In this document: positions 1 through 64,000 of the stretch, one piece after another
How positions within the stretch are numbered: the first letter of the stretch is position 1
Layout of the letters: the number at the start of each line of letters is the position of its first letter
Assembly (NCBI GenBank): GCA_000091205.1
Contig: AP006490.2
Origin: Cyanidioschyzon merolae
Lineage: Eukaryota
DNA: 64,000 nt
Reading direction: 5' to 3' (one strand)
Position numbers and translations under genes: made by a program
The notes under the pieces: model-generated
The model's database searches: none
What the model saw: the letters and a program-made list of their open reading frames with translations, nothing else
What the model was told of the DNA's origin: nothing

Positions 1-4
1 CGTT

Positions 5-2203
5 TTGCTATACGAAGCGTTCGCGACGCGCTCCGTGATCCCAACGCAAGGCCAAACAGAGGCCGTTGCCGGGCTTCGACCCAATTCAGAGTGCGCTTCG
101 TCTAGTCTGGAGCCCTGTCATGGCTCAACGCTGACGCTGGCGGATCTCGAGTGCCTGGAGGATGCGGCATCGCAGCCGACGAGCAAAGCCCCAAGCCATA
201 TCTTGGTGCTGGAGGAACTGCGAGCACAGCGTCTCCTCGTGGATGCGGCAGAGCAGTGCGTTACATGGGCTTTTCATACCATGGTGAACGATACGTCTCG
301 TGCGACTCGTTTGCTCGAAGCGGCTCGGTGGGCACTCGCAGCGGCCTGTTGGGATAATTGGCATCAAATGGACAACTGGCTTCGAGGCTCCCCCGAGAGT
401 GCATGCCGCAGTGATAACACATTGGAGCGCGTTCCCAGCGCGTACGGCAAGCGCTTAGCACGTGCATGCTACTGGTGGCATCGAGTGGTGCAGTGGCTTC
501 GTTTTCGGAATCGGCTGGCGACACTGATGCCGCTCTCGGCTCATCAGTTGCAACAACCTGGAATGCTCAGACAGGTCATCGGAAGTATCGTGCGTTATGC
601 CGCTGCCACTGCGCTGAGTGGTGGCCAAGGCGTGCCGGCAACCGCAACGACAAGAACATCAACAACAAGTACAACAGCAGCACACCAAGTCTCGATTGAA
701 GAGCGCATCTCGGCGCTCTACGATCTGATCGAGGAAAGCCTCCAGCTGACTGTGTGCTTGTCGCGAGCGGATATCACAACGGCTTTCGCAGTGGCCTTGT
801 TGCGCCATGGCGCGGCTTACCATCGAGATGGATGTCTCCAACGCGCCGAACAATGGATTCGGGCGCTTTTTCTGCCAGCGAGTCTTGCGGGCGAGAAGTG
901 TACCCCTATCCAGCAGGCGCTCTCAGAACGAATGGCTCCCTTCCTGCGGTACGCAGCAGCCAGTGCGATAGCTTTCCAAATTGGTCTCGACCGGCTTGCG
1001 TACGAGCTAGCACTGACGGAGCCTGATCCCGGTAGACGGATCCGAGCGCTTTGTGGCCTCTCGGATGCAACAGCGGCCGCACAGGCGCTGCAAGTGTTCG
1101 TCGGCTTCTATCCACGCCTGTCGATCGAGTATCTGCTGATTATTTTGGATTGGTATCTGGAAAGGGACGCAAGTCTCCACGAGCTATCAAAGACGCTACA
1201 GGCGTATCCGATGTTACAGGACATCATCCTCACTGAACTGAACCAACGCGGCGACAAAATCACCTACGCGCAAGTGCTCAGGTTACTGGGGCGGCGAGCG
1301 AGGCGTGTCACCGAAGCGCCGCCCCTCGATGATCGCATCGCGTTCGAGCACAAGGAGCCATCGCCAGGCGCGAATAGATCACGATTCTGGAGTCTGGCCC
1401 AGTGGCTGGACTGGGGCAGTGTCGGAGTCGGCGATCAAGCGCCCGAGATGTCGCAGGGTCAGTTGCTGCCTCGCTTGCGGGCTGATCTGACACAAACATT
1501 GCAGGCGATGCCACGCGCAACAACATTGGCACCGATCCTGGAAGAATGCTTGGCTGCGGACTGGGTGCGGATCCCAGCGAAACTGTTGATCGCTGCATTG
1601 CTTCTTGATATCATGCAGCCAGCGACGACGAATGTGCATCGAACACGTTCCGAGCTTGCGTCCAGGTGCCTCAAGGTGGAGGCGCGATGGGCCCAACACG
1701 TTGCGCTTGTGCTCTTGAAAAAAAGGGCCTTGCCGTATGCCGCCGACTCCTCTGAGGCATTGGAACCTGAGTACCTACGTGCCCGATGGATGACGTACCT
1801 GACGCATTTGGCGAATCTGGCGACGCGGAACCGGCGAGTTGCCGCTTCAACGCCTTTCATGGGGGCATCAGCGAGCGTGCTGCGCTCGGCTGCGAGCGGC
1901 TTCCATCGACATCGTGCAGGGCATTCGGGCATGCCGCGCGATGCGTTCACTGCCGCCGCCGAATCGACTGGGCTGCCGTGGGGGCGCCCTGCATCGCCCT
2001 TGGCCGACTGGGATCGCCAGCTGCTTCTGGATATGTGCCTGACCATTTGGTCGTCACGGGTCTCCGGAGCCGAGCGAGAGACTCTGCGGCAATGTATTCG
2101 TGATGTCCAAGCGAGTCTCGAAGACGAGGCGCTACGGCAAACGTACGCCGAGCGATGGCAGCGACTGGAACACATCGAATCGGTGGCTCCGGGCCAGTCG
2201 TAG
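5..2203 (+). CDS. hypothetical protein, 5-prime partial (frame is open to the window edge; the TTG at position 5 is not a real start)
   Basis: A 732-codon open frame continuous with the window start. Composition is protein-like and I recognise no domain. The overlapping antisense ORFs (e.g. 1459-2175) are Arg/Ser-rich, which is the usual GC-rich artefact. Confidence 0.5.
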   Translation: MLYEAFATRSVIPTQGQTEAVAGLRPNSECASSSLEPCHGSTLTLADLECLEDAASQPTSKAPSHILVLEELRAQRLLVDAAEQCVTWAFHTMVNDTSRATRLLEAARWALAAACWDNWHQMDNWLRGSPESACRSDNTLERVPSAYGKRLARACYWWHRVVQWLRFRNRLATLMPLSAHQLQQPGMLRQVIGSIVRYAAATALSGGQGVPATATTRTSTTSTTAAHQVSIEERISALYDLIEESLQLTVCLSRADITTAFAVALLRHGAAYHRDGCLQRAEQWIRALFLPASLAGEKCTPIQQALSERMAPFLRYAAASAIAFQIGLDRLAYELALTEPDPGRRIRALCGLSDATAAAQALQVFVGFYPRLSIEYLLIILDWYLERDASLHELSKTLQAYPMLQDIILTELNQRGDKITYAQVLRLLGRRARRVTEAPPLDDRIAFEHKEPSPGANRSRFWSLAQWLDWGSVGVGDQAPEMSQGQLLPRLRADLTQTLQAMPRATTLAPILEECLAADWVRIPAKLLIAALLLDIMQPATTNVHRTRSELASRCLKVEARWAQHVALVLLKKRALPYAADSSEALEPEYLRARWMTYLTHLANLATRNRRVAASTPFMGASASVLRSAASGFHRHRAGHSGMPRDAFTAAAESTGLPWGRPASPLADWDRQLLLDMCLTIWSSRVSGAERETLRQCIRDVQASLEDEALRQTYAERWQRLEHIESVAPGQS

Positions 2204-2637
2204 CGTCTTGCTGGCGAAATGATGCACAGGGCCGTCGTTCGCGTCCATATCCGTCATCGACTTGGGGCGATTGCGCGTTGCAAACGGTCCCCAGGGGCTT
2301 GGGCTCGTCTTAGATGCGGTGCTCGATGCAGGCAAATGCACTCGTCGATGCTGATGATGTCGTTGTCGGTGAGGGCGCGCATGTTCGCAAGACAACATAA
2401 CAGCGGATCCACAATCAGGTCATGATGTGCGTGCAGCTGGCCGTGATCGGGATATCGGCGACTGCTCATTTGCTTACAGAGACCAGCTCTTCTTGCGCTT
2501 GGCGCTCTTCGTCTCAGAGCGGCGTCCGTGAACCCATGATCCTATCGTTCGACTCTTGGTGATCGATAGGCTCCCTCATGCGGAGATACCAGATCGTGTT
2601 GGTCGCAAGCAGCGAACGAAGTATTTATTCCACAAGC

Positions 2638-4890
2638 TCAAAAGCGACCCTGGCTAATGTCGACTGGTGAGATGTCATTTGACGTTTTCTGTGCAAATGG
2701 GCCGCAGCCAGCTGTTTCCAGAAGCGACTCAGGGAAGAGCAAGTTATCCCAGCGTTGACGCATTGGTTCATACATGACCCGACAGATTGGTGTGAACGCT
2801 GCCTCTGGGCATTCCAGCGAATGCGACGATAAGTTCGATACTGACCCAGATCCACGCCTGGCAGGCATTTGGTGCGACTGGGGCCCTGCTACCACAGACG
2901 GTGAACACTGAGTCGGATGAACATGTGATACGAGTGTCTCCGGACACGGCGTGCATGGTACCGCTCTGCAGCAAGGGAGTTTCTCGCGCAGCTGCTTACA
3001 GCAGCTGCGCAACGCCTCTGCACCCACAGATAGTTGCTGCTGTGCAAGCAACGCAACATACCGCCTGCGCTCATCGTAGCCGCGTTCCCCCAGGGCTTCG
3101 ATCAAACATGCACTGGCGATAACGTCCGAGGAAAATTGCAAAATCGATAGATCTTGAAGGCAGTGATCAGCGTAACTCTCCGCGAGAGCCAGGAGTTGAT
3201 CGGGTGCGGGCCATGTGCCGCTGCGCACAGGTGTGAAACATGCATGCGGCGACTCCTGCTCGGGTATCTCCATATTTTCGGTCCGAGGACTGAGCGACGC
3301 CTCTATCAGTTGTGCTGGGAGACGTGTGCTCGTAGGCTGAGCGGGGTTCTCGATTGCGGGATCTGTTGTCGATGACCGAATCGCACCGGTAAGACATCGG
3401 GCTCTAACTGGTGTAGTCGCCTCCTCTACGCGCGAGTAATATCGGTTTTGTTCATTCCAAAGTTGGTCATTGGTGTCCTGGTACAAACGATAGAGCAGAT
3501 AGAGACAGCTGTAAATAGTTGGGCATTGGAGTTCCCAATGGAGCCAGTCCAAAACTTGCGGTTCAATGCTGCGAATGCGTCGCCAGATTGCCTGTGAGTC
3601 GCTTTCAGTTGAAACGGCGCCAGCTTGCTCCGCGTCCGATGCCTCGGGCTTGCGGCCTGGAAGCGCCTGCAGCTGGCACGGCAACTTGCTCGTGATAGGA
3701 CTTCTCCAGCTTCCCTGACGCAGAGGCGTTATCGTGGAGAAACTCCGCCAAGCAGCCGGCTCGAAGCACAAAAGCTTCGCCTGGAAAGACTTCAGCTGCT
3801 CGATTCTGCTGGTGCGTTGGTGTGCAGGCGCAGCGACCCCCGGGCAGTTGCCAGGCAATGAACTCGAGCGGTCGCTGGTCGAAGGCACACCACTCAGGTC
3901 TCCTGTGTCCTGCTCCAGGTGCAAGCTCTGGCTGAGCGACTTCAGCTGCCAGCCTGTGCGCTCTGGGTGCGGTGACGTCGTCGATGTTTTGCGCAGGAGC
4001 CACTCGAGGACGCGAACGACTGAAGCGCTCTCGTCTTTGATAGGGTATCGTTCCTGAACTTTTCCGGCGATTAAAAGGCAGCTGGCTGCGTGCTCGAGCC
4101 ATGCAGACAGGGTCACGTTTCCTCTGATGCAATCGAAGAAATGAACAGCGAGGCCTGCCGTCTCCCGCCGAAACTGCATCTCTGCGGCAGCAGCGAAAAG
4201 CCACCAAATAATGACGGATCGCGCTCCGCGCTCTTCTGCGGAAGACGCAAGTTGGTTACGCATGCTACGCTTCTCGCAGGCAGAGCGGCTTATGCGTGTT
4301 TCAGAAGGCACTGATCTGCATGCCATATGTGCATTCTCATGCGAATGGTGCCGTGCCTCCAAAAACATGTGCTGAGCTCGTTGTAGGAGCGAGCTTCCCG
4401 ACACATCCGCTGGGCCTATGCAGAACCAGTCGGATTCCAGTGCGCGTTTGACTGCACGAGCAGGGTTCGCACCTCCGTGCACAGATGCCGCGCGAGAACC
4501 ACATCCACTGGATCGTACACGTGAACGAGTTTTCGCTGGTGCAGGATTCGTTCCGGTTTCTTGCAGTTCTGTCCCACAAGCAAGTCTTCCAGCCTGATAA
4601 CGGTCTTCATGAGGGCCTTGACCAGGCATCAACGAGTCTCGCACGCGTCGCTCAGGTACCGGCCAGCAAGGATAGTCGATTCGGAACCCGGCTAAGGATG
4701 TCGCTGGGGTAGCGAGATGGCTCTGGACGGATACGATGCGTCCGCTCGGCTGTTGCCGTCCAGCGCTGGTAGTGCGCCCTCTGCGGCTCGTAAGCTTCAG
4801 CGGCGCCATTACAGGGGCGAGATCCGTCCGACGGCAGATACCCCTGCGCGGTCGCCCCGCTGGCGGTCTTCGTGCCGGCGATGTTCCCAT
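2638..4890 (-). CDS. hypothetical protein (750-codon ORF; the Arg-rich N-terminal ~100 aa suggests the real start is downstream of 4890)
   Basis: Longest ORF in this interval; all + strand ORFs here are 107 aa or shorter. ATG at 4888-4890. It is convergent with the 5..2203 gene. No domain recognised. Confidence 0.45.
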   Translation of the reverse strand: MGTSPARRPPAGRPRRGICRRTDLAPVMAPLKLTSRRGRTTSAGRQQPSGRIVSVQSHLATPATSLAGFRIDYPCWPVPERRVRDSLMPGQGPHEDRYQAGRLACGTELQETGTNPAPAKTRSRVRSSGCGSRAASVHGGANPARAVKRALESDWFCIGPADVSGSSLLQRAQHMFLEARHHSHENAHMACRSVPSETRISRSACEKRSMRNQLASSAEERGARSVIIWWLFAAAAEMQFRRETAGLAVHFFDCIRGNVTLSAWLEHAASCLLIAGKVQERYPIKDESASVVRVLEWLLRKTSTTSPHPERTGWQLKSLSQSLHLEQDTGDLSGVPSTSDRSSSLPGNCPGVAAPAHQRTSRIEQLKSFQAKLLCFEPAAWRSFSTITPLRQGSWRSPITSKLPCQLQALPGRKPEASDAEQAGAVSTESDSQAIWRRIRSIEPQVLDWLHWELQCPTIYSCLYLLYRLYQDTNDQLWNEQNRYYSRVEEATTPVRARCLTGAIRSSTTDPAIENPAQPTSTRLPAQLIEASLSPRTENMEIPEQESPHACFTPVRSGTWPAPDQLLALAESYADHCLQDLSILQFSSDVIASACLIEALGERGYDERRRYVALLAQQQLSVGAEALRSCCKQLREKLPCCRAVPCTPCPETLVSHVHPTQCSPSVVAGPQSHQMPARRGSGSVSNLSSHSLECPEAAFTPICRVMYEPMRQRWDNLLFPESLLETAGCGPFAQKTSNDISPVDISQGRF

Positions 4891-5328
4891 CTCAGAGCCG
4901 CCCTTTGCGTCCGTTCAGAGAGCGAACACCCCAACTGGCGGCCGAATCGAACGCCACAGTCCAGCAGAGGCACGCTCTCTTTCCGCCCCAGTGCCGCGAA
5001 ACGCCCTCTGCTCGCTGACGTGTCACGCGAAAAGAAACTACGCGGCGAACGATCCCTCGACGTATCACAGGAACAGTTATTTAATAGCGTTATCGCTCAA
5101 GTCCGGACACTTTTACGCTGCGCTCTCTGGAGCGTACGGACAACCACCGAAGAACTAAGCCCGCAGACAAACCACTAGCCAATTTCGACACAACAACGGA
5201 AGATGTCGTCTATTATTCAAAAGAGTGCCTACCCGGGAGTCGTCGGATACACTGAACAAGGACAAGTCCGAAAGCATCCATTGACGCTCGCGTCGACACT
5301 TGCGTGCACAGTCAAAAGTTCAGCGTTA

Positions 5329-5375
5329 CACGCATAACACGCATAACACGCATAACACGCACAACACGCGTACCT
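5329..5375. repeat. 9-bp tandem repeat (CACGCATAA x ~4.5) in the divergent intergenic region upstream of gyrB
   Basis: Reads cgcataacacgcataacacgcataacacgcacaacacg. Confidence 0.9.
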
Positions 5376-5622
5376 GATGCAGACTGTGCGTGTCCTAGCG
5401 TCGTGCGTGTTCGCGCCGCTCAGCGCTGACGCCTTGCCCGCTGATCGCGGAAAGGCAGCGGCATCTGCGGGGCGCCTCCGCAAGATCGCGACGCGCCACC
5501 GACGCGATCCTTGCAAGGCGAGTTTCGCTTGGCACCGCCGGTGTACCAACCTTCCCGTAGGGAATTCCCCTAGGGCATTCCCTTCCGAGCGATTCACGCG
5601 CCTCTCCAACTGCCGACGATAG

Positions 5623-8115
<2,493 letters not shown>

Positions 8116-8317
8116 GCTTGCCCATACTCCAGCACGACATGTAAACGCTATGTTTCGTCTCGAGCAGCCTCGTTTACCAGCAGAGGAATCGCTGGGAACA
8201 CCAAATGCCGCGCCCGCGGTTTGCTTCCTCGTGTCCGATGCGCTATGCACGGGATGGCCTCTTGCAACCGCAGCCCGTTCGCCCGCACGCACTTGCCTCG
8301 CATCATCCCGTGCTAGT

Positions 8318-11300
8318 CTAAGTTCCCTCTTCGATCGGTGCCGGTATCGTTTCGAATAAACGTCCCGGCGGGCGCGCAATCAGCCGACCATCTTTTGCGT
8401 AGAGGAAAACAGCACTCAAATCATCACGCAGTCGAACGCGAACATGCACGGATTGAGGATCGTTCACGTCGCCGGAGCCGCCACCAGTCCACGCCTGCAG
8501 GACACCCAGGGCGCGTGACATCGCATGCGTGCTCCCGATGACGTGTCCGAATGCGTGCGCACTCGGTGCCCGCGATGCGTGCACATCGTGTGTCTGCACT
8601 GCTTCGGCTGCGTGGCGATCGAGCGACGGCGATGCCAAATCGATTTGGCGTTCTTCGCCCTGGAGATAGAGTATGACCTGCACATCGTGGGGCGCATGCA
8701 CCCCCGGTCCTGGCGCTGGTGGCCGACCCACATCGAGGCACGCTTGAATCCAGCCGATCGCTTGCACCGAGCCAGGGCGAAAGCAGGCCGCTGCCTCAAC
8801 CATGCTCGGCAACGGTGTCGATGCCTCGGCGTCATGATGACGCAGCGCCCAGGCGATCCAAACCACTGTATCCGCGTTGGCGGTGCGCGTGCCCCAGAGT
8901 TGGCCACAAGTCATACCCGCGAGCAAAAGACCGCGGACGAGGCCTCTCGGTAGATGGAGCTCGAATCGCTTGGCGAGATGCGGCATCGCCGAGATCGTCG
9001 CCTGTTCCGGGCGCTCGCCTCCGTACAGACTGCCACTGGTGTGTCCAGGCTCGACAACGTGCAGGTTTTCGAGAACGTCTGGGAGTCGTCGGTACAAGGA
9101 CAGTAGCCGTTGCTGTTCTGCATTCGTTACCGTGACCGACGACGTGCGGTACTCCTGCCGCTCAAATGGCGTGGTGGTCTCCACCGAAATCACATTGCCA
9201 TACCGGTCGAATGCGGCAACCGTCTTCGGTCGTGTGTGCTCCAGCACCTGCTCCGTTCCGTCGTCATCCCTGCCACCTGGCTGATCACCAGCGACATGGG
9301 CAGGGCGTAGACGCACGGGCACCAGCGACTGGAGCTCTAGTTCCAGACGGCGCCAGTCAGTCTCGGGAAGCGCGGGCCACAGCCAAGGTGTCGCGGAGCC
9401 CGCGCTCTCCTCGTCCGCCGACCGCTGAGGCCACACCAGCTGCAGGACACGCTCTGGCGCCCGGTCCAAGGCGTGGAGCAGGAGCAGGAAGCGCGCCGAC
9501 GCGATCCACACGGGCACATGCTCAAGCCAATCCGCGTAGCCACTCCAGATCGAAAGCTCGCTGGAGCGCGCAGTCTGAGTACGGTCGCGGATCTCCGGCA
9601 GCGCCATTAGCGCCTGCAGCGGCATGGCCGCCGCACCGGCACGCACAGGAATTTTGGCATACTCGGTGCCTGCCAAGAGCGTCTTCAACGGGTCCATGGA
9701 TGCGGTTTGTGCGAGCACGATGCCCCGCGGTAGCTCTTCAGTTGGCTGTGAACGGAGCATGGTTAAAACGTGCTCAGCGCATTTCCACTTGGCGAGTTGC
9801 GCTCGCCGGGTTTGGCCAGCCCACGTAGTCCGATGGACAATCTTCACAAACAGTCGCCCTGTCGACGTCTCCCATATCCAGATAACACCGTTCGCATGTG
9901 GCCTGTACGCAGTGCGATCATCCACGATCCAGAGGCGTTGCCGCCACAAGTCGCCGCCGCACCCCACGAGCAGAGGTATCGTATCGGAAGCCGATGTCGT
10001 AGTCGTCGCCGCCTGCAGCGTCTCGCTTTCCACCGTCTCCATGACGTAGAGCTGAAGCGCTTTGCGAATGCGTTCACGAAGGAGCGCGAGTGCCTGGTTA
10101 TGCATAAGCATCCGGCGCGATTCCTCGGTCACGATCGACACGACGCCCATGGCGCAGGCGTGCCCAAAAGCAGACCACTCGCCGTAGGCTAGATCAAAGA
10201 CCACGACCAGTCCATGGTGAGACGGGTACAGACTCGACGCTCCCGGTGCTGTATACGCCCGAAATTTTTGCGCTGCGTATTGCGCGGCATCATGGTCGTC
10301 GTAGTCGCCCCAACGGAGCTGGACATCAATCCAATAGATTTTGGCTGCCGCGTCGCTACCTGGCGGCCGCAGCGACGATCGCCCTTGACCGCCCGCATTG
10401 GATTCGAAGGCGACGGCCTCGTCCACGGGCAAGGCGTCACCGGACACGAGAATCGGTTGCTCGAAATCGATTCTAATATCCGCGCTGCTCCAGTGCATGC
10501 GATAAGACTTGCGCGGATGGATTCGTTCCTTCTGCACCGTGACCGCAACACGCGCCTCGCGCGAGCGCGCCCCCAGCTCTGTATCCAATGCTTTGCACAA
10601 ATCAAGTACCAGACTTTCATGAATACGCTGCCAGAGATGGCCTCGGAACACCTGCAAAAGGCTGATTTTGAGCGTCGAAAGCTTGCCGTACATGAAGATC
10701 CCCGTCAGATCGAGCTGGGCGCGGAAGCCCATGTACACCCGGCTGCGATTGATGGTCGGCGACCACCAGAGCGTGAATCGGCGATTGGGTATCTGGACAA
10801 GTCCAGATCGCTGCGCCCGCGTCAACGGCCTGCCCGCGAGTTTGTGCTCAAAGCCGTGGTCGCCCCAGACGATGCCTCGCCAATCTCGATACCCAGTTGC
10901 CGCAAAGAGCGTATGCGACAGGATTGCCGGCACGCCACCCAAAGCATGCGTAACCTGACTCCGGTAGTCGTCCAGCTCCCAAAGGCGTCCGTCGTGCATG
11001 AAATCTAGCCACCAGAGGGCGTTCTTCCGCCCGGTAACGTGCACGCGCAAGAGACTTCGCACACGATAGCCGTGATCGAGCGTCCACAACGCTCCTTGCG
11101 GGTGATAGCGTGCAGCCAAACGTGGCAGACCGCGATGCAGCCATGCTGGTGGCAGCAGTCGCCGATCGAGGTGTGCCCCAAATGCCTGCGCTCGTTCTTG
11201 AAGCTCGCGCTCCAGCAACTCCGCGTCAGCGATCTCATCGAGCCAGCTTGGTATGAAGGACCACAGCGACGGCACCGGGTCGTGGCCTATGTTCATCATT

Positions 11301-14300
11301 TCGAGGCCGCCGAGGCTGCGCGGAGCGTAGAACACCACCGGTGGGAAGCGCACCGGCATCTTCGAGTTCAGACCCAGCTTGATCCTGTTCTGTACGCGCT
11401 CTTGGGCATGCTGGACAAATTGCCGTACGGTTGGATCATTCGCTGCGACTTGGCGATACATGCCGGCAAAGTGGAGTGCTAACGCATTCCACCGGGCTGC
11501 CACGCGCGTAAATGGGGCATGTATGGTCGCCATCAACAGGCGCTGAACATCCAGCGCCCATCGCTGCAGCGCGTGCGGCGAGACGCGAACATACGCCACG
11601 GTGCGCCCGCTGGGCAATGACCAACGCATCCCTGCAGTTGCTGCTGCTTCTGATGCGGGTCGAGCGCTGCCCATGCCAGCAGGCAGGATTCTGTCAAAAC
11701 CGCTTGCGAGCATTCGCACCTCGAATCCAAACATTTCGAAGAAAAGACTGGGATTCTCGGGCCCTGACACGACGCTTACCGCAGTCTGGGATTCGGGCAT
11801 CTCGACGAGTGGTCGGAGCGCACTCACGCCCGGGCCAATGCGATCGCGAATCGCATCAAAGAGGGCTCGACCCAGCAGACAGTCGAAGGGGCGCAGGCGC
11901 ATGCGCACTGCACTCGGCCAGCACCGTCGACTGGGGTACAGCGCCGCGTCGAGAAGTGTCTCCCGCTCCGGATGGCGTTCGTAACGCTGCTCGAGACGCG
12001 TAACAGCCACACGCGCAGTCTCTTCGGGAACCCGAATCAGCGCATACAGTCGATCGAGAATTCGTTCGTAGGCAAGCAGCCGCATCGACGGGCAACTACG
12101 GGCGTCGTTGCGTCGCACGTCATGGTCGCCAGCGAGTTCGGCAGGCGGCCAGCTCGGCAGGCTCAGCAGGTCCGCGTCCATATCTGGTGCGCGAAACGCT
12201 AGATCTACCGCCGCCAGACCATAGAGCTGTTGCAGGAAACCTGAAAACTCCCAACCAGGCAGGATGCCAACCGACTGCGTATAACGCATGTCTTTGAACG
12301 TAATCGTTGCATTACAGCGGGCAATTAGATAATCAACGATTTCGGGTGCGAGCAACTGTCGCAGCAATCGATCCAGAACCAGCAAATCCGCGCGCTGAAA
12401 TAGCCCTGGCAATGGCGTTTGTATGAGGACCAGGAAGCTCTTGTTTGGTGCTGTTCCGAGTGTCCACAGATGAGGTATAGCATCCAAGCGTTCGACGAAA
12501 CGGAGGACGTGAACGGGCGGCAACTCATCGTCGCATGGCTGGACATGGGCCGGAAAAAGGCGCGTCTCCGTGGCCTTGTACCAGAGCCATTGATCGAGGA
12601 AAGCGTCCACCAGTCGCTCAAAGGAATCGATCCGATACACAGGCGTCAGGTCCGCGTCATCGTAGAAGCGGAGTTCCACCTGGTGACGCATTTGCACCGC
12701 CTGCAGTCGCTGCCGGATTCTATACAGCATCGCTGCAGGCGCTGCCTCTGCCTCTGTGACAAGTTCGCCGAGCCCCGGGGGACAGTGCTCGCCCTCCGTT
12801 TCCGGGCGGAGACGCTCGATCGCGAGTTGCAGTAATGCGGGAGCTAGCCCGGAATCCGCGTTATCTGCGGCGAACCAAGGCAATTGCCAAGGGCATGAGT
12901 CGGCAACACCTGCTTTCTCCAGGTACGTTGCGAATCTGTACAATATCGATGCTGCTTCGGTCGGCAACAGAAAGGGACCGTGCTCCAAATACTGCCGCTG
13001 ATGCGCCTGCTCATGGTGAACGGCAAGACGAGCAAGTCGCCCGTACATCTGGCGAACAAGTGCCTTATCCATGGAACGACCGCTTCGAAACGCAATCGCG
13101 AAGCGTCGAGCACCCTCTATCCACCATTGCGCCCGCTGCTGCACGTAATCCCGTACGAGTCTGTCGATTTCAGGGGGCATGTCTCGTACGTGCCACGGGA
13201 TATTGGCCTTCCAGCAGCGCCACGCCTGGTGCATATGCTGGAGAACACGCCTCGTATATAGTGGTTGACGCGCTGCTGGCAACAGTTGCCGAAGACGCGC
13301 TATAGTCTCCTGACGTAGCGCCACATCAAACTGCGACTCGAGTCGTTGCTTTGTGACGGTGCGTTGCGCCATGCGCAGCGGCTCGCGTCCTTCAAAATGG
13401 CGATTCAGCAGGTTACCCAACCACTGTTCGAGCAAGGGCATCAGGCCTCGAAGTAGGTGCACCCATTGCCGCCAGAGGGGTTGCCAGCAGGCCTTGCCGG
13501 GACCCGACCATCCGAAACGCTGATACATAAGATGCTTGAGGTCCTTGGTCGCATGGATTTGGCGCATAACCCGGTACTTGTAACGATAGAGACCTGTCAG
13601 TTCACCGATATGTGATTCGATGTACGTGATGCTGTCGGCGAGTTGAATGGCATCCGCGCCGAGACCCGCCCGATACCGCAGATGCACATCCACAATCAGC
13701 TTCACCATACGCATCCATTCGCGCATCAAATGAAACGCATTCCCGAAGCGAGACTGCTTTCGTTCTTTGGTCGTCAGCGTACGCAACGGCACGATCTGAA
13801 AATTGTAGTCCATGCTCAGAAAGAAGAATCGTTTTCGTCTCAAAAGTAGCAAAAACATCGATCGTGCAGCGTCGCACAGCCAGATGCCGACCTCCAACCA
13901 ATCCATACTGGTGCGATAAAAAAATCCCGATTGCCGCAACGTCCTCAGCAGATCCGGCCGTCGGTGCTGCTTCTCAGCTTCATCGCCAGCGTCTCCAGAG
14001 GCCGACTGGATCGCCAAAGTCGATTGCTTGCGCCCGCGACCACGTTCTTTTCGCAGGTAGCGAAGACGCTGTGCTTCTGCTTGTCGACAGCGTCGTTTCA
14101 ACAAGCTGTGGACTGCGGCAGTACTTTTCGGGCGCATGTAATGGACGCGCTCCAGTTGCCAGTACAACTCGCGTTCCATGTCGATATCCTGCATCCGCTT
14201 CCGTTTTCGAACACATCTGCCCTTATATGGACGCGGTGCATAGAGCAAATCGAGCCAGGCTCCGACGCGTTCGCCGCACGCGTCCAGATCGAAATCGCCC

Positions 14301-15505
14301 AGCGCCGGATGAGCGCGGTAGCGCGTACGCTGAGCGCTGGCGCCTTCGCTGGTGTCTGGGATGATGCGCTCGCCAGCGCCTTGTGCACTGCTGTGCAGGA
14401 GCGGTGCTAGCGTAGGCTGCCAGCTCCACGCACTCGGCCAGAGCGGGTGCGGTGGTGGTGTTGGCGGCCACATGAGCGGCCGCGGCGCATGGTGGTGCCA
14501 CAGCGGTTGCTCTGGGTTCGGGGTGCGTTCATCGAATGCGTCGTACAGGTACGGATAAGCCTGGTGCAGTTCTGGAGCGCGACGTTGACCAGGCAGGATG
14601 GAATGCATACCGAGCTCCGTGAAATCGTCCCAGTCCTCCTGGAGCAGATGCGCGCCCTCGCTGTGCAAAGAGCCGGCGTGTAGGCTCTTACGTCGAAGGT
14701 TTGCACGCTCATGCTCGAGTCGATGCACTCGTCGCAATGTCAAGCGATTTCGCAGATAGAACTGACTTGGATCCAGATCGTTCGGGTGTGGCGCCCACGG
14801 CAAACTCATCCGGTAGAGCGCAGCACGCGCCTCCGGTGTGTGCAAATTCGCGGCGAGCTGTTGGATTCGCTCGTATTCAGCTGCCGCGTCTGCATCGTTA
14901 GCAAATGGTGTCGGCAGCGTTCGATGGTAGACAAACTCGCGGAAGCTCGGTGACGGCTCATCGTCGTCGAACGCCGGCACTTGCAAACGTACGAAGGAAC
15001 GCGTCAGATCTCGCTGCCGCTTTCCGCTGCTTGTCGAGGCGACGTGTGCCTCATGACGACGACGGTCGAGGTAGGCGCACCAACGCGCCCATTGGGCCCG
15101 ATGAACGACCTCGGGGACTCGACGTGAACCCTCGATAAAAGCCAACGCACCAGTGTGATGGAAAATCACGGGTACAAACCGCGTTGGCTCCCAAGGGGCC
15201 GGCATGTGTTCCAGCCATTTGTACACCGCGTGCGGAAGGTAGCGGAGCGCGTTCAGTGTCAGTGCATCTGTGTTCCGGGAGATATGTCGGTCTCGGTTAC
15301 CACGGTGGGCACTGTTTTCCAGGTCATTTTCGCTTCGCTCCAACTCGATCCGTGCAAGACTCGCTAGTTTGCGGAAAATATCGGGGGAGGTATACGGTTT
15401 GAAAAATGGCTGATCCGCTCCGAAAGCACGGCGTGGCCGCTTTCGCTTCAGGTCCAGCGTCTGATCTGCCTCTTCGTCGCGTCCGAAAAACGCACGTTTG
15501 GGCAT
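8318..15505 (-). CDS. PRP8: pre-mRNA splicing factor PRP8 (U5 snRNP), unusually divergent, intronless
   Basis: PRP8 signature blocks are present: [39 protein letters not shown] (GPGCGFW in human), [63 protein letters not shown] and a C-terminal MPN-like tail. Roughly 50% identity to human PRP8 in the core, by eye. The track start 15514 is TTG; the first ATG is 15505. Ends with TAG at 8318-8320. Confidence 0.9.
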   Translation of the reverse strand: [2395 protein letters not shown]

Positions 15506-16739
15506 GAGATACAACGACTCGTACGAGGAAGGATGTGCTCGTGGATTACTTGCGACGAAACACGGAGTTCAGCGTGCTCGCTCTCAGCCTGAACTAGCAC
15601 TCTCCGCGTGTTTCCGCGGCGCTAAAACAATGCTCCAGACTAACGACTGATCATAATCATTATCAACCAGACGGCAATCCTTCGAACCGAACAGCGACAA
15701 AGTCGTTGACGCTCCAACAGGTCCTGGGAACGGCAGCAACTGCCGAGTGCTTTGCGCGACTTTGGAAGGCGCGACGCGTTCACAGAAACCGGCGCTGTAG
15801 CGTGCACCCCTCGCTCCAAGAAGAAAGTGTCAACTGCGACGCCTGGTTTGTGCGCAACCTTTTCGAGGTTCTGCACCACGAAAGAGTGCGTCTTATGCTG
15901 TTCAGAGGAAACTAGTTGCAGCAGCAGCCGCGGCAGTCGTCGGACGACAGGGTTTACAAAAAAGACGGAACTGCGACTTGTGTGCGACGCCCGCTGCCGC
16001 TCCGGTGGTGCTCAGAAAGTCGATGCGCGAGGTTGGTTCACGACGCTGCGGGGTCTGCAGGTGCTAGGCGATCTCGTATGCCGAAGAGCACCACGTCGGA
16101 TAGTAGTGCTGTCTCCAGCTGGCTCTCGCGTGGTTACCGACACACCAAGCCACTTTTTTAACGGATATGGTGTAGGCACCAGGTGACAGCGTAAACACTC
16201 GTTCGTTTGAACAGGAACACCAGCAGCACAGCTGCGCTGTGCTGTCAGGGAACCCAAGTTCCGCTCCCGTGGTGGTGCTTATCTTCATAGGTTTCCGACA
16301 CCCGTGTCAGTTAGAAATGGACCGCTGGACTACTCGCTGTGTGCCTGGTTTTCGATCTTGCGAATCTTTACTAGATATACAAGCACGACATTCACAGTGC
16401 GGCAATAATGGTATAGGAATTCATAGCTAGTTCTTCAGGATTCTTGGTCATGGTTTCCGAATGGGTTCTTCGACGTTTTGTTGCAGGAATTGCTCACGTT
16501 ACCGAAAACACGATGATTCGCGACGCCATCCAACAAGGTCTCTGACCATGATCGATATCATGATCCAATGTAAAGGTACAAGTCACAATTCTTCTCTTTT
16601 TCTCATGTGCAGTATGCTCGAATCACGCATGCCTCAACTCGTCGATGTTTGCGATACAAGGCAACTCGTAGGCACAGCAATTTGCACCGCTCGACTGACG
16701 CACGGGAAAAGCAATCGACTTCGCCCGGTGACGATTTAT

Positions 16740-17950
16740 TCACAAGCTCAGGCCGAAAGTTCACTGTAATCGCCACGTTCGATGATCGATTCGGTTCGGA
16801 ATACGAATCCTCCAGTCTTTATGGCCATCGAGCGAGCCGCATTCGAGAGCAGCAGCGTGATGCCTCTCACGGAATGTGCTCCCAGAGGCTTCCGTGTCTT
16901 CTGTTTGCATAGAAAGTGAGGCCCTGTGCTCGGACTTGCGTCATCGCAGCGAACACGTCCGGTAGAGTGCGTAGCGCCGCTTTGCATGCAGGAAGCATAG
17001 ACGGATTCAAAATTATCGACTTGTTCTCCAGCCTTGACTTTCCTTTCGGTCCGTGCCACATTATCAACAACATCGCATTCCATAAATCCATGATCAAATG
17101 GAATTACTGGTGCTTGCTTGTGTAGAAGATCCCGAACTAGCCGAGAGGTTATGCCCCAGCGAAGATCGCCATCGTCAGGGACGGCACCAAGCGCGAAAAC
17201 GGAAAAGGGCATCATGTGAAGCCTGATCTACCTCTTGAAGGGCATGGACAGAGCGGTGAAGCAAACGATCATGCGCTGCTAGGTAGCATTCGAAAGAGAA
17301 GATGTGGTCGAAGTCTTGGAACACTTGACCGCAGTCACATGTAACCGTTGCAAAGGGCGCAACGAAGCTTTTTACAAACAAGATCGACATAGCCCAGGAT
17401 GCGCGTAGATTGCAACTGGCGCATGTACAAGACCTGCGTTGGCAACAGCCGGGACTTACGAACTCTGGACTTGCACACTGCGAGCAGCATTCTGCGACTG
17501 CTGACGACGGAGCATGAGCGAGGTGAAAACCCAGCGTATTGAAAGCTGAGCATAAGAGAGAGGAGGCGGAAAGCGTCGCGGAAGCAAGGCCTGCAAAGCT
17601 TGTGTTGATGAAACTTGGAAAATGCCCAAGCATGCGCCTGCACGCCAGTCTCAGCAGAGTGCACCATTAGCATTTCATTCTGAATCCAGCGTACGGCATC
17701 CCGCAGCGCGTTAGCGCTCGTTGCACATGGCGATGAATGACGGCCATCGCTGTTCATTGTCAAAAGACTAGATCCGCGCGCTGCGTCGCAACCAGTCGGT
17801 CCCTGGGCCGCACCTATGGTGCGACGATGCATACCCTGAGCTTTCAGTGCACACAGATAGGCTCTAGATCCCCGCACGGTATCGGTGATGGATAAGCAGC
17901 GACGCAAAACGCTCGGAATACGAAGGATGAAGCTTTGCCTGCCTCGCATT
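16740..17950 (-). mobile_element. TnpB/Fanzor-like element, family 2, copy a (degenerate, with frameshifts); inverted relative to copy b at 26.1-27.4 kb
   Basis: Homologous to 26140-27355 at both nucleotide (~75%) and protein level. The segment contains the helix before RuvC-II (DRLLHRSVHALQEVDQ, cf. TnpB [20 protein letters not shown]), a WG segment (ALGAVPDDGDLRWGI, cf. LALSISDAGWGEF), a GSRAYLCALKAQGMHRRTI block (cf. TnpB GSARYGKAKTKLARIHKRI), and a C-terminal LLLSNAARSMAIKTGG where the DRDxNAAxNI Asp is replaced. A ~25-nt 3-prime tail after the stop (gtgaactttcggcctgagct) is conserved between the two copies. Confidence 0.4.
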
Positions 17951-18620
17951 CCAAATACTTCCCATCATGTGGACGCAGTTGAGCGTTTTTTGGACAGCGA
18001 CCAACGTCACCAGGAACCCGGTATGCTGTAGAACTGAGTGTGAGCAGGGTGCATTACGTGTCAGCTACCTGCGATGTTCAGACCGCGTGAGAGCCGTCCA
18101 GAGCAGCGCACCTGCGTATCGTACGATACTCGTTGCCGATCCCAAATGCTATGCAAATGCTGTAGATATGAAGCATGCGGTTCACTTCCATAGCGACATG
18201 TCGTATGGAAAAAGATGACGTCTGCACGCTGGTTTTTCCTCATATACTGCAGTGCCCTCAAATCGTTCACCTTGCACAAAGGCGTACCGATCTGAACGCC
18301 CCAGGCGAGCAGATCGAGCTCGACGCTGCCCAGCAGCTAATGATTCCCGTTTCAGACATGGTTCGCATTCCGCTGAAGCGGGTGTGTGGATGCTGTGCGA
18401 TCCCTCGTGTTGGGTGACGCGCTGCAACACGCCCGGTATTCGAAAACAAAGCGTACTCTTCGTACAGCCTTGGTTGGCTCGGGCTGAGCGGCGGTACGCG
18501 TCGCTGCAGACGGCGTGCGTCGCTGGACTCCCGGTTGCGACTGTGGCACTGCGGAGGCGGCTTTCACTGTGCGCTGGCCAGCGAACTAGCGTATTTTGGT
18601 GCAACGCACAGCGCATCAAC

Positions 18621-20165
18621 ATGTCCCGTAAGCTCAAGTCCGTAGCGACTGCCTCCACCGTCGAACCGGAACGAGTTCGCGTGGCCAACACGAAGCCGGT
18701 CTACCCAGACAGGCGCTACGTGCTCTATTGGGTACAGGCGTCGCCGCGGATTCTCGAAAATCACGCTCTGGAATATGCTATTGAACGAGCGAACGCTTTG
18801 AACAAACCATTGGTCGCGTGCTTTGGTGTGACGGATAAGTATCCCGAGGCGAATCTTCGCCACTACCGTTTCCTACTCGAAGGACTCTCTGAACTCTGGG
18901 AGGATCTGCGCAAGAAGCGAGGCGTGGCGTTTCATGTCTTGTACGGCCCACCGGATGAGGTGGCTGCACAATGTGCTCGCGGAGCTGCCTGTGAGGTCGT
19001 CACGGACCTCGGTTACATGCGCATCCAGAGGCAGTGGCGAGAGCGGCTCGCCCAGGCCCTGGACTGCCGCTTGACGCTCGTGGAATCCGAAGCCGTGGTA
19101 CCAGTAGAGCTTGCCTCAGAGAAACACGAGTTTGCAGCTCGCACGCTACGTCCACGAATCTGGGCTTACATTCAAAGGTTTTGCGTGCCGCAAGCGCCGC
19201 AAACATTGCACCACTCGCAGCTGGAAATACCAGTTGATCACGGACCGTATTCGGAGCTGTTCGAAGAGTGCCCTATTGACGACAGCGAAGCGCCAGAACG
19301 CATTGATGCGGCACTAGAGCGTCTCGAGTCGCTAGATCGATCGGTGCCGGCAGTCTCACGTTACTTTCGGGGCGGTACCAGTGAGGCTCTGCGGCGTTTG
19401 GAGATTTTCTGCAGTACAAAGTTGTCCTTTTATGGCGAAGGGCGCAACCAGCCCCAGAGTGACCATACGAGCTGCCTGTCTGCGTACTTGCATTTCGGTC
19501 AGATATCTCCTATCACCATAGCATTGGCGGTTTGGTCACGAAAAGAGACTCCCCGAGAGTCCCGTGATGCCTTCATTGAAGAGTTGATTGTGCGGCGCGA
19601 GTTATCGTTCAATCACTGTTGGTATCGTCCGGATGACTACGATAAACTGGATAGTCTGCCCGAGTGGGTCCATCGAACGTACGCGGAACACCGCGATGAT
19701 CCACGCGAGCACTTGTACGATCTCGCGAGTCTCGAGCAAGCGCAAACGCATGATCCGTACTGGAACGCTGCACAAAAGGAAATGGTTCTCACGGGCCGCA
19801 TGCACGGCATGATGCGCATGTACTGGGCTAAGAAAGTGATCGAATGGACGCCATCCTGGGAATGTGCCTTTGACTGGCTGATTTATCTCAACAACAAGTA
19901 CGAGCTGGATGGTCGTGATGCGAACTCATTTGTTGGGGTGCTGTGGTCCTTCGGTTTACATGATCGAGCGCATGCCGAGCGAGCGATTTTTGGCAAGCTT
20001 CGCTGGATGTCGCGAGATGGCCTCGAACGCAAGTTTCCCATGCATGCGTACCTTGAGCGGATACGGGCCCTCGACAATGGCGCTTCGTGGGAGGATGCGG
20101 TATCTAGTGCAGCCTCGGCGACGAAAGATGATGGAAAGAAGCGCATCAAGCGGCCCCGTCGGTAG
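18621..20165 (+). CDS. class II CPD photolyase (deoxyribodipyrimidine photolyase)
   Basis: Shows the class II photolyase blocks YVLYWVQASPRILENHALEYAI, SAYLHFGQISP, FIEELIVRRELSFNHCWY, MHGMMRMYWAKKVIEWT, YLNNKYELDGRDANSFVGVLW and FGKLRWMS. The track ORF 18252 has an implausible Arg-rich leader; the first sensible ATG is 18621 (MSRKLKS...), giving ~514 aa. Confidence 0.9.
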   Translation: MSRKLKSVATASTVEPERVRVANTKPVYPDRRYVLYWVQASPRILENHALEYAIERANALNKPLVACFGVTDKYPEANLRHYRFLLEGLSELWEDLRKKRGVAFHVLYGPPDEVAAQCARGAACEVVTDLGYMRIQRQWRERLAQALDCRLTLVESEAVVPVELASEKHEFAARTLRPRIWAYIQRFCVPQAPQTLHHSQLEIPVDHGPYSELFEECPIDDSEAPERIDAALERLESLDRSVPAVSRYFRGGTSEALRRLEIFCSTKLSFYGEGRNQPQSDHTSCLSAYLHFGQISPITIALAVWSRKETPRESRDAFIEELIVRRELSFNHCWYRPDDYDKLDSLPEWVHRTYAEHRDDPREHLYDLASLEQAQTHDPYWNAAQKEMVLTGRMHGMMRMYWAKKVIEWTPSWECAFDWLIYLNNKYELDGRDANSFVGVLWSFGLHDRAHAERAIFGKLRWMSRDGLERKFPMHAYLERIRALDNGASWEDAVSSAASATKDDGKKRIKRPRR

Positions 20166-20569
20166 GGTGCTCGAAGCGCTCGCTGACTCGCGTCGCGCTG
20201 CGGGTGATGATGCCTGCCCCCAGCGTTTGCTTCGAAGCCCTACGTAATGGAAGTGTATCACAGCAAAAGTCGTCAAGCGGAATGGGAAACGCACCAAGCG
20301 CCGTGAGATATGAAAACGTCTTCATCGTGCGGCATCAGGGAATCGAGCTTGACTCGCTCGGAAGCAGGGATCCTGATGGTTACCAGGCTACTGCACACAC
20401 GACTTGCGCTGAGGGCACCTAATCGGAATCTCGTTCTGCAGCACTAGATGCCAGATGAGGCACCTGCGTGTTTCTCAGGACGTCAAGCGTGTAGCTGTGC
20501 ACTCCACTTGAGCGTCACAGCCTCGGGAACGGTTACCGTACCCATGCGGAAAATGTTTCGGGGGTCGGT

Positions 20570-22260
20570 TCATCGACGCTGCTGACGCGGGCACGCGCCG
20601 ACGACAAAGTCGTTCTTCGGCACCTCCTGCATCGCAGGATCCGCTGCCTTGTTTTCTCCATGCCTCACCGAGGGTGGCGACGAAGACTGAACGCGACGAT
20701 CTACCTTCAAGCGCCGATAGTGTACACATATGGCTACTCCATCGGTTTCGATCATACCAGTATACCTTTTGCTTGCTCGTTTTGACACGTTGGAAATCGA
20801 AGATATATTCTTCAAGTGCGTCTCACGGCTTTCGGCGGCGAATTCTATCTTCCATACATCGAACTCCGATCTGATCTCCTTCATGATGCGGTAGAGGATT
20901 CTGGAGTCGATAGCCACAAATTGTGACTTGATGCTGCACAACGGAACGACACGGAAGTACTTACCCATTAGGGCAGCCTGCCGTTTCTCTGAATCTTCAT
21001 TTTTCCCCCTTCACCTGCCTCCATCTCCGCCTCGCGTTCGAGTTCTCGGTTCAGGAACACGATATAGCGCAGGATGAGGGGATAAAATCTATTTTCATCT
21101 GTTTTCATATATGCTACCTGTTCTGCTGGGTTGACCAGCCCCAAAACTGCACGGTGCTCTTGAATAGGCCCACGGGTTCCAGGAGCGCCATTCTTTCTCC
21201 TGTGTGATGTGCTCTCGTCGACGAATTCGATTTCCTTTTCATTCTTACTATCGTTAGTGATGCCATCGATGATGGTCCATCTTGCCCTGCGAGAGCGGCC
21301 TGGGTACAGCGCAATGATGGAGCGTACAATGAAGCGTTTGAGGTTCACGATCATGTAGTTCCTCCGGTTCTTGAAGTACTTGATCGCCGCGTAGGTGTAA
21401 ATATCCGCGTTACCCCTTATGTTGCGTACCGTCGCAGCGGTATTCGGGCTGGATTTCGTGGGGGCCATATACTTGCTCATTTGTCCTCGATGTATCCCCC
21501 GTGCTAAGCACCAGATAGCTGATGAATGTCTTGTCGAAAAATTCTTACGGAACCTCGACTGTTCTGATGTCTATCACGTCGCGATGGATCTCCTTCACCA
21601 AACGCACTAGTCATGAAGAAACCTTCTTAATAATCGATGAGTACGACTCGACAAGGTTTCTGATGCCCTGTTGGAACTTTTGCTTGCACGGATCCTTGAT
21701 ACGTCCGAGAGGAGTGGCTTTCACCACCATCTCGTCGTCCTGTTGTCGTTCGTGCAGCTCGTGACGTCTGACCTCCTCCTTTTGCTTCGTCGTCTTTTCC
21801 TGTTCCTAACTGCTCCGCTGTGTTTTTCGTTTTTTTCCGGCAACCGGCGATACCTGCCCTCCAGCATCCTGCATTTCGTTCTCCATGACATCCCCTTTTT
21901 ATTTTTGTTTTGGAAAACAACTCACTTTGAAAGCTCCTGCTATAAAACGCGAGAAACCACTTGAAAACACTAATTTGAGGGCTAAAACCCCATCGAAATG
22001 AAAGACTGTAACTTTTTATGACTTCAAGGCACATACAACTTGTGCATCAGAACAACAAGTCATTGAATGGTTAAGATCGCGTTTCCCTTCAACGGCGGCA
22101 TACGCGTCGTGTCTCATGCCTGCCAGGTCTCCCAGGTGCGCGTATCGATAAAAGACACGTGTCCGACGCCGCATTCGCACATGCGTGCTCTCACCGGCGC
22201 TCTGCGGCACATGCGGCAGCTGGTAATTTAAGAAAAACGAAAAAGCGGACATTCCCGCGC
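20570..22260 (-). pseudogene. TnpB/Fanzor-like element, family 1, copy A1: N-terminal (WED/REC-like) half only, ending just before the RuvC-I position
   Basis: ORFs 21627-22034, 20968-21480 and 20570-20968 (-) are collinear homologues of 40462-41825 (+). Shared segments include [100 protein letters not shown] and [30 protein letters not shown]. There is a TAA where copy B2 has Asp, and an indel in a G-run at ~20990. Homology stops at ...DFVVGA. Confidence 0.6.
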
Positions 22261-23760
22261 GGATGATCTGAGCTTACAGACTTTCAATTCTATTGCGTTT
22301 CGCCCCCGCTGCAGTGTATATGAGGACGTCGAAATAACTGTGCAACTTACCGTATATATCGTAGGTAAATTGTCTGCAGGATATATTCATTACTGAACAG
22401 CTCATGGAGGACTGCGTTCATCCTTCAGGTCAGTCGCACAATAATACGCAGATGGTTGATGAACACTGAAAGTAACAAGTAGGTAAGCACCGCACCAAAA
22501 ACTGGTATTCTCAAAGACTGCTAGCGATCAGTGGTAGAGAGCGACTCTTCGCTCACCGTACGGAAAGTTGGAGCGACGATAGAAGCCACTGCGACCGTCT
22601 CTGTTTCTCAACAGCTTGTTCACATTGCCCTGAAAACGCTGGGATACATTCGCAAAAGAAGACTCCATTCATTCACGGCCACCTTCCACCGGAATTGTAA
22701 CGACAGCGCTCCGGGTACCCAGCGATCGGTATGAAGCACAGGGTCGCCGGGTTTGCTTTTCCATTCGTTGAGACTTTCTTCGGACGCAACGGTCGGAGTA
22801 TGTATGGGTATTCGCGAAGCAGGGCCCCCGTTGTAAATACGATCGAAATCGAAGAGAACGAGGATATCTTCATCAGTCTTAGCTGCAGTGGATTCATTTG
22901 ACGGCCTCAGTTTCGCACCTACGGAAGGCGCATACAACAGAACCCTCTTCGTCGGATCATCGAAGACTTTTCTCAGACGTCTGGTGACGTCCTTCGATTC
23001 CACAATGTTGCATTTCACCATTCCCCTTGCATTCGAGTTTTTACTGAATCTTTCGGGATAGAGCTGCTTTCCATTCCTCCGTGCGCTCCTTGATTCAACG
23101 CCATCGAGGGAGCATTTTGTATCGTGAAACGTAATGATCGCTTTCCTTGCCGAATCGCTGAAGCGTCCGGCGTACGGTGCCACACCAGGGGCGCATTTCG
23201 TCTTTTTTCCACACGTCCTTCTCTGTCCATGCAGGTTCTCACCTTAGTGCATCAAGAAGTGTGTTCGTTTTGAAGAAATACAATATCCAAGAGATTAGCT
23301 GGGGTGTACACTCCAGAAGGTCGAGATAGAGAGTGGCCAGCGAAGCGCTTCGGCGATAGAAAAGCACGAAGAGGTGGCAGAGCAGCAAACGGCACAGAGA
23401 GAACCTGTTCGAGGAATCTTTGCATTAGTGCGTCCAACCAGAGGCAATCAACGTACGGAGTTCGTGGACCAAGACTTCAACGCCGTCATCCATATCAAAC
23501 GATGCGTGGTGCGGATGACGAGATTCGCGGACCTGATACGATCCAACTTTATGGGCCAGCCGCTCAGGCTCAACGTGTACAAAGAGAAATTGGAATCGAT
23601 AGCAGGGGTCCGGTCTTTAACGACTGGGAGGCGTCTGCACGTCGGTATTCATTTACCCTCCATAACTGTGAAACATTTAGTGTTTCACTGACTCTACAGA
23701 AGACGGCAATGGACTTGGGCCTGTGTCCCCTTAAGGATCGATTGCATTGAAGCATGGGTC
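22260..23760 (+). pseudogene. TnpB/Fanzor-like element, family 1, copy A2: 5-prime-truncated unit carrying the C-terminal RuvC-III region; head-to-head with A1
   Basis: Nucleotide-collinear with 38170-39600. ORF 23374-23691 carries RTEFVDQDFNAVIHIKRC (RuvC-III-like, Asp at 23473-23475) and a conserved tail ...RSNFMGQPLRLNVYKEKL. Frameshifts relative to copy B2. Confidence 0.55.
23374..23691 (+). pseudogene. RuvC-III-bearing C-terminal fragment of family-1 TnpB/Fanzor-like gene (copy A2)
   Basis: Shows EFVDQDFNAVIHI, which fits the TnpB DRDxNAAxNI pattern. Confidence 0.5.
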
Positions 23761-24670
23761 TCCGCTTTGCACCAAGGCGACATAGACTGATAGAAATATC
23801 TGGATGAGTTCCCAATCTTTGGTTTTTTCGGGTACTTATCGCATCATGGACAACATCGCGCACCGCAAATCCTCGATTCACTGGAACAGTGAGCGCTTGC
23901 GTGTGCAGCTGACAACGCACTCGCATACGGGATTGTACAGAAGAAGCGCGCCATAGCACGGTGCGACACCGGCGAAGTAGATTGCATCTATCCCTCTGGA
24001 CCCTTCAACGGCATATACCAAGCTATAAACCAAGCGTTTTCGTGCTACAGGGCGACACTGGAATTACGCAATGTGGTAGACGCATAGGAACATCTCATGA
24101 GAGTCAGGTGTCACGGTTGCGAAGCGCTCAGCGAGGCTGTGTACCTAGAACTTGAAACAGGCCTGCGAAGCGTAGGTCGCAACTCTCGCATCTGCACGGA
24201 ATGCACCAACGACTGGCAGAAGCGGTGAAATCGGGACCCGGACACTGCTATCCACAGCCTTTCGACAACGAGCAACGGAACTGGAGGGAAGGAATACCCC
24301 AATACATATAAAAACGTAGATGAAACAGTGGAAAAAGAGACCAGTTGAAGAAAAAGCTCCCAATGACTGGTATTGATGATCGTAGGAAAACCCGTAAACA
24401 CTGGAGTGTATGCCGCAGTCAGCAAAACGGACCCTTTCCAGGGTCGTCTGACATGACAGCATCTGGAGAATCCACGAATGCGCAGCTGCAGCAGAGGCAA
24501 CGGCAGCGGCAGCAGCGGATGGGCGTGCTCTTCACCAAAATCACGCAGCGGCGCGCTTTTCCGGCAGCGCGCTCGAAGCCGCGATGGTGAGAACAAGATT
24601 CACACAGGAACTGCCGCGGAACACAGGAACCAGACGAGTATTTGTTGCGTGACTTGTTCGACAGAAGCCC

Positions 24671-25939
24671 ATGTTCGTTGGTGCACCTTTCTACGGTGTT
24701 GGCAGCTTTGGTCCATTCGACGAAGGACGTTTGCAGAGCCCACAGCGAGGCTTCCGAACGCGCACCCGTCGTGCGGGGCACTGCAGCGTACGCACGCTTG
24801 CGCTTCAGGCGAGCGGACCGCACAGAGCGCGCAGCTCGCGCAAGAAGACGAAACGGAGAGCAAGTCAAACCGAAGGATCCACCGAAGAGTTTGAAATAAC
24901 GGATATACCTCTGAGCAACTTCAGCTTTATTCAAGCGGACGGCAGTGTGGACTGGGAGCGGTTTGAAACCTTCTCCAGCCGCAGCTGGGAGGAGACCCAA
25001 ACGGTAGTTCGGGAGGTACCAGAAGACCTTCCATTAAACGCTGATCCTGACGTGATTCAGGCTAGTGACGAGCAAACGACGGAGCTAGGCGCTGGACCTG
25101 GTCCAGCGGCACTGACGCTGTCACGGGACGAGCTCCAGTCTCCGGGGAAGTATGAGCGGATTACGAGCCTAGGTGCGCTTGGCGTTATCGCACGTGACGG
25201 CCTGGTCGAACCGCTGGATACGGCCGCTCGAGCGTTGCGCGAGCAGGAACTCGTCTATGTGACGTTCAGTGTCTCGCTTGAGCGAGACGGGGATGCATTT
25301 GTGCGAGGTCGTGTCCGCACTCGCTTTCGGAATGAGAGCTGTGATCGATGTGCAACTCGCTTGGAGATGGAGGTCCGCAGTTCGTTTGACGTTTGGATGG
25401 CGTCTCGTGAGGACGCCGTTCCCAACGCCGAAGCCGGCGATCCGCGCATCGAGGAAGCCATCGAGCCTTTCCATGCTGGTATTGAGGCGGTCGACTTTAC
25501 CAAGCATGTCCGGGAAGCCATATGGTTGGGCATTCCCTCTCGGGTGCTTTGCGCAGACCAGCAGTTATGTCGGACGCGGATGCAGCAGATAGGTTGGCAG
25601 TTTTCCGGCAACAGTGGGGACGCCACCATCCAAAACTTTGGGCCTGACGACCTGGTGACTCGAAACCAGCAGCGGTCGCCATCGGTAATCCCTCAGAAAG
25701 ATGCCCGGAAAAGTTCAAAGAAAAAAGAGATCCAACCAGGACAGCGACAACCGCAGACTACAACTCAGGCGATGGCTGTCGACACACGAACACTGCGGAG
25801 CCTGGCAGCGCGCAACCCAGAAGCTGCCAAAAAGCTCTCCGAAATACGAGAGCGCCTGCTCTCCGGTGAAAATGAACAGCAGACGCCGCCCAGATCGCCG
25901 TCGTCGGAGGGCCCTCATGAGTCACACCCTAGAATATGA
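24671..25939 (+). CDS. DUF177 / YceD-like protein (candidate plastid rRNA-accumulation factor)
   Basis: Shows VRGRVRTRFRNESCDRCATRLEMEV...DVW...EEAIEP...AVDFTKHVREAIWLGIPSRVLCADQQLC, which matches the DUF177 pattern (the C.RC block and the L..P...LC tail). It has a long N-terminal extension and a charged C-terminal tail. Confidence 0.55.
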   Translation: MFVGAPFYGVGSFGPFDEGRLQSPQRGFRTRTRRAGHCSVRTLALQASGPHRARSSRKKTKRRASQTEGSTEEFEITDIPLSNFSFIQADGSVDWERFETFSSRSWEETQTVVREVPEDLPLNADPDVIQASDEQTTELGAGPGPAALTLSRDELQSPGKYERITSLGALGVIARDGLVEPLDTAARALREQELVYVTFSVSLERDGDAFVRGRVRTRFRNESCDRCATRLEMEVRSSFDVWMASREDAVPNAEAGDPRIEEAIEPFHAGIEAVDFTKHVREAIWLGIPSRVLCADQQLCRTRMQQIGWQFSGNSGDATIQNFGPDDLVTRNQQRSPSVIPQKDARKSSKKKEIQPGQRQPQTTTQAMAVDTRTLRSLAARNPEAAKKLSEIRERLLSGENEQQTPPRSPSSEGPHESHPRI

Positions 25940-26139
25940 GTGCATTTCGCTGCCGACACCGACCCGTCACCACCCTTCCATGGACCGTTTCGATTGCGAG
26001 TAGTGGAGAGCACCTGTTTCATCAATACAGCAGCGGTTACCTTGTCGAGATGTACCAGACCTGCAATAGATCAGTTTGCGAGCAGGCAACTCGGATCATT
26101 TATCAATCTACCTCTGTGAACGGAACTCTGAGGTGAATA

Positions 26140-27355
26140 TTTGAGAGCACCTGCTCGGTTATTCGTTGCGAACACACGGGCTCAGTTTCGCGACGCTACC
26201 AGGCGCGTCGGCACGAACGCACCAGCAGCCACTGGTGCTGCGAGTCGCTGGAACGGGTGCAATTGCCGTTATTCAATAACCATAAACGAATGCCAAGCGT
26301 TTCAGGATCCACGCAAGGAGCTTTCCCTAGAGCAACGCATGTTGTACATGAAAACCGGAAATATAAGCGCTCCCTTTGGACCATGGTCTTCATTTTACTC
26401 GTGCTAGACTAGATCGGGACATGTCCGATACCTCGGGCCTATGATCTCGTATTGGGGTCTCTTGTTATTGTCATCAAAACTGGCCTTTTGGGGCTTTTTC
26501 TGTGACTGCTTCCGTTTTCACGATCTCTTAGCTCCGGATTTCTAAACGCAGGTCACTCCTGTCGCATTAGGTCCGCAATCTCTAACCAACGGGTGTTGAA
26601 GGCAGTTGTCAAGTCCCGATTACGCCACTTCAGGCTACCATCAACGCTTTTTTAACGCACGTGGAGGGTATAGTTGGGATCTCTGAACCGCTTGCCATTT
26701 CCTTTTTCTCTGGATACAGCGTCAAAGCGCCTTTCGCAGCGGTGACACGTGACCGTGTTCAGATGTTCCCGCATATCCATTGTAGCTCCGGCTTCGGTCG
26801 CCGTCCTGTGGCGCGTCAACGCTTGCTTCATCGTTCTGCGAATGCGCTTGACGAGTACGGAACGCAACCCTGGATGACCTGTTTCGTTTCCGCGCCCGAT
26901 ACCGTGCCCGAGAATCATCGGGGTCTGCTGGGCGAGCCTATCGCCGCGTACGCTACCCGCTGCACACGCTAGTGTATGCAGTTCGATTCGATTCAGGATT
27001 TGTGGGACGTGATGTTGTTCACAATGAAATCTGTACTAGGAAGAGAACTCCGGCTGGAGCATTCGTCTGGAAATTTCGATACGTCTACGCAATCTATTCG
27101 CGCACAACGGCAACGAACTCTCCACTGAAAACAAACCCTACAATGACGAAAACCGTGGCCCCAAATCCTTCTCCTCGGCAACAACAGAAGAGGTGGGAGC
27201 CTCTGGGGACGTGTCCCCGGACAGGTGTCACGTTACTGCTGTCGAATGCAGTTTCGTCGATGGCCACAAATCAGAAGAGGATTTGTCTTCTGAACGAGGT
27301 CGATAATTATTTGATTCGAGAATTTTTGTGAACTTTCGGCATGAGCTCGTAAAAA
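26140..27355 (+). mobile_element. TnpB/Fanzor-like element, family 2, copy b (degenerate); inverted partner of 16740-17950
   Basis: ORFs 26141-26407, 26661-26972 and 26972-27331 (+) match copy a. Shared segments include RRVGTNAPAATGAAS/RRTIGAAQGPTGCDA, APFAAVT...RLLHRSANALDEYG, TVPENHRGLLGE and a C-terminal GVTLLLSNAVSSMATN. The stop is TGA at 27329-27331, followed by the conserved tail gtgaactttcggcatgagct. Confidence 0.4.
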
Positions 27356-28481
27356 AGACGTCAAGCATTTCTACTCGTCAATGCAGTGGCTTGAATTGCC
27401 GCACCCACCAGTTGCCTTGGAAGAGAAACATTGAAATCCTGAAAAATGCATGATTTGAGCACACTACGCCAAAGACAAGGAGAAGAGCCGAGGATTCCGC
27501 ATGTGAATAGGATGACGATGTCTGCTGTTTTATGAACAGCTATTCGAGGGCGTCACGAATCATCCTCTTTCTGCTGAAGCAACGATATCCAGCGGCAAAG
27601 CGTCTTAGGGGCCAACCCGAACGCACAACCGAGAATCCTAAAATACTCATGAATCCGTAGGCCCTTGTTCCTGCTATTCGAACATCGAGGCTGTGCATGA
27701 AAAAAAAAACTACGCAAAAGAATCGAAAGACATGAAAACAGCGATCCGTTCAGAGTCCCATTTTAACCTGAACCCAGTTTTGTGCACCCAATATTCAAGA
27801 GGATCACGATCTCTTCCGACGATTGATGAGCTGCCTCTCCGGGACAGCATGCTTGCATACGAAAGCACGGAAATGTACACATATTCATATTTTCATGCGC
27901 GTGCATACACACGATGAATCCACCGCCCTCTCCGCAAACCTAGTACAGACAGCACGACATTTGACCTGGTGCATTTTGCCTTCGACGAAGAGACCGCTGG
28001 AGCTTACCGGGGCATTCTAGACTCCCGTAGCGCACGGCGTCTGATGCACCCGAGTTCTCAACAACGGGTCGGTGCGATCAAGACCTTGTTCCTTTTGGCA
28101 CGTTCCAGATACCGCATGCTCTGAAAACACGGTATGATGCGCCTGTAAAAACGAGGGAGCCAGTTGGCTGCACGACGCTGCCGATGCATATAACAGCGCT
28201 CCGCAAAAATTATCTTTCGGGACAGTAGATCTTTGGCTGGCGACGGAGCCAACGCTATACGCAGATAAGCGCCGCATCGCAGCGCTCCGTCCACCGCAGG
28301 CTCTATCCATTGCAGAGTGTTCCGCGCCGTGTCTTCCGAGCCACAGAGTCTGTCCAGAAGCGTCTCTGAGCACAGATCATACGTCTGCGATATGCGGGTG
28401 CAGCAGCACGGCAACGATACCAGTGCAGCCGTGTCGCACTTCACAGCTAGAAACGTCAAGTATCCCATCTACTGCCGCTCT

Positions 28482-29558
28482 CTACAACGCAGTGTATCCC
28501 AGCACTCGACGGGCGAACTCGTAGACCCAAAGAGTGATCATCGTGTGCGGCCCTAATCGGACGTATGCTGGTACCCAGCCTTTCAAGAAGGCGAAGGCGC
28601 CTTCTTTTCTCCATATCTGTACCGCGCAGTCTAGCATGCCACGATAAGCACCACGACGCGAGCCCTGTTGCGTCGTTTTAATCACGTCGAATGCAGAACT
28701 CGAAGTTGTCGAGAAAAATCCAGCCATCATTGCCGAACTCAGAAAAACACGGGTATCTGTTGCGGGCCATCCGCTTATGTCCGCGATCTTTGTCTTCACG
28801 ACATCATAAAGTCCGACCTGAGTCGCGGTTATGGTCGCTGCTCGCACAGCAGTGGCACTAGCGCCATTCCAGAGGCCCCAGATGACGCCAAATCTGGAGG
28901 AGCCGGCGTGTGCTCGCCCTTCTGCGGCCATTTCTTGAAGTACTTGCCATGTGTTGCGACACGGATACCGTCCAGACTGCATACGTACCTTGGCAGCTTC
29001 GAACGGCGTTCCGACTAGTGCTCCGAGAGCACCGGAAGTAGCACCAGCGGCCAGTTTGACGAGGACCGGCGCAGAAGGTACCGAAGAGGCCTCGGGTACC
29101 GAGCCGGCATCTGCTGACGTGTACCTGAGGCGTCTTTCAAAGACGCCCGCATACCAGTCACGAATCGGCTGATAGAGACCTAAACGCACGCCAGAGTAGG
29201 TCAGTGCTCGCCAGAACGCGGCCTCCAGACCCGACCACAGAGCTAAAGGGCCCTCTTCCCGAATGATGCGGTAACCGGCGTGGAGCATCCCACGATACCG
29301 CTTTGTTGCCCGATGTGCCTCCACCGTTGAGGCGTCGCTGTGTTCACTACTATCCAATCTTTGCAGCTGTAGGCGCGCTTTAATCAAGTCAAAAGGAGCG
29401 GAAACGCAGGTTGCCGTTCCAGCCGCGAGCGATCCCACTGCAAGCTGCGCGAAGAGTCCCGGTTTGGAGCGCTGTTGATGCACCGCTTCGGTGCTCTGGC
29501 GAGCAACCGTACCATTTGAAGCCTCTGGAGCTTTCGTGGACGGAACCGTGCTTTGCAT
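28482..29558 (-). CDS. mitochondrial carrier family (SLC25) protein
   Basis: Shows three tandem carrier repeats with PFDLIKARLQ, PFEAAKVRMQ and AFDVIKTTQQ signatures, with six hydrophobic segments. The ATG is the rc of 29556-29558. Confidence 0.8.
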   Translation of the reverse strand: MQSTVPSTKAPEASNGTVARQSTEAVHQQRSKPGLFAQLAVGSLAAGTATCVSAPFDLIKARLQLQRLDSSEHSDASTVEAHRATKRYRGMLHAGYRIIREEGPLALWSGLEAAFWRALTYSGVRLGLYQPIRDWYAGVFERRLRYTSADAGSVPEASSVPSAPVLVKLAAGATSGALGALVGTPFEAAKVRMQSGRYPCRNTWQVLQEMAAEGRAHAGSSRFGVIWGLWNGASATAVRAATITATQVGLYDVVKTKIADISGWPATDTRVFLSSAMMAGFFSTTSSSAFDVIKTTQQGSRRGAYRGMLDCAVQIWRKEGAFAFLKGWVPAYVRLGPHTMITLWVYEFARRVLGYTAL

Positions 29559-32500
29559 AAGGTATTGGGGCCAGTGTGCTATTCGAGGCTGGGGATTTCA
29601 CCGTGAGCTGTGATACTCGTCTCCTGGAAAAGGTACCAGAGCGTAAACGATACGTTCGCGCGAGCACCGCAGCCTCGCCTGTTTTTGACGAATTATACAA
29701 AATACCGCTCCCTGAATCAAAGGAAAAAGTCGCCGGATAAATACACCGAAGCAGTGCCTTTAAATATCAAGAGTAAAGGAAAAGATCAGCTTGCTTTTCA
29801 GACCATGAGACTCGAAAACTGGTGTTCCGTACGTTGCGGCGAAGCGAAACGCAGTGGCACCGCACGCGCACGGACTGCGGGGCGAACTTCCGCGGAGTAC
29901 GTGCGCACCATGCCCAGAGCCAGTTGTAGACTTGATCAATCCAAGGCGTTTTTTCACGAAGCAGGCTGAAAATTTTCTCCTGATGCTATCCTTAATTTGA
30001 TTTGTGGCAGCGTGCTTGCATATAGCGGTTGCATCCAAGTGGTGCACAACACGGTTTATGTTTCCTTGGGTTGCGGAGCTGCGCTGGCGTTGTGGCGCGC
30101 TCGGTTGCTTTCCTCAGCACGAAACTTCGAGAAACAACTCAAAACGCCGTATTGTCAGATGAAAAAAAAAAGCAGCAACATGGGCTTGTCGAGCGCCTGG
30201 ATTGAGTCCGCTCTGTCATTTTCGTCGCTGTGTTTAGACGATGCAGGGCCGAACGTCATTGGAGTGAGAAGAGCCCTCCGACGATGACATTGCGACTGAT
30301 GCCGCGAACTTGTGTGCGACATCGCCTACTCCGCTCCCGAGCGCGCCATAAAATCCTGAATTTCTTTGGAATTTGTGCTTGTGAATTGCACGTGGGTAAA
30401 AGCGCTGTGTCGAGGCCCAGGTTTTCCACAGCGGAGGTGCAGTGCAGGCACACCCAGGACCCGTTGTTGCTTGCGAAGCCACGCGCAGAGCATTCGGTCC
30501 ACTCCAGATGCCGGCACGTTTGCACTCTGCTGAATGCAGTAGGAGGAAGGCGCAGCTGACTCGGCTCTTGTCATGCAAAGAAACGATTCTTGGGGTGTCT
30601 CTGAGAGACGGACACGCATGCTCTGTTCTGCGTATCTTGCAGTGTGGTGTCTGATGCTCTGGACAGCGCATGATGCAGTATCTCTACCAGAATGCCTTTA
30701 TCGCCTTTCGTCGTTTTGTCGCAGGTATCCAACAGAAGGAATGTATCCTGTAGATTGTGGACAGGTGGAGGACGGACTTTTGTCTGACGCAGCTGGCTTG
30801 CAAAAAACCGTCTTAGTTGTACTATTCAGTAACTCTGAGCTCAGCAGGTGAACGCGCCGCCTTGCTCGTTGTCCTCGTTCTGAAAATGTCAAATTCGAAA
30901 CGTAACTTGTTTAATTCTGTCTCCGGGACTGTTTCCTCGTAACTCCAGTCCGATTCGTTTTTCTCAAAGGAATACGACAAAAGAACTTGCAGGATGGAAA
31001 GTTTTTGGACTGTTGATTCGAATCGTGATGACGAGCCGCGGATGCACAAAGGAACAGGTGCGCTTCCCAGGAGACGATTGTACCTTAAACAGCATGGAAT
31101 CGACTTGGAACTAGGAACGGAAACGCATACGACGCAAGGGACAGGTGTTCATCCCGCTCGATTATTGGTCATTTGGGAGAATTCTGCGACCGATATACGC
31201 GTATCCGAAGCGACAGAGACCTTGTCCCGTCAAGAGGAGACAAGCGAGCGTGATGCCAATATCAGCGCTGGTGGTCATTGAAACGGGTGGTCGCCTACCA
31301 GTCGCCAGATGGACAGAATCATTCTACACCGCATGCTTCGTCGAAGCACCTCTTGGACTCTTCTCAGCCGATTCCTCTGCCCTTGCCTCAGACAGTGTCG
31401 CTTTCCATCACTCAAAAGAAGTGAAGGAGCGCGCAGCTGACCCTGGCTTTAGGACGCTCTTCGTGTCAGTCTTTTCTGCCCCTGATGGAATCCAGTCGAA
31501 TGCGATTTGTCCGTCGTTACGCGCCGTTTTGGTGCCCAGGGATCAATCGGCATTTCGTTCGCATCCGTAACACCGTTCTTCGATCAGTGGCTCTCTATTG
31601 TCGGGAGCCCTGGGCTGCCCTGCTACCTCTCTACCCAACCGCGGGAGCCAGTGGAGAGCAGCGCTTCGGTCCATGGGCTTGCTCGCGACAGAGAAAGGAA
31701 CAAAAGTACCTGAGGAATCGTCAATAGGTGCATATACGGAAAAGGCGAGTTTCAGGCGCAGCATCAATCCATTGCGTCTAAATTCCGGGGAAAGAGATTG
31801 CGTAGCGTTTAGCGAACACATCCATGATAACACGCAGGTAAAGGAGATGACAAAGACATCGATGAACTCTGTGAGCAGCGATGGAGCATGAGCGCGACCT
31901 TGCGTCGAGCCGTGGCAGAACTCGTTTAAGGTTTCTCGGTTACCGGGAGAAAATACAAAAAATTTACAGGTTCGATGGAGATCACCAGAATATCAATCTG
32001 CTCGCACTTTGTGACATCTAGGCCTGTATCGGGCAGCGCGACTTATTTTGCAAACGTTCAAGGTAGATGAAGTGAAAGACTTGGTCGTGGGGATGCATTC
32101 CGGGCCGAAAGCGCGAAACTGCCGGTGCGGTATCCCAAAGTCGTGAGGAAGGAGCCAAACCCCTGAACGTAAACCAGAGGGAGCTATCCAGCATTTGCAT
32201 TGCCCGGTATGATCGCGAGTTGGGCATCACGGATGCGCGAAGGCATAGCAAGGAGTGGAATGATGGCATCAGGGCCTCGTTCGTATGCTCTGAGCACCGT
32301 ATCGAGCTAAGAGGTACGCTGTGTACGATTCATTCAGTGGGCACAAGGCATGTCCATGGCTCATGTGGACGAACTTTGGTTGAAGCATATAGGACGGCGC
32401 TGGGGTCACCAACGCTTGCGGTTGGACAGAGACAGGAGGCACGCACTCGCGCCCTTCTTCGATGAGCTGGAAACCGACTTGACCGATACCTGGCGTTGTT

Positions 32501-33985
32501 TCGTGAGAGCGCATAGCGCTGGACGGGCTGTAGCGTGCAAACGCTGCACTCCTGGTTTCATCGACGAGGTCCTCTAACGAGTGCAGGAATCAATTCTATT
32601 CGATGCCCATCGATGTGTTCACGACGACGCGTATGCGTTAAGAGTCCGAATGCAGGCTGAAACCGCAATACTAGAATAGCACGAAACACAGCCGGATGCG
32701 TTGGATGGTGCGTGATACACGCAGCAAATTTCTGATGGAGAGGCAGTCGCAGATGAGCCGCTTGCCACGGTGTGATGCCGCAAACCACCACGCGTACAAG
32801 CACTATCTGCATCCAGACTCGAGCGCCGCGATCAACATCCGGAATTGTCTCGAGCCTCGGCAGCGTCCAATGACTTGGCGAATTTTCGAGCGAATCGTTT
32901 CGTGCTCACCGTTGGCACTATGCTGAGACGCCGCGGATCGTAGAAGAAAAGATTAGTCATCAAGAAAGGCAGGCTTCGATTCTCGCCCACAGCTCGACAA
33001 TGCCATGGTACCGTCCAGCGATCCAGCAATGCTCGAGCGCCGCCCATATGTACACGAACCTCAAGGGCAAGTGGTGAAAAACAGCAGTGTCCTGGCATTC
33101 GAAATTAGTCAGTATACGCGGATCCTCTGGGATGATATTACCTGTGTTGACGATAATGCTGGATGAAAAACGAGTGCACCAGCGAGAGAGAACGATCATC
33201 ATGCATACGCACGGAAACGCAGTACCGCAAGGCACAGCGCTTTTCTACCGACGTGTCGTCGATCACGGGTAGACCTTGACCTAGCCAACGGGTGCTAGCG
33301 TTGCCTCCAGTCCAACCAATTCGTCACCGAAAATACCGGGACTTGGCCTCGTGCAAGCACTGAGAGTCACTTGGGGCTAGCATTGACCGCGAGCATGTTC
33401 ACGACCATACCGCATTCCTAGAGTGAACGATGCCTGCTTGAATGATCTGTTCTCTAAAATCTACCTCCCTTGTACTCCATCAACGAAACTGGTCCCTACT
33501 TCTGTATGTGTTCTTCTCTGTCAATCTTCGACTCGTATCCAGCTGCTGACATGAATGCAGTTGCGAACACAGGCAGAGTGCATGCGACCCAAGCCCGCTC
33601 GCTGCCGCATGCTCGTTCGCTTCGTCATCATCATCATCAGCGACATCGACATCAGCCTCTTGACACGACCTACAGGCTTCTACACTGAACCTGGTGCCGT
33701 TGTTGCACGGTGCTGGCCTAGTGGTGTTCCCGAGTATATCGGGGCGTGCTTGCATTAGTACCTTTTTAACTGCGCACAAGCCCGTGAGAGGCCCGGCGCT
33801 GTCGCCATAGACGCACGACACCTGAAACGTCCAGTCGAGAGCACGTCGTGTGACAAGTGCTCAGAGCGCTGCTCGCGAGGTTGATGTTTGGTCTTGACCT
33901 GGCCAATGTCTCCTCTTTGTGTTGCTCAGCTTCGATCAGTGCATGGATGATGCTTTTCGTTCGAGTCATGCGTATGGTGTATTGT

Positions 33986-36619
33986 ATGCTAGCCGCGCAA
34001 CGACACGCTCCCTCAACAGGAGCCCAAGCAGGAAACATATGCAAGAAGTCAACGCGTTCCGTTCGACTGCTGCTACTACTGCTGCTCTGTTCTAGTCTGA
34101 TGGACCCACAAAGCGCTCCCGGCCACGGAACAGTGGTCAACAACGGTCTGTACCTGTTTAGAGAGGCTTATACACCGACTCCGCACGACTCACCCGAGTT
34201 TCCGAACGCAACGCTGCCGTCGGCATGGAAGCGCTTCAACTACCATACCTATAGCAGCATGGTGATCACGCTAGCACGCTTAGCGTATTCATATCCTGCT
34301 TTTGCTCGTCTGTACACGACACAGGCAGCATTTGGACTACCAGCAGCTGGCGAATCATGTTCTATCGACACGCACCAACCCATGAGCCAAGAGGCGTTAA
34401 CGGGACTCGACCAGAAGCAGCGCCTCGCTGTAAAGCGCCTCATCGAAGAGCTTCGCACCCAGGATGGTCTGTCACGCAACGCTTGCCGTGTATGGGTACT
34501 CGAGATCGCCGACAGGTCTTCGGTTGCCCAGGGATCCGTCGGAAGCGTGCTGGATCCTCCAGCGATTCTCATTTCTGGTGCATTGCACGGTGATGAGCGC
34601 ATTGGCCCGACTGCGGTTACAGAGCTTGCACGCGTGCTCCTCGAAGCAAGCCGGCTGCCTGCGGGTTCAGTGGACACTCATCGTTGGCGCGCCTCAGCTG
34701 CCGAAGAAGCCGACGGATCCATTTTCGGTAGCACTGCGGGTTCGCTGTCCTCGTGGCTGCGTTTCCTGGTCGGACACCGACGTATCACCATTGTGCCTGC
34801 AGCCAATGCGATAGGGTTCGCGCTCGGCGAACGCACCGAACTGGGTGTCGATCCAAATCGGGACTTTCCCTGGAATCAGCCATACGGGGCGTCATGTTTG
34901 GAAAGCGTTGCCGCTCGCTCCATTCATGAACTCGTTTTAGCAAATACTTACCAAATGATGCTGACGTTTCACGGTGGAACAACGGTAATTGGTTACGAAT
35001 GGGGCGACCTGACGCATTGCCCTGAGCAGCAGTATTGCCGTCGCAACTCGCCAGCCCCAGATATAATTGCCATGCAAACGATTGCTTACGCTTTGCGATT
35101 GCATGCGGGGAACGGGACGCGTTATGGGGCGCGACCCTTTGACATCGGGACAATGGGCGATACCGTTTATCCGGTGGCAGGTGGAATGGAGGACTGGGCG
35201 TACGGCGCATCGGCCCCGGTGCAGACGTCACTTGTCTCGATTTGTAACGCGAGCCGATACGGCGGCTATGCACCCGTTAAAGTGCAGGCAGTGCGGCAGC
35301 TCCCCGTAGCGCGCATGATTGCCCTGCTCATCGAAACCGCTGATGATAAGCAACCTTCTGTGGAGACATTGGGCGTTCGACCGTTGGGCGCTGCCGGCAA
35401 TGCCCCCTGGCAGGCCGACGTTCGACTCATCACCGAAACGCCAACAGTGTCCGCGGATGGCTCGGAGTCAGATTCTGAACTGGTTGTCGAAGGGCACGTG
35501 TGGCGGAACTTGCGCCTCGCACTCCAGGCTATCGATATCCTGCAACCGTATGCGGCATTCACACGGTATCCCGGCGATGGACGAACGCAAGCAGCGGACA
35601 ACGCGACGGCCGCATCAATAGTCTGTTGGCGGGTCGGTGGAGCATACCACGTTGCTGAGACGCAGTTGCAAGGATGGTACGACTCTGGGGCTGCAGCGAG
35701 GATACGGCAGAATCAGGACAGTGCCCCGGACTTTGTGAGCGAGGCCTTCATAGACGCGTCTCCCGATCCGGTACCTTTCTTTCCAGCTGTTCGACTAGGA
35801 CAGGGTACCCGCTGGTCTCCTGATAATCATGGAGGTCGCGAGTTTTGTGTGAACCTCCAGCAGCAGCAGCAGCAGCAGCAGCAACCGTTCACCGGAGCAA
35901 AGCGTCCGCCACGGGGCTCCAGCATCCTGCTGCGCGTGCGCTTCCAGGCCGACGTCGACTGGGGTCGCTTACCGCCGAGTACGCTCGGAGCGCAGCCACC
36001 AAACACCAGGCCCTGGAGTTTTCTCGCCCAAAGTCGTGTGGAGTACAACTCTAACTCCACTAAATTTGCTGACGAGCGTCCGTCCACGTCCGAAGAAGAC
36101 GGTGTCGCTCGGGGCACAAACTGGTTCTCACGTGGACTCCACTGCCGAGCGTCTGAGGTGAGCACAGGGCATCAGCCGCAAGTCTGGACCTGCGTGCACA
36201 GTGAAGTCGCTAGAGGAACCGAATTAGGCGAGTCAGGGGCCATGTCCGGCTGGAGCAAGCTTTTGTTGGCGATCTCCGTCTTCCTCCTGGCGCCAGGGTC
36301 GTTTCCGCTGCTCCTGTTTCTCAGCTTTCTACTTTGGCGTCTGGTGCGAGGCCAGTCTGTGCATCCCGCTGAGGTATGGTTTGAGGCACGTCAACGAATG
36401 GAGATGTGGATGCAGGGACTAAGGGCGTTGGGACGGGCGCGAGGCCCAAGTGGAACTCGAGTTTCTGGGTCGTTTGCGCGTTCCACTGACCTCGACGACA
36501 CGAAACGCCGTATGCTTTCGCCGACAGCCAGCAGCGCCGCCGCAGCCGAGCGAGACGCTAGCAGCAGTGCACATGACCTGGACTTGGAGGCGAGCACGCG
36601 GCGCCCAGACAGGCCCTGA
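33986..36619 (+). CDS. M14 metallocarboxypeptidase-like protein with poly-Gln tract and C-terminal hydrophobic anchor (start uncertain: 33857 GTG, 33884 ATG or 33986 ATG)
   Basis: Shows M14 blocks: ILISGALHGDERIG (Zn-binding HxxE), NRDFPWN, LTFHGGTTVIGYEWGD, AGGMEDWAYG and ALLIETADD (catalytic Glu block). A signal-peptide-like run RSVRLLLLLLLCSSL follows the ATG at 33986. A (CAG)9-10 run encodes Q9 at 35858-35890. A TM-like LLLAISVFLLAPGSFPLLLFLSFLLW lies near the C-terminus. Confidence 0.7.
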   Translation: MLAAQRHAPSTGAQAGNICKKSTRSVRLLLLLLLCSSLMDPQSAPGHGTVVNNGLYLFREAYTPTPHDSPEFPNATLPSAWKRFNYHTYSSMVITLARLAYSYPAFARLYTTQAAFGLPAAGESCSIDTHQPMSQEALTGLDQKQRLAVKRLIEELRTQDGLSRNACRVWVLEIADRSSVAQGSVGSVLDPPAILISGALHGDERIGPTAVTELARVLLEASRLPAGSVDTHRWRASAAEEADGSIFGSTAGSLSSWLRFLVGHRRITIVPAANAIGFALGERTELGVDPNRDFPWNQPYGASCLESVAARSIHELVLANTYQMMLTFHGGTTVIGYEWGDLTHCPEQQYCRRNSPAPDIIAMQTIAYALRLHAGNGTRYGARPFDIGTMGDTVYPVAGGMEDWAYGASAPVQTSLVSICNASRYGGYAPVKVQAVRQLPVARMIALLIETADDKQPSVETLGVRPLGAAGNAPWQADVRLITETPTVSADGSESDSELVVEGHVWRNLRLALQAIDILQPYAAFTRYPGDGRTQAADNATAASIVCWRVGGAYHVAETQLQGWYDSGAAARIRQNQDSAPDFVSEAFIDASPDPVPFFPAVRLGQGTRWSPDNHGGREFCVNLQQQQQQQQQPFTGAKRPPRGSSILLRVRFQADVDWGRLPPSTLGAQPPNTRPWSFLAQSRVEYNSNSTKFADERPSTSEEDGVARGTNWFSRGLHCRASEVSTGHQPQVWTCVHSEVARGTELGESGAMSGWSKLLLAISVFLLAPGSFPLLLFLSFLLWRLVRGQSVHPAEVWFEARQRMEMWMQGLRALGRARGPSGTRVSGSFARSTDLDDTKRRMLSPTASSAAAAERDASSSAHDLDLEASTRRPDRP
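35858..35890 (+). repeat. (CAG)9-10 trinucleotide repeat inside carboxypeptidase CDS (poly-Gln)
   Basis: Direct reading. Confidence 0.9.
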
Positions 36620-39149
36620 AATGCGTCCAATTGTATGCACTGCATTGCTTGTATTTATCGTCACATAACGTGACGAGTTACGCAGGAGTTTTCGCCACGT
36701 GTACCCGGGTATGTTTGGGCCGGATACCCGGAGACCGCACTTTGCTTGTATTTCACGGTATATATTGAAAGATGGAGGGCGATGCGCGGAGCGCTCCCGG
36801 AGTCGTAACTACATTCATTTCGCGGACTTGTTGTTGGTGTCATGAAACCGCTTCAGGTCAGTTGCCGCATGCCTGCGGACGACGTGTCGCTCGGGTGGTT
36901 GCCCGAGTAGCGCCGCGATACGCCCGCTCCTGGTGCGCATCGCCAGTGGAGGCGTTTCCATTTGGGTTGTACTCCTGCTCGAGTGATCCACGGCGATGAC
37001 AGGTATCCAAAGTGCTCACGTAAGAGTGACTTGCATGGATGAATGATGATGGTGAAGTGCTGCGATGCGTCGGAAGCACCGTTGTCCGTCTGAATCGTGT
37101 GCGCTGCTTTCGTTCTGGCTGGAGCGGAATGATCTATTTCGGGAAGGAATACGCGCAGTATCGCTGGGGCCGCTGCAGACCTCGCTTCGATAGATGCTGG
37201 CGCGTTACTTGCGTTTTCTTGTACGACATACCCGAGAATACTTTCGATGCTGCAACGTCGAAGACGTAGAAATGCTGCAGCAACTATTCGTGTTGCTGTT
37301 GCTGTGTAGGCGTCTTTGTGTACAGCCAGGCTTGTGCGCCCGTGTTCGTCATCGTCGATCGAGGCATGTACACAACCATTCTTTTGGACCAAACGCTCCA
37401 CTTATGTGACGGGTACCGATCCGAGCAAGGATTCCTGGAAGCATGTGCGTGCATACGCGGGCTCTCTTCCGGTCTCGTGACCAGACGGTCGTCCAGTGGG
37501 ATGCTGGTACCGCAATCAGCGCCGCAGTGCTTGCGAGCGGCTCGCATGCATCCAAACTCGTTCGCCGTTCACGATATCATGCCATGGTGCGATGGAAATT
37601 AATTCTTCATCGTCTTCAATACGGCTAGGAATTAAGCTGGGGTACGGATACGCTGCTGGCGAGCGCGTTTCAGCGGACGTTTGGCTCACACGCTGACGCT
37701 GCTCATTCAACGGTACATGTGCCCGACGCGCCTGCACTCGCGACAGCGGCGCGCTGTAGCGAGCGGCTTGCCACGAGATGCCAAGTCGCGCACAGCAGTA
37801 GAACGCTGACGTGCTGCAACGACTCGTAGACGCTGGGCCCGCGCATTCGCCCTGCACCGTCGTACCAGAGCAGGCGCAGGGACGCGTCCGGATGCAGGGT
37901 GTTGAACGTACGAGCGTTTTCCAAAAATATACAGAAATGTTCCGTTTGTGCTAGATGAACAAGGAATACCAGGCGTGTACTGTCGCCCGATCGGTGCTTG
38001 CGAGCCACATCCAGTAGGGAAAAAATGTACATAAATGTGCTGTATTGTCTAGACACCCTGATGACACTTGGCATGCCCGCTGCCTCGTTGCCATTTGGAC
38101 CGGGAAGCGCGGAACGGCGGGCGCGCAGACACCATGCCTTGCCCGCCTGGCATCAGCGCTAGCAGCGCAGGTGCGGGTGACGTCTTTGAACTCGAGTATG
38201 GTCTGCCGCCGCTTTCTGCAATCGAATGCATTTTCGCATTGTATACCATTAGATCGAAATGAGCATGCCGTGTACCGAACAGAACGTAGACATGTTGCCT
38301 GCAGAAAATGTTCTGCAATGAACAGTGCAACGAGGACTGCATTCTTCACTCTATTCAGTCGTACTGCAGTGCTCTGATGGTTGAGGAATATTGAAAGAAA
38401 GAAGGATATGCGCTCCGTGCCAAAAAAGATAGGCTTAAAGACTGATTGCGTTCAATCGTGGAACAACGATGCGTTCATCAACTTATGGAACGCAAAATCG
38501 ACGATAGCAACGGCAACGAGTGTCTCCGGTTCTGATCAGATTGTCCATGTTCTATTAAAAACACTGGAACACAGTCCCAAAAATACTTCTGTTTCACGCA
38601 CGGGCATCTTCCACCAAAGTCGTGACGATAGCGTTCCTGGAACGTTACGATCGGTATGAAGCGCAAGGACGTAGGGTTATGTTTTCAGTCGGTGAGACTC
38701 GCTTCGGACGAACCGTTCGGAGCGTATACGGGAATTTGCGGAGCACGGAGCCCGTTCTATGCACGATCGAGCTCGAAGAGAAGGCTCATACATCAGCACT
38801 CACTCTCTCGAATCAATGAAGGATTTTGCCGGACGTCTGACGACCTTGCTCTACTGGACAACGTCGCATTTCACCATTTCCCTTCGCTTTGGAGCTTTTT
38901 GCCGATGCAGTCGGGGTAGAGCTGCTTTTCATTTATGTGCACGCTTCGTGGTCGAACCGCATCAAATGAGTTGTTTCTGTCATGAAACGTAATGATCGCT
39001 TCACTGGTCGAATCCCTGGACCATTCAGTATAGCGTGAAACACTGGGACACTAGTCGTCATTCCTGCGCAAGTCCGTCTCCGCCGGGAAGGACCTCACCA
39101 AGGTCCATAAAGAAGTGCGTTCACTATGAAGAAATAAGAAATCCAAGGG

Positions 39150-39524
39150 GTGAGCTGGGGTGCAAAGTCCTGCAGGTCGAGATGGCTAAAAAGCAGCGGA
39201 GCCCTGATGATATATAGAAAAGTATGGAGCGCTGAGAGAAGAGGAAACGAAGGGATGGCGCAAGTTCGAGGACTACTCGCACTGGCGGGTTTAAGCGGCG
39301 AGGGCAATAAACACGTGGAGTTCGTGAACCGAGACTTGAAAGCTGCTATCAATATCAGGAGATGCACGGTGCTGGAATGGAGACCTCCGGAGCTAACACG
39401 ATCCATCTCTGTAGGACAAACTTTTAAGGTGGAATTATACGATAATGTGTTGAAATCAGTTGTAGGCGGCCGGTCCAAGACGACGGAAACACGTCTGTAC
39501 GTCAGTCGGAGACGTTTTGTCTAG
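39150..39524 (+). pseudogene. RuvC-III-bearing C-terminal fragment of family-1 TnpB/Fanzor-like gene (copy B1)
   Basis: Shows FVNRDLKAAINI, i.e. the DRDxNAAxNI pattern with Asp and NI conserved. Confidence 0.55.
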
Positions 39525-39600
39525 GGCGCTGGTCGCCTGCTACTGTACACCGTTGGCGTCGTTCGACTTTAGAACGGCGTTTGTCGTTCGTGTGCAGTCG
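39525..39600 (+). ncRNA. candidate OMEGA/guide RNA scaffold tail (conserved structured 3-prime non-coding segment of family-1 element, copy B1)
   Basis: About 65 nt immediately after the stop are conserved with 42919-42985 (ggcgctggtcgcctgctactgtacaccgttggcgtcgttcgactttagaacggcg vs ggcgggtcactcgccactactgtatacggtcggcgtcgttcgacttgcgaacggc). They contain two hairpins (ggcg-loop-cgcc and cgttcg-loop-cgaacg) whose loops differ between copies. Similarity stops abruptly after ~65 nt. Confidence 0.25.
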
Positions 39601-41860
39601 TCGATGTACGGGTTAGGCTCTCGAAACTAATCGTATAGAGTAGACCTGAATACAGTACGCGCTTTTGTCAAGTGCCTCGATCGTGCCAGGCGAGATGCAA
39701 GGCTCAAACCTCATGGCAGACATGGACGCTACCTGTGTGCACTGCCTCTGCCAAGATCGCCGGATCCGGAGGACGAAGCAGGCACCATAACTTGGACAAC
39801 GACAGCAGCATGGAATTGAATTGAACTGCCAGCAGTTCCAGAACATAACACGGGATAGAAGCAAAATTCAGGTCAGTTCCTTAATCCGGCGTCCGTGCGG
39901 CATGCATAAGAAGCATAGGGATGAAACGTATATCCGTGTTCAGGAACACCACCGTACGTTGTTTGGTTACGATCAATAAAACTAACGAAATTCCTAATGA
40001 GTAGAGCGATGCACACCTCATCCGCACGAGCGTAGGATACTACGATGGCTACGCTTTTGATTGAAGCGTCGAGAGGAATCGTGTCAGGCGCCTGCATCCC
40101 CTTGTATGTCAGGGCGGTACTGCGATGGGCGGGAGCGTCGGCACCAGCGACATAGCCTATAACAGGAGATCGTTCTGCGTGAGTTTCCGATCTAGGACAC
40201 TTGCTTTCCGCTGCAGCGCGATGCGAACACGCATGTGCCAATGCGGGGTGTCGGACACGTGTCCTTCATCGATCGGTGAGGCGTCTCGCGCGGTGCACGC
40301 ATCGCGCTCGGTGAGTGCACCTCGTAGATCGGGCAGTCAACTGACACGATGCGCATGCCGCCGTTGAAGAGTAACGCGATTGGGATCAGTAGCGTGTAGC
40401 TGTAACGTAAAAGCTGGATTTCAGGTGAGGTCTTAGCCAAGTACAGTCTTTCAGTTCATTTTTGTTTCAGCCCTCAAACAAGTGTATTCAAGTGTTTTTT
40501 TCGCAGTGTATAACAGAAGCGTTCAAAGAGCGTTCTTGTTCAAAAAAACTAAAAAAGGAAAGATATGAAAAAGCAAGTCGACGATCCTGGAGGCACAGGG
40601 TCGCCGGCTGCCAGAAAAAAAAACAAAAATCAGTACCGAGTCCAGAGGAAAAGGAGGAGAAGAGGAAGGACCGAAATGGGGAGGTCCTACGTCGAAGGCG
40701 ACAAGAAAGACGACTTTACGACCAGATGGTGGATAAAAGCTGTCTTCTTAAACATATCTATGATCCCTACAGGGAAAAGTTGCGAGACGCTATCAAAGAA
40801 CGTGTTGCGTCATACTCGAAGAGTATTGTCAAGGCGTCATCAGGACTAGTGCATTTGGCGAGGGAGATGTATCGCGACGTGGCGCACATGGAAACGGTCG
40901 AGATTCCGGACGAGTTTTTCGACAAGACCTGTATTCGTCACCTGATGGTTGGTAGCGAGGAAGCGCGGAGGGAAAATATGCTATTGCATGCCCTGCACGA
41001 AAACATCGCGGAATTCTGCTTCGAGGGTACCCCATTCAGGGGTGACCCGGATATTTACACATACGGGGCGATGAAGTACCTCACGAACCTGAAGAACCTT
41101 TTGACAATGAACCTGGACCGTTTCGTAGTACGCGCCGTATTTTTGTGCTCTACCCGCGCGTCTCTCGCAACGGGATATGGACAATTTCAATGCCATCACG
41201 AAAGATCGTAAGCATGAATATGAGGTCGAATTTGTCGACAAGAAGCCGTCACGCAGGAGAGCAAATGATGATTCCGTCATCCGTTTGGTCATACAAGAGC
41301 ACCGTGCGGTACTGGGGTTGGCGAATCCAACAGAAAGGATATCAGAGTTAAAAAACGATAAGGAAAGATACGATCGCCTCATTCTGCGGTATTTAGTGCT
41401 TCTAGACCTAGAACTTGAATGCAAGGCAGAGATGAAGCTGAGTGGGGAAAAATGAAGAGTGGGAGAGACGGAAGGCTTTCCTTATGGGTAAGCGCTTCAA
41501 CGTCGTACCAGTGTGCAACATCAAGTCGCATTTTGTGACCGTCGACTCCATAGTCCTTTACAGCATCATGATGGAGATCAGTCCGGAGTTGAATGTTAGC
41601 AGGGAGGAGTTCACCGGCGAAAACCGGGAGACGTACTGGAAGAGCATCTTCGATTTCAAACGTCTCAAAGTAAGCAAACAAAAGGTATTCACTGGGATGA
41701 TCGAAACCGATGGAGTAGCCATGTGTGTACACTCTCGGCGGTTGAAGAAAGATCGTCCTGGCCCGCCTTTGGCTTCGCCCGTGACGAAGGATGAAGAAAA
41801 CAAAGAGGAGGATCCTGCGATGTAGGAGGTAGTGGGCAACAACGTTGCCGTTGACGTGAC

Positions 41861-42010
41861 GAAGTATGAAGATGAGAAGGAGGCGGAACCTGCGACGCAG
41901 GAGGTGGAGGATAACGACCTTGTCGTTGCCGCGGCGAAGTATGAAGATAAGAAGGAGGCGGATCCTGTGATGCAGGAGGTGGAGGATGACGACTTTGCCG
42001 TTGGCGCGGA
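41861..42010 (+). repeat. 75-bp tandem duplication (x2) inside the family-1 copy B2 coding sequence
   Basis: Encodes [25 protein letters not shown] followed by [24 protein letters not shown]. Copy A1 has a single unit. Confidence 0.7.
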
Positions 42011-42487
42011 CCCCGGAAACACAAATATCATCACCATCGCAGCACCGAAGCGTGCGGAAGATGGTACTGGCGGCAACTTACGCCAGAAAGACATGTGACT
42101 TTTGAGGTTCTCGAGCGCGAAATACTATCGAGAATCGGGAATAATGAATGCGAGGAAACAATTCGAGATATGGTATGCAGGAGTGAAAGCGCATTTGAAG
42201 CGATCAGCCAGGTGACGAGCCGTGGAACGAACTTTGAAGCTTTTCGGATATTCGTGAAAGTTCGTGTTGCCCATTTGGAGGCGCTGTGGAAAGAGTATAT
42301 AAAGCCCAGATGGGCTCGTTTGCGTATGAATCTGTACTGTGGTAAGCAGCGTGCGTTCGCGAACTTTTTCAATCATTTGAGCACCCTGAAAGAGGACAAG
42401 ACTCAAAGGCTCGAAGTAGCGTATGGGGAGGGGCGCTGGCTCACCCAAAAAGGGTACACACCAGTTCCAACGACAAGAACTTACTAG

Positions 42488-42790
42488 GAGTGCGCAAGGC
42501 GTTTCGTTACGGTACCGATCGATGAGTTTCGAACATCGTACACACACCACGAGCTGGGGTGTACACTTCAGTGGGTCGAGATGGAAAAGTGTCAGCGGAG
42601 CTCTGAAAATACAAAAAAGTACGGACCGCTGACGGAAGAGCAAATGGAAAGGAGGGCGAAAGTTCGAGGGCTACTCGCATTAGTAAGTACAGTCAGTGGC
42701 AAGAAACGTATCGAGTTTGTGAATCGTGACTTTACCGCAGCTATCAACAGAACGAGATGTGCGGTGATGGAAGGTAGACCGCCAGACTAG
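42488..42790 (+). pseudogene. RuvC-III-bearing C-terminal fragment of copy B2 (in the same frame as 42095-42487, separated only by TAG at 42485-42487)
   Basis: Shows ECARRFVTVPIDEFRTSYTHHELGC...KRIEFVNRDFTAAINRTRC. Confidence 0.6.
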
Positions 42791-42918
42791 ACAAGAGAGA
42801 ACTTTGTTGGACAACCTCTCAAAGTGGAATCATATGAGACAAACTTGAAACAAGTAGTAGGTGGCCCGTCGAAACAGACTGGCACGCGTCTGCACTTCAG
42901 TTGGAGCCGTTTTGACTA

Positions 42919-42990
42919 GGGCGGGTCACTCGCCACTACTGTATACGGTCGGCGTCGTTCGACTTGCGAACGGCATTCTCTAGCGGTGCC
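42919..42990 (+). ncRNA. candidate OMEGA/guide RNA scaffold tail of family-1 copy B2
   Basis: Conserved with 39525-39590 and carries the same two hairpins; it lies at the right end of the element, directly upstream of the VAMP gene. Confidence 0.25.
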
Positions 42991-43037
42991 AGCTTTTAAA
43001 CGCGCTCGAGTCGAACGGAAACTCGATTTGAGAAACC

Positions 43038-43799
43038 ATGGGAGACGCTGGTGCGCCCACTTCGAGTGACAACGTTCCGAACCTGCTGTACTGCGCTATT
43101 TGTCGTTGGGAAGACCGTGTGGTCCTTGCTCGGTACGCTGCGCCCCGGGCAGGAGTCGCACTCGCTGAAACCGGTGCGAGCACCGCCGCCTTCGCGGAGA
43201 CCCTAAGACGCATTCTCCAGTCGAAAAAGATAGCCGAGCACAAGCGCTTAACCATTGAAGAAAAACAACTGGGAATGATCCACTACGACAACGACGGTAC
43301 CTGCATGTACGTGGTATTCTGTCGCGCGTCGTACCCGCAGCGCCTTGCGTTCCAGTTCCTGAACGAGCTGCGGTCGGAGTTCTTGCGCACAGTCGGTAGT
43401 CGCCCTGAAGACGTCGCTTCTGCGACCGAGAATAGCTTGACGAAGCTGTGTCGGCCGTTGATGAGCGAGCTCTGTACCCTGTACGATACGCCTTCGGGAC
43501 TGGATAAGATGTCGCGGATTCGCATGCAGGTCGAGGAGGTCAAGGGCCACATGCAGGACAACATCCACCAAGTTATGAAAAACACCGACGACTTGGAGCA
43601 GCTACAGACGCAGTCGGAGGGTCTGCGCGGGGAGGCAAGTGCTTTCCATCGTTCAGCTGGCACCGTGGAACGCAAGTACTGGTGGAAGAACGCTCGGATG
43701 ATCTGCGTTCTCGTCGTGCTCGTGATACTCATCATTATCGCCATCATCGTTCCGATTATTGTGACACGAAATAACAACAGCAGCAGCTCCTCTGGTTGA
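43038..43799 (+). CDS. longin-domain R-SNARE (VAMP7/synaptobrevin-like)
   Basis: Shows an N-terminal longin fold (LLYCAICRWEDRVVLARY...), an R-SNARE heptad region with the central Arg (HQVMKNTDDLEQLQTQSEGLRGEASAFHRSA) and a C-terminal TM (MICVLVVLVILIIIAIIVPIIV). ATG at 43038. Confidence 0.85.
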   Translation: MGDAGAPTSSDNVPNLLYCAICRWEDRVVLARYAAPRAGVALAETGASTAAFAETLRRILQSKKIAEHKRLTIEEKQLGMIHYDNDGTCMYVVFCRASYPQRLAFQFLNELRSEFLRTVGSRPEDVASATENSLTKLCRPLMSELCTLYDTPSGLDKMSRIRMQVEEVKGHMQDNIHQVMKNTDDLEQLQTQSEGLRGEASAFHRSAGTVERKYWWKNARMICVLVVLVILIIIAIIVPIIVTRNNNSSSSSG

Positions 43800-44551
43800 G
43801 GGTTTGACGAGTCTGGCGCCGAACGCATTCGCGAAGCAGTGCGCTGGAAGGCGAGTAGCTGCCGCCTTGGTCCAAGGACCTGTTGCCTATTTATCGTCGT
43901 CGACGGCGGACGCGTTGTCGCAACGAGTGAGCGCGTTGGGGCGCTGCATACAGGTTCACAGCCTCTGACACAAGGCCGTGGACGATGCCATAGCGCGTGG
44001 GGCTCTCGGGGAACGCGCGCGTTCGCCCACCTTGAAAAGCGGGGTTCGGACGGTGCACGATGCACGATCCCGTGTTCGGGCATCAAGCGCCAAAGACATG
44101 AATGCACCACATGAGAATGCTCAAGAACGAGTTTATTGTCGAGGGGGAGATTCTATGGGCGCTTGCGCAGCTTTGCAGCGACAGAGCCGCCGAAAACCCG
44201 ACCGCAACGGGACGCCATAAAGGCAATGGTCTTAACGGGGATGCCAGTGCCAAAAAATGCACTCCTGCCCTGTATCGTAGACGACGAAACAGTGGCAGGA
44301 CAGCGCTTCGCGGCGCGCGAAAAATCCATGGATTCTGCGTCCCGTCTGTTCGAAAGAATGGTGTGCTTGCGTTTCACGCGGCACTACAGCGTTCACATCG
44401 ATGCAAGGCGTATTCAAAGCGCAGTAGACAAAGGCGTCAACAACGGCGTTTCGAGTGAATGCAGGGGAATCGATGCATGCATACGCGCCTTCATACCTCT
44501 GAGCGTATCCAGGACAGTCACAAGCGCTCTCATGTGGTCAGAGCCACGTGC

Positions 44552-45337
44552 TCAGCGCATCGACGCCGTCAGCTGCCCCCAGGTATCATTGATTCGGAGC
44601 ACGGTCCACATGCCGAGCTCCGCAGCCGAGGTTAACGCGCCCTGTTGTGCGGCTGGCTCCAACCAGAGCTCTACCAGCGCTCCATTATCCACTTGAATCT
44701 GGCCGGTTAGATGCGGAGAAGCGTCGAGCACACTTCGGATCAGACACTTGCAAACGTATCCATGTGTAAACACAAGCACGATCACGTCAGTCTGTTCATT
44801 TTCCTCGAGTTCCAGTGACAATAGCGACAGCACCCGCTGGCTCATCCTTGACACCGCTCGCAGCACGCGTCGTTCGACATCCGCCTGCGCTTCGCCTCCG
44901 GGTGCTCGGAACTCGTACGGGTTCCGCGCCATAGCCTGGAGCGTCTCCGGTGTGTGGACCTCGCTACGCAACGCGTCTTCCCATAGACCTTGGTATACCT
45001 CGGCGAGGTCGTCAACCGGCTCCAGCTTCACCGGCTGTGCCACCTGCTCCAGCACCAGTGCTGCCGTCTGACGGGCACGCAGCAGCGGCGACGTAAACGC
45101 CACCGGAGCAAGCACCCGCCGACGACCTGCATCACCCGAAACTCCACCTGCATCACCACCGTCGACCCGCAGAACCTGTTCCAGGCGTATGGCGACCGCC
45201 TCCCCGACAACGCGTGCCTGGCGTTCCCCGCGTTCCGTTAACCGCGCCGCTTCAGAACGTCCCGCGATGCGCCAGCGCTCCACAACATTCGCCTCTGACT
45301 CCGCGTGGCGAATAAAAAACCACCGAATCCTGACCAT
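44552..45337 (-). CDS. histidine phosphatase superfamily protein (phosphoglycerate mutase-like)
   Basis: Shows the N-terminal RHAESEAN catalytic motif (RHG family), a later LTERGERQA block and a downstream His in FTHGYV. The ATG is the rc of 45335-45337. Confidence 0.75.
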   Translation of the reverse strand: MVRIRWFFIRHAESEANVVERWRIAGRSEAARLTERGERQARVVGEAVAIRLEQVLRVDGGDAGGVSGDAGRRRVLAPVAFTSPLLRARQTAALVLEQVAQPVKLEPVDDLAEVYQGLWEDALRSEVHTPETLQAMARNPYEFRAPGGEAQADVERRVLRAVSRMSQRVLSLLSLELEENEQTDVIVLVFTHGYVCKCLIRSVLDASPHLTGQIQVDNGALVELWLEPAAQQGALTSAAELGMWTVLRINDTWGQLTASMR

Positions 45338-45547
45338 GTATCCTTAGGACTCACCCAAATACACTCCAACATGCATCACACAAACGCATCCTACCATAAA
45401 AAGCTGCATGAAGCGCCCCACTAGAGAAACATCCCGCTGTGTACCAGCAGCACCGCATCGATGGTGCACGCGGCATCGAGTTGCGCGCCTGGCGGGGATC
45501 GCCACAGCGCCGCCTCCAGCCGCCGCGTCGACGCCGGACACGGCAGG

Positions 45548-45672
45548 CAGGTATACAGGGATACAGGTATTCAGGGATACAGGTATTCAGGGATACAGGT
45601 ATTCAGGGATACAGGTATTCAGGGATACAGGTATTCAGGGATACAGGTATTCAGGTATACAGGTATACAGGT
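45548..45672. repeat. 16-bp tandem repeat (GGGATACAGGTATTCA, ~7 units) in the RanBP1 upstream region
   Basis: Direct reading of 45548-45672. Confidence 0.9.
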
Positions 45673-45758
45673 AGGTAGATAGATACGTGTGTTCCTCAGT
45701 TTCAAGGACGGCTGCTGCACAGCGCTTTTGGACCGCGATCAGAGCAGCTGGCTCTAAC

Positions 45759-46559
45759 ATGAGCGATCAAACTAGACAATTCTCGGAGAAAGAACAGGAG
45801 AGCGCACAACCTCGCAAGGAGGAAGCAGTGCGTTCATCGTCACCGGAGCAAGCATCGCGAACACCTCCTGCGCCTACCGGGTTTCGTTTCGTCGTACCTA
45901 CCACTGCCACTGCTACTGGTGGTGATGCTGGTCAAGGTAGTGATCGTGAAGCGAATCAGAGCGCTGCACCGGTGAAAGCTCCCCAGGTCGTTTTTGGCGG
46001 TGTCACCGAAAGCGTCGACCAGGACGTTGGTGCCGCTGATGACGACGGTGCAGCGGAGACGCTCGGCGAGGAGGACGCCTCGACTGCCGACTGGAAGCCC
46101 CTGGTGCAGCTTGACTTGGTTCAGATTAAGAGCGGCGAAGAGGACGAGGATGTCGTAGCAAAGTATCGAGCAAAGTTGTACCGCTTTGATAAGAGCATGC
46201 GAGAGTGGAAGGAGCGCGGCACCGGCGAGATCAAGTTTCTCAAGCACCGGGTCAGTGGACGCATCCGCCTGCTGATGCGACGCCAACAGACGCTGAAGAT
46301 TTGCGCCAACCACTACCTTTTACCAGAAATGCGACTGGAAGAGAATATGGGCTCAGATCGATCCTGGGTATGGACGGCCGTCGACTACGCGGACGAGGAA
46401 CGCGACGAGGCGGTTCTAGCGATTCGCTTTAAGGACTCGGAAACGGCAAAGCGGTTCTACGATACCTTCGAGGAGCTTCGCAAAGAGATGCAAAGTTTGC
46501 TTGTATCCGGCAAGTCGGCGACAGAACAATCGCGCCAAGGTGAGCAGACGGCAATCTGA
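45759..46559 (+). CDS. RANBP1: Ran-binding protein 1 (RanBD1 domain)
   Basis: Shows the RanBD blocks EEDEDVVAKYRAKLYRFDKSMREWKERGTGEIKFLKHRVSGRIRLLMRRQQTLKICANHYLLPEMRLEENMGSDRSWVW. The track ORF 45687 overlaps the tandem repeat; the first plausible ATG is 45759 (MSDQTRQ). Confidence 0.85.
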   Translation: MSDQTRQFSEKEQESAQPRKEEAVRSSSPEQASRTPPAPTGFRFVVPTTATATGGDAGQGSDREANQSAAPVKAPQVVFGGVTESVDQDVGAADDDGAAETLGEEDASTADWKPLVQLDLVQIKSGEEDEDVVAKYRAKLYRFDKSMREWKERGTGEIKFLKHRVSGRIRLLMRRQQTLKICANHYLLPEMRLEENMGSDRSWVWTAVDYADEERDEAVLAIRFKDSETAKRFYDTFEELRKEMQSLLVSGKSATEQSRQGEQTAI

Positions 46560-46907
46560 AGACGAGCTCCCCCAGCGGCGTCTCGGCGAGGGTGGCAGCG
46601 ATGGGGCCTCAGTGCGTTGCAACCAAGGACGCTGGAGAGCGCGCGGCGAAGCACGCGGCTTGGCGGCACGCTAGTCTGCCGTAGACTCCCCAGACGCAGC
46701 ATCTGCGGAGCGTACTGTATTCTGGATTCTTGGCGTGGTATGCGTTGGGCGGGGCTCGACGTGCCGGTACGCTCTCGCTGCCGTCCTGTGGAGTCCAGCA
46801 GCGCCGCATTCATCCGCGACCTAAACACACGAGACGGCTTGACGCGTGACGCTCGCGAATGCGGGGCACCAGTTTTCCGCGAAATCTTTCACGTTCTTGT
46901 GTATGTA

Positions 46908-46942
46908 TGTGCGTATGTGTGTGTGTGTGTGCTGGACGGCAC
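46908..46942. repeat. TG-rich microsatellite in the convergent 3-prime intergenic region
   Basis: Reads tgtgtatgtatgtgcgtatgtgtgtgtgtgtgctg. Confidence 0.8.
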
Positions 46943-47266
46943 GGCGCTGCGTCGATGCGTACCGGTGTGTGCCGCAGGCCGACGCTCCAGTAGCGTATCG
47001 CATGGTGCAGCTGCTGTGCTCGCTGGAACAGCCTCGTTCAATACGCAGCAACCGCATGTATATGTCTGTATCCGCATGAAACGCTCGACTATATACCGCA
47101 GACGAGAGATGACGCGCTCGTCAGCGGGAAACGCTGCAGCACTCAGAGCGCATTCGGCTTTGATGGCGGCGAGGCGTCTCGTCGTTACCGAGCGGGCGCC
47201 AACGAGCACCTGCATCCATACCCGAGTAACCAGCGCTGTCGACTGGTGACATCCCGTCGCTCCAGC

Positions 47267-50200
47267 TTAGTAAAGATACCGTTGTTGCTGTTTCGCTCCG
47301 GCACGGGAAAGCCGTTCCAGTTCCCTTTCGACAGACTCGAGCTCAGAACACAGCTGCAGCATAGGACGTGCTCGTTCCGCTTTGCTGGCCGTAGCCGTCA
47401 ACGACTGCCGACTTGTGAAGCGACTCCGAAGGACACGCAGCGTTGCCACGAGTGCCGGGGTAAGCGCCACCAGTGCTTGCCAATCGGTAGAGGCACGTGC
47501 AAGCGTTGCATAGCCCGTCACAGACGCATCCAGTTGTAGACTGTGATCGAGGGTGGTATCCGCGAGCGCCATCCAGCGCTGCACCATGCCCAGAAGCGAG
47601 CGTGCCCACCAGTGTTGCGCAGCGAGGCTGAGCCACCACGGCCCCAGGCCCGGAGGGAGCGCGTGTGTGACCACCACTGGCAAAGGGCCATGGTGTTCAT
47701 AGAACGCTTCCGGATCCTGGAGCATCTCTCGGTAGATATGCACGAGGTCCGTGCGCGGAACTCCGATCACCTCGACTAGAGTTGGTTGTAACCAGTTCAA
47801 CGAGAACGCCTCCAGGGACCAAGCAGTCACAATTTCATCATCATCATCATCATCATTATCGTCATCGTCATCGTCATGATCTGTTGTGCAAGTCGGGTTC
47901 ACGGTTTCCGGCGCACGCGCGAGTTCAGCTTGAGAGAACGCAAGCATTTCCAGCGAAGCAACCAACCACTCCAACGGGAACGCTATCGGCGATGGATAGA
48001 ATACTTTTGCCAGGGCAGTGAAGCGCTGCTGGAGCGTCTCTGGGGTCGGCCGCAGGCTTTCCGCTTGTAGCGACGTATCGAGCGTGCTTTGGGTGGCCTT
48101 AGTTGCGCGTTGCCGAACGACGCCTGCGGATAGCGCCAGCTCCCTTGCTATGATATTATTCCAGAGACGTCGAGAGAGCTCCGGATCCTGGTGTCCAGCC
48201 CAACGCAGAATATCCAACTCTGTTTCCCAGAGTGCATACGGACGCGCAATCTCGACGTAGAGGGTGTTGGGGTCCAGCAGGCCGGCTGCTGCCTGGTCAG
48301 CCCCGCCGCTGATGCCCTCTAGGCGCTGCTCCAGTTCGGAACGCTCGGGTCCTGATAAGACGACGCGACGCACTTCATCAAGCGCTCGTTGTTGGATATG
48401 GGCCACCTCCAAAGCGTCCTGGAGCTCGGGAACAAGGGCGAGCGCTCTTCCGTCGCCGAGACTCGCTCCAGCGCGTGCAAAGTGCAGCGCACGGATGAGT
48501 AGCGCTATCCTTTCATGAATGGGTAACAAGCGCGTCCTCCGCGGCGATAGCACGTCCCCGTTTCGCAAGGTCGCTCGTCGTCGTCGCGGCTGCTGAACCA
48601 GTGGCGTCAGGTCCTCGGTCGCTACCTCTGATGTCCCTGGATGCCTGTTGGGAGCAGTCGGCACACCAGCAAGATCCGCAAGAATCATCGCCGCTTCGAC
48701 AAAGCGCTCTTGCTGCGCATAGAGCTTCCACGCTAAATCGATATCTTCGTGGAGCAGGAACCATTCAAGCCGTTGGAGTGCCTTGGTGAGCTGCGCATTT
48801 TTGCGGAAGCTTTCCTCTGACATGTTGCCGAAGTTGATGTCCGGCTGCTTTGCGAGCTGCGGCAGTTGCAGCAAGAGCGCTGACCCTGCAGGTCCCATTC
48901 GTAACAGAAAACGAAACAATTGATCCAGTTGAGTGGTCTCGTCTGTGGCGAGCGCTTCCACTAGACAACGCCGCTGAAGCGTTTCCCGGTCCGCACCAGT
49001 CCCCAGTGATGATGATTCCGTGCTCGATAGGTTCATGGCCGCTTCCAGCGTCTGAAGTACGAGCTGCTGATCGCCCGCGAGTCGAGCTAGCGCCACCAGC
49101 TCTGCGAAAGCGCCAGCTGCCTTGAACTCGGTTACCAGTGGAGGACTCAGGGTCAGGTGCGCAGCCACCGGACGCAGCCACTGCATGGTCTGCTCGATTT
49201 CGCGCTTCCGCAGGTGTCGCAGTGCCCGATACACAGCTACCTGCGTCTCGCCGAAGAATACTGGACATCGCGCAGTGAGCGTTTCCAGAAGGGATTCCAT
49301 CGAGTCACTGTCTTCTGGGGCGTACGACTCCAACACCTTGAAGATGATGCTCGTCATGAGCTCGGCTTCCGCAGGGCGGGTTACCAAGTCTTCGAAACGC
49401 AATTGGCGAAGGCGGGCCTGATCAGTGGGCTCCAGAGACGCCACCAGGCGAGGCAGATGGGTGCTCTCCGCTAGAGTCCGCACAAGTTCCAAAGCCTGTG
49501 CACTCCTCTCCGCCAATCCAAGCAAGGAGGCAATAGATTCCAATTCAAGACGCCGAGCTTGATGGAGTGCGCTGTTCGAATGCCTCAGAGTGGCTTTGCC
49601 AGCGATCAGGTCCGGGTGCCAGGCGCTGGCGCTCCAGGCGCTGCCAAGGGTGTCGGGCGCTGTTGACCGTGCCCCAGTTGTTGGCGGTAGCATGCCCGGT
49701 GCAAGCGATATCCTCGTTGTTGTTCTTGTTGTCGAAGTGTCACCGATCCGTTCTTGAGTGTCACCGTACGAGGGACGCTCCCGGCGTGCCGCTTGTTCGA
49801 GCTCGGCTCCAAATAGGCGGTACAAGACGCGCTCGAAGGCGCGAAGCTCAGCATGCGTCGACAAGAGTACCACGAACGAGAAGCGCAAGCGCGCGAGCTT
49901 ATCACCAGTCGTGACGGGCTCCGACCAAACCGGCTGAAGGATTCGCGCTAGCAGCAGCACCACTCCATCGTGACGTCCCGAGTACCGCAGAGGTGCCTCC
50001 GGCAGACTCACGGAGCCCACGGAGAAACCGTCGGCAGTTGTCTGCCACGACGACATCGACCTGTCCGCTCGCATCGTGGTGTTCACAGCACCTGCTGCCG
50101 GAGCATCGCGCTGTCGCGCTTCCTCGACCTGACTCAGTGCGCTGTCTGCCGGAAGCGCTGCGGTGCTAGCGAGCAGCTGCGGTTCGCCTCCGAATGCGAG

Positions 50201-52117
50201 GCATGCTCGAAACGCTTTGTCGACGAGACCGATGGCGCCGCTGGGGCGTTGCTCTGCCTGCAGCGCCAGCTCCAGGCACCAGGAACAGGCTTGTGCTGCA
50301 CCGTAGCGTCGGAAAAAATCCAAAACCTCCGCATCTTGTGGACTCGCCCCCAGCAGCGTACGTAGCGTATCTAAGGGTCGTACTGGACACAGCAGGACCA
50401 GTGAGGCTTGCGTCAAACAGAGCCAACCACGGGAAACATCCTCACGGGTCAGCAGACCCGCAGGTTCGCGCTCATCCAGGTGTCCACCAGCCGATACGCC
50501 TAGATCCCCAAAGAGGGGCGCTTCAGCCAACGCGTACGCTTTGCCGCTTATCTGCAGACCGCTGACGCTCTCAAAGATGCGACTTTGGGAAACGGCGGCA
50601 GCGGAAGCTATCCCAAAACTCCTACGCTCTGCGGATGGAGCTGTTGCCGTGCGACTCATGAAAAGACTGCTCTCGGGATCCTGACGAGGAAGGAACTCCA
50701 GAGGTGGCGGCTCGGCGCCAACCGCTAGCAGCTGGTCCTGATCGTCAGCAGCCAGGAACTGCCCCTTGCACCAGAACGCCAGGTATATCGAGGCGCTTAG
50801 GTTTGATACGATTGGACTCCTGTAGCCAATAACGCGCAAGCACGCAGGATGCTCGCCCCCGACTCGACCTAGCAGGGACGGCGCGCTCGCTCCAGCGGCC
50901 TTCGTATCATTCGTCCAGCGAGTAGAAGGCCTGCGGACCGATGCCTCACCGGCAGTCGTGCAAAGCAGCCGCTCTCCCGCAGTGGAAACGACGAGCAGAT
51001 GAACGCGACGTGAGTATCGAAGAGGAACGGCGTGCAGGCTCAGTGCTCGCGCTTGTGTGCTTACCATTCGTCTCTGAAGTTCACTTGCCGCGTCGAGCGA
51101 GCCAAGCAGCCGTAATACTCCCGCATCAAACCAGGAGCGCTTGCTGGATACCAATTCCGTGTCGCACTCGGAACAAGTGCGCTCCAGCCGGTACGCACTG
51201 ACTATTCCGCGCTGCGACAGCGTATACAGAAGCCCCCGAGAATCATCTACCACCAGGTCAATGAGCGGGTCATCTGCATGGAATAGGCGGCGCAGGAAAG
51301 CTGGTACGAGCGCGGCAGCGGCAGCACCAGCAAATCCTCGGGAGCGATTCACTCGCCGTGCTTTGGGTACGTTTCCGAACCAGGACTGTGGCTCGTAGAC
51401 GAGCTCGTGAAGACTTCCATCGCGTCCGGCCATAAATATGCGCCCAGTGTGGTGACTGACCTCGATCTTCAGCATAACGACCCCATCGGTGGGCACCGAC
51501 AGGCCCGTCGGGACCAGCGTCACCGAGTCCGATCCCCGGGAGCCTCTGGAGCGCGCTCGACTGTTTGGCGAGCGCACAATACCCAACAAAACGACCTGCA
51601 GTGCCGTTGCTATCACCAAAAGGTACTCGATTTCGTCAATAAACACACCGGGTCGCGGTGTTGCTAGCGCGACGCAGCTAATAACTTGGTCCAGTTCCTC
51701 GTACACGGCAAAGTCGCTGCCTTCGACATAGTCCCACAAGAACAAACGATGATCAATGGAGATCCACGCTCTTCCTATCTGGGGCAAGAGGCCCATAAAC
51801 GACTTGCTCTCCAGGTATTGGTACTGCGCCAGGAGCGCTGCTGGAAGCGGTACCGTGCGCTTGGCCAAAAACTGAGACTGTGACGGCGGGTAACGGATGT
51901 AGTCCGGTTCTGCAGTTTCCCATGATCGCCGCACGGATAGCCACTGCTCATCCAAGTCGATCGCGAGTTCCAGGTCGGCAGCAGCTGCCTCGAGAGCGGC
52001 CAGGTTGTGCCCTTTGGCAGTGCGGCTGATGGACGCGTCCGCTGTCGACGGTTTGGATTCGAGTGCGCTCAGACCACTTTGAGTGCGCAGGTCGAATCGA
52101 CTCTCACTCGAATCCAT
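47267..52117 (-). CDS. NUP155: nucleoporin Nup155/Nup170 family
   Basis: The N-terminal beta-propeller region is AALLAQYQYLESKSFMGLLPQIGRAWISIDHRLFLWDYVEGSDFAVYEELDQVISCVALATPRPGVF (cf. human Nup155 ...[27 protein letters not shown]...). It is followed by a long alpha-solenoid. A poly-Asp tract (DHDDDDDDNDDDDDDE) is encoded by a (CAT)n/(CGTCAT)n run at 47836-47880. ATG is the rc of 52115-52117. Confidence 0.75.
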   Translation of the reverse strand: MDSSESRFDLRTQSGLSALESKPSTADASISRTAKGHNLAALEAAAADLELAIDLDEQWLSVRRSWETAEPDYIRYPPSQSQFLAKRTVPLPAALLAQYQYLESKSFMGLLPQIGRAWISIDHRLFLWDYVEGSDFAVYEELDQVISCVALATPRPGVFIDEIEYLLVIATALQVVLLGIVRSPNSRARSRGSRGSDSVTLVPTGLSVPTDGVVMLKIEVSHHTGRIFMAGRDGSLHELVYEPQSWFGNVPKARRVNRSRGFAGAAAAALVPAFLRRLFHADDPLIDLVVDDSRGLLYTLSQRGIVSAYRLERTCSECDTELVSSKRSWFDAGVLRLLGSLDAASELQRRMVSTQARALSLHAVPLRYSRRVHLLVVSTAGERLLCTTAGEASVRRPSTRWTNDTKAAGASAPSLLGRVGGEHPACLRVIGYRSPIVSNLSASIYLAFWCKGQFLAADDQDQLLAVGAEPPPLEFLPRQDPESSLFMSRTATAPSAERRSFGIASAAAVSQSRIFESVSGLQISGKAYALAEAPLFGDLGVSAGGHLDEREPAGLLTREDVSRGWLCLTQASLVLLCPVRPLDTLRTLLGASPQDAEVLDFFRRYGAAQACSWCLELALQAEQRPSGAIGLVDKAFRACLAFGGEPQLLASTAALPADSALSQVEEARQRDAPAAGAVNTTMRADRSMSSWQTTADGFSVGSVSLPEAPLRYSGRHDGVVLLLARILQPVWSEPVTTGDKLARLRFSFVVLLSTHAELRAFERVLYRLFGAELEQAARRERPSYGDTQERIGDTSTTRTTTRISLAPGMLPPTTGARSTAPDTLGSAWSASAWHPDLIAGKATLRHSNSALHQARRLELESIASLLGLAERSAQALELVRTLAESTHLPRLVASLEPTDQARLRQLRFEDLVTRPAEAELMTSIIFKVLESYAPEDSDSMESLLETLTARCPVFFGETQVAVYRALRHLRKREIEQTMQWLRPVAAHLTLSPPLVTEFKAAGAFAELVALARLAGDQQLVLQTLEAAMNLSSTESSSLGTGADRETLQRRCLVEALATDETTQLDQLFRFLLRMGPAGSALLLQLPQLAKQPDINFGNMSEESFRKNAQLTKALQRLEWFLLHEDIDLAWKLYAQQERFVEAAMILADLAGVPTAPNRHPGTSEVATEDLTPLVQQPRRRRATLRNGDVLSPRRTRLLPIHERIALLIRALHFARAGASLGDGRALALVPELQDALEVAHIQQRALDEVRRVVLSGPERSELEQRLEGISGGADQAAAGLLDPNTLYVEIARPYALWETELDILRWAGHQDPELSRRLWNNIIARELALSAGVVRQRATKATQSTLDTSLQAESLRPTPETLQQRFTALAKVFYPSPIAFPLEWLVASLEMLAFSQAELARAPETVNPTCTTDHDDDDDDNDDDDDDEIVTAWSLEAFSLNWLQPTLVEVIGVPRTDLVHIYREMLQDPEAFYEHHGPLPVVVTHALPPGLGPWWLSLAAQHWWARSLLGMVQRWMALADTTLDHSLQLDASVTGYATLARASTDWQALVALTPALVATLRVLRSRFTSRQSLTATASKAERARPMLQLCSELESVERELERLSRAGAKQQQRYLY
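47836..47880. repeat. (CAT)6(CGTCAT)3 microsatellite inside Nup155 CDS (poly-Asp on - strand)
   Basis: Direct reading. Confidence 0.9.
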
Positions 52118-52599
52118 TAGGGTGCCGATCCTCTTGGTCTTTGGAGCTTGCGCGTGCCGTCAGGGTGCAGGTCGCCGCTCGCGAGTTGCGTTCCGGTACG
52201 CAGCGCAGCGTCGCTCCCTGCCAGGGACGAGTGCAAGTGAGACGCCTCGAGGGAACGTCGCGAACGCCCGAGTCGGTACGCTGTGACGGTTCCTGTTGAA
52301 AGATGCGAGACCGCTGCGATTGATGAGCAAGCACAAGCGAAGCAGCCAAGAGAAGAGCGCTGTAACGCGGGTCGGAAGACGTCTCTTGAAACACGACATC
52401 GCCCTGGGGCCGCTGAGCGCTCGACGCGTTTCAGACGAACATCGGGCGATGAACTGGTCGCTCGATACCTGCTGGGGGATGTATTTTTCTCGAACTGTTT
52501 TTTTAAATGTATCGTGTCGATCGTAGACGAGCGGTAATAAGGGCTTACGGGTTCGTAAGTGGTTTTAGGATTGTGGGTCGTGTTGCACAAGTGGCTGCT

Positions 52600-53720
52600 T
52601 CGACGCTTTGCTGCTCGATTTCGTTAAGGGAATCAAGATGATTCGCGATGCTTTTGTAAACCAGATTCCTAGAATACTCGATTGCTTGATGCAATTCGTA
52701 TGTTCAAGTCTCCACTCTTGTCCTTTGCTTACATTTCGCATGATGAAATCACGCTTTTTTCAAGTTTTCCTATTTCTTTTTTCGAAGCAACTGGAGAGCG
52801 CAGCAATACTTTCCACTGGATTGACGAGGAAAACAAGTCGACGTTGTCAACGAACGACTTGTTCACGAGCTCGTGTGTCCAGTGTCTGCAGAACGATTCA
52901 CGTCCCATAATCGGTTCGGTTCGAAATACGCACCTTAGGTTCTTTGTGGCCGTCTGGGAAGCGGCATTCGACACCAGCTTGGTATATCTGTTCAGAGACA
53001 CTCCATGCGGTTCCCGCCTCTTCTTTTCACATGGAAAAGGGTATTGGACACGGACTCCAGTCACTTCAGCGATCGCTTTCCGCGGAGCGCATGTCTCTGC
53101 TTTCAAGGAAGCGAGCTTGGACAGATCGAAATTTCTCGGCCTGTTCTCTAGTCTTTAGTTCTGCTTTTATTTGTTTCATCCTGGAAAGCATTGCGTCGCA
53201 CAGATCCTCCACCGAAAGCAAGCGTATGTGCTTGCAGATGCAGCATACTCGCCAGGTGTATCGCCACAAAGACGCCCGTACCCTTGGGTACCGCACTGGG
53301 CACGTAAACGATGGATAGGTACGTCTGGACCTGTCAAGGACGTGTACCGAGCGACGGCGCTAGCCCTCTGGTGCCACACGGCATCTCCTGAAACAGAAGG
53401 CACAGTGAACTTGCGGGAACACCTGACCACATGGAAGCGTTGCTGCTACGAAAGCCGCACCGAGGCCAGATACGAACACAATGAGAATGGCGAGCGAGTC
53501 GTCATTGCAACGACCGTCGGTGCATGAAATGCGTCGACAACAACCGGGAGCAGCGATATCGAGACTTGAATGCGGCCATCAGCATCCTTCAACTACGAAA
53601 AACGGATCTGGAAGCAGAGGTGAGACGGTGTTAATGACATCGGGAGATCAGAAAGGAGCAGAGAAAGCAGTCGCGGAAAAAGTCCACAAGAACTAGTGCT
53701 GACGCTCTGGTTACCAGACG
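52600..53720 (+). pseudogene. compact TnpB-like element, family 3, copy a (frameshifted)
   Basis: RuvC-I-like FHWIDEEN...LSTNDLFTSSCVQCL in ORF 52682-53158 matches VFDVGTIPLKGYVSSDFCLRCL of copy b. The open frame 53485-53637 encodes HCNDRRCMKCVDNNREQRYRDLNAAISILQL (CxxC plus RDxNAAxxI; Asp at 53563-53565). About 80 nt after the stop are conserved with copy b. It sits in an AT-richer island. Confidence 0.5.
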
Positions 53721-54819
53721 CATCCCACTTTATGCTTGCATGGGTGCAATTACTTACAGGTTTTGCGGTAGAGTCGCTGGACAAAGCGTTGCTGGATCGA
53801 GCGAGTACGCATCGCTACGTGGAAACCCCCAGACTGCTTTTGATGAAGTGTTCAGAATTTGGTCAGGGAAATGAAGTCTTCTCTCCCAATAGAGGCAGTG
53901 TTTGCGCTTTTGTTACCTTGCAACGAGCCGCGTCTTTGCTATGTTGTGAGAAAACAGCCAAGAATGCTATGGTCCAAGACACGACGCATGCGACAGTTCT
54001 GGGTTCCACGGAGCTCGGCCCTTGAAACACGATGAAATGGACCTCAAGCTTCGACGTATACCCCGCAGTCTTTACCTGAATCAAAGTGTGTTTCAGGAAC
54101 GCCATCATTCACAGCGAATAGCCTGAAGGCAGCGCTCATGGTTTCTCGTCTTCCTCAAGTGAGAAACAGGGTGAAGAAAGCGACACCCATGGACCGTACG
54201 CCAGAATCCGTTCCCTTGCGCTGCTCTCTCTCTCTCGCGCGCCCTGCTGGTGAAGGTGTGCGCAAAGCCTCAGCCGAGTTCCGCAAAACTTTGGTAGCTG
54301 GCGGGGAACCGCGTTCTTTGGCCCTGCATACCGAGAGCGGATCTACAGCGTAACGCCATGGGAGCGTCACAAGCACCCGTCGCACTGCACTTGATCGGAT
54401 GTTGAAGCACCGGTGTGATGACCACCACCAGCAGTCTCACGGGATACAGTGCTTGAATGACTCATGATTTCCCCAGTAAGCGACTATTCGCAGTGCCCAT
54501 ACGCTCCCGTCTCTCAAGTCGTGATCCAAAAAAAGCGTCGCACCGCAGCGTGCTCGCAGACGCTCGGAAACGCCAGTGATGATACCACGTTTCTGAGACA
54601 GGTTTGCAGCACCCGGCCCTGTTGCCAACGATAAAACCGCAAGCCTCTGTTGAGGCTGCACGACCTGACGCGAATGCGCCTGGAGCAGCGCAGGAACACG
54701 CCACGAATGTGCTTGTCCCGGGCATCCTCCAGTCCAGTAATCCTGCGTCTCCTGCATGGATCCGAGGAATTCCATCAATAGGTCGATGCGAATCCCTTAT
54801 CCACCTGATTTGTTGGACT

Positions 54820-57800
54820 TTAGCGTACCCATAGACATTCGGGACGAACCTCATAGAAAAGGACGTAGGCATCCTTGCTGGTGATCCGTGCATTGGACGC
54901 GTCCGGTTCCGTGTCCTCGCAAACCGTTCTACATTCCACGGAAACTGACTCGTCATCGAACACGAACCACTCTGGATATCGACCGTGCCGCACATGTGCG
55001 ATGTAATGGCCTTGGTCGATAGATCCGATGTGACTTACGTACCCGATCAAGTCGTAGAGAATTCGTGGCCCAGAATCCTGCAGTTCGTGGTGCATACAAC
55101 GGTGCGGATGCTGTGCTGCCATCGCTTCCGAGCCAACACCGTTCCTTCGCCGCACGGACGCACTCATAAAAGGGGTCATGTCGAGCCCTCGTACCGGGAA
55201 AATAACATCGACATCGAGTTTGCTCGGCGTTACCTGGCTACCGCTACCACTCTGTTTGAAGCGCTTCAGATGGAAACAGATGACAGGTGGAAGCTGTTTC
55301 AGTGAGAGCTGCTTCGTGCGAATAGGTGGCACGTCACCAGCAGACCGGGCCTCTTCCTCACACGAACAGGATGAGGTTGCACCAATCGCATCCAGCGGCT
55401 CCTCCTGAGTAAATCGCTGCAAACAACCTGTGAGCGTATTCGGCAGCGATCGTGCCGCTGACGATGTTGTTGTCGCTGTTGCTGCTGTTGCAGCCGCACT
55501 GCCTGCATGCTCGTCTTCGGGACGAATGAGGTCCAGAGAGATGTCCAAAAACTCCTCGTAACGCTGTGAAGATGTCAAACATTTTGTACAGCAAATCTCA
55601 CTTTGAATGAGACCCGCAAAGGTTCGATGCGCCAGGCACGAACAACGCAGCGACAGTTGCGCTGCTACCGACTGCAAGGCCAACTGCTCCTCGGAAGCGC
55701 TCTCTACGAATCGCCGTTGAAGCTGGAGGCGACGTTCCCCATCGTCGAGCGTAGGCGTCCAGTGCGCATGCATGAGGTTCAGAGCCGACAGCAGGTACTC
55801 GTGAGCGTCATGCTGAGCGTACGTAGCGAGCGGCTCCATAAACTTCCAGGTAACATCGAGGAGCTTCTGCGGCACGAGCACTGGCACTTTTAACGGATAG
55901 CGCACGTATTGCGCTTTCTGGAAGTGCTCTGGCATGGGCTCTCGGTCCGTTTGTTTGTCCGATAGGAGCGCTCCCTTGGTAGCGCTGGTACTATGCGTTC
56001 GGGCAGCGCTTGATTTCTGATCGTTTGGGCGCGTTCGCTCCCGGCGCTTTCGTTTTCCAGAGCCGCGCAGCCTATCATCGGCTTCAGTAGTAACATCTGA
56101 TAGGGTATCCTTCTTTTCCAAAGCAGACATGCGCTCCGTTCCACGACGACGTCTCCCTTGGAGCGGCTTCGACTGGTTCAGAAGCGCGATTTCGTGTGGA
56201 CGTGCTGCTTCAGCAGACGGCGTTCGAGCATGTCGCGCTGCTCGTATGGATCCCGACATAGACGACGAGGACGACGACAACGACAGCGCTAACGAAGACG
56301 ACTCGGATGTGGAGGAAGATGAGGCATGCGCTGTGCCCGGCCTGCCGCTATCCACAAACTCCTTGGCAGCGCTTGAGGCACTACGAACAGACCCAGACGC
56401 GCCAGTATGCAGATTTGACAGCTGCGTCTCTCTGTCCGATAGCGCCGCTTCTGCGACAGGTCGCCAGTAGCCATGCGACTGTGCCTGGCTCAGAGACGCC
56501 AGGTACGACTGCGTCATCAGTGCATCTAATGCACAATTGAAGCAGGTCCGCTCCGGGTCCTGGCTCTGAGCCAAAGCCTCAACACGGCGCAGACAAAACG
56601 ACTGATGAAGATCTCCAAGAAAAAAGTTGCGCACCGGGCATAAACGCATGAAAACCTGGAGCACAGCAGACATGTAACAAGTGTTGCCGAGGTTGGTGAG
56701 GCCCACCACACCACCATACCGGCATCGTGCCGTTCCAGTGCACGTCGATAGTCCCGAATGCGCACAACTCGTTTCTGACGCGTCTCGGACTCGCGTCGCT
56801 ACGGAAGCATTCGCAACGTTTCCGCCGGTCGCCATCGTCTGGTGTTCCTGATCCATTCTCCGAGGCGGTAATCGCGAATCATGACGGTACGCGTGCGCCA
56901 TCGATGCCATCCAGTCATCTCGGAACTCATCATTGTCTTCGCACTCGTTGTAGGCCCAGTCGGTGAAATGTGCAATGGCGTGTTTCTCGCGCCAGCTGAG
57001 TACCCACGAAGGTTCGCTTGGCCTTGCCGCAAAGAAAAGCAGCTGGAGTTTGCGTTCTTTGCGCCACAGATCCCGATGCCGCCGTGCCAGCACGCGGTTT
57101 TGTGACTGCTGACAGGTACCTGGTAGTCGCTCTGCGATGCCGTCTGCTCGAATCGAGGCATCGACCGCGAGGCCGCCTTCCAGCGTCGAAAGCGGCACGT
57201 TCGGAAGAGCCTGCATGGACCCGCTGAACCGCAACAGCATAGAACGAGCAAGTGAACGAGCCTGTTCCCTCCAGATCGCTCCTTCGATCAACGGGTCTGG
57301 CACGACTCGATGCAATGCAACGATTTCGGCTGATCGGCTGTGAGTCACCGCTTTGGTGTCTCGATCATCGTGGGGGCCGCTGCTCACGGATGACTTTGCT
57401 TTCTTTCGTTTTGGCATTTGGGAGGCACCTGTCGATTCTAGCGTCTCCATGGTTACATGATCATCGTCGGATGCTGTATGATCTCCACCTGATCCTCGTC
57501 GACGGAGTGCCTGAATGATCGGCATTGCGTCGTAGATGGCGAACGAGCCGTCCAGGCGCATCCAGAATCGAAACACACCTCCCGAGTTCATGTTGAACTG
57601 GACAATATGTTGCGCACAAGAGATGATCACGCGATGCAGGCAAAAGTATAGATCATCATAGGGCCGACTGCACGTCACATCGAAACAGTGCAGCTGGGGT
57701 ACGGCCGGCGAGTGCCCCGGACGCCCAAAGACCGTTGACCACGTGTGCAAGAAACGCGCAATGACCCGTACCGCAGTTATTCCATTCGTTTGTCCGGGGT

Positions 57801-58122
57801 TCTTGTTACTCAAATCCAAAGCCTGGAACTTGAAAAGCTGCATAGCTCGGTCCTCATCGCGCAAGGGTTGCCGCTGCAGCAGATTCCAGAGCGCTACACA
57901 GAGCGCACTTTGCGAAGCAGTAGCAGAAGTGGTCAAGGTTTCCACTGCTGACTCTTCCGGTTCTGATACTGGCGGATACAACTCTGAGCAGTCTGCAGCG
58001 TTGAAGCGGACGGATTCAGAGTCCTTGTTCCAGACTTGCGGGCGTGCCTGGCTCGGTACCCCAGTATTCGCTGCCCGATTCGATGCCGTCGTCGGCGCCA
58101 CTGGTGTCGCCGCAGCATCCAT
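54820..58122 (-). CDS. ubiquitin carboxyl-terminal hydrolase (USP family deubiquitinase)
   Basis: Cys box GLTNLGNTCYMSAVLQVF and His box YDLIGYVSHIGSIDQGHYIAHVRHGRYPEWFVFDDESVSV. It has a long low-complexity insert between the boxes. ATG is the rc of 58120-58122. Confidence 0.85.
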   Translation of the reverse strand: MDAAATPVAPTTASNRAANTGVPSQARPQVWNKDSESVRFNAADCSELYPPVSEPEESAVETLTTSATASQSALCVALWNLLQRQPLRDEDRAMQLFKFQALDLSNKNPGQTNGITAVRVIARFLHTWSTVFGRPGHSPAVPQLHCFDVTCSRPYDDLYFCLHRVIISCAQHIVQFNMNSGGVFRFWMRLDGSFAIYDAMPIIQALRRRGSGGDHTASDDDHVTMETLESTGASQMPKRKKAKSSVSSGPHDDRDTKAVTHSRSAEIVALHRVVPDPLIEGAIWREQARSLARSMLLRFSGSMQALPNVPLSTLEGGLAVDASIRADGIAERLPGTCQQSQNRVLARRHRDLWRKERKLQLLFFAARPSEPSWVLSWREKHAIAHFTDWAYNECEDNDEFRDDWMASMAHAYRHDSRLPPRRMDQEHQTMATGGNVANASVATRVRDASETSCAHSGLSTCTGTARCRYGGVVGLTNLGNTCYMSAVLQVFMRLCPVRNFFLGDLHQSFCLRRVEALAQSQDPERTCFNCALDALMTQSYLASLSQAQSHGYWRPVAEAALSDRETQLSNLHTGASGSVRSASSAAKEFVDSGRPGTAHASSSSTSESSSLALSLSSSSSSMSGSIRAARHARTPSAEAARPHEIALLNQSKPLQGRRRRGTERMSALEKKDTLSDVTTEADDRLRGSGKRKRRERTRPNDQKSSAARTHSTSATKGALLSDKQTDREPMPEHFQKAQYVRYPLKVPVLVPQKLLDVTWKFMEPLATYAQHDAHEYLLSALNLMHAHWTPTLDDGERRLQLQRRFVESASEEQLALQSVAAQLSLRCSCLAHRTFAGLIQSEICCTKCLTSSQRYEEFLDISLDLIRPEDEHAGSAAATAATATTTSSAARSLPNTLTGCLQRFTQEEPLDAIGATSSCSCEEEARSAGDVPPIRTKQLSLKQLPPVICFHLKRFKQSGSGSQVTPSKLDVDVIFPVRGLDMTPFMSASVRRRNGVGSEAMAAQHPHRCMHHELQDSGPRILYDLIGYVSHIGSIDQGHYIAHVRHGRYPEWFVFDDESVSVECRTVCEDTEPDASNARITSKDAYVLFYEVRPECLWVR

Positions 58123-58309
58123 CCCAGAAGTGATGCTTCCCCACTTCGCTGGTTAGTTGACCCAGTACTCCAACTTTGCGCCCAACTTGTGATTCTTGGG
58201 ACGTTTCTGAGCGCCGTCACCGCACGTGTTCTGCGGCTTCGTAGCACGTGTTTTCGGCTACCGGACAAGCATTGATGCCTCTTGGCGTTCGCGCGGCAAC
58301 GGGGCGATC

Positions 58310-58530
58310 ACCAGCAGCTGTGCAGGGCTACATCCACAGATACGACTCTATGGGCTGTATAAGGTGTTGCTATCTAGCGAGATGTATGCTTTCAATGAAA
58401 TTACCAGCAGCTGTGCAGGGCTACATCCACAGATACGACTCTACGGCCTGTATAAGGTGTTGCTATCTAGCGAGATGTATGCTTTCAATGAAATTACCAG
58501 CAGCTGTGCAGGGCTACATCCACGAGTCCT
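58310..58530. repeat. 93-bp tandem repeat, ~2.4 units
   Basis: The unit accagcagctgtgcagggctacatccacagatacgactctatgggctgtataaggtgttgctatctagcgagatgtatgctttcaatgaaatt is repeated at 58310, 58403 and (partially) 58496. In ORF 58226-58660 it encodes a 31-aa repeat. Confidence 0.85.
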
Positions 58531-59220
58531 TCGCAAGAGACGTGCTCCTAGCAATGGATGGGGCAGCGATACATTCCATGTCGAACGGTACAATCTGGGG
58601 TCAGTGGATACAAGCCATTGTACAGGATTACTGAAACCTGCATTGAGCCGCATTCATTAAGGCATTGAGGAGAGTTCAGAAGATCCGTTAAAGCGGTGGA
58701 GATAAACTTACCGCCAAAAGAACCTGAAAGCGCACAGCATATGGCAGTGGAAAGCGCTCTGGTGAATGCTGCAATCCTCCGAGTGGCTGAGCAGCGCCCG
58801 CATTGCTGGAGTTTTATCGAGTCAGCACCAAAGCGATGGAACTCCGGAAAGCTCCATCTACCGTATGACAAACTTCATACGTCGATGCTCAAAAATTCAA
58901 CCGTATGCGACGATCTGCACCATGCAACCCCAGCGGCTCCAGCATTAGCCGAGCATGACCATCATCCATGGTAGCTTCAGATGCTAATGGATCTCTTTCG
59001 GGTGCTGGCATATTTTAAATGCGGATCTACAGAGTGTAGCGTGACATGGCCTTGCGAGATACAGGATAGCGCGAGAGCATCTCGCCAAGTGCGCATCACA
59101 GGATGCTGGCCTGGAAACGGTACCCGCCGCGTTCGTCGACGAGACCCGTTCGATGCCTCAGTGCGTAAAGAGTCTGGCGAGCGGTTCATTCTGAGCAGCA
59201 GAAAAGGTCTTGAATTTGTG

Positions 59221-59238
59221 CAGCAGCAGCAGCAGCAG
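59221..59238. repeat. (CAG)6 trinucleotide repeat
   Basis: Direct reading. Confidence 0.85.
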
Positions 59239-59984
59239 CGTTACCAAGAACTGCTGCAAGCGGGTCGAACGGTACACCGGTGCAACAAAGAAAGCAGGTG
59301 CGTTGCATACGGGCATTTGCCTTGCCGCGTGTACCTAGAGTCCACCACATACAACGAGCGTCATCGTCATGGATTGCCATTCGCCGACCAAAAAAAGTCG
59401 CAGATGCATCGTCCAACCATGACACTGGGACGTCTCAGACTACAGCGAGCGATGATGATGGACGCCTCTCTGTGTCCAGTCATACATTGAATCGTAATTG
59501 CCCGATAAATCACGCCGAACGGCGTGCTATGTGGCATGAATCGCGGCATGTCGTCCGCTTTTCTTGCACATGTCGTGGCGAATGGCTATTTATGATCATT
59601 TTTATCTGAACTCGGAGGAGCACGACGTATCTCGATACTGCAATCGTGTCTGTGGCCAACGCGAACGGCATCAATGGTAGATGCTCCCGCAGTGATTTTG
59701 AAACCCATCGAGGTCCTTGAAGAGTGCTGGATTCCTATGTATCATTCATAAAATTCTAATCACTGCCGCTTGTGTTCGGGTCACGACTACCAAGTTGAGC
59801 TGCGCGAGCCATTCAGCGTACTCTGACGACAGACGAAGACTCCTCTCCCGGGAGCAAAAACAAGTCTCGTTCGTTCGATCTTCAGCACTCTGCAGTGTAA
59901 CCGAATCAGCAACAGGCGCCCCGAAACGAGCGCTCTATCTGCATCGCGCCTCTACGAGCCGGACAATGCTGCTAAGACCCCGGA

Positions 59985-60737
59985 TCACTGGACGCTACAA
60001 CACGCGTCTTTGCGTTGGTCATGCGGTTCGTGTTTCGCTACCCGACGTGACTCATTCCCGGAGTCCGTCGGACGGTGCCCTGCACTCGCGTGCGGCGAAC
60101 GTTTCGGCAGCTCGGTTGCCTTCGGTCCGGCTTGGTCGCTCTTGGGCCGCTCCCGCCGCGCCTTCAGACCCGCCAGAATAGCTGCGTCAAAGACGGCCTT
60201 GAGTCCGACCTGCGTCAGGGCGGAACACTCGAGATACTGGATCGCGCCGATCTCAGTGGCTAGGCGTCGACCCATGTCCGCCGTGATTGCGGTTTCCCCT
60301 CGTGCTTCCAGCTCTTTCACCACCGGATAGCTTTCTCTTAGATCGAGTTTCGTGCCCACTAGAATGATGGGCGTCTCAGGGTTCGAGGCACGCAGATCAG
60401 GGACCCACTTCACGGCCACGTTCTCGAAACTCGCGGGCGCTACCAGCGAGAACGCCAGGATGAAAACGTCAGCGTTCCAGTACGAGAGCGCTCGCAGCCT
60501 CTTATAGTCTTCTTGACCAGCTGTATCCCACAGCTCAATAGGTACCTCTTGCCCGTTACAGAGCACCACGGCGCTATAGTTATCGAAGATTGTCGGCACG
60601 TAGTCTGTCGGGAACTGGTTGCTCGTATAGCTCATCAACATGCATGTTTTTCCAACGCTTCCATCACCTACGACCACGACTTTAATGGCAGAGTCGTCTG
60701 CATCAAACGTCTCTGGAGGAAGGTGTACTCCGTGCAT
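59985..60737 (-). CDS. Rho/Rac-family small GTPase with CAAX box
   Basis: Shows [86 protein letters not shown] and [14 protein letters not shown], which is close to the Rac1 consensus. A 60-aa basic tail ends in CCSVQ (CAAX). A 16-aa N-terminal extension precedes the G1 box. Confidence 0.85.
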
Positions 60738-61059
60738 GGTCGCCAGCAGACAGCCGCACCAAAGTACACGGCCTCGGAATAGCGCTCACCCCCGAGTGAT
60801 AGGACTGGTGGAATTCGCGCGATTGCTCCCGCGCTCGCCGCGACATCGACGCGCGTGGACACGCCACCCGGGGGTCCAGGGACGGTCGATAGTAGCGCCT
60901 TGTCGTTTTTTTCTTATCGTTACACCGGGGTTAGGTGAGCATGGGACATTGAACAGCTCGCTCTATTTATGTGTTGAGCATGTTTCTCCCACCTTTTTAT
61001 TAGGTACACGGCGTTGACACTCGAAGTGGATCAATTAGGGTGTGAGGAATCGTAGGTAG

Positions 61060-62230
61060 ATATGGGATTCCTGGTCGTATGTTCGGAATGGCTCCGTCGA
61101 CGCTTTGCAGCTGGAACTCGCGACGTTCCTGGAATCCGGGTGATTCGCGACGCACTCGAACAAGCATTCGTAAAAAAACCGATATCATTATCAGATTCGT
61201 ATTTGCGGGCCTCTACTGTTCTGCTCTCCTTACGTATTGCATGCTGCAATTACGAATCCGCCAAGTTGTCGATCTCTGTGTGTCAAGGTAACTTGTGGGG
61301 GCAGCAGTTCGCACTGCTGATCCAACGAGACAAAGCTAGGCGTCTTGTTTGGCGGCTTGTCCACAAGCACAGATCGAACGTTCTCTGAACTTGACACATC
61401 AAGGAATCGTTATCGTTCGCAAGGCAAATCCTCCTCGCCTAGCGAACATCAACGAAACAGTATTCGACGTGGGCACGATACCTCTGAAAGGATATGTTTC
61501 GAGTGACTTCTGTCTCCGCTGTTTGCATGGAGAAGGGTCCTGGACGTATAGTTGAGTTATCGCGTGAATCGCTTCCAGTGCGGAGTCTGTCAACGCTGTG
61601 AACGCAGAAAGCGTGCAGGGTTCACAGCGTCTCGACTTGCTCTAGTACCTGAATCGTTCATCTGGGTCTTGTTTCATCATGGGAACCAACGCGTTCCACA
61701 AATCCTCTATCGAAAAGGAAGGCTTGCACTTGCATGTGCAGCACGCAGCGTACTTGCCGAGGTGATCGTCCAGAAAAAGCCCTTAATCATTGGACACGGC
61801 ATCGGGCACTGAAACGCATGAGAGCATCGAGGGTAGCCCTCTGTACCCGTCAAGGGCATATACCGAGCGATGAAGCGAGCGTACACGCTCCACTGGTCAA
61901 CGCCTGGAATAGCAGGCGGCCTTATGGGAGTATGGGGAAATCTGACGCGAATGAAGTGTCAGCACTGAGCACAGCGCACCGAGACAGTGTTTGAAAAAGA
62001 TGCAAATGGCAAGCGAGGCGTAGATCGCCATCACCGCCAGTGCATGAAATGCGTCGACAACGACAGGAAACTGCAAAATTGGGACTTGCACGCCAAAACC
62101 AATATCCTTCAACTGCTGGCAAAGGAGCTGGAGCGACCGGAGAGACCGGCATTTTGAACGCCAGAGATAAGCGTGTTGGGAATGAAGCAATGGCAGGAAA
62201 AATCCGCAATTCCTGTCGTTGATGACAATA
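61060..62230 (+). pseudogene. compact TnpB-like element, family 3, copy b (~400 codons in three frames)
   Basis: ORF 61349-61555 carries the RuvC-I-like ETVFDVGTIPLKGYVSSD (cf. TnpB AAGVDVGIKDFAIVTDG; Asp at 61466-61468). ORF 61552-61812 carries CGVCQRCERR...QILYRKGRLALACAARSVLAEVIVQ (the helix plus RuvC-II region, cf. DFLHKL...E). Frame 61969-62160 carries RQCMKCVDNDRKLQNWDLHAKTNILQL (the RuvC-III region; Asp at 62083-62085). A conserved 3-prime tail runs to ~62230. Confidence 0.55.
61969..62160 (+). pseudogene. RuvC-III/zinc-finger C-terminal fragment of family-3 TnpB-like gene (copy b)
   Basis: Shows CMKCVDNDRKLQNWDLHAKTNILQLLAKELERPERPAF, homologous to 53485-53637. Confidence 0.5.
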
Positions 62231-62585
62231 TGGCGAAATCCAGACGGTAACGTCTACGCCTAGTTTGGCTCAGTGGGTCTGTTCCATTTTATTCTGACCT
62301 GGGTAGTGTAGTCCATCGTTGTTTCATAGGCCGCATGGGCAAAGCGTCACCTCATGCGGCTCGCCATGCGTTTCTCGTTCGACTGGCGCTTGAATCTCGC
62401 ACCAACATCAAACGTCCAGAAATTGTATGGTGCGCTCAATTTCCTACCATCTCAGACTTGAGTTCACTTCGAACATAATCAAACGCTGAAGCAGCACTGA
62501 AGCTGAATCCTCTATTCTCGGAGCTTTTCACTATGCTAAACTGACTTGGGACCCGTCGGCAAAGTTTTGAAATAGTAGCGACAGC

Positions 62586-64000
62586 ATGTTTCGCTCCCCA
62601 AGCGAGTCGTTGCGGAGAGTTCTGCGCTCTCCGGCGAAAGCTGTTGCACGACTCGGGCGCAAGGGCTCCAAGCACATCGTCTATTTCCGGATCCACCGGC
62701 TTGTTCAGGAAGAGGAGGCTTACAAGTCCGCGCTTGCAGGTGTCGTAGACCAAACAGACGGTCGCGATCCGGACCAGACACGGGCTTCGGCGTTGAAAGC
62801 TCGTTCACTGCGTGTGTGTATTCAGTTTCTGGACGATCGGGCGGGATCTGTTCTTCAAACGTCTTCGACAACGAACGGAGTCTGGGAGGAAACTCTGGAA
62901 TCGAATGTTACACTTTATCCACTGGCCAACGAGAAACGCTTTGAACCGCTCGTTGCTCAGGTGAAGTTGTACGATGTACAGCGGGACCAGCCCATAGGCG
63001 TTGGCGAAGTGGATGTAGCCCAGTTTGCGCCAGCGTGCGTAAACCGCAACACTGGGGACGGTGCCGAAGCACCAGCGGCACACCGTTTTCATCGGCGCAC
63101 GGGGAGCACGGACTTTGGAGAATGCCTTCTGGAGCTCAGGTCCTCAACTAGCGAGAGCAGAAACACACCAAAGTCGAATCGAATCCGAGCGGTGCTCCTC
63201 ATTAGCATCAGCATTGACCAGCCGCATACGTTCACCGATGTGTCTGCGTCGATCGGATCCCGTGACAGCGCGAGCCAGGCTTCTTCAACAGAGTCCAGTG
63301 CAAGCGTACCCGATCTAATGAGCGCCAATCGAAACAGCATGCCAGAGCCGTTCAAAGGAAACCGCCCAAGGGCGACTCACGGCACGCGAACGGTGGCTGC
63401 AGGCGGATACCAGGGAGCACCGCTGACCTCATCGACAGCGCAGGCGTCGCTGACGGCTTTGCGAGCGTCGACCATGGCTCGCGAACGAATCCATTCAGCT
63501 CAGAATGAGGGAGGCAGCGAGGATTTTGCGAAGAAGACGAGCGCTGGGGGCCAGGCGTCGACGGCAGCGTCACCGCATGCCCAGAGCTTGCATCCCGCGG
63601 CTTCGATGCCGTCCAGTGTGACATCGCTACTGCAGGATCGGGACCGAGGACCCAACAGCGGTACGGCGGAACGAATACCGCAGCCTGATGAAGCATCTCT
63701 ATGGAAGAGAGAACGTGATCGGTTCGCAAAACAACTTTTGCTGCAGGCGGAAACGTTTCAGGAGGAAATTCGCGAGCTTTCCGCGACCAACAGTGCATTG
63801 CGTGTTCAGTTGGCGGCGCTGTGTCGCGAACGCGAGGCGCAGCAGCTATTCAGCGTCCCTGCTGAGAGGCGCCAGAGCGCGCGTACGCACCCAGGCGACC
63901 ATGGCCTACCGCTCGCAACTACTGGACTCGCTTTAGCACGCAGCACTGCAAAGGAGGATATCGGTGCTGAGCTGGACCCTGTTCCGGTCGACTGGGATCG
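62586..64000 (+). CDS. hypothetical protein, 3-prime partial (frame is open from ATG 62586 to the window end; absent from the supplied ORF track because no stop lies in the window)
   Basis: By hand translation I find no stop in frame 0 from 62571 to 64000 (471 or more codons), preceded by TGA at 62568-62570. The product is Ser/Ala-rich with a coiled-coil-like C-terminal part (ETFQEEIRELSATNSALRVQLAALCREREAQQ). The - strand ORFs 62536-63798 are shorter and overlapping. Confidence 0.5.
   Translation, partial: MFRSPSESLRRVLRSPAKAVARLGRKGSKHIVYFRIHRLVQEEEAYKSALAGVVDQTDGRDPDQTRASALKARSLRVCIQFLDDRAGSVLQTSSTTNGVWEETLESNVTLYPLANEKRFEPLVAQVKLYDVQRDQPIGVGEVDVAQFAPACVNRNTGDGAEAPAAHRFHRRTGSTDFGECLLELRSSTSESRNTPKSNRIRAVLLISISIDQPHTFTDVSASIGSRDSASQASSTESSASVPDLMSANRNSMPEPFKGNRPRATHGTRTVAAGGYQGAPLTSSTAQASLTALRASTMARERIHSAQNEGGSEDFAKKTSAGGQASTAASPHAQSLHPAASMPSSVTSLLQDRDRGPNSGTAERIPQPDEASLWKRERDRFAKQLLLQAETFQEEIRELSATNSALRVQLAALCREREAQQLFSVPAERRQSARTHPGDHGLPLATTGLALARSTAKEDIGAELDPVPVDWD

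What the first reader, a model, noticed from the sequence alone, without database searches (positions are those of the whole stretch)
8318..15505. Highly divergent, intronless PRP8 in an apparently intron-poor genome
PRP8 is normally among the most conserved eukaryotic proteins; the yeast and human core is ~80% identical. Here the catalytic-core blocks are recognisable but only ~50% identical to human, and the GPGCGFW motif reads GPGKACW. Together with the absence of obvious introns in every large gene of the window, this points to a lineage with a reduced or fast-evolving spliceosome. The Fanzor-like genes would then be candidate intron carriers, if their frame breaks are introns.
Basis: partly seen in the sequence, partly recalled or inferred. 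Interest (0 to 1): 0.55.

Follow-up and report, generated by a model that had tools for sequence, protein, structure and literature searches.

The report
Known divergent PRP8 of Cyanidioschyzon merolae

Summary
Window 8318..15505 (minus strand) is one uninterrupted 2395-codon ORF with six PRP8-specific Pfam domains in canonical order. It reads GPGKACW where canonical PRP8 has GPG-x-GFW. It is 32-34% identical overall to canonical PRP8 representatives, 38-41% in the core, and up to 61% in the best 100-residue blocks.

The protein is residue-for-residue identical to XP_005536120.1/BAM79834.1, [quoted passage not shown]. Residues 1848-2065 match PDB 6NQI at 218 of 218 positions.

C. merolae is the textbook reduced-spliceosome organism: 27 to 39 introns, about 43 core splicing proteins and no U1 snRNP. 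The missing RNase H-domain toggle hairpin and the missing Jab1 tail of its Prp8 are published. So the main inference is correct and already known.

The Fanzor side idea fails. The Fanzor-like stretches are two decayed repeat copies, about 70% identical, that differ by many 1-5 nt indels. They have in-frame stops and lack the near-invariant ACTAACC branch site.

Two things noticed in passing:
- The C-terminal Jab1/MPN region is undetectable by profile methods.
- One consensus-perfect candidate intron lies upstream of the ubiquitin-protease gene, but it is absent from relatives.

The parts
8318..15505 (-). Complete single-exon PRP8 coding sequence (ATG at 15505, stop TAG at 8320-8318), 2395 aa. 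Identical to XP_005536120.1/BAM79834.1 of C. merolae 10D.
14876..15262 (-). PRO8NT domain (aa 82-210)
   Evidence: E = 5e-22
12971..14257 (-). PROCN domain (aa 417-845). Includes one of the best-conserved blocks, aa 601-700, 61% identical to a canonical PRP8.
13484..13504 (-). GPGKACW (aa 668-674), the variant of canonical GPG-x-GFW. The relative P0002 has GPGKSFW.
12200..12391 (-). PRP8 RRM_4 domain (aa 1039-1102)
11267..11602 (-). U5 snRNA binding site 2 domain (aa 1302-1413)
10580..11035 (-). U6 snRNA-interacting domain (aa 1491-1642); second best-conserved block
9311..9964 (-). RNase H-like domain (aa 1848-2065), 218 of 218 residues identical to PDB 6NQI chain A. The beta-hairpin 'toggle' insertion of canonical PRP8 is missing at ...TAYRPH|ANG... 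(aa 1865-1873, nt 9887-9913).
   Evidence: PMC10158995
8321..9310 (-). C-terminal 330 aa, where canonical PRP8 has PROCT and Jab1/MPN. No profile-level similarity is detectable. In an anchored alignment, motif-level matches are ELHLPRGLVRGLL (8924-8962), QAIGWIQ (8744-8764) and LRDDLSAVFL (8402-8431). About 40 residues of the canonical C-terminal tail are absent.

Best explanation
The region is the nuclear, single-exon PRP8 gene of Cyanidioschyzon merolae strain 10D, on a 739,753-bp chromosome record and next to gene CMH165C.

**Function (established PRP8 biology; the C. merolae spliceosome work is cited from the literature).** It encodes the U5 snRNP scaffold protein that cradles the U2/U5/U6 RNA catalytic centre of the spliceosome. 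In this alga it serves a minimal spliceosome of about 43 core proteins with no U1 snRNP, which removes only about 39 introns carrying near-invariant GUAAGU, ACUAACC and AG signals.

**Shown here.**
- The gene's identity and its intact ORF.
- A complete N-terminal, RT/linker, endonuclease-like and RNase H-like domain series.
- Retention of most universally invariant residues.
- Loss of the RNase H-domain beta-hairpin.
- Extreme divergence of the Jab1/MPN region and truncation of its tail.

**Inferred.** With few, uniform substrates and many partner proteins lost, constraint on the surfaces and regulatory elements of PRP8 relaxed, while the RNA-binding catalytic scaffold stayed under purifying selection.
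For: **Identity and intactness**
- The sequence is identical to BAM79834.1/XP_005536120.1, 'pre-mRNA splicing factor PRP8 [Cyanidioschyzon merolae strain 10D]'.
- Residues 1848-2065 match PDB 6NQI at 218 of 218 positions.
- Six PRP8 Pfam domains lie in canonical order, and all spliceosomal PRP8 chains match at E = 0.

**Purifying selection**
- 87 of 97 columns that are invariant in 16 diverse PRP8 representatives are kept. So are 246 of 296 near-invariant columns.
- An orthologue at 62% identity is also a single ORF, in the same photolyase-PRP8-GyrB synteny.

**The divergence is not simply lineage-wide**
- The Rac-like GTPase of the same window is 61% identical to human Rac1. PRP8 is 32-34% identical to canonical PRP8.

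**Structural losses**
- The hairpin deletion and the missing tail are visible in the alignment. They match published statements in PMC10158995.

**Organism biology**
- PMC4829280 and bioRxiv 10.64898/2026.05.17.725761.

**Intron signals in the window**
- They occur at chance level: ACTAACC 1 observed against 3.0 expected, GTAAGT 12 against 14.1.
Against: Nothing contradicts the gene's identity. The weaker points concern the inferred cause.
- Only one comparator protein (Rac) was used to argue that the acceleration is specific to PRP8.
- PRP8 of the intron-rich sister lineage Galdieria could not be identified by name among the unnamed representatives.
- No relative-rate test was run.
- Whether the C-terminal region still folds as an MPN domain is unresolved. 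There was no Pfam or PDB hit, hhalign gave 1.5% probability, and both AlphaFold models had pLDDT of about 31.
Confidence: 0.97

Rival explanations
1. The divergence of PRP8 reflects only a generally long, fast-evolving Cyanidiophyceae branch. On this view it has nothing to do with intron loss or spliceosome reduction.
For: - Only one same-window comparator was examined.
- Between C. merolae and its relative, PRP8 at 62% identity is actually better conserved than the ubiquitin protease at 49%. PRP8 is therefore not the fastest-evolving gene within the group.
Against: - The Rac-like GTPase keeps 61% identity to human, whereas PRP8 is 32-34% identical to canonical PRP8 representatives. PRP8 is usually among the most conserved eukaryotic proteins, about 61% identical between yeast and human (from my own knowledge).
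- Specific regulatory elements are deleted rather than merely substituted: the toggle hairpin and the Jab1 tail.
- These deletions coincide with published loss of the proteins that contact them (PMC10158995).
Confidence: 0.12
2. The gene is a decaying relic: a PRP8 that no longer works in splicing, in a genome on its way to losing introns altogether.
For: - Identity to canonical PRP8 is very low.
- The MPN region is unrecognisable.
- Splicing efficiency is reported as only 42-50% in these algae.
Against: - The 2395-codon ORF is intact.
- About 90% of universally invariant positions are retained.
- An intact syntenic orthologue exists at 62% identity, with conserved blocks even in the C-terminal region.
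- The literature documents active splicing, snRNPs and a well-folded crystallised RNase H-like domain.
Confidence: 0.01

Closest known systems
C. merolae 10D Prp8 (XP_005536120.1 / BAM79834.1; RNase H-like domain crystal structure PDB 6NQI, Garside et al. 2019 as cited in PMC10158995)
   Same: It is the same molecule. All 2395 residues are identical, and 218 of 218 residues match the crystallised domain.
   Different: Nothing.
Canonical spliceosomal PRP8 (human PRPF8, e.g. PDB 3JCR chain A; S. cerevisiae Prp8, e.g. 3JCM chain A)
   Same: - Same length class.
- Same order of PRO8NT, PROCN, RRM_4, U5-binding, U6-binding and RNase H-like domains.
- 87 of 97 universally invariant positions kept.
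   Different: - Only 32-34% global and 38-41% core identity to canonical PRP8 representatives.
- GPGKACW instead of GPG-x-GFW.
- The RNase H-domain beta-hairpin is deleted.
- PROCT and Jab1/MPN are not detectable by Pfam, PDB search or hhalign, and the C-terminal tail is absent.
PRP8 of a related alga, P0002. It comes from hot-spring metagenome 3300061725 and run SRR17356570. It is probably from a related Cyanidioschyzonales alga such as Cyanidiococcus; the organism is my inference and is not given by the tools.
   Same: - 62% identity overall and 71% in the core.
- Single ORF in the same photolyase-PRP8-GyrB synteny.
- Same hairpin deletion, the same lack of JAB and PROCT Pfam hits, and a similar GPGKSFW motif.
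   Different: - 2421 aa, with a slightly longer C-terminus.
- The C-terminal region is only 41% identical.
Other highly divergent PRP8s among the 50%-identity cluster representatives, and the trypanosomatid-type chain 9IF7_LA
   Same: They are also far from canonical PRP8. The other divergent cluster representatives (P0024 to P0037) are 35-46% identical to the human-like P0022. 9IF7 scores 1680-1850 bits against canonical queries.
   Different: - C. merolae is more divergent than all but one of them (P0049): 32% identity to P0022, and 1120 bits against human PRP8.
- The organisms behind the unnamed representatives were not determined.

Membership tests
PRP8 (spliceosomal U5 snRNP protein) | PRP8-specific domains PRO8NT, PROCN, RRM_4, U5_2-snRNA_bdg, U6-snRNA_bdg and domain IV (RNase H-like), in that order in one polypeptide of about 2300-2400 aa | tested here: met
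   all six score far above their curated cut-offs and lie in canonical order. E = 0 to every full-length PRP8 chain in the PDB.
PRP8 (spliceosomal U5 snRNP protein) | Retention of residues invariant across eukaryotic PRP8s | tested here: met
   87 of 97 invariant columns and 246 of 296 near-invariant columns (83%) are kept. Other representatives keep 86-98%, apart from one outlier at 64%.
PRP8 (spliceosomal U5 snRNP protein) | C-terminal PROCT plus Jab1/MPN domain (PF08084, PF01398), which binds and regulates Brr2 | tested here: inconclusive
   - No Pfam hit at E <= 10 and no PRP8 hit in the PDB.
- hhalign against canonical C-termini gives 1.5% probability.
- AlphaFold pLDDT is 31 in both runs.
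- The anchored full-length alignment lines up ELHLPRGLVRGLL, QAIGWIQ and LRDDLSAVFL with canonical MPN motifs at compatible spacing.
- The region is conserved against the relative.
- The literature treats it as a Jab1 domain without its tail.
PRP8 (spliceosomal U5 snRNP protein) | Beta-hairpin ('toggle loop') insertion in the RNase H-like domain. This is a conserved feature of canonical PRP8 but is not required for membership. | tested here: not met
   about 13 aligned residues are missing at TAYRPH|ANG in both C. merolae and P0002. This agrees with the published crystal structure.
PRP8 (spliceosomal U5 snRNP protein) | Physical presence in the U5 snRNP or spliceosome, and a requirement for splicing | not testable with these tools
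   Literature only: PMC4829280 and PMC10158995 list Prp8 among the retained U5 proteins of C. merolae.
Fanzor1 / TnpB-like element (CMe-1A), for the side claim | RuvC-like nuclease motifs (D...E...D) with a zinc finger in a TnpB-like protein | tested here: inconclusive
   - GADPG, IDEFRTS and NRDFTAAIN-type motifs can be read in copy B across two reading frames, with in-frame stops.
- There was no Pfam or PDB hit.
- Bao and Jurka report about 150 CMe-1A copies in this genome.
C. merolae spliceosomal intron, for the frame breaks and the candidate at 58136-58711 | GUAAGU 5' splice site, near-invariant ACUAACC branch site, AG 3' splice site; conservation in sister species; spliced reads | tested here: inconclusive
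   - Fanzor-like copies: neither has ACTAACC, so the test is not met.
- Candidate upstream of the ubiquitin protease: all three signals are present and the junction is in frame.
- Against that candidate: the motifs occur at chance frequency and are absent from the syntenic regions of relatives.
- RNA evidence is not available here.

The most novel reading that the evidence does not exclude
The C-terminal approximately 330 residues of C. merolae Prp8 may no longer be a functional Jab1/MPN module. In that case Brr2 would be recruited and regulated in this minimal spliceosome by a structurally different, lineage-specific domain. The region is conserved within the group (blocks such as AWTGGGSGD and FDRYGNVI-VETTTP) but is unrecognisable by Pfam, PDB, profile-profile and AlphaFold tests. 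A second, smaller possibility is that 58136-58711 (minus strand) is a real, C. merolae-specific intron that adds a 31-codon first exon to the ubiquitin-protease gene.
Probability: 0.12. Interest if true: 0.35.

Novelty: already known. Interest (0 to 1): 0.1.

Why it matters
C. merolae is studied as a natural minimal spliceosome, and its Prp8 shows which parts of the most conserved spliceosomal protein can be dispensed with. All of that is already published: the genome annotation, spliceosome inventories, a crystal structure of the RNase H-like domain, and homology modelling of the complexes.

For the scan, the value is as a positive control. A reader working from raw sequence correctly deduced an intron-poor lineage with a reduced spliceosome from the state of PRP8 alone.

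This analysis adds only modest material:
- Quantitative divergence figures.
- The finding that the Jab1/MPN region escapes all profile methods.
- A clear rejection of the idea that the Fanzor frame breaks are introns.

Tried and rejected
1. **Full-length search of the representative library.** I reran it with the core, aa 512-1700.
2. **Rfam at gathering thresholds and ARAGORN on the whole window.** Neither found an snRNA, tRNA or any other RNA family.
3. **C-terminal Jab1/MPN detection.** All of these were negative or uninformative, so no fold search was run on the models:
   - Pfam at E <= 10
   - PDB phmmer (only spurious weak hits)
   - hhalign of a two-sequence profile against 15 canonical C-termini
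   - word-indexed homologue search (no hits at all)
   - two AlphaFold runs with 2- and 3-sequence alignments (pLDDT about 31)
4. **Formal Fanzor/TnpB assignment.** Pfam and PDB searches on the ORF pieces and on a stitched translation gave nothing. Polyubiquitin matches are artefacts of repeated weak hits. Identification rests on motifs read by eye and on the literature.
5. **Candidate intron upstream of the ubiquitin protease.**
   - The spliced protein is not in the 15-billion-sequence collection.
   - Relatives lack the signals.
   - The supplementary intron tables of the 2026 preprint are not held.
   - A literature search for the locus tag I recalled for this gene (CMH168C, not confirmed by any tool) found nothing.
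6. **Rejected readings.** Pseudogene or relic PRP8, and a bacterial or contaminant origin. All neighbouring genes are eukaryotic, and the four checked match C. merolae records exactly.
Full report
**What is at the coordinates**

The minus strand of window 8318..15514 is a single open reading frame. The first ATG is at 15505 and the stop codon TAG is at 8320-8318, giving 2395 codons with no interruption.

Pfam finds six PRP8-specific families in canonical order, all far above their curated cut-offs:
- PRO8NT, aa 82-210
- PROCN, aa 417-845, E = 1e-121
- RRM_4, aa 1039-1102
- U5_2-snRNA_bdg, aa 1302-1413
- U6-snRNA_bdg, aa 1491-1642
- PRP8_domainIV, aa 1871-2062

Every full-length PRP8 chain of solved spliceosomes matches at E = 0.

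**Whose gene it is**

An exact-sequence look-up shows the 2395-aa translation is identical to BAM79834.1/XP_005536120.1. That record is named 'pre-mRNA splicing factor PRP8 [Cyanidioschyzon merolae strain 10D]' and sits on a 739,753-bp record. Residues 1848-2065 are 218 of 218 identical to PDB 6NQI chain A, the crystallised RNase H-like domain.

Three other large ORFs of the window also equal deposited single-exon C. merolae proteins exactly:
- the cyclin-like CYME_CMH165C
- 'similar to nucleoporin 155kD'
- 'similar to ubiquitin specific protease'

The remaining large ORFs are ordinary eukaryotic genes in single ORFs: GyrB, photolyase, a YceD-domain protein, a mitochondrial carrier, an M14 peptidase, a longin-synaptobrevin, a histidine phosphatase, RanBP1 and a Rac-like GTPase. 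GC content of about 55% fits the published value. The window is therefore a piece of a C. merolae 10D nuclear chromosome.

**How divergent the protein is**

- In global MAFFT alignments the protein is 34% identical to canonical representative P0003. It is 32% identical to P0022, the representative closest to human PRP8.
- In the core (aa 512-1700) identity is 38-41%.
- An exhaustive HMMER scan of 1.84 billion cluster representatives found no full-length protein above 41% identity to that core.
- Identity per 100 residues peaks at 61% (aa 601-700 and 1501-1600). It falls to about 12-17% over the last 300 residues.
- The bit score against human PRP8 is 1120, against 3043-3974 for three canonical representatives.

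The GPGKACW motif is at aa 668-674 (nt 13484-13504). Other PRP8s read GPG-[C/V/N/A]-GFW, so the real change is GF to AC. The closest relative has GPGKSFW.

**Still a constrained, working PRP8**

- 87 of 97 alignment columns that are invariant in 16 diverse PRP8 representatives are kept, as are 246 of 296 near-invariant columns.
- A 62%-identical orthologue (P0002) comes from a hot-spring metagenome and an SRA assembly. It is also a single ORF and lies in the same photolyase-PRP8-GyrB arrangement.
- The Rac-like GTPase of the same window is 61% identical to human Rac1. The low identity of PRP8 is therefore not simply saturation of the whole lineage. This is a single comparator, so the specificity argument remains an inference.

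**Structural peculiarities**

The anchored multiple alignment shows that the beta-hairpin of the RNase H-like domain is deleted in C. merolae and in P0002, at ...TAYRPH|ANG.... This is the published 'toggle loop' absence, confirmed by the 6NQI structure (PMC10158995).

Canonical PRP8 ends with PROCT and a Jab1/MPN domain. The C. merolae C-terminal 330 residues give none of the expected signals:
- no Pfam hit at E <= 10
- no PRP8 hit in the PDB
- 1.5% hhalign probability against canonical C-termini
- two AlphaFold attempts with the only available shallow alignments reached pLDDT of only about 31

Three observations nevertheless point to a degenerate MPN domain:
- The region has conserved blocks against the relative.
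- In the full-length alignment ELHLPRGLVRGLL, QAIGWIQ and LRDDLSAVFL fall on canonical MPN motifs at compatible spacing.
- About 40 residues of the canonical tail are missing.

This agrees with the published statement that the CmJab1 C-terminal tail is absent. Whether the MPN fold survives is unresolved here.

**The interpretation**

- C. merolae was annotated with 27 introns, has about 43 core splicing proteins, and lacks U1 snRNA and all U1 proteins (PMC4829280).
- A 2026 preprint counts 39 introns. It reports 42-50% splicing efficiency, near-invariant GUAAGU, ACUAACC and AG signals, and U1 loss shared with Cyanidiococcus and Cyanidium.
- A 2023 review discusses Prp8 specifically: a conserved N-terminal domain and RNA core, with the toggle loop and Jab1 tail lost together with their partner proteins.

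The finding is therefore correct and already known.

**The Fanzor aside**

The window holds two related, rearranged repeat copies at about 20561-23646 and 38231-42901.
- Over about 1.75 kb they are 69.9% identical at the DNA level and differ by many 1, 2, 4 and 5 nt indels.
- tblastx identity is similar in all six frames.
- In copy B, RuvC-like motifs (GADPG, IDEFRTS, NRDFTAAIN) can be read across two different frames, with in-frame stop codons.
- Neither Pfam nor the PDB gave a formal hit.
- Neither copy contains ACTAACC.
- By the run of consecutive protein accession numbers, no annotated protein lies there. This is an inference together with the ORF count.
- Bao and Jurka describe about 150 copies of the Fanzor1 element CMe-1A in this genome, each about 80% identical to the consensus.

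The frame breaks are mutational decay, not introns.

**Introns in the window**

ACTAACC occurs once against 3.0 expected. GTAAGT occurs 12 times against 14.1 expected.

The single ACTAACC (58157-58151, minus strand) lies 30 nt upstream of the ubiquitin-protease start codon. A GTAAGT lies 554 nt upstream of it, at 58711-58706. Using the AG at 58137-58136, a 92-nt putative first exon (ATG at 58803) would join in frame. The intron would be phase 2, with an immediate in-frame TAA if retained. That pattern is described as typical in the preprint.

Against it:
- The deposited protein starts at 58122.
- The spliced product is not in the sequence collection.
- The syntenic upstream regions of the 49%-identical orthologues lack GTAAGT, ACTAACC and even CTAAC.

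I regard it as an unproven candidate that RNA-seq would settle.

**Verdict**

- The main interpretation is supported and the Fanzor-intron aside is rejected.
- Novelty: already known.
- Interest is low, apart from the unresolved state of the Jab1/MPN region and the candidate intron.

Noticed in passing
window 58136-58803, minus strand: Candidate spliceosomal intron just upstream of the ubiquitin-protease gene (ORF 54820..58122, annotated as a single exon).
- Signals: GTAAGT at 58711-58706, the window's only ACTAACC at 58157-58151, and AG at 58137-58136.
- A 92-nt putative exon 1 (ATG at 58803) would join in frame. The intron would be phase 2, with an in-frame TAA if retained.
- Against it: the motif counts are at chance level, the signals are absent from the syntenic regions of relatives (L003-L006), and the spliced protein is not in the databases.
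   Followed up: partly
window 20561-23646 and 38231-42901: Two rearranged, decayed copies of a repeat, about 70% identical at the DNA level, with many small indels and in-frame stops. Copy B carries readable RuvC-like motifs. They are most likely diverged copies of the Fanzor1 element CMe-1A described by Bao and Jurka (2013). There was no Pfam or PDB hit, and apparently no protein is annotated there.
   Followed up: partly
window 58307-58492: A perfect-register tandem duplication of a 93-nt unit (97% identical), lying inside the candidate intron and intergenic region upstream of the ubiquitin-protease gene.
   Followed up: no
window 8321-9310, minus strand (PRP8 aa 2066-2395): The PROCT and Jab1/MPN part of PRP8 cannot be detected by Pfam, PDB sequence search, profile-profile alignment or shallow-alignment AlphaFold. 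It is nevertheless conserved in blocks against the 62%-identical orthologue (for example AWTGGGSGD and FDRYGNVI-VETTTP). The same two Pfam families are also missing from the orthologue's precomputed domain list.
   Followed up: partly
window 5650-20165 and 47267-60737; loci L001-L006: Gene order is conserved with the relatives found in hot-spring metagenomes and SRA assemblies: GyrB-PRP8-photolyase, and Nup155-ubiquitin protease-small GTPase. Protein identities are about 49-62%. All of these genes are single ORFs there too.
   Followed up: partly
window 15506-18250: About 2.7 kb between PRP8 and the photolyase gene has only short ORFs. One of them (17335-17949, minus strand) was scanned and has no Pfam hit; 16748-17215 and 17175-17633 (both minus strand) were not scanned. 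By accession numbering there is no annotated protein here. Its nature (promoters, non-coding RNA or repeat remnant) was not examined.
   Followed up: no
window 40001-44000: Locally low GC (about 0.50) with strong positive GC skew (0.16) and AT skew (0.12). It coincides with Fanzor-like copy B and the region upstream of the synaptobrevin gene.
   Followed up: no

Follow-up and report, generated by a model that had tools for sequence, protein, structure and literature searches.

An inverted pair of Fanzor-derived sequences in Cyanidioschyzon merolae as probable remnants of a non-autonomous mariner-type transposon family

The window analysed here is a whole stretch of 64,000 nucleotides, identified by exact protein matches as Cyanidioschyzon merolae 10D; it is nuclear DNA. 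A sequence-only reading had picked out two TnpB-like copies in inverted orientation around a 9.3-kb segment and proposed that both had lost the RuvC-III aspartate. What are these copies, and does their arrangement matter for the genes between them? We consider it highly probable that the two (copies A and B) belong to a large set of fixed, long-dead, non-autonomous Tc1/mariner-IS630 transposon copies, here called family X, derived from a parent element with a Fanzor1 gene. They would be internally deleted, bounded by terminal inverted repeats (TIRs), neutrally decayed and without any working part, and their inverted orientation would be incidental. Family X is ordinary transposon debris, a further member of a known element type.

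The inverted homologous pair itself is real (blastn E 1.7e-10). Its nucleotide identity had been put at about 75 per cent, but we measured 57.7 per cent over 1407 aligned nt, with a longest shared exact match of 13 bp; for two sequences, a mean column identity of 75 per cent corresponds to about 50 per cent identical columns. The proposed limits (16740-17950 and 26140-27355) also differ from those set by the TIRs: they omit some 440 bp on one side and take in some 260 bp of unrelated flank on the other. One supposedly common segment, GSRAY...HRRTI (17815-17871), is not part of the element, and copy B lacks it. Nor is this just a pair, as tblastn and nhmmer found five copies in the window:

16297..17693, + strand: copy A, complete but decayed non-autonomous IS630/mariner-type element, 1397 bp (nhmmer E = 0; limits from TIRs)
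26394..27781, - strand: copy B, 1388 bp (nhmmer E = 0)
52421..53748, + strand: copy C (tblastn, nhmmer, TIRs)
60921..62307, + strand: copy D (tblastn, nhmmer, TIRs)
23695..24461, + strand: copy E, 5'-truncated, 3' half only (tblastn; nhmmer E 1e-82, model positions 617-1323)

Copy E lies within the A-B segment, where it adjoins a 3' fragment of CMe-1A, the 'family-1' element of the same genome. Environmental strains carry copy C at the same site with 98.6-99.4 per cent identity, and eight environmental contigs carry copy D at its site (99.3-99.6 per cent). Eight further, non-orthologous loci in environmental C. merolae contigs bring the total to at least thirteen.

The consensus of thirteen copies has 27-bp terminal inverted repeats with TA ends. 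Its 5' repeat, TACACTCGTGTCAGATGAAAATGGGAC, matches the reverse complement of the 3' repeat, GTTCCATTTTATTCTGACACGGGTGTA, at 23 of 27 positions and starts with TA. Its conservation at both consensus ends suggests that TA is the target duplication, although no more than about half of the ends of single copies have it. The best match of shuffled sequence to the consensus repeat did not exceed 15 positions (95th percentile) or 18 (maximum), against which the individual repeats can be read:

16297..16323, + strand: copy A 5' TIR, GACACCCGTGTCAGTTAGAAATGGACC, 20/27 matches, bases 1-2 at the consensus TA position
17667..17693, + strand: copy A 3' TIR, 18/27 matches
27755-27781 and 26394-26420: copy B TIRs, 20/27 and 17/27 matches

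All assignments of the interior to transposase and Fanzor profiles are based on consensus sequences. The 5' half of the thirteen-copy consensus matches the NCBIfam IS630 profile NF033545 (E 9.5e-15, positions 51-238 of 299) and Pfam DDE_3 (41.5 bits, cut-off 28.6; E 1.5e-10, positions 3-97 of 146), whereas no single decayed copy was significant against the IS630 profile. The same part is 37 per cent identical (E 5e-23) to the transposase of L031, a JGI metagenome contig (Ga0335250_1271054), and shares 27 per cent identity (E 1e-5) with the Mariner transposase found in PUl-1, a Fanzor1 element. In family X the first Asp motif of the transposase reads FVAIDETAF and the second MDNIAFHKS; the relic stops after the second catalytic Asp, and the third DDE residue is absent.

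16461..17101, + strand: copy A IS630/DDE_3 transposase relic, N-terminal ~215 codons, ending directly after ...FHKS.I.W (consensus matches NF033545, DDE_3 and L031)
16461, + strand: its ATG
16830-16832, + strand: first-Asp position, now GAG
17066-17068, + strand: second-Asp position, now AAC
26984..27615, - strand: copy B transposase relic (consensus profile matches)
27256-27258, - strand: first Asp, GAC retained
27017-27019, - strand: second-Asp position, AAC

The 3' half is Fanzor-like. Against a profile HMM built from seven published Fanzor1 proteins (E-values at Z = 1), the strand opposite to that of the sequence-only reading scored 45.7 bits as a five-copy consensus and 65 bits with thirteen copies (E 4e-22); among single copies, copy B alone was significant, and weakly so. 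The consensus also exceeds the cut-off of PF07282 (27.7 bits against 26.3), aligns with Fanzor1 in hhalign at 97 per cent probability, and is 50 per cent identical (E 6e-43) to residues 527-690 of P0172, a 701-aa Fanzor1. An exhaustive profile search returned 463 proteins, many of them 680-800 aa long with the C-terminus as the matched part. In Fanzors the canonical RuvC-II position is occupied by Gly or Pro, and an alternative Glu lies about 45 residues further downstream (PMC10530073). The family X consensus has the Gly and alternative Glu (VIVGYG ... WEH), followed by CxxC...CxxC and NRDLNAAINIL. By these similarities family X contains TnpB/Fanzor-derived sequence, distinct from CMe-1A; the earlier assignment to a TnpB-like family was right to this extent, though on mistaken grounds; its coding strand and motif assignment were wrong. 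An internal deletion has removed the N-terminal three quarters of Fanzor1, including RuvC-I. No replacement of the RuvC-III Asp has occurred: each of the five copies in the window has GAC at the corresponding codon.

17102..17654, + strand: copy A Fanzor1 relic, last ~175 codons plus basic tail, in another frame than the transposase part (consensus: Fanzor1 HMM, PF07282, P0172 identity)
17159-17179, + strand: Gly-motif region, conserved Gly codon now AGG
17319-17321, + strand: alternative Glu (GAA)
17340-17351, + strand: CxxC
17426-17437, + strand: second CxxC position, first Cys lost
17468-17470, + strand: copy A RuvC-III Asp, GAC retained
26428..26983, - strand: copy B Fanzor1 C-terminal relic (Fanzor1 HMM 14.5 bits for this copy alone, E 1e-6, Z = 1)
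around 26907-26927, - strand: Gly motif
26766-26768, - strand: alternative Glu (GAA)
26736-26747, - strand: CHRC
26613-26615, - strand: copy B RuvC-III Asp, GAC retained
53563-53565: copy C RuvC-III Asp, in ...CMKCVDNNREQRYRDLNAAISILQL
62083-62085, + strand: copy D RuvC-III Asp
24235-24237, + strand: copy E RuvC-III Asp, GAC

L031 shows how the two halves may once have been joined. On one strand it carries a DDE_3 ORF followed directly by P0172, and its 3' end (CTGACTCGAGTGTA) matches the family X terminal repeat (CTGACACGGGTGTA) at 19 of 27 positions, including 13 of the last 15. The contig is cut within the transposase, so that only its 3' repeat is visible, and it is the only intact relative found; no full-length parent element was found in C. 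merolae. Given an intact relative with transposase, 701-aa Fanzor1 and matching repeat, we infer that family X is a non-autonomous derivative with an internal deletion of about 1.8 kb. The parent would have been an element of about 3.2 kb with 27-bp TIRs that inserted at TA, and would have encoded, on one strand, an IS630/DDE_3 transposase and then a Fanzor1 (a eukaryotic TnpB-like RuvC nuclease) of about 700 aa. A single deletion of some 1.8-1.9 kb would have fused the transposase, just past its second catalytic Asp (...MDNIAFHKSSIEW), to the last ~175 Fanzor1 residues (...YRMEQHALACAAD-...-KKPVIVGYGTG...) in a differing frame. Lacking a full DDE triad and the Fanzor RuvC-I segment, such a derivative was presumably mobilised in trans, by cut-and-paste via the terminal repeats. 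The spread of family X probably postdates the divergence from Cyanidiococcus and was followed by neutral decay, to a pairwise identity of about 58 per cent. No copy works today.

The pattern of decay is that of pseudogenes. Measured against the consensus ORFs, every copy contains 3-8 stops and 1-8 frameshifts (copy A, three premature stops and five frameshifting indels; copy B, five and four). Mismatches are spread evenly across codon positions, the synonymous fraction is 0.22-0.30 against a random expectation of 0.238, and the dN/dS-like ratio is near 1. The copies decay neutrally, with no sign of a selected 'dead' lineage.

Could the junction between the halves instead mark a selected, domesticated gene, with a transposase N-terminus and a Fanzor zinc-ribbon/TNB C-terminus? 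The junction is blurred (consensus nt ~845-855), with both frames open across about 100 nt, and in copies C and E, where the spacer nearby is 2 nt shorter, a single frame is restored. In L029, another deletion derivative, from an unrelated organism of low GC content, the breakpoint on the Fanzor side lies at most ~10 codons from that of family X. Nevertheless, we regard this as very improbable. The consensus halves are out of frame, every copy has stops and frameshifts with the near-neutral ratio given above, and a search of 5.8 billion proteins turned up neither an annotated C. merolae protein nor an intact ORF for family X. The L029 and L030 ORFs descend from full-length Fanzor1 genes, P0024 being an example, which accounts for their low dN/dS (0.07).

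Still less credible is that family X is one compact, complete Fanzor of TnpB size (~355-390 aa), with 'IIDSVRNTN' as RuvC-I and 'SRQLVGAAI' as a TDG-like motif. The motif spacing seemed colinear with CMe-1 residues 370-700, a global hhalign placement agreed, and copy C of one environmental strain is a continuous ORF of 295 codons over both halves. Yet hhalign confidence is nil in the N-terminal region, and the halves are in different frames in ten of the twelve distinct copies compared. The N-terminal half matches the IS630/DDE_3 profiles (E 1e-10 to 1e-14) and the L031 transposase, and these matches rule the candidate out.

It is just as improbable that the inverted pair drives, or once drove, inversion of the 8.7-kb block between the copies by ectopic recombination, or its movement as a composite transposon. 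The content reported for this segment was all found:

18252..20165, + strand: host photolyase gene, ORF limits as listed (ORF list; relatives carry PF00875 DNA_photolyase at the orthologous position)
20594..22148, - strand: truncated CMe-1A, consensus positions 653-2195, protein residues 1-432 (blastn, 81 per cent to the published CMe-1A consensus; tblastn with CMe-1)
23294..23646, + strand: CMe-1A 3' fragment, consensus positions 2737-3092, CMe-1 residues 613-729 (blastn, tblastn)
24671..25939, + strand: host DUF177/YceD-family gene (ORF list; homologues with PF02620; Cyanidiococcus orthologue 54 per cent identical)

The inverted orientation and the decayed but recognisable terminal repeats on both copies would suit such events, but the gene order Prp8(-), photolyase(+), YceD(+), carrier (Mito_carr)(-) is identical, orientation included, in Cyanidiococcus yangmingshanensis and a second lineage. 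There the spacers are 0.7-1.5 kb and no family X or Fanzor sequence was found at the locus. As these insertion-free relatives share the order, the block is ancestral and not inverted; the genes between A and B are in their ancestral places and the A/B orientation is incidental. Furthermore, the identity and the longest exact match of the two arms are far under the requirement for homologous recombination, no source of transposase was found, and the repeats match their consensus at only 17-20 of 27 positions.

The peptide strings behind the sequence-only reading are present, but as antisense read-through of decayed coding sequence. Copy A (-) has LLLSNAARSMAIKTGG at 16808-16855, VPDDGDLRWG at 17153-17182 and DRLLHRSVHALQEVD at 17226-17270; copy B (+) has LLLSNAVSSMA at 27233-27265 and QRLLHRSANALDEYG at 26817-26861. 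LLLSNAARSMA aligns only spuriously with DRDxNAAxNI: on the opposite strand the string reads ...NTNPPVFMAIERAAFESS, where the transposase has its first-Asp motif, and the 'RuvC-III-like' LLLSNAARSMAIKTGG is the antisense version of that region. A TnpB-like lineage read on that strand (A -, B +), catalytically dead like TldR through an Asp loss that predates the duplication, is ruled out by the results and is the least credible reading of all: LLLSNAA.SMA loosely resembles DRDxNAAxNI and the antisense frames hold ORFs of 100-200 codons, but these ORFs have no TnpB match even at E <= 10, none of the three frames reaches 0 bits with the Fanzor1 profile, the strong transposase and Fanzor1 matches lie on the opposite strand, the true RuvC-III Asp codon is intact in all five copies, and the substitutions are neutral.

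Among known systems, the bacterial TldR proteins are reportedly nuclease-dead, TnpB-like RNA-guided regulators, encoded by intact genes under selection with guide RNAs. All that they have in common with family X is the general theme of a TnpB relative with an incomplete RuvC active site. What is missing from family X was lost by deletion within a non-autonomous transposon, its copies are pseudogenes in neutral decay, and the RuvC-III Asp is present.

CMe-1A shares the genome and protein superfamily of family X, is similarly old (copies ~80 per cent identical to their consensus), and has pieces both between A and B and in other parts of the window. CMe-1A/CMe-1 is the one Fanzor1 family reported for C. 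merolae, with about 150 copies, 3169 bp, 734 aa and no TIRs (PMC3627910). Blastn showed no DNA similarity between the two, and tblastn with CMe-1 gave no match on family X copies. Unlike family X, CMe-1A has neither TIRs nor a transposase, and CMe-1 has lost its zinc-ribbon cysteines and scores 11 bits against PF07282.

The closest intact relative found is L031, an element of an uncultured organism, with MDNVAFHKS where family X has MDNIAFHKS and the same zinc-ribbon spacing in its Fanzor1. It differs in being full length with both genes open, and it is not C. merolae sequence.

Fanzor1 genes are carried by Mariner elements with TA duplications (PMC3627910; PMC10530073), an association with Mariner/Tc1 elements that is confirmed in PMC10530073. 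In PUl-1, PGv-1 and PUl-4, an IS630/mariner DDE transposase lies upstream of Fanzor1 on the same strand, between TIRs of ~24-33 bp with TA ends (Bao & Jurka 2013, PMC3627910). Family X is of the same superfamily: its transposase part aligns with that of PUl-1 from the first to the second Asp, and its Fanzor part likewise has the Fanzor1-specific Gly and Glu, the C4 zinc ribbon and RD. Those elements measure 3.4-3.8 kb, whereas family X, at 1.39 kb, is internally deleted and non-autonomous, lacks the third DDE residue and the Fanzor N-terminus with RuvC-I, and consists entirely of pseudogenes. Its host is a red alga, and no Mariner-type Fanzor element had been listed for this group.

Searching the window with a DNA profile returned five copies of family X, a decayed, non-autonomous IS630/mariner-type element in which the relic of a transposase is joined to the relic of a Fanzor1 C-terminus. 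Two of these, copies A and B, had been described in a sequence-only reading as an inverted pair of TnpB-like genes with about 75% nucleotide identity. They are indeed homologous and inverted, but they are not a private pair, and in an alignment of 1407 nt we measured 57.7% identity, the longest stretch that matches exactly being 13 bp; for two sequences, a mean column identity of 75% amounts to about half of the columns being identical. All five copies are roughly equidistant from one another (53–58% identity). A scan of JGI metagenome contigs added fifteen loci, representing eight additional paralogs from C. merolae populations in the environment, none of them orthologous to A–E. The family X loci seen thus number at least thirteen, five of which lie within 64 kb, and the 13-copy consensus used below combines the five window copies with the eight environmental paralogs.

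Copies of family X in the window
16297–17693, + strand: copy A (limits from terminal repeats; DNA profile match 16298–17621)
23695–24461, + strand: copy E, 3′ half only (DNA profile match 23695–24387; end from terminal repeat)
26394–27781, − strand: copy B (limits from terminal repeats; DNA profile match 27785–26460)
52421–53748, + strand: copy C (limits from terminal repeats; DNA profile match 52417–53704)
60921–62307, + strand: copy D (limits from terminal repeats; DNA profile match 60917–62236)
Proposed bounding ends of the copies: TACACYCGTGTCAG ... CTGACACGGGTGTA

The window is nuclear DNA of the intron-poor red alga C. merolae, and the genes around copies A and B can be compared with those of its relatives.

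Host genes in the window
8318–15514, − strand: Prp8
18252–20165, + strand: photolyase ORF
24671–25939, + strand: DUF177/YceD gene
28482–29558, − strand: UCP-like carrier, exact match to C. merolae 10D protein BAM79837
ORF in the window: Rho-family GTPase, exact match to C. merolae 10D protein BAM79844

The inverted orientation of A and B had been taken to make the block between them a candidate for inversion or composite mobilisation. Homologues of the DUF177/YceD protein led us to the corresponding loci in Cyanidiococcus yangmingshanensis (L009) and in a second lineage (L010–L012). Gene order and orientation there are as in the window: Prp8 (−), photolyase (+), YceD (+), Mito_carr (−), and peptidase M14 (+). 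The spacers are 0.7–1.5 kb in the relatives as against 2.5–4.5 kb in the window, and the family X and Fanzor profiles found nothing in the relatives' 21-kb loci. Because the relatives have the same order without the insertions, the genes between A and B are in their ancestral places and the block has not been inverted; the extra C. merolae DNA is accounted for by insertions. The comparison is with these relatives, as environmental contigs break off at the CMe-1A repeats. Nor are A and B plausible recombination substrates now, since they are 58% identical with exact matches of at most 13 bp. Their inverted orientation is without structural role.

Of the four full-length copies, A, C, and D have their 5′ ends (16297, 52421, and 60921) upstream of divergent host genes, at 783, 304, and 184 bp from the respective start codons; these genes encode Prp8, a Nup155-like nucleoporin, and the Rho GTPase. 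Copy B sits between the 3′ ends of the YceD and carrier genes. This placement may simply reflect that only spacers tolerate insertion in such a compact genome.

No TnpB-related match was obtained when the ORFs of the sequence-only reading, and a consensus on the same strand, were compared with Pfam, even at E ≤ 10. Read on the opposite strand, the consensus of four copies runs ...VVEVWEHLTTVTCHRC...CKKC...NRDLHTAISILRLL and matches PF07282 (Cas12f1-like TNB, formerly OrfB_Zn_ribbon), with E = 6e-5 from five copies and 27.7 bits from thirteen (cut-off 26.3). We also built a Fanzor1 HMM from seven published proteins (CMe-1, CVu-1, CRe-1/2/4/5, and VCa-1; PMC3627910 supplement). It scored 45.7 bits against the sense-strand consensus, rising to 65 bits with thirteen copies (E = 4e-22, Z = 1), and below zero in every frame of the originally proposed strand. 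Copy B alone reached 14.5 bits; the Fanzor similarity holds at the consensus level. The consensus aligned to Fanzor1 with 97% probability in hhalign, and its Fanzor half is 50% identical (E = 6e-43) to residues 527–690 of P0172, a 701-aa Fanzor1 from a metagenome contig.

Individual motifs agree with this assignment. RuvC-III appears in the consensus as NRDLNAAINILRLL (RD followed by NAAxNI), and its Asp codon, GAC, is present in all five window copies and in most other paralogs. The Asp had been reported as replaced, in a segment (LLLSNAARSMAIKTGG) that is the antisense of ...NTNPPVFMAIERAAFESS. The other peptides quoted for the pair do occur in the frames given, but 'GSRAY...HRRTI' lies outside the repeat and is not common to both copies. 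In Fanzor proteins, RuvC-II has Gly or Pro at the canonical Glu site and an alternative Glu about 45 residues downstream, before [TS][TS] (PMC10530073); the Gly and alternative Glu correspond to G500 and E536 in PMC3627910. The family X consensus shows this rearranged form, with Gly at the canonical position (VIVGYGTG) and, some 40–45 residues on, the alternative Glu in DIWEHLTT, whose codon is retained in copies A, B, C, and E. A C4 zinc ribbon (CHRC ... CMKC) is present in the consensus and partly lost in individual copies, and the Fanzor1-type terminal RPxY is also found in the consensus alignment. The RuvC-I Asp, D-X(125,275)-[TS][TS], is absent together with the WED/REC N-terminal part: Fanzor homology begins at the equivalent of P0172 residue 527, RuvC-I of P0172 (GIDPG) lies near residue 417, and the sequence upstream in family X is transposase instead. 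Family X therefore carries a fragment of a Fanzor1 gene and not a Fanzor1 gene. As for an associated guide (omega/f) RNA, RNAalifold lent no support to a conserved structure in the last ~280 nt of five copies, though these are too decayed for the result to carry much weight (−6.2 kcal/mol; the covariation term was unfavourable). Scans of 14–30 kb for Rfam families and tRNAs had no match.

The 5′ half of the 13-copy consensus matches the NCBIfam model NF033545 'IS630 family transposase' (E = 9.5e-15, profile positions 51–238 of 299) and Pfam DDE_3 (PF13358; 41.5 bits, cut-off 28.6, profile positions 3–97 of 146). The first catalytic Asp lies in FVAIDETAF and the second in FIMDNIAFHKS. Profile coverage stops before the third acidic residue of the DDE/D triad, and the segment PPYSPxxNPIE, present in two related contigs (L029 and L031), is absent. 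The transposase consensus is 37% identical (E = 5e-23) to the transposase of L031, the contig that encodes P0172, and aligns to the Mariner transposase of the Fanzor1 element PUl-1 (E = 1e-5). This assignment, too, holds at the consensus level only: neither single window ORFs nor the 295-aa copy C ORF of an environmental contig (L004) matched NCBIfam, and tblastn of the PUl-1 transposase against the window gave nothing significant. Stop counts over twelve copies show the transposase frame open to consensus nt ~870 and the Fanzor frame thereafter, the two halves being mutually out of frame. We had also considered a single compact Fanzor ORF, with the 5′ half as WED and RuvC-I, and rejected it when the 13-copy consensus matched IS630/DDE_3 instead; the supposed 'IID' RuvC-I, TDG-like 'RQLVG', and 'HK' motifs are in fact the helix-turn-helix, first Asp, and second Asp of the transposase.

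Aligning the termini of 10–12 copies gave the 5′ end consensus TACACTCGTGTCAGATGAAAATGGGAC and the 3′ end consensus GTTCCATTTTATTCTGACACGGGTGTA. These 27-nt ends are reverse-complementary at 23 of 27 positions and so form terminal inverted repeats, which the ends of the window copies match at 16–22 of 27 positions (chance 95th percentile, 15). TA, a candidate target-site duplication, is the outermost dinucleotide at both consensus ends; among individual copies it is found at five of ten 5′ ends and six of twelve 3′ ends.

Measured against the consensus ORFs, every copy in the window carries 3–8 premature stops and 1–8 frameshifting indels. Mismatches are equally frequent across the three codon positions, and the synonymous share of single-difference codons is 0.22–0.30, where random mutation predicts 0.238. 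These counts indicate neutral pseudogene decay and, with the Asp codon in place, leave no room for a TldR-like 'dead' TnpB lineage with an intact ORF under purifying selection. Copies C and D are old and fixed: eight environmental contigs have them at the same sites, with 98.6–99.6% identity. In one environmental strain, the orthologue of copy C (L004, 17212–18099, −) contains a continuous 295-codon ORF, with CAA where the window copy has the stop TAA; stops in these relics are therefore polymorphic in the population. Compared with the family X consensus, that ORF is still frameshifted, and no profile matches it. Word-indexed searches across 5.8 billion proteins turned up nothing beyond pieces of ORFs from other decayed copies, and no annotated protein of C. 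merolae was among the matches.

Searching exhaustively with the profile across 1.84 billion representatives gave 463 matches at E ≤ 1e-3. Short ORFs (P0018, P0020, and P0021) had at first looked like the nearest intact relatives of the Fanzor half, but this search showed them to be fragments. P0018, of 216 aa, adjoins a transposase C-terminus and has a dN/dS of 0.07 against P0020, but its candidacy as a natural 'half-size Fanzor' gene was dropped, as the 756-aa Fanzor1 P0024 has the same C-terminus. The AlphaFold2 model of P0018 has a mean pLDDT of 64.6, with the core below 50. Since MAFFT stacked unrelated parts of stop-free fragments when run without a full-length scaffold, we used the alignment scaffolded on P0018. 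In L029 (ENA k141_1566108, 1114 bp, GC 33%), an IS630 transposase C-terminus is followed by a Fanzor1 fusion that joins the first 23 codons of a P0024-like protein to the last 216. Given the full-length P0024 with the same C-terminus, L029 is another deletion derivative, arisen independently by internal deletion in an unrelated low-GC organism. Its Fanzor-side breakpoint falls within about ten codons of that in family X; the closeness may be fortuitous, or deletions may favour this point. P0021 lies near the end of a 33-kb contig (L028, ENA k141_52703, GC 44%) whose other products include a PIF1 helicase and a 778-aa Prim-Pol-like protein, a context that looks virus- or plasmid-like.

The closest intact relative found is on L031 (JGI contig Ga0335250_1271054). 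A DDE_3 ORF opens at the contig edge with VCVDETGF, continues through MDNVAFHKS...PPYSPWYNPIE, and is followed directly on the same strand by the Fanzor1 P0172. Of the 27 positions in the family X 3′ repeat, 19 agree with GTTGCAAAATAACCTGACTCGAGTGTA, the sequence that comes after the stop of P0172, and among the last 15 positions 13 agree. From these homologies, family X corresponds to such an element minus ~1.8–1.9 kb. The deletion extends from a few codons past the second Asp of the transposase to around residue 526 of the Fanzor, so that the third DDE residue is lost, as is the N-terminal part of the Fanzor that includes RuvC-I. The parent presumably moved by DDE cut-and-paste at TA sites, and the deletion derivative would have been mobilised in trans via its terminal repeats. 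The parent's Fanzor1 may have acted as an RNA-guided nuclease, an activity shown for other Fanzors (PMC10530073).

The other Fanzor relics in the window belong mostly to CMe-1A, the published C. merolae Fanzor1 element. Only CMe-1A and TE-N2_CMe are listed for this species, CMe-1A being its sole Fanzor1 family (Bao & Jurka 2013, PMC3627910); it is 3169 bp long, lacks TIRs, encodes a 734-aa protein (CMe-1), and has ~150 copies with ~80% identity to their consensus (PMC3627910). What the sequence-only reading called 'family-1' is CMe-1A, as matched to the published consensus and protein.

CMe-1A pieces in the window
22148–20594, − strand: CMe-1A piece
23294–23646, + strand: CMe-1A 3′ fragment
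39151–39579, + strand: CMe-1A piece
40303–42954, + strand: nearly full-length CMe-1A (consensus positions 648–3145, 83–86% identical; CMe-1 residues 1–733)

The copy at 40303–42954 carries a ~75-bp tandem duplication at 41780–42009, and none of the CMe-1A copies in the window includes the published 5′ 635 bp (= TE-N2_CMe). Copy E of family X is 5′-truncated (model positions 617–1323) and begins ~50 bp past the 3′ fragment 23294–23646, which would itself have ended ~77 bp further on. This arrangement suggests a nested insertion or a deletion that took the 5′ half of copy E, which was not found nearby. A further, much more diverged Fanzor1 relic at 31951–32869 (+) is neither CMe-1A nor family X; it aligns to CMe-1 residues 370–689 in tblastn (26–27% identity, E = 6e-8), has a weak Fanzor1 HMM match at 32573–32851, and contains no ORF of more than 90 codons. 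Directly upstream of two CMe-1A 3′ fragments is a pair of repeats of ~0.9–1.2 kb (22348–23290 and 38273–39150; 68–69% identical). The second (at 38882–39301) is still 28% identical to CMe-1 residues 535–665, and the pair looks like a diverged CMe-1 subfamily and not CMe-1A proper. Five family X copies, four CMe-1A pieces, and one other relic make a high density of Fanzor-related relics for 64 kb. The genome is ~16.5 Mb in size. With ~150 published copies, about 0.6 CMe-1A copies would be expected per 64 kb. Two short tandem duplications are unrelated to family X: one at 58307–58523 (93-nt period, 97.6% identity), between the UCH and Rho GTPase genes, and one at 45548–45671 (64-nt period, 95% identity), ~1.6 kb downstream of the nucleoporin stop (gene 47267–52117).

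The overall importance of family X is little. Its analysis removes a false lead, in that the window contains neither an Asp-less or 'dead' TnpB lineage nor an inversion cassette or composite transposon, and it modestly adds that, besides the published CMe-1A, the very compact C. merolae genome holds an old non-autonomous IS630/mariner-type family with the 3′ end of another Fanzor1. It also shows why sequence-only reading calls for care: when coding repeats have decayed, their antisense frames give long ORFs and shared 'motifs', and the true protein homologies were recovered only by a multi-copy consensus, not by any single copy. We give very little credence to a broader proposal, that family X represents a second, independent Cyanidiophyceae Fanzor1 lineage, mariner/IS630-borne and with a canonical C4 zinc ribbon, whose full-length active parent (a transposase plus a ~700-aa Fanzor1, as in L031) may survive in one or another population of Cyanidioschyzon or in a virus that infects these thermoacidophilic algae. 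If true, it would provide a eukaryotic RNA-guided nuclease naturally adapted to heat and acid, and the old family X copies would mark the parent's past target sites.

Compared with known elements, the A/B pair is ordinary decayed debris of a known kind, the Mariner-type Fanzor1 elements (PMC3627910, PMC10530073), and family X appears to be an undescribed family for C. merolae. Between the consensus sequences of CMe-1A and family X, blastn found only chance matches of at most 14 nt, and CMe-1 had no tblastn match on copies A–E, so family X is distinct from CMe-1A. Whereas family X scores 27.7 bits on PF07282 and keeps CHRC...CMKC, CMe-1 scores 11 bits (E = 0.52) and is without the CxxC pairs (DEFRTSYTHHELGC...). 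The zinc ribbon thus distinguishes the two Fanzor lineages of C. merolae.

Follow-up and report, generated by a model that had tools for sequence, protein, structure and literature searches.

A candidate guide-RNA scaffold at the right end of decayed Fanzor1 copies in Cyanidioschyzon merolae

Two decayed Fanzor-type reading frames lie close together in the window, by which we mean the whole 64,000-nt stretch of C. merolae contig AP006490.2 analysed here, and each is followed directly after its stop codon by a similar, hairpin-forming tail. Is this tail the scaffold of a guide (omega) RNA, as the initial annotation proposed, or some other sequence with which such an element ends? The family concerned (2013) and the guide-RNA principle (2023) are both already known, and for the field a scaffold at this position would be an expected feature of a known system, met here in decayed copies. 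The family was described (Bao & Jurka 2013, PMC3627910) before RNA guidance had been discovered, in a paper that makes no mention of the 3' tail, of its hairpins or of the common boundary at which it ends. A search of the accessible literature found no later paper linking a guide RNA to the C. merolae Fanzor family.

Fanzor1 copies in the window and their family

The window holds the following Fanzor-related features, with the basis of each assignment in brackets:

20594..22201, minus strand: N-terminal fragment of another copy, 3'-truncated and without tail (self-BLAST)
22348..23691, plus strand: B0, third C-terminal Fanzor1 pseudogene, without tail (self-BLAST, covariance model)
38273..39524, plus strand: B1, C-terminal half of a 5'-truncated, frameshifted Fanzor1 (CMe-1A) pseudogene (self-BLAST)
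39582..40214, plus strand: 5' non-coding module of B2, about 634 bp, directly abutting the B1 tail (fits the 635-bp TE-N2_CMe-like part)
40215..42919 (start approximate), plus strand: B2, full-length but dead Fanzor1 reading frame (translation, protein matches, profile)

B1 ends in a TAG stop at 39522-39524, and its RuvC-III motif reads EFVNRDLKAAINIRRC, with several frameshifts in the three-frame translation. The RuvC motifs of B2 are still readable (RuvC-III is EFVNRDFTAAIN) and its conceptual protein has matches at 60–76% identity, all in JGI metagenomes; the frame is interrupted by frameshifts and by in-frame stops at 41823-25, near 42485-87 and at 42788-90. The terminal TAG of B2 occupies 42917-42919. 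The tail accordingly starts at 39525 in B1, as first annotated, and at 42920 in B2, not at 42919, which is the G of the stop codon.

None of the copies at the locus retains an intact reading frame, as B0, B1 and B2 each carry multiple frameshifts and in-frame stops, and in every tail-bearing copy examined the terminal ORF is broken or short. Because B1 and B2 are frameshifted, stop-riddled pseudogenes, whatever their tails once did is at best a relic at this locus. The two tails could be relics outright or, at most, serve an intact copy elsewhere in trans; some intact copies have been described in the C. merolae genome (Bao & Jurka 2013, PMC3627910).

The similarity of B0 to the other copies stops about 25 nt short of the B1/B2 stop position. 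B0 (22348-23691, plus strand) and the N-terminal fragment (22201-20594, minus strand) are arranged head-to-head, and both are tail-less. Within the Fanzor frame of B2, just upstream of RuvC-I, three 75-nt tandem repeats encode acidic units (41780-42004); their number varies among family members, with more in the relatives P0001 and P0010. The neighbouring SNARE gene (43038-43799) has a product identical to BAM79839.1 of C. merolae 10D. At 45516-45695 and 58307-58492 we find a 16-nt (8+8) tandem array, CAGGTATT/CAGGGATA, of about 11 units, plus a 93-nt direct duplication of 97% identity, and these have no relation to the Fanzor copies.

On their sequence, matched to the published description, the window repeats are members of CMe-1A, which lacks a transposase and is the only Fanzor1 family that Bao & Jurka (2013, PMC3627910) describe from C. 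merolae. It was described as some 150 copies, about 80% identical to their consensus and about 3 kb long, with no terminal inverted repeats (TIRs), no detectable target-site duplications (TSDs) and an unknown element class; its 5' 635 bp are another repeat, TE-N2_CMe (PMC3627910). The copies studied here agree with that description in host genome, in a unit of about 3 kb, in a mutual identity of about 80% across 2.7–3.4 kb, in the absence of TIRs and in a 5' module of about 635 bp.

The gene is a true Fanzor1, a conclusion drawn from profile matches to Fanzor1 chains in the PDB, from the conserved RuvC D/E/D residues and from PF07282 in relatives. A profile search of 1.8 billion representatives retrieved 2474 relatives, and 54 of these were aligned to build the family profile. 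Against the PDB it matches PpFz1 of Parasitella parasitica (9cf0, E=1.7e-21), SpuFz1 of Spizellomyces punctatus (8gkh, 1.3e-13; Saito et al. 2023, PMC10432273; Xu et al. 2024, PMC11423790) and GtFz1, the solved Fanzor1 protein of Guillardia (9cer, 1e-8). This depth was needed, as phmmer with a single sequence, and likewise a shallow profile, gave no match in the PDB. In the 54-relative alignment (A9), the RuvC columns D484 (DPG) and E656 (DEFRT[ST]) are invariant, and D725 (NRDxNAAxNI), beside the invariant R724, is present in at least 90% of relatives. PF07282, the zinc-ribbon domain of TnpB/Cas12f (TNB), is matched in 9 of the 54 relatives (best 5.4e-6); the C. merolae-type proteins reach E=0.04–0.23 at best and have HH..C..C in place of the C4 finger. 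Pfam gave no significant match to window ORF fragments or single relatives, and an AlphaFold2 model from a 19-sequence alignment (pLDDT 38) was too poor for a fold search. One relative, P0030 (28% identical), lies at a single-copy locus (L088; GCA_037963435.1, JBALJU010019647.1, 458-3275), where a DDE_3 (Tc1/mariner-type) transposase gene stands immediately upstream of it. Fanzor1 as a transposon passenger is the classical arrangement, and the C. merolae family does not have it.

The tail and the right end of the element

The same parts follow one another in the tail of either copy: a GC hairpin that includes the stop codon (H1), the linker ACTACTGTACAC, a hairpin of 10–12 bp with G.U pairs and compensatory changes (H2), the hexamer GGCGKT, an extension of 10–17 nt and then unrelated flank. 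All parts are on the plus strand:

39525..39537: B1 H1, GGCG at 39525-28, loop CTGGT, CGCC at 39534-37 (fold)
39538..39550: B1 linker TGCTACTGTACAC (family consensus CACTACTGTACAC), nearly invariant across copies (copy alignment)
39555..39581: B1 H2, GGCGTCGTTC at 39555-64, loop GACTTTA, GAACGGCGTT at 39572-81 (fold)
39582..39597: B1 G/T-rich extension TGTCGTTCGTGTGCAG (sequence comparison)
42920..42934: B2 H1, GGCGGG at 42920-25, loop TCA, CTCGCC at 42929-34 (fold)
42935..42946: B2 linker ACTACTGTATAC (copy alignment)
42951..42977: B2 H2, GGCGTCGTTCG at 42951-61, loop ACTTG, CGAACGGCATT at 42967-77 (fold, covariance model)
42978..42993: B2 subfamily-specific extension CTCTAGCGGTGCCAGC (CGGTGCCAGC is common to the independent copy L032)

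Both hairpins described at first, ggcg/cgcc and cgttcg/cgaacg, are thus found in B1 and in B2, and in both copies the second sits inside the longer H2 stem. Aligning 39525-39581 with 42919-42977 gives 46 identical columns out of 60 (76.7%), and a gap-free 42-nt core is 86% identical. Over the next 60 nt identity is 51%, as between unrelated sequences aligned globally with gaps, which bears out the earlier claim that the copies are alike after the stop and unrelated beyond. The length of about 65 nt given for the conserved stretch was too generous, the strongly conserved part being 57–58 nt; in B1 it closes with GGCGTT. A covariance model of the tail matches B2 at 42896-42983 with 90 bits.

In the family, the stop UAG can add three pairs with CUA of the linker, taking H1 to 7 bp with one bulge. 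The B1 extension (39582-39597) belongs either to the very end of B1 or already to the start of the 5' module of B2, and within it GTGTGCAG (39590-97) can pair with CTGTACAC (39543-50) in an 8-bp closing stem. As a general feature, a closing stem of CTGTACAC with the G/T-rich extension is possible but unsupported, cognate pairs scoring not significantly above non-cognate ones (p=0.07). The same applies to a helix between ORF and tail, in which CAGTAGTRG, located in the ORF some 70 nt before the linker, would pair with CCACTACTG; most copies have it, and it shows no covariation (p=0.75).

More than 400 related stretches were detected in related hot-spring metagenome contigs. A scan of these contigs with the C-terminal 203 residues yielded 79 loci among more than 410 confirmed relatives, and once identical sequences and loci with the same flank were dropped there remained 44 independent insertions, including B1 and B2. 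The same tail closes at least 44 independent insertions with unrelated flanks, a recurrence far beyond chance. In nearly all of them the stop codon is followed by GGCG-loop-CGCC, CACTACTGTACAC, an 8-nt variable spacer and GGCGTCGTTCGA-CTT-TCGAACGGCGTT; nine appear truncated or diverged within H2. The covariance model matches all 44 with E between 1e-6 and 1e-29, and in the window it matches B1 and B2 only. The model finds one tail per Fanzor copy. No tail without an adjoining Fanzor remnant was found in the covariance-model search, the two extra tails (L055:446-530 and L068:30-102) both being on truncated copies.

Similarity among the copies ends at a common boundary. Relative to the stop, majority identity per 30-nt bin is 0.85–0.94 in coding sequence, 0.84 from +0 to +29, 0.75 from +30 to +59, 0.40 from +60 to +89 and 0.25 beyond +90. 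When the copies are aligned at GGCGKT, the base after it carries about 0.4 bits of information, down from about 1.8, and about ten A-poor, G/T-rich positions follow before the background level is reached. The first 24 nt past GGCGKT hold 12 copy pairs with identical strings of at least 8 nt, against 2 in each of two downstream control windows; B2 and L032 have CGGTGCCAGC in common, L023 and L058 GTTGGTGTGTG, and L019 and L030 GATGGTGCGG. Since independent copies carry these identical strings, the right end is placed 10–17 nt beyond the point at which B1 and B2 diverge, and is subfamily-specific. The abrupt right end of the initial annotation therefore stands as a common boundary, but not at the exact place given to it, and with 10–17 nt shared within subfamilies the place at which a guide would start is blurred. 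Further downstream, CTTCCRGGG proved to be no general conserved motif. As markers of the right ends of CMe-1A copies, the tails are useful for annotation.

G/T-rich, A-poor sequence (GGTG, GTGTG, (GGCGGT)n) occurs after many tails (35 loci, first 24 nt) and before some 5' ends (L044, L024, L076); it could reflect a target-site preference or a degenerate terminal repeat.

On the 5' side the copies are modular, with subsets carrying at least three unrelated upstream modules, so that neither a left end nor a TAM can be defined. Several apparent 5' truncations are alternative shared 5' modules. Upstream modules of about 700 nt are shared by L019/L080/L052, by L033/L073 and by L009/L061/L067/L072/L028/L027/L058, and one module is inverted in L075. 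No TIRs were found in the copies examined and no TSDs in the 8 evaluable copies, cognate flanks being matched no better than non-cognate ones, and no empty site was identified. Some copies are joined tail to head: the B1 tail meets the ~634-bp 5' module of B2 at 39581|39582, and the full-length metagenome copies L068 and L057 are each preceded by a tail (L068:30-102 and L057:1-70), which is then followed by the copy's own 5' module. Three of the four evaluable full-length 5' ends abut a tail.

Pairing, strand and constraint

The two stems behave differently across copies. In H1, 96% of cells are paired, and variation is confined to G-C becoming G.U, with no double changes; covariation is no better than in shuffles, even with the UAG/CUA extension to 7–9 pairs. 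Within the main tail type, H2 is paired in 88% of cells with few double changes (3 pairs in the MAFFT alignment; 16/500 shuffles). In an alignment of 54 distinct tails fitted to the covariance model, a fitting that biases the counts upward, 13 of 20 H2 pairs changed on both sides (6.1 in shuffles; 1/500), 24 cells changed on both sides (10.9; 0/500) and 36 further pair types appeared (27.3; 0/500). Controls with slid partners reached less than half of the observed score. Each of the ten inner pairs of H2 is changed on both sides in at least one family member. Another tail type (L028, L044, L061, L075, L081) has AACGTTTTTC...GAAAGGCGTT in place of GGCGTCGTTC...GAACGGCGTT, and a manual pair-by-pair reading finds that it keeps ten H2 pairs, of which one has gone from G-C to U-A, one from C-G to U.G and two from G.U to A-U.

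Covariance folding of further copies, the check first suggested for the tail, gave a divided answer: the pairing of H2 speaks for conserved structure in the model-fitted alignment and weakly so in the MAFFT alignment of the main tail type, whereas RNAalifold on MAFFT alignments of the 44 decayed copies returned essentially no consensus structure and H1 adds no covariation. The statement that loops differ while stems are kept holds for the loops and for H2, where pairing is maintained through compensatory and G.U changes, and is not supported by covariation for H1. A search of 36000-44000 against Rfam 15 gave no match at E<=1.

The fold has a strand. The sense strand is the more stable in 38 of the 44 copies (p=4e-6), and the difference persists after shuffle normalisation; three conserved G.U pairs become C.A mismatches on the opposite strand. 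For the B1 tail the minimum free energy is -31.6 kcal/mol in the sense direction (z -2.8) and -19.4 in the antisense direction (z -0.6), and the mean fold z-score across copies is -1.2. The tail is the right-end module of the element, on the sense strand.

Upstream of position -150, synonymous sites of the ORF differ at about 0.25 per site and copy, and the dN/dS-like ratio is 0.14. Over the final 42 codons synonymous change drops to about 0.16 (some 35% lower) and the ratio climbs to 0.37; from about -150 onward codon periodicity is lost. Divergence per site in the tail is about 0.16 over the first 30 nt and about 0.25 in the H2 region, and its majority identities of 0.84 and 0.75 compare with 0.78 at third codon positions. 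As this divergence is close to the synonymous rate, the likeness of the B1 and B2 tails is explained by common descent and is not itself evidence of selection. The argument for function comes instead from the slower ORF end and first half of the tail, from the maintained pairing of H2 and from the strand asymmetry.

One hypervariable codon, 43 positions ahead of the terminal stop, reads TAG in 8 of the 44 independent copies: B2 (42788-42790), L020, L032, L033, L053, L057, L058 and L078. Past this codon the coding sequence is less constrained and synonymous changes are rarer. For some family members this codon may mark the true end of the ORF, the last ~126 nt then being non-coding scaffold.

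Readings of the tail

The tail lies where an omega RNA is looked for, at the 3' end of a nuclease gene and at the right end of the element, before flanks that are unrelated across the 44 independent insertions. The guide RNAs of Fanzor and TnpB systems originate in the non-coding sequence 3' of the gene, next to the right end, and the conserved part may extend into the ORF (PMC10530073). In SpuFz1 a 75-nt scaffold lies between stop and right end and is followed by a 14–15-nt guide (PMC10432273), and in Fz1 omega RNAs the guide is preceded by a 7-bp first stem-loop (SL1) and at least one more stem-loop, SpuFz1 and PpFz1 having a single additional one (PMC11423790). On the strength of its position, orientation, size and two-stem layout, which are those of Fz1 omega RNAs, and of the shared protein family, we consider that the B1/B2 tail is probably a relic omega-RNA scaffold. 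The original proposal is partly supported: what holds of it is the Fanzor1 gene, the right-end position, the sense strand, the pairing kept in one hairpin and the published layout.

We infer that the tail would have been transcribed, processed, bound by the protein and used to carry a guide. As the non-coding right-end module of CMe-1A, it would encode the omega (guide) RNA scaffold of the nuclease and form the 3' portion of a sense-strand Fanzor transcript. The predicted RNA folds into a short GC stem-loop containing the stop, a single-stranded linker ACUACUGUACAC and a stem-loop of 10–12 bp closing with GGCGUU. It would then continue through a short G/U-rich stretch into the neighbouring DNA, which would supply a guide of about 15–20 nt directing RNA-guided cutting by Fanzor1. 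The scaffold may begin within the last ~125–150 nt of the reading frame.

The closest comparison is with the omega RNAs of SpuFz1 and PpFz1, which belong to the same protein family and have a similarly short scaffold (about 60–75 nt) with two stem-loops. The first stem of CMe-1A could reach 7 bp (UAG+GGCG with CGCC+CUA), like SL1, and here too the guide would be expected to come from the 3' flank. However, SpuFz1 has 30-nt inverted repeats and CMe-1A has no TIRs; S. punctatus has ORF-less ghost loci, and none carrying the CMe-1A tail was found; the window copies are pseudogenes, and there is no sequence similarity. The TnpB omega RNA (IS200/IS605, e.g. ISDra2) and the Fanzor2 fRNA (ApmFNuc; PMC10530073) resemble the tail in that the scaffold sits at the 3' end of the nuclease gene, stops at the right end and shows conservation extending back into the ORF. 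Their scaffolds are longer, about 130–200 nt, and the elements, which encode TnpA or rely on it, have defined termini and TAMs; none of these features was found for CMe-1A.

A rather unlikely alternative is that the tail, instead of being a guide RNA, acts in cis as a terminal sequence for copying or moving the element. A transposase supplied in trans might recognise it as a right-end hairpin, or it might be recognised as a 3' stem-loop on an RNA intermediate, as in the tails of stringent-type LINEs and SINEs. The 3' end is constant and the 5' ends variable or modular, there is no TIR, simple G/T-rich sequence of variable length comes next after the tail (L078, for one, has (GGCGGT)n), B1-B2, L068 and L057 show tail-to-head junctions, and the element class is unknown according to PMC3627910, all of which would suit such an end. 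Yet the element has neither reverse transcriptase nor transposase, the flanks give no sign of TSDs, the terminus has no poly(A) and is not of the CTRR/Helitron type, and several of the supposed 5' truncations turned out to be shared 5' modules. Of the features looked for in a non-LTR-type tail, one, G/T-rich simple sequence, occurs in about half the copies; no TSDs (in the 8 evaluable copies), no poly(A) and no reverse transcriptase within the element were found.

Helitrons are known to carry Fanzor1 genes as passengers (PMC3627910), and Helitron and Helitron2 3' termini share with the tail a subterminal GC-rich hairpin near the 3' end and the lack of classical TIRs. CMe-1A, unlike these, has no CTRR, no RepHel and no asymmetric terminal inverted repeat (5' end against sequence upstream of the hairpin). 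A Helitron 3' end, with its hairpin about 10 nt before CTRR, was rejected, the terminus here being GGCGKT plus G/T-rich sequence with no inverted repeat to the 5' end. A cis-acting role is in any case compatible with an omega RNA, since in TnpB and Fanzor systems the right-end sequence is both element end and guide scaffold.

We regard it as quite improbable that the tail has no function at all and is the last stretch of an old repeat whose palindromes were inherited by descent. A tail diverging at about the synonymous rate, an H1 without covariation, a mean fold z-score of only -1.2 and the decay of all copies examined are what this would predict. It does not account for an H2 in which pairing survives double and wobble changes beyond what the shuffle and slid-partner controls show, for a variant tail type that builds the same stem from other sequence, for a first 30 nt of tail and last 126 nt of ORF that change more slowly than upstream synonymous sites, or for a fold that depends on strand.

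UGUA motifs serve 3'-end formation in some eukaryotes. An ordinary role for the tail within the 3' UTR of the Fanzor mRNA, in 3'-end formation, stability or localisation, is very unlikely: sense-strand structure directly after the stop and a UGUA in the conserved linker would fit, but TGTA is not enriched 3' of ten other window genes (5/10 within 140 nt, about chance), and similarity ending at one common element-end point is left unexplained.

Should the tail be an omega RNA, it would be a minimal guide scaffold (about 60–75 nt, two stem-loops) for a Fanzor1 lineage of a thermo-acidophilic red alga with a tiny, genetically tractable genome. Why a transposase-less Fanzor reached some 150 copies in C. 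merolae would then become directly testable. One answer, to which we give very little credence, is that CMe-1A multiplies without a transposase by means of its own guide RNA and nuclease, being copied in by repair. The tail RNA would direct cleavage beside G/T-rich (GGTG-type) sites or beside the right end of resident copies. This would account for the tail-to-head junctions, the constant 3' and modular 5' ends, the GGTG-rich sequence that flanks some insertions on either side and the lack of TIRs and TSDs.

A minor observation concerns assembly. Three Logan contigs with the B1 C-terminal ORF (L094, L095 and L096, from the independent run assemblies of SRR29616394, SRR5248875 and SRR31784488) stop 32–45 nt past its stop codon, inside the tail; these contig ends are most likely breaks of the de Bruijn graph at a multi-copy repeat.

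What the first reader, a model, noticed from the sequence alone, without database searches (positions are those of the whole stretch)
40100..42990. Near-full-length Fanzor/TnpB-like (OMEGA RNA-guided nuclease) gene in a eukaryotic nuclear locus
Reading the five or six collinear ORF pieces together gives a ~770-aa protein with the TnpB/Cas12 RuvC signature in the right order and spacing. RuvC-I is [18 protein letters not shown], which sits where TnpB has GVDVGIKDFAIVTDG. The helix before RuvC-II is ARLRMNLYCGKQRAFANFFNHL. The bridge to the zinc-finger position is RRFVTVPIDEFRTSYTHHELGC, which sits where TnpB has the TSQxCSxCG block. RuvC-III is IEFVNRDFTAAINRTRC, matching DRDxNAAxNI. The size, the long N-terminal extension and a degenerate zinc finger fit eukaryotic Fanzor proteins rather than bacterial TnpB. 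The copy is inactivated by only two TAG codons and a few 1-2 nt indels, so it is evolutionarily young. The locus is AT-richer than the flanking host genes.
Basis: partly seen in the sequence, partly recalled or inferred. Interest (0 to 1): 0.85.

Follow-up and report, generated by a model that had tools for sequence, protein, structure and literature searches.

The report
Dead Fanzor1 transposon copy, already described

Summary
Window 40565-42919 (+) is a collinear, broken reading frame for a 784-codon Fanzor1 protein.

- **Family:** Pfam and single-sequence PDB searches find nothing. A profile of the wider family hits only the three solved Fanzor1 proteins (E 1.5e-19 to 1.5e-5). An AlphaFold model of the closest intact relative (66% identical, pLDDT 79) matches only Fanzor1 structures (E about 1e-16, TM up to 0.73).
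- **Host:** seven flanking reading frames are exact matches to annotated proteins of Cyanidioschyzon merolae 10D.
- **Prior description:** Bao and Jurka (2013), the paper that named Fanzor, already describe this family. They call it CMe-1A: about 150 copies, about 3 kb, no terminal inverted repeats, an old family.
- **Age:** the copy is not young. It has 4 premature stops, 5 frameshifts and 12% nucleotide divergence from the family consensus.
- **Zinc finger:** the CCCC zinc finger of solved Fanzor1 proteins is missing.
- **Other copies:** the window holds four further fragments of the family.
- **Still open:** how the family moves. It has a constant 3' end with a hairpin, several alternative 5' modules, and copies that abut each other's 3' ends.

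Verdict: already known, low interest.

The parts
39601..42996 (+). Complete 'long-form' CMe-1A-type element, about 3.4 kb, with no terminal inverted repeats
   Evidence: Continuous homology of about 80% to L063/L076 and L010 starts at 39601 (TCGATGTACGGG...). The 3' ends of 34 non-redundant copies stop aligning shortly after GAACGGCG + TTTGTTG. No inverted repeat joins the two ends. The length and the lack of inverted repeats fit the published CMe-1A description.
39601..40299 (+). 5' non-coding module of the long form, probably the part that Bao and Jurka equate with the separate element TE-N2_CMe
   Evidence: At about 40300 the common body is joined to at least four different upstream sequences in different copies. 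This module is present in full or 5'-truncated in 11 loci. The paper says the 5' 635 bp of CMe-1A equal TE-N2_CMe. I made no direct comparison with the Repbase sequence.
40300..42996 (+). Common body of the family: a short 5' leader, the Fanzor1 reading frame and the 3' terminal block
   Evidence: More than 17 loci start homology at 40299-40301. A majority consensus of 35 copies is 2690 nt long and contains one intact reading frame.
40565..42919 (+). Fanzor1 pseudogene: 784 codon positions, 5 frameshifts, 4 premature stops, natural stop TAG at 42917-42919
41780..42004 (+). Three tandem 75-nt repeats that encode an acidic linker just before RuvC-I. The repeat number varies between copies.
   Evidence: family D1; alignment shows 1 to 5 or more units. 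The segment is predicted disordered in the model, with pLDDT below 50 for P0001 residues 374-470.
42003..42023 (+). RuvC-I motif GADPGNT, holding a catalytic Asp
   Evidence: This Asp is invariant in the 48-sequence family alignment (D484 of P0001). It aligns with the IDPNK motif of SpuFz1, whose D383 coordinates magnesium.
42419..42439 (+). Canonical RuvC-II position (AYGEGRW), with Gly where classical TnpB has the catalytic Glu
   Evidence: Substitution of this Glu by Pro or Gly is the rule in Fanzors (PMC10530073).
42518..42538 (+). IDEFRTS, holding the alternative (rearranged) RuvC-II Glu
   Evidence: E656 of P0001 is invariant. It aligns with LLDEYKTS of SpuFz1 and LIDEFRTS of PpFz1. SpuFz1 E541 is an active-site residue.
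42719..42742 (+). RuvC-III motif VNRDFTAA, holding a catalytic Asp
   Evidence: D725 of P0001 is nearly invariant. It aligns with WNRD of SpuFz1 and PpFz1. SpuFz1 D606 is catalytic.
42920..42996 (+). 3' terminal non-coding block: hairpin GGCGGG/CTCGCC (42920-42934), single-stranded ACTACTGTA, hairpin GTCGTTCG/CGAACGGC (42954-42974), then a G/T-rich, A-poor tail. It is a candidate right end and the 3' part of an omega-RNA scaffold.
   Evidence: Present in every copy that reaches the 3' end. Two hairpin variants (CGTTCGA/TCGAACG and CGTTTTTC/GAAAGGCG) and the L017/L029 change G-C to T-A keep the pairing. The first 15 nt after the hairpin are depleted in A. No Rfam match, and RNAalifold gives no covariation support.
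38217..39600 (+). Separate, older family member: an internally deleted derivative made of about 930 nt of its own 5' module plus the last roughly 150 codons and the 3' terminus of the Fanzor element. The main copy abuts its 3' end directly.
   Evidence: 39152-39581 is 73% identical by BLAST (77% mean column identity in the alignment) to 42551-42977. 38273-39408 is collinear with 22348-23548. The 5' module also precedes a divergent full-length copy in L057.

Best explanation
Window 39601-42996 is an inactivated copy of CMe-1A. This is the multi-copy transposable element of the red alga Cyanidioschyzon merolae that encodes no transposase, and its only gene encodes a Fanzor1 protein.

**What is shown.**
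- The ancestral gene encoded a 784-aa protein with a basic, NLS-like N-terminus, a long helical REC-like region, a variable acidic linker and a RuvC nuclease domain.
- The RuvC domain has the Fanzor-type rearranged triad: Asp in DPG, Gly at the canonical Glu position, an alternative Glu in DEFRTS and Asp in NRD.
- Sequence profile and predicted fold place it with the solved Fanzor1 nucleases SpuFz1, PpFz1 and GtFz1.
- This copy is dead: 5 frameshifts, 4 premature stops and 12% divergence from the consensus.

**What is inferred by analogy with SpuFz1 and TnpB.**
- When the family was active, the protein bound an omega-RNA transcribed from the 3' end of the element. That RNA would have included the conserved roughly 75-nt block after the stop codon, with its two hairpins.
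- The protein used the adjoining guide to cut matching DNA next to a short target-adjacent motif. This helped the element persist or spread.

**What remains unknown.** The enzyme that actually moved the element is not known. The element has no transposase gene and no terminal inverted repeats.
For: **The reading frame is real.**
- tblastn with the intact 752-aa relative P0001 covers the whole region at 65-73% identity, E = 0.
- A database search with the repaired protein gives 38 hits, the best at 66% identity over 95% of the query.
- The consensus of 35 copies restores a single 784-aa reading frame.

**It is Fanzor1.**
- A 48-sequence family profile hits only Fanzor1 chains in the whole PDB: PpFz1 at 1.5e-19, SpuFz1 at 1.6e-12 and GtFz1 at 1.5e-5. 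The DPG, DEFRT and NRD motifs align to theirs.
- The AlphaFold2 model of P0001 has pLDDT 79.4 and pTM 0.77.
- Foldseek against the PDB puts SpuFz, PpFz and GtFz at ranks 1-7 (E 1.9e-16 to 4.5e-14, target TM up to 0.73). The next hits are Cas12 proteins at E of 3.5e-3 or worse.
- D484, E656 and D725 are invariant or nearly so.

**Host.** Seven flanking reading frames are exact C. merolae 10D proteins, among them BAM79832, BAM79839 and BAM79843, on a 739,753-bp record.

**It is a multi-copy transposable element.** 371 related stretches were found in a handful of metagenomes, and four further fragments lie in this window.

**Prior description.** PMC3627910 lists one Fanzor1 family in C. merolae, CMe-1A: about 150 copies, about 3 kb, about 80% identical to the consensus, no terminal inverted repeats.
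Against: - Pfam finds nothing significant in the repaired protein or its relatives. The only match is a sub-threshold Cas12f1-like_TNB hit at E 0.23.
- The CCCC zinc finger present in SpuFz1 and TnpB is absent, so nuclease competence of even the ancestral protein is untested.
- The structure was predicted for the relative P0001, not for the window copy itself.
- I could not measure the distances between the three acidic residues.
- The omega-RNA is not demonstrated. There is no Rfam hit, RNAalifold gives essentially no covariation term, and the 3' block is no better conserved than the coding sequence.
- Identity with the Repbase CMe-1A consensus rests on matching the published description, not on a sequence alignment.
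Confidence: 0.93

Rival explanations
1. The locus is a live gene. On this view the apparent frameshifts and stops are introns, programmed recoding or assembly errors.
For: The pieces are collinear and all three catalytic motifs are intact. Bao and Jurka note that some CMe-1A copies still encode intact proteins.
Against: - Four in-frame stops and five 1-2-nt indels are spread over 2.3 kb.
- Each lesion is specific to this copy relative to the 35-copy consensus.
- Changed codons are 81 synonymous against 152 non-synonymous, close to neutral.
- No gene is annotated between BAM79838 and BAM79839, inferred from the accession order.
- From my own knowledge, the C. merolae 10D genome is a finished sequence and has very few introns.
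Confidence: 0.02
2. The protein-coding part is dead, but the copy still matters as a 'ghost' locus. Its intact 3' terminal block would be transcribed into an omega-RNA whose guide is the flanking DNA just upstream of the synaptobrevin gene, and this RNA would be used in trans by an intact Fanzor1 encoded elsewhere.
For: - Both 3' hairpins and the terminal tail are retained in this copy.
- S. punctatus has 134 ghost loci with ends but no Fanzor gene, proposed to supply guides in trans (PMC10432273).
- Internally deleted derivatives that keep only the 3' end exist here, at 38217-39600 and 22348-23700.
- One nearly intact paralogue, P0001, exists.
Against: - No expression data.
- The whole family is old, at 85-91% identity to the consensus.
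- The best paralogue lacks the last roughly 35 codons, and no ATG-initiated full-length frame was found among 82 loci.
- The 3' block is not preferentially conserved.
Confidence: 0.08
3. It is a bacterial or organellar TnpB (IS200/IS605 or IS607) acquired by recent horizontal transfer or present through contamination, and not a eukaryotic Fanzor.
Against: - No hit to Pfam TnpB models.
- The PDB profile search returns only Fanzor1 chains, not TnpB or Cas12f.
- Structural hits to Cas12 and Cas12f are at least 11 orders of magnitude weaker than those to Fanzor1.
- The protein is 784 aa with a long REC-like N-terminal half.
- The element is embedded between exact C. merolae nuclear genes, and many diverged copies exist.
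Confidence: 0.01

Closest known systems
CMe-1A, the Fanzor1 element of Cyanidioschyzon merolae (Bao and Jurka 2013, Mob DNA 4:12, PMC3627910)
   Same: - Same host genome.
- Single Fanzor1 reading frame.
- About 3 kb against 3.4 kb here.
- Many old, diverged copies.
- No terminal inverted repeats.
- A separable 5' part of about 635-700 nt.
- No recognisable transposase.
   Different: Nothing that conflicts. My consensus, built from 35 copies, gives 85-91% identity per copy against the published 'about 80%'. I made no direct alignment with the Repbase consensus.
SpuFz1 of Spizellomyces punctatus (PDB 8GKH; Saito et al. 2023, PMC10432273)
   Same: - Fanzor1 fold, with Foldseek E about 1e-16 and target TM of 0.70-0.73.
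- The same active-site residues align: D383, E541 and D606.
- Single-gene element without a transposase, present in many copies together with protein-less derivatives.
   Different: - SpuFz1 is about 640 aa, and its element is 2.1 kb flanked by 30-nt inverted repeats. The C. merolae element has none.
- SpuFz1 keeps a CCCC zinc finger. The C. merolae protein has only THHELGC...KC and has lost the second Cys pair.
- Sequence identity is only 13-15%.
- The C. merolae protein has an extra variable acidic repeat linker.
CRe-1, CRe-2 and CRe-3, Fanzor1 elements of Chlamydomonas reinhardtii (non-autonomous Helitron2; Bao and Jurka 2013)
   Same: - Fanzor1 is the only gene.
- Copies almost always keep the 3' end, while the 5' ends are truncated or carry foreign sequence.
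- A short conserved 3' terminal block.
   Different: - The Chlamydomonas genes have 5-10 exons. The C. merolae reading frame is intronless.
- The Chlamydomonas elements share their ends with verified Helitron2 elements and insert after TTTT. No Helitron partner, no asymmetric terminal inverted repeat and no target motif could be shown here.
ISDra2 TnpB (IS200/IS605 OMEGA nuclease)
   Same: RuvC-I, RuvC-II and RuvC-III in the same order. The guide RNA is encoded at the 3' (right) end of the element, which has subterminal hairpins and no inverted repeats.
   Different: - TnpB is about 400 aa, has the canonical RuvC-II Glu and a CCCC finger, and travels with a TnpA transposase.
- No sequence-level hit to TnpB was obtained.

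Membership tests
Fanzor1 (eukaryotic TnpB-superfamily RNA-guided nuclease) | Significant sequence-profile similarity to established Fanzor1 proteins | tested here: met
   A family profile that includes the window's close relatives P0001 and P0005 hits only PpFz1 (1.5e-19), SpuFz1 (1.6e-12) and GtFz1 (1.5e-5) among 177,635 PDB sequences. The single sequence and the shallow profile found nothing.
Fanzor1 (eukaryotic TnpB-superfamily RNA-guided nuclease) | Fanzor1 three-dimensional architecture (WED, REC, RuvC and NUC domains) | tested here: met
   The model of P0001 (66% identical to the repaired window protein) has pLDDT 79.4. Foldseek ranks 1-7 are all Fanzor1 structures, with E 1.9e-16 to 4.5e-14 and target TM of 0.51-0.73. 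The test was made on the relative, not on the window copy.
Fanzor1 (eukaryotic TnpB-superfamily RNA-guided nuclease) | RuvC-I Asp and RuvC-III Asp in conserved motifs (DPG and NRDxNAAxN) | tested here: met
   GADPGNT at 42003-42023 and VNRDFTAA at 42719-42742. The residues are invariant or nearly so in the family and align to SpuFz1 D383 and D606.
Fanzor1 (eukaryotic TnpB-superfamily RNA-guided nuclease) | Rearranged RuvC-II: canonical Glu replaced by Gly or Pro, with an alternative conserved Glu downstream (Jiang et al. 2023) | tested here: met
   AYGEGRW has Gly at the canonical position, and the Glu of IDEFRTS lies about 30 residues downstream. That Glu is invariant (E656). The rule is stated in PMC10530073.
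Fanzor1 (eukaryotic TnpB-superfamily RNA-guided nuclease) | CCCC zinc finger in the NUC (TNB) domain, as in SpuFz1 and TnpB | tested here: not met
   Only THHELGC(x10)C remains. The second CxxC pair is replaced by LLALVSTT. The feature is absent in the whole clade consensus. It is structural rather than definitional for Fanzor1.
Fanzor1 (eukaryotic TnpB-superfamily RNA-guided nuclease) | Cognate omega-RNA encoded at the element's end, with an adjacent guide | tested here: inconclusive
   A terminal block of about 75 nt with two hairpins is present in all copies. There is no Rfam family, no covariation support from RNAalifold, no excess conservation and no expression data.
Fanzor1 (eukaryotic TnpB-superfamily RNA-guided nuclease) | RNA-guided DNA cleavage activity | not testable with these tools
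   Needs biochemistry. This copy cannot be active because it has 9 disabling lesions.
CMe-1A element family of C. merolae (Bao and Jurka 2013) | Resides in the Cyanidioschyzon merolae nuclear genome | tested here: met
   Seven window reading frames are exact matches to C. merolae 10D proteins, among them BAM79832, BAM79839 and BAM79843.
CMe-1A element family of C. merolae (Bao and Jurka 2013) | About 3-kb element with one Fanzor1 reading frame, many old copies, no terminal inverted repeats, and the only Fanzor1 family listed for this species | tested here: met
   The element is 3.4 kb (39601-42996). 371 related stretches were found. Copies are 85-91% identical to the consensus. No terminal inverted repeat was found. 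The paper's table lists one family for C. merolae.
CMe-1A element family of C. merolae (Bao and Jurka 2013) | The 5' 635 bp are shared with the independent element TE-N2_CMe | tested here: inconclusive
   A separable 5' module of about 700 nt ends at 40299.
CMe-1A element family of C. merolae (Bao and Jurka 2013) | Sequence identity with the deposited CMe-1A consensus | not testable with these tools
   Repbase is not among the collections.
Helitron2-type non-autonomous element (considered for the mode of mobility) | Ends shared with a Rep/helicase-encoding Helitron2, an asymmetric terminal inverted repeat, and insertion after a T-rich tetranucleotide | tested here: inconclusive
   A constant 3' end with a hairpin and variable 5' ends resemble the Chlamydomonas CRe elements. 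No partner Helitron, no asymmetric inverted repeat and no consistent upstream target motif were found.

The most novel reading that the evidence does not exclude
The published account leaves the classification of CMe-1A and TE-N2_CMe unknown. The end structures seen here suggest a mode of movement.

**Observations.**
- The 3' terminus is invariant: a hairpin followed by a G/T-rich tail.
- At least five interchangeable 5' modules join the body at one point, about 40300 (four, a fifth).
- Many copies are 5'-truncated.
- All three full-length long-form copies examined (the window copy, L010 and L063/L076) start exactly where the 3' end of another family member stops.

**Reading.** The family may spread by a one-ended, 3'-end-anchored replicative mechanism (Helitron2- or IS91-like rolling circle, or read-through co-mobilisation). 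Alternatively it may insert site-specifically next to its own 3' terminus. Either would classify a Fanzor1 carrier that has stayed unclassified since 2013. It would also link Fanzor1 once more to single-strand (HUH-type) transposition.
Probability: 0.25. Interest if true: 0.35.

Novelty: already known. Interest (0 to 1): 0.15.

Why it matters
It matters little as a discovery. Fanzor proteins were first reported in 2013, and this very family in this very genome is in that paper. Their RNA-guided nuclease activity was shown in 2023.

The check has three modest uses.
- It shows that a reader working from raw sequence can recognise a Fanzor1 remnant that Pfam misses entirely.
- It gives an intact 784-aa consensus for a Fanzor1 clade that lacks the zinc finger. 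That protein could be resurrected and tested.
- It records end structures that may help classify CMe-1A.

Tried and rejected
- **Pfam.** Scans of the repaired protein, of P0001, P0005 and P0038, and of ten diverse full-length relatives found no significant family. The precomputed PF26935 (DUF8286) is only a weak hit.
- **PDB by sequence.** phmmer with the repaired protein, and hmmsearch with a shallow 18-sequence profile, gave only noise. The search succeeded only after the profile was widened with representatives.
- **First structure prediction.** The shallow alignment gave a useless model with pLDDT 32.
- **Omega-RNA evidence.**
  - RNAalifold on 34 3' ends gave a weak consensus with no compensatory pairs.
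  - Rfam found nothing.
  - The conservation profile along the element is flat at 0.8-0.88, with no peak at the 3' end.
- **Retrotransposon idea.** I considered that the family is moved by a LINE. The grounds were 5' truncations, upstream partial copies, and a group-2 5' module whose reading frame contains CPCCRDEIPETLTYLGLQCPRW, which looks like a LINE ORF2 C-terminus.
  - The module's reading frame has no Pfam hit.
  - There is no poly-A.
  - The upstream 'truncated copy' at 38217-39600 turned out to be a distinct, internally deleted family member that also occurs at 22348-23700. It is not a template-jump product.
  - The idea is not excluded, but it is unsupported.
- **Spacer idea.** I considered a 13-20-nt 'spacer' (a possible transduced guide) between abutting copies. 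Aligning more 3' ends showed that those bases belong to a weakly conserved, A-poor tail of the upstream element.
- **Target-site duplications.** I did not pursue these systematically, because copies are 10-15% diverged from the consensus. The 2013 paper also failed to find them.


Full report
**1. What is in the sequence**

On the + strand between 40565 and 42919, six frame segments read collinearly into one protein.

tblastn with the best database relative, P0001 (752 aa), covers the whole stretch at 65-73% identity with E = 0. A search with my first repaired draft gave 38 proteins, the best at 66% identity over 95% of the query.

I aligned 35 non-redundant genomic copies and took the majority base at each position. 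This gives a 2690-nt consensus with a single uninterrupted reading frame of 784 codons, MKKQVDDPGG...SWRRFV*.

Against that consensus the window copy shows:

| Feature | Value |
|---|---|
| DNA identity | 88.0% |
| Protein identity | 80% |
| Frameshifting indels | +2 at 40615, +2 at 41140, -1 at 41187, -2 at 41445, -1 at 42197 |
| In-frame 3-nt indels | two |
| Premature stops | TAG 41823, TGA 42096, TAG 42485, TAG 42788 |
| Natural stop | TAG 42917 |
| Changed codons | 81 synonymous, 152 non-synonymous |

The region is indeed lower in G+C, at 0.50 against 0.57-0.60 in the flanks.

**2. What the protein is**

Simple searches fail.
- Pfam reports nothing for the repaired protein, for its close relatives or for ten distant relatives.
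- A single-sequence search and a shallow-profile search of PDB sequences return noise.

An exhaustive HMM search of 1.84 billion representative proteins found a large family. There were 1465 representatives at E of 1e-3 or better and 245 at 1e-30 or better, many of them 600-700 aa long.

I built a 48-sequence alignment from P0001, P0005 and 46 of these representatives. Used as a profile against all PDB sequences, it returned exactly three sequences, all Fanzor1:

| PDB protein | E-value |
|---|---|
| Parasitella PpFz1 | 1.5e-19 |
| Spizellomyces SpuFz1 | 1.6e-12 |
| Guillardia GtFz1 | 1.5e-5 |

In those alignments the family's invariant residues line up as follows:
- the Asp of DPG with IDPNK of SpuFz1
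- the Glu of DEFRT with LLDEYKTS of SpuFz1 and LIDEFRTS of PpFz1
- the Asp of NRD with WNRD

In the SpuFz1 structure, D383, N385, E541 and D606 coordinate the two magnesium ions (PMC10432273).

With the same alignment, AlphaFold2 gave a confident model of P0001, with pLDDT 79.4 and pTM 0.77. Foldseek against the PDB placed SpuFz, PpFz and GtFz structures at ranks 1-7 (E 1.9e-16 to 4.5e-14, target-normalised TM up to 0.73). Cas12i, Cas12X and Cas12f followed at E of 3.5e-3 or worse.

The protein has Gly where classical TnpB has the RuvC-II Glu (AYGEGRW). It has a conserved Glu about 30 residues downstream (IDEFRTS). This is the 'rearranged catalytic site' that Jiang et al. describe for Fanzors (PMC10530073).

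One expected feature is missing. The CCCC zinc finger of SpuFz1 and TnpB, which the aligned PpFz1 sequence also keeps, is reduced to THHELGC...KC, and the second Cys pair is gone. This holds across the whole clade.

Two caveats apply.
- I could not measure the distances between the catalytic residues.

**3. Where it is**

The window's long, uninterrupted reading frames encode typical eukaryotic nuclear proteins:
- Prp8
- a nucleoporin (Nup133-type domains; annotated as similar to nucleoporin 155kD)
- RanBP1
- a cyclin
- a ubiquitin hydrolase
- a mitochondrial carrier
- a longin-synaptobrevin SNARE
- a class II-type photolyase
- an organelle-type gyrase B

An exact-sequence look-up shows that seven of these reading frames are identical to annotated proteins of Cyanidioschyzon merolae strain 10D. 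Among them are BAM79832, BAM79839 and BAM79843, on a 739,753-bp record.

The element ends about 41 nt upstream of the start codon of the synaptobrevin-like gene BAM79839.

**4. It is a known family**

Bao and Jurka (2013, PMC3627910) introduced the name Fanzor. Their paper lists one Fanzor1 family for C. merolae, CMe-1A:
- about 150 copies
- each about 80% identical to the consensus
- a consensus about 3 kb long
- target-site duplications undeterminable
- no terminal inverted repeats
- the 5' 635 bp 95% identical to a separate element, TE-N2_CMe (about 70 copies)
- classification unknown
- some copies still intact

Everything I measured fits this description:
- a 3.4-kb element at 39601-42996
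- a separable 5' module of about 700 nt that ends at 40299
- no inverted repeat joining the ends
- hundreds of diverged copies
- only one nearly intact paralogue among 82 loci

The 371 related stretches come from a handful of JGI metagenomes. In the metagenome collections the host proteins cluster at 90% or more with the 10D proteins. So these stretches are the same family in Cyanidioschyzon populations.

I could not align the copy to the Repbase consensus itself.

**5. Anatomy of the element and its neighbours**

*The 3' end.* It is constant. After the stop codon come:
- a short hairpin (GGCGGG/CTCGCC)
- the conserved stretch ACTACTGTA
- a second hairpin, 8 bp in this copy (42954-42961 with 42967-42974)
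- TTTGTTG-like bases
- about 14 weakly conserved, A-poor bases

Two hairpin variants and one G-C to T-A exchange keep the pairing. However, RNAalifold finds no covariation, Rfam has no match, and the block is no better conserved than the coding sequence. Its role as the omega-RNA end or right end therefore rests on analogy alone.

*The 5' side.* It is heterogeneous.
- More than 17 loci begin homology at 40299-40301.
- Upstream of that point there are at least four different, individually repeated modules. A fifth precedes the divergent copy in L057.
- Long-form copies are variably 5'-truncated, starting at 39672, 39735, about 39860, 40063, 40087 and about 40250.

*Abutting copies.* All three full-length long-form copies begin exactly where another family member's 3' end stops. 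These are the window copy, L010 and L063/L076.

In the window, that upstream neighbour (38217-39600) is not a random fragment. It is an internally deleted derivative. It has its own 5' module of about 930 nt joined to the last roughly 150 codons and the 3' terminus. It is collinear with a second copy at 22348-23700.

*Other family remains in the window.*
- An N-terminal half on the minus strand at 20561-22208.
- A heavily decayed RuvC half at 32091-32869.

A constant 3' end with variable 5' ends is what Bao and Jurka reported for the Chlamydomonas Fanzor1 elements. They assigned those to Helitron2. I found no Helitron partner, no asymmetric inverted repeat and no target motif here, so the mode of movement stays open.

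**6. How it most likely worked**

*Shown.* The ancestral gene encoded a Fanzor1 with a complete rearranged RuvC triad and a Fanzor1 fold. This copy cannot make that protein.

*Inferred from SpuFz1 and TnpB (PMC10432273).*
- The protein bound an RNA from the element's 3' end.
- It cut DNA that matched the adjacent guide, next to a short motif.
- This favoured retention or copying of the element.

*Unknown.*
- Whether a Fanzor1 without a zinc finger is active.
- What the guide and the target motif are.
- Which enzyme moved the DNA.

**7. Verdict**

Interest is low.

The only open thread is the unclassified transposition mechanism of CMe-1A and TE-N2_CMe. The end structures noted here give leads on that, not answers.

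Noticed in passing
window 38217-39600 (+) and 22348-23700 (+): Two copies, about 68% identical, of an internally deleted derivative of a divergent Fanzor subfamily. Each has a 5' module of about 930 nt fused to the last roughly 150 codons plus the 3' terminus. It is a protein-less element that keeps the family's 3' end, comparable to the 'ghost' loci of S. punctatus. The same 5' module precedes a full-length divergent copy in L057 (2927-3927).
   Followed up: partly
window 20561-22208 (-): The N-terminal half (residues 6-419 of P0001, 47-58% identity) plus the 5' leader of another family copy, cut off just at the RuvC-I motif. It lies head-to-head with the element at 22348-23700, about 140 nt away.
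   Followed up: partly
window 32091-32869 (+): A very decayed RuvC half (residues 482-742 of P0001, 25-32% identity, many stops). It is either a much older insertion or a different Fanzor1 lineage.
   Followed up: no
window 39600/39601; L010 about 1047; L063 about 2976 and L076 about 2974: Every full-length long-form copy examined (3 of 3 independent loci) starts with TCGATGTAYGGG directly after the 3' tail of another family member. In two of the three, exactly 21 nt separate GGCG from TCGATG. This suggests insertion next to the family's own 3' end, or co-mobilisation.
   Followed up: partly
position equivalent to window 40300 in L004, L013, L021, L025, L034, L040, L041, L049, L069 and others: The common body is joined at one point to at least four unrelated upstream modules, each of them repeated.
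- One is about 1135 nt long and ends in TTCTAAA or GAAAAAAAG. It contains a 247-codon frame with CPCCRDEIPETLTYLGLQCPRW, which has no Pfam hit.
- A 200-nt piece of that module recurs in inverted orientation near many other copies.
   Followed up: partly
window 41780-42004; homologous positions in P0001, P0007, P0011 and P0016: A 75-nt (25-codon) acidic repeat just before RuvC-I varies from 1 to at least 5 units between copies. It is predicted disordered. It is an expandable linker inside a nuclease gene.
   Followed up: no
window 42975-42996 and the 3' flanks of 34 copies: The first 15 or so bases after the terminal hairpin are strongly depleted in A and rich in G and T (for example TTTGTTGTTGGCGGTGTGAGC). 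It is unclear whether this is part of the element, a target preference or a guide-related feature.
   Followed up: partly
window 16298-17276 and 61000-62169: Two mutually related (about 65% identical) non-coding repeats that also occur in about ten of the fetched loci (L001, L005, L008, L020, L029, L037 and others). They are another degenerate repeat family of the host, with no recognisable reading frame.
   Followed up: no
window 42996-43038: The element's 3' end lies only about 41 nt upstream of the ATG of the synaptobrevin-like gene (BAM79839). The gene's promoter or 5' leader must therefore lie within or read through the element.
   Followed up: no
L001 6001-8259, L003 and L004 (protein P0001): This is the best-preserved paralogue found. 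It has an open frame of 778-819 codons with all catalytic motifs. It stops about 35 codons before the consensus end, and the called product starts at a non-ATG codon. It lies head-to-head with a second copy.
   Followed up: partly

Follow-up and report, generated by a model that had tools for sequence, protein, structure and literature searches.

Decayed repeats of Cyanidioschyzon merolae join a truncated DDE transposase to a Fanzor1-like C-terminal remnant

The repeats described here, referred to as family 3, are probably dead, non-autonomous Tc1/mariner–IS630 transposons that arose by internal deletion from a mariner element carrying a Fanzor1 gene. They are found in a 64-kb window, the whole stretch analyzed, of nuclear DNA of C. 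merolae 10D (window proteins BAM79842-4), where a preliminary description had seen a compact TnpB-like family. Family 3 is an ordinary transposon fossil and not a working RNA-guided nuclease, and neither its transposase part nor its Fanzor part can now encode an active enzyme.

Copies and divergence

The full-length unit of family 3 is ~1.38 kb long. The window contains five copies, namely a, b, c, d, and the 5'-truncated e (Table 1), instead of the two recognized initially, and hot-spring metagenome contigs yielded 8 or more additional, distinct full-length copies with the same ~1.38-kb architecture. Loci a and b are homologous across ~1.3 kb. The copies are 70–76% identical to the consensus and 58–60% (~59%) identical to each other, the latter value being uniform along the element. 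Stop codons and frameshifts are abundant in every copy, and frameshift-aware alignment to the consensus mapped at least 8 private disruptions per copy, located at non-equivalent positions. The substitution spectrum among copies is balanced, and a RIP-like or deamination bias was rejected on this ground as the source of the many stops.

Domain searches were carried out with an unedited 12-copy consensus, to which the window contributed 4 copies and hot-spring metagenomes 8, and an earlier 5-copy consensus was also scored. The bounds of whole elements were obtained with nhmmer and a 4-copy DNA model.

Table 1. Family-3 copies, their parts and motifs, and CMe-1A relics in the window (rows for single motifs give motif coordinates)
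Copy	Feature	Position	Strand	Remark
a	Whole element	52422..53746	+	~1.33 kb; ~63 nt deleted relative to consensus; nhmmer, 4-copy DNA model
a	Transposase remnant	52507..53272	+	5 frameshifts; frameshift-aware alignment to consensus
a	D1, FVAVWEAAFD	52943-52972	+	
a	D2, FILESIASHRS	53175-53207	+	
a	AAYSPGVSPQR	53240-53272	+	
a	Fanzor1 C-terminal remnant	53321..53634	+	One frameshift at ~53502; alignment to consensus
a	REHLTTWKRCC	53414-53446	+	
a	HCNDRRCMKCVDNNREQRYRDLNAAISIL	53503-53589	+	Includes RRCMKC...RDLNAAISIL at 53515-53589
b	Whole element	60923..62308	+	1386 bp; termini 5'-CAC...GTG-3'; nhmmer
b	5' TIR, CACCGGGGTTAGGTGAGCATGGGACA	60923..60948	+	5' ends aligned to reverse-complemented 3' ends
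b	Transposase remnant	61004..61777	+	0 frameshifts relative to consensus; 7 in-frame stops
b	D1 region	61439-61474	+	
b	D2, FIMGTNAFHKS	61673-61705	+	
b	AAYLPR	61745-61762	+	
b	Fanzor1 C-terminal remnant	61774..62157	+	-1 frame; 4 internal stops; Fanzor1 HMM match 61783-62151
b	KKPLIIGHGIGH	61774-61809	+	
b	PSVPVKG	61837	+	
b	GNLTRMKCQH	61936-61965	+	
b	RQCMKCVDNDRKLQNWDLHAKTNIL (RQCMKC...NWDLHAKTNIL)	62035-62109	+	
b	ERPERPAF and stop	62131-62157	+	
b	3' TIR (TTCCATTTTATTCTGACCTGGGTAGTG region)	62283..62308	+	Same end alignment and 12-copy consensus
c	Whole element	26396..27784	-	nhmmer; Fanzor1 HMM match 26852-26547
c	D1, FVAIDETAFDSS	27270-27235	-	Native motif retained
c	D2	27028-26996	-	
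c	MILGHGIGRG	26918-26889	-	
c	REHLNTVTCHRCE	26771-26733	-	
c	NRDLTTAFN	26621-26595	-	
d	Whole element	16299..17695	+	nhmmer
d	D1	16818-16853	+	
d	D2	17057-17089	+	
d	LEHLTAVTCNRCKG	17316-17357	+	
d	LDLHTASSIL	17465-17494	+	
e	5'-truncated element	23695..24456	+	Covers model positions 629-1406
e	D2	23840-23872	+	
e	EHLMRVRCHGCE	24088-24123	+	
e	NRDPDTAIHSL	24229-24261	+	
	CMe-1A relics	40600-42913, 21886-20588, 23299-23646, 38882-39521		

Transposase part and termini

Codons 1 to ~260 of the consensus constitute the transposase part. The 12-copy consensus matches DDE_3 (PF13358) with 40.1 bits (cut-off 28.6) and the NCBIfam IS630 transposase model (NF033545) with 60.2 bits (E = 2.2e-16), far below the equivalog cut-off of the latter (100 bits). 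The IS630 alignment is colinear, pairing consensus residues 48–236 with profile positions 50–238 of 299. The helix-turn-helix models HTH_33 (E = 5e-4), HTH_Tnp_Tc3_2 (E = 1e-3), and HTH_32 (E = 0.013), all below their cut-offs, are placed N-terminal to the DDE domain. The N-terminal string SEWLLRRFAAG was rejected as a W..RF..G helix-turn-helix, being in the wrong frame; the frame leading into the first catalytic motif reads ...STLCCW.S.R.RN...

The first catalytic motif (D1) of the consensus is FVAIDETAFDSS, with the core FVAIDETAFD, and the second (D2) is FIMDNIAFHKS. At the Glu position of the third catalytic residue, ~34 residues past D2, the consensus has Arg. A degenerate YSP..SP motif occurs 23–29 residues after D2, beyond the end of the DDE_3 alignment. 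A TGA within the transposase frame is present in 5/12 copies, and 6 of the 7 remaining copies have a codon one substitution away from TGA. The master copy of family 3 was already defective.

The D-V-G and I-D-E strings of copies a and b, formerly taken for a RuvC-I-like segment, occupy non-equivalent positions. The FDVG of copy b (61439-61474) aligns with FDTS of copy a (52943-52972), and both lie in the D1 motif of a DDE transposase, whereas the I-D-E of copy a (HWIDEENK, 52814-52837) is an unrelated string located ~110 nt upstream in the frame of the D1 motif of this copy. The supposed ILYRK...LAEVIV helix (61702-61770) turned out to be an out-of-frame reading of the nucleotides encoding D2 and YxP (61673-61762).

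Both terminal inverted repeats (TIRs) and TA target-site duplications, as expected for Tc1/mariner–IS630 elements, are present. The TIRs are 26 bp long and match at 23 of 26 positions in the consensus; they were missed by a simple inverted-repeat scan and became visible when the 5' ends were aligned to reverse-complemented 3' ends and the 12-copy consensus was considered. Copy b is flanked by an exact TA on both sides (60921-60922 and 62309-62310). TA is found at the 3' flank of 6/12 copies, and the duplications are degraded in most copies of the family.

Fanzor1-derived part

The last ~125 codons of the consensus form the Fanzor part. The profile PF07282 (TNB / OrfB zinc ribbon) scores 26.9 bits with the 12-copy consensus (cut-off 26.3) and 22.3 bits with the 5-copy consensus. 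A profile search of repaired proteins, proposed in the preliminary description, thus succeeded with the 12-copy consensus, but not with stitched individual copies: Pfam searches of these and of raw ORFs gave no significant match, the stitched C-termini of copies a and b, the two copies searched in this way, did not match PF07282, and a signal was obtained only with consensus sequences. The C-termini of eight published Fanzor1 proteins were made into an HMM, which matches the consensus from the GxG motif to RPA with 57.7 bits (E = 1.4e-16), compared with ~10 bits for the best of 2000 shuffles. In pairwise comparisons, the five best Fanzor1 proteins (CRe-4, CRe-2, CRe-1, CVu-1, and CMe-1) score 14–23 bits, the top one being CRe-4 of Chlamydomonas (23 bits), and the Fanzor2 proteins ACa-1 and ACa-2 score about -1 bit.

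Judged by these matches, the affinity of the C-terminal segment is to Fanzor1 and not to Fanzor2 or prokaryote-sized TnpB, and the zinc finger together with the RD.NAA.NI segment does derive from the TnpB superfamily. The initial TnpB-like assignment therefore holds for this segment, whereas the rest of the element is a DDE transposase in another frame; and in place of a ~400-aa prokaryote-sized TnpB, preferred at that stage to a long Fanzor1, the homology is to the last ~125–150 residues of long Fanzor1 proteins. Since only these residues are present, family 3 does not represent a full Fanzor1 gene.

Fanzor and TnpB proteins are characterized by the motif D-x(125,275)-[TS][TS]-x-x-C4 zinc finger-x(5,50)-RD (Bao and Jurka, 2013; PMC3627910). 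Its downstream half is found in the consensus, which reads EHLTTVKCHRC...LCMKC at [TS][TS]-x-x and the C4 finger and has the RuvC-III RD 5–50 residues past the finger (NRDLNAAINIL; YRDLNAAISIL in copy a). The finger is seen in copies c (NTVTCHRC) and d (TAVTCNRC) and is degraded in a, b, and e; the zinc-finger-like peptides and the adjoining RYRDLNAAISI (copy a) and NWDLHAKTNI (copy b) noticed at the outset are indeed there. In the Fanzor frame, neither a RuvC-I Asp 125–275 residues upstream nor any upstream Fanzor similarity was found, and the Fanzor1 HMM alignments begin at the GxG motif or a little upstream of it, ~65–85 codons before TT. An Asp ~155 codons upstream belongs to the other reading frame, inside the DDE_3/IS630 match.

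We consider it unlikely that family 3 is a plain Tc1/mariner–IS630 transposon with a C-terminal zinc ribbon of its own that merely resembles TNB, its master copy having suffered a frameshift without any Fanzor ancestry. Zinc ribbons are common as add-ons, no Fanzor N-terminal part was found for family 3 in the window and 25 metagenome loci, and by eye ...HRCERRTEAVY..NG resembles the Tc1 C-terminal ...RRCQAVIDANG. However, the Fanzor1 match, at a score against which shuffles reach at most 10 bits, extends beyond the cysteines and covers (V/I)(V/I)xGxGxG, P.K...L, the RuvC-II motif (D)E..T[ST], both CxxC pairs, NRD.NAAINIL, and the RPAxF tail, and the consensus exceeds the curated cut-off of PF07282. 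Moreover, the ~120 residues that such a transposase would have past AYSP are about twice the usual tail of Tc1/mariner transposases, such as Mos1 and Sleeping Beauty.

Junction and 3' tail

The switch from the transposase frame into the -1 frame of the Fanzor part is common to copies a, b, c, and e and is therefore ancestral; its place in copy b is between 61762 and 61774. The junction can be located only to within ~100 nt, as the Fanzor frame can also be aligned across the D2/AYSP region of the transposase frame and the DDE_3 alignment leaves out AYSP. The transposase frame stops 4–5 codons past the junction at a second TGA that is kept in 4/12 copies and is one substitution away in most others, and thus is probably ancestral. 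Two frame changes at equivalent places had been reported for each copy; one shared ancestral change stands, whereas the other stops and frameshifts are private to single copies.

Short introns, formerly regarded as no less plausible than decay, are contradicted by copy b, which has no frameshifts and yet contains the stops listed for both of its frames in Table 1. The breaks that GT-AG introns would have to repair differ between copies, and no conserved GT...AG pair is visible by eye at the shared frame change in a five-copy alignment. Introns are generally few in C. merolae, with only 27 in the genome (PMC4829280).

The ~80 nt past the stop, which had been proposed to be a conserved guide-RNA tail, have an inter-copy identity of ~59%, which equals that of the other parts of the element, and farther 3' the identity falls to 37–41%. 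No family was found in an Rfam search of the 3' tail, and its consensus fold has -4.95 kcal/mol over 297 columns, although 59% identity would hide a lost structure. A structured RNA is unsupported given the lack of an Rfam match, a conserved fold, and excess conservation, and the proposed tail is the 3' subterminal region together with the inverted repeat. It is quite improbable that family 3 was an omega-RNA-bearing "ghost" exploiting both the transposase of a mariner element and the nuclease of a Fanzor1, each supplied in trans, and spreading by means of its TIRs and its retained Fanzor1 3' end, the part that encodes the omega RNA in Fanzor units. If this were nevertheless the case, a second, mariner-borne, and now extinct Fanzor1 lineage would have existed in Cyanidiales.

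Strain comparison, neighborhood, and relatives

Between strains, the relics have 5–10 differing sites per kb, including indels, whereas the coding sequence that flanks them has 2–4 per kb; the copies are decaying neutrally, without constraint between strains. Domestication of at least one copy, especially copy a, as a host gene is very improbable. Copy a occupies an identical, fixed insertion site in several strains, and wild strains have uninterrupted ORFs over it, P0001 (275 aa) and P0002 (295 aa), such length being unusual for a decayed pseudogene. Yet the copy-a ORF crosses several different ancestral frames, and hence preserves neither ancestral protein, and it contains no Pfam domain; a TAG at 53156 interrupts it in strain 10D, and within it the strains differ by 1–2-nt indels. 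The divergence of this ORF between strains (7–10 per kb) is similar to that of intergenic DNA and 2–3 times that of neighboring coding sequence.

From 5.8 billion proteins, a search recovered the orthologous copy-a ORFs P0001 and P0002 and nothing else, which means that the query has 5-residue words in common with no intact relative. With phmmer, the consensus had no relevant match among PDB sequences. A full-length parent, that is, a complete transposase or a Fanzor1 N-terminus joined to family 3, was absent from the window, the 25 metagenome loci, and the 5.8-billion-protein search. Metagenome contigs L017-L020, with two inverted 5' halves 1.5 kb apart, were rejected as a parent, their middle matching neither the transposase consensus, nor the Fanzor part, nor CMe-1. 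The neighbors of family 3 are host genes (nucleoporin, ubiquitin hydrolase, and Rho GTPase). The serine-recombinase TnpA that would adjoin an IS607-type element, suggested earlier as a nearby gene to look for, was not found in the neighboring ORFs, and ten intervening ORFs have no Pfam match.

It is hardly credible that the copies represent compact TnpB/Fanzor2-like genes of ~400 aa, present-day or recent, with short introns and an ~80-nt omega RNA tail: the consensus C-terminus does have the [TS][TS]-x-x-C4-x(5,50)-RD half-motif and passes PF07282, and the Asp of VAIDE, ~155 codons upstream, falls inside the 125–275 range when frames are ignored, but this Asp is in a different frame, within a colinear DDE_3/IS630 match of ~190 residues, the Fanzor homology stops at or near the GxG motif and is to Fanzor1 rather than Fanzor2, and the private disruptions, the scarcity of introns, the lack of a nearby serine recombinase, and the features of the 3' tail given above all argue against it.

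Origin of family 3 and comparison with known systems

Family 3 would have originated most economically when a mariner element, with a transposase gene on its 5' side and Fanzor1 as a cargo gene on its 3' side, lost its interior; a deletion is inferred here rather than another kind of recombination. The ~1.38-kb unit starts with a TA target duplication and a 26-bp TIR, followed by ~260 DDE codons comprising a candidate helix-turn-helix region, FVAIDETAFD, FIMDNIAFHKS, and the degenerate AYSP..SP, with the catalytic Glu and the C-terminus missing. After the switch to the -1 frame, it continues with the last ~125 Fanzor1 codons, comprising VILGxGxG, the RuvC-II Glu in (D/W)EHLTT, the C4 zinc ribbon, NRDLNAAINIL, and the RPA(Y/F) tail, and it ends with a 3' untranslated stretch of ~130–150 nt, the other inverted repeat, and TA. 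As the deletion product retained both ends, it could have been moved by a transposase supplied in trans, presumably in one old amplification burst that was followed by neutral decay.

The TnpB/Fanzor-like zinc finger and RuvC-III signature is here a fossil fragment in a mariner-type shell, which corrects a tempting mis-annotation. The C. merolae genome is famous for its very few repeats. Family 3 adds to it a second Fanzor1-related lineage, linked to Tc1/mariner vehicles in a red alga, and provides a clean case of an internally deleted transposase–cargo chimera amplified to at least 12 copies. No function of it is evident today, and its interest for genome-editing tools is small.

Family 3 resembles IS630/Tc1-mariner (ITm) elements in its DDE domain, preceded by a candidate helix-turn-helix region, its TIRs, TA, and size of ~1.3 kb, and has in common with them the motifs D1, (V)xIDE(T/S)xF, and D2, (I/V)xDN...HKS. 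Unlike these elements, it has sequence of Fanzor1 origin, read in another frame, in place of the third catalytic residue and the last ~60 residues of the C-terminus.

The only C. merolae Fanzor1 listed in the 2013 survey is CMe-1 (Bao and Jurka, 2013; PMC3627910). CMe-1/CMe-1A and family 3 are ancient, multi-copy, and decayed in the same host and share a Fanzor1 C-terminus with NRD.NAAINI. However, CMe-1A is ~3.2 kb long, has no TIRs, encodes a 734-aa Fanzor1, and has lost the first CxxC pair, whereas family 3 has TIRs, TA, and an ancestrally intact C4 finger. With 14 bits against CMe-1 and 15–23 bits against green-algal Fanzor1 proteins, family 3 is no closer to CMe-1, and tblastn with family-3 pieces did not match the CMe-1A copies in the window. 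Copy e starts ~50 nt past the last residues of a CMe-1A Fanzor1 relic that match the CMe-1 protein.

Fanzor loci with flanking inverted repeats, including "ghost" copies without an ORF, have been described (Saito et al., 2023; PMC10432273). The "ghost" or partial loci of Spizellomyces punctatus are, like family 3, non-autonomous, with TIRs kept and no functional Fanzor ORF (PMC10432273). In the S. punctatus ghosts the ORF is wholly absent and the copies are well preserved (PMC10432273), whereas family 3 is decayed and has a 3' ORF fragment fused to a transposase fragment.

Mariner elements encoding both a transposase and Fanzor1 have TA duplications and 24–33-bp TIRs (Bao and Jurka, 2013; PMC3627910). 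Those of Pythium ultimum (PUl-1, PUl-2, and PUl-4) and Phaeocystis globosa virus (PGv-1) have TA and TIR ends as in family 3, and PGv-1 and its relatives encode the transposase on the 5' side and their cargo, to which Fanzor1 belongs, on the 3' side (PMC3627910), the same layout and orientation as in family 3. The PUl and PGv elements are 3.4–4.4 kb long with complete genes (PMC3627910), whereas family 3 is 1.38 kb long and consists of out-of-frame fragments, decayed in all copies; the likeness between them is one of architecture.

Family-3 copies and their genomic setting

Family 3 is a real repeat family of ~1.38 kb, whose members are ordinary fossils of a non-autonomous mariner-type element with the tail of a Fanzor1 gene. 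It counts five copies in the window (a–e; Table), two of which (a and b) had been read in the preliminary description as the only copies and as compact TnpB-like genes with the spacing of a ~400-aa TnpB. Copies a and b do form one family, with homology spanning about 1.3 kb, and the zinc-finger peptides quoted for them are real (HCNDRRCMKC...RYRDLNAAISIL at 53503–53589 in copy a, RQCMKC...NWDLHAKTNIL at 62035–62109 in copy b). Nucleotide identity is 58–60% in all pairs of window copies and is even over the element length. Copy e starts at model position 629, about 50 nt beyond the last residues of a CMe-1A relic that match the CMe-1 protein; this position suggests either a nested insertion or that one of the two elements was cut short by the other.

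The window comes from the nuclear genome of the red alga Cyanidioschyzon merolae 10D, with long ORFs identical to nucleoporin 155 (BAM79842), a ubiquitin protease (BAM79843), and a Rho GTPase (BAM79844), and its loci were found again in hot-spring metagenomes with >99% identity. Together with at least four relics of CMe-1A, the Fanzor1 family already known from this alga, the 64-kb window contains the five family-3 copies, at 16.3–27.8 kb and 52.4–62.3 kb, every one of these elements being intergenic with intact host genes on either side. This local relic density seems high for a genome with very low known repeat content. The region between the ubiquitin-protease and Rho GTPase genes shows the top strain-to-strain variability (about 15 differences per kb), and also carries a tandem repeat at 58310–58523 (93-nt unit, 2.3 copies, 98% identical).

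Coordinates and characteristics of family-3 copies and other mobile-element relics
Feature	Location	Strand	Remarks
Copy a	52422–53746	+	family-3 member
Copy b	60923–62308	+	family-3 member
Copy b, transposase part	61004–61777	+	zero frameshifts, seven in-frame stops
Copy b, Fanzor part	61774–62157	+	collinear, four stops
Copy c	27784–26396	-	family-3 member
Copy d	16299–17695	+	family-3 member
Copy e	23695–24456	+	family-3 member, 5'-truncated
CMe-1/CMe-1A relic	40600–42913	+	residues 12–733 of the 734-aa CMe-1 consensus, 50–79% identity, frameshifted
CMe-1/CMe-1A relic	21886–20588	-	known C. merolae Fanzor1 family
CMe-1/CMe-1A relic	23299–23646	+	known C. merolae Fanzor1 family
CMe-1/CMe-1A relic	38882–39521	+	known C. 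merolae Fanzor1 family
Divergent Fanzor1-like relic	31951–32869	+	tblastn E = 6e-8; 26–27% identical to CMe-1 residues 370–689
Family-3 5' half, metagenome contig L018	3915–4708	+	model positions 14–812
Family-3 5' half, metagenome contig L018	6940–6182	-	model positions 16–782

Transposase part and element ends

No single copy gave a domain match; the matches come from a majority consensus made without reference to any protein family, in its final form from 12 distinct copies (four from the window and eight from a metagenome scan). The transposase frame of this consensus begins with an ATG located ~80 nt internal to the 5' repeat, stays open for about 260 codons, and contains FVAIDETAFDSS, followed after 77 residues by FIMDNIAFHKS and after another 23 residues by AYSPRGSP (the D1, D2, and YSP motifs, D1 and D2 being the catalytic-Asp motifs of DDE transposases). 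It matches DDE_3 with 40.1 bits (cut-off 28.6, E = 4e-10) and the NCBIfam IS630 family transposase with 60.2 bits (E = 2.2e-16), the latter alignment being colinear (consensus residues 48–236 vs. profile positions 50–238 of 299). An earlier five-copy build had scored 25.7–30.2 and 36.7 bits, respectively. HTH_33, HTH_Tnp_Tc3_2, and HTH_32 match weakly on the N-terminal side of the DDE domain.

Alignment of 5' ends to reverse-complemented 3' ends, followed by the 12-copy consensus, brought out the terminal inverted repeats CACCCGTGTCAGATGAAAATGGAACA and CACCCATGTCAGAATAAAATGGAACA, 26 bp each and in agreement at 23 of 26 positions. TA is present on both flanks of copy b and at the 3' flank in one-half of the copies (6/12). 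An element of this size with inverted repeats and a TA duplication has the hallmarks of the Tc1/mariner–IS630 group.

The segments previously assigned to RuvC-I find other explanations: "D-V-G" of copy b is FD(S/V)(S/G), the segment that follows the D1 catalytic Asp in the DDE transposase, and "I-D-E" of copy a, located about 110 nt 5' of D1 in the frame used there by that copy, is not homologous to it. The "ILYRK...LAEVIV" helix is the Fanzor-frame reading of a stretch that the transposase frame translates as D2...YxP.

Fanzor1 part

The Fanzor frame, at −1 relative to the transposase frame, stays open for the final ~170 codons of the consensus and reads ...AQKKPVILGYGTGRG...PSVPVKGMYRAMKQAF...VNIWEHLTTVKCHRCERR...LCMKCVDNSRKQRNRDLNAAINILRLLTTELERKERPAY. 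In HMM searches, suggested earlier as a check, single copies were silent, and this frame of the 12-copy consensus passed PF07282 (Cas12f1-like TNB; 26.9 bits vs. cut-off 26.3). An HMM of the C-terminal regions of eight Fanzor1 proteins (Additional file 3 of Bao & Jurka, 2013) scored 48.0 bits with the five-copy and 57.7 bits (E = 1.4e-16) with the 12-copy consensus, the top score of 2000 composition-matched shuffles being 10–12 bits. The alignment begins at the Fanzor1 motif "RPKEEVVVGWG", ends in the RPA.F tail, and includes DE..TS (RuvC-II), both CxxC pairs, and nRD.NAA.NI; the consensus has no similarity to either of two Fanzor2 proteins compared. The proposed TnpB-like gene contains a genuine TnpB-superfamily fragment, the tail of a Fanzor1 gene within a mariner-type element.

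The ~80 nt after the stop, taken for a conserved candidate guide-RNA tail, are no more similar between copies than the rest, and farther 3' identity falls to 37–41%. They belong to a 3' untranslated region that runs to the inverted repeat, with zero Rfam matches and zero conserved structure in this tail. No serine recombinase was found among the neighboring ORFs.

Frame change and ancestral defects

All window copies except d, in which there is an additional indel, share the −1 offset, which places the frame change in the common ancestor. In copy b, the cleanest one, the switch occurs after AAYLPR (end 61762) and before KKPLIIGHGIGH (start 61774). The position of the junction has an uncertainty of about 100 nt; alignment with the Fanzor1 HMM can stretch weakly across the D2–YSP region, and that with DDE_3 stops short of YSP. 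Rescue of the frames by short introns is not viable given the stops of copy b, the frame breaks of individual copies, and the mere 27 introns of the entire C. merolae genome (PMC4829280).

Two TGA codons look ancestral. The first, inside the transposase frame, is TGA in 5/12 copies, and six of the remaining seven are one substitution away from it; the second is located 4–5 codons beyond the junction, in nucleotides reading P-V-I in the Fanzor frame. Thus, the amplified unit had no functional transposase to begin with and only a Fanzor stump.

In other strains, copy a is covered by ORFs of 275–295 aa (P0001 and P0002) that pass through several ancestral frames and vary by indels. A TAG at 53156 splits the long ORF in 10D, the five metagenome or Logan strains examined all having CAG in its place, and in the L004 strain a 2-nt deletion (52873–52874) joins two frames into the 295-aa ORF. 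Given the mixed frames, the 10D TAG, and the indels, we rejected them as conserved genes and regard them as chance ORFs.

Other Fanzor relics and derivatives

The CMe-1/CMe-1A relics are presumably the other "families" of the preliminary description; CMe-1 is the only C. merolae entry of Bao & Jurka (PMC3627910). The Fanzor1-like relic at 31951–32869, much more divergent than these, which also contains a weak match to the Fanzor1 C-terminal HMM (32570–32854), may represent a third Fanzor lineage of this genome.

Four metagenome contigs (L017–L020) carry paired inverted 5' halves of family 3 with 1.5 kb between them, both halves stopping just past D2. Their middle part has no match to the family-3 transposase consensus, the family-3 Fanzor part, or CMe-1, and the arrangement, with inverted arms of ~800 bp, may be a distinct derivative.

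Origin and decay

Identity to the consensus is 70–76% in all 12 copies, the substitution spectrum is balanced, and relics in present-day strains differ at 5–10 sites per kb, including indels, vs. 2–4 per kb in adjacent coding sequence. A single old burst of amplification followed by neutral decay fits these values.

Searches of the window, 25 metagenome loci, and the protein database turned up no full-length parent, and we infer the origin of family 3 by deletion from its architecture and from precedent. The parent would have been a mariner element with a 5' transposase and a 3' Fanzor1, as PGv-1. An internal deletion starting directly after the second Asp/YSP region of the transposase and ending directly before the Fanzor1 GxG motif would give exactly the family-3 structure, and the product, retaining both ends, could have been mobilized in trans. 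Partial and "ghost" Fanzor loci that retain the inverted repeats of a Fanzor-bearing transposon are likewise known from Spizellomyces punctatus (Saito et al., PMC10432273). Mariner elements including PUl-1 and PGv-1 have 24–33-bp inverted repeats and TA duplications, and PGv-1 and its relatives encode the transposase 5' and cargo, including Fanzor1, 3' (Bao & Jurka, PMC3627910). Family 3 resembles PGv-1 and its relatives in the order of transposase (5') and Fanzor1 (3'), in the inverted repeats, and in the TA duplications.
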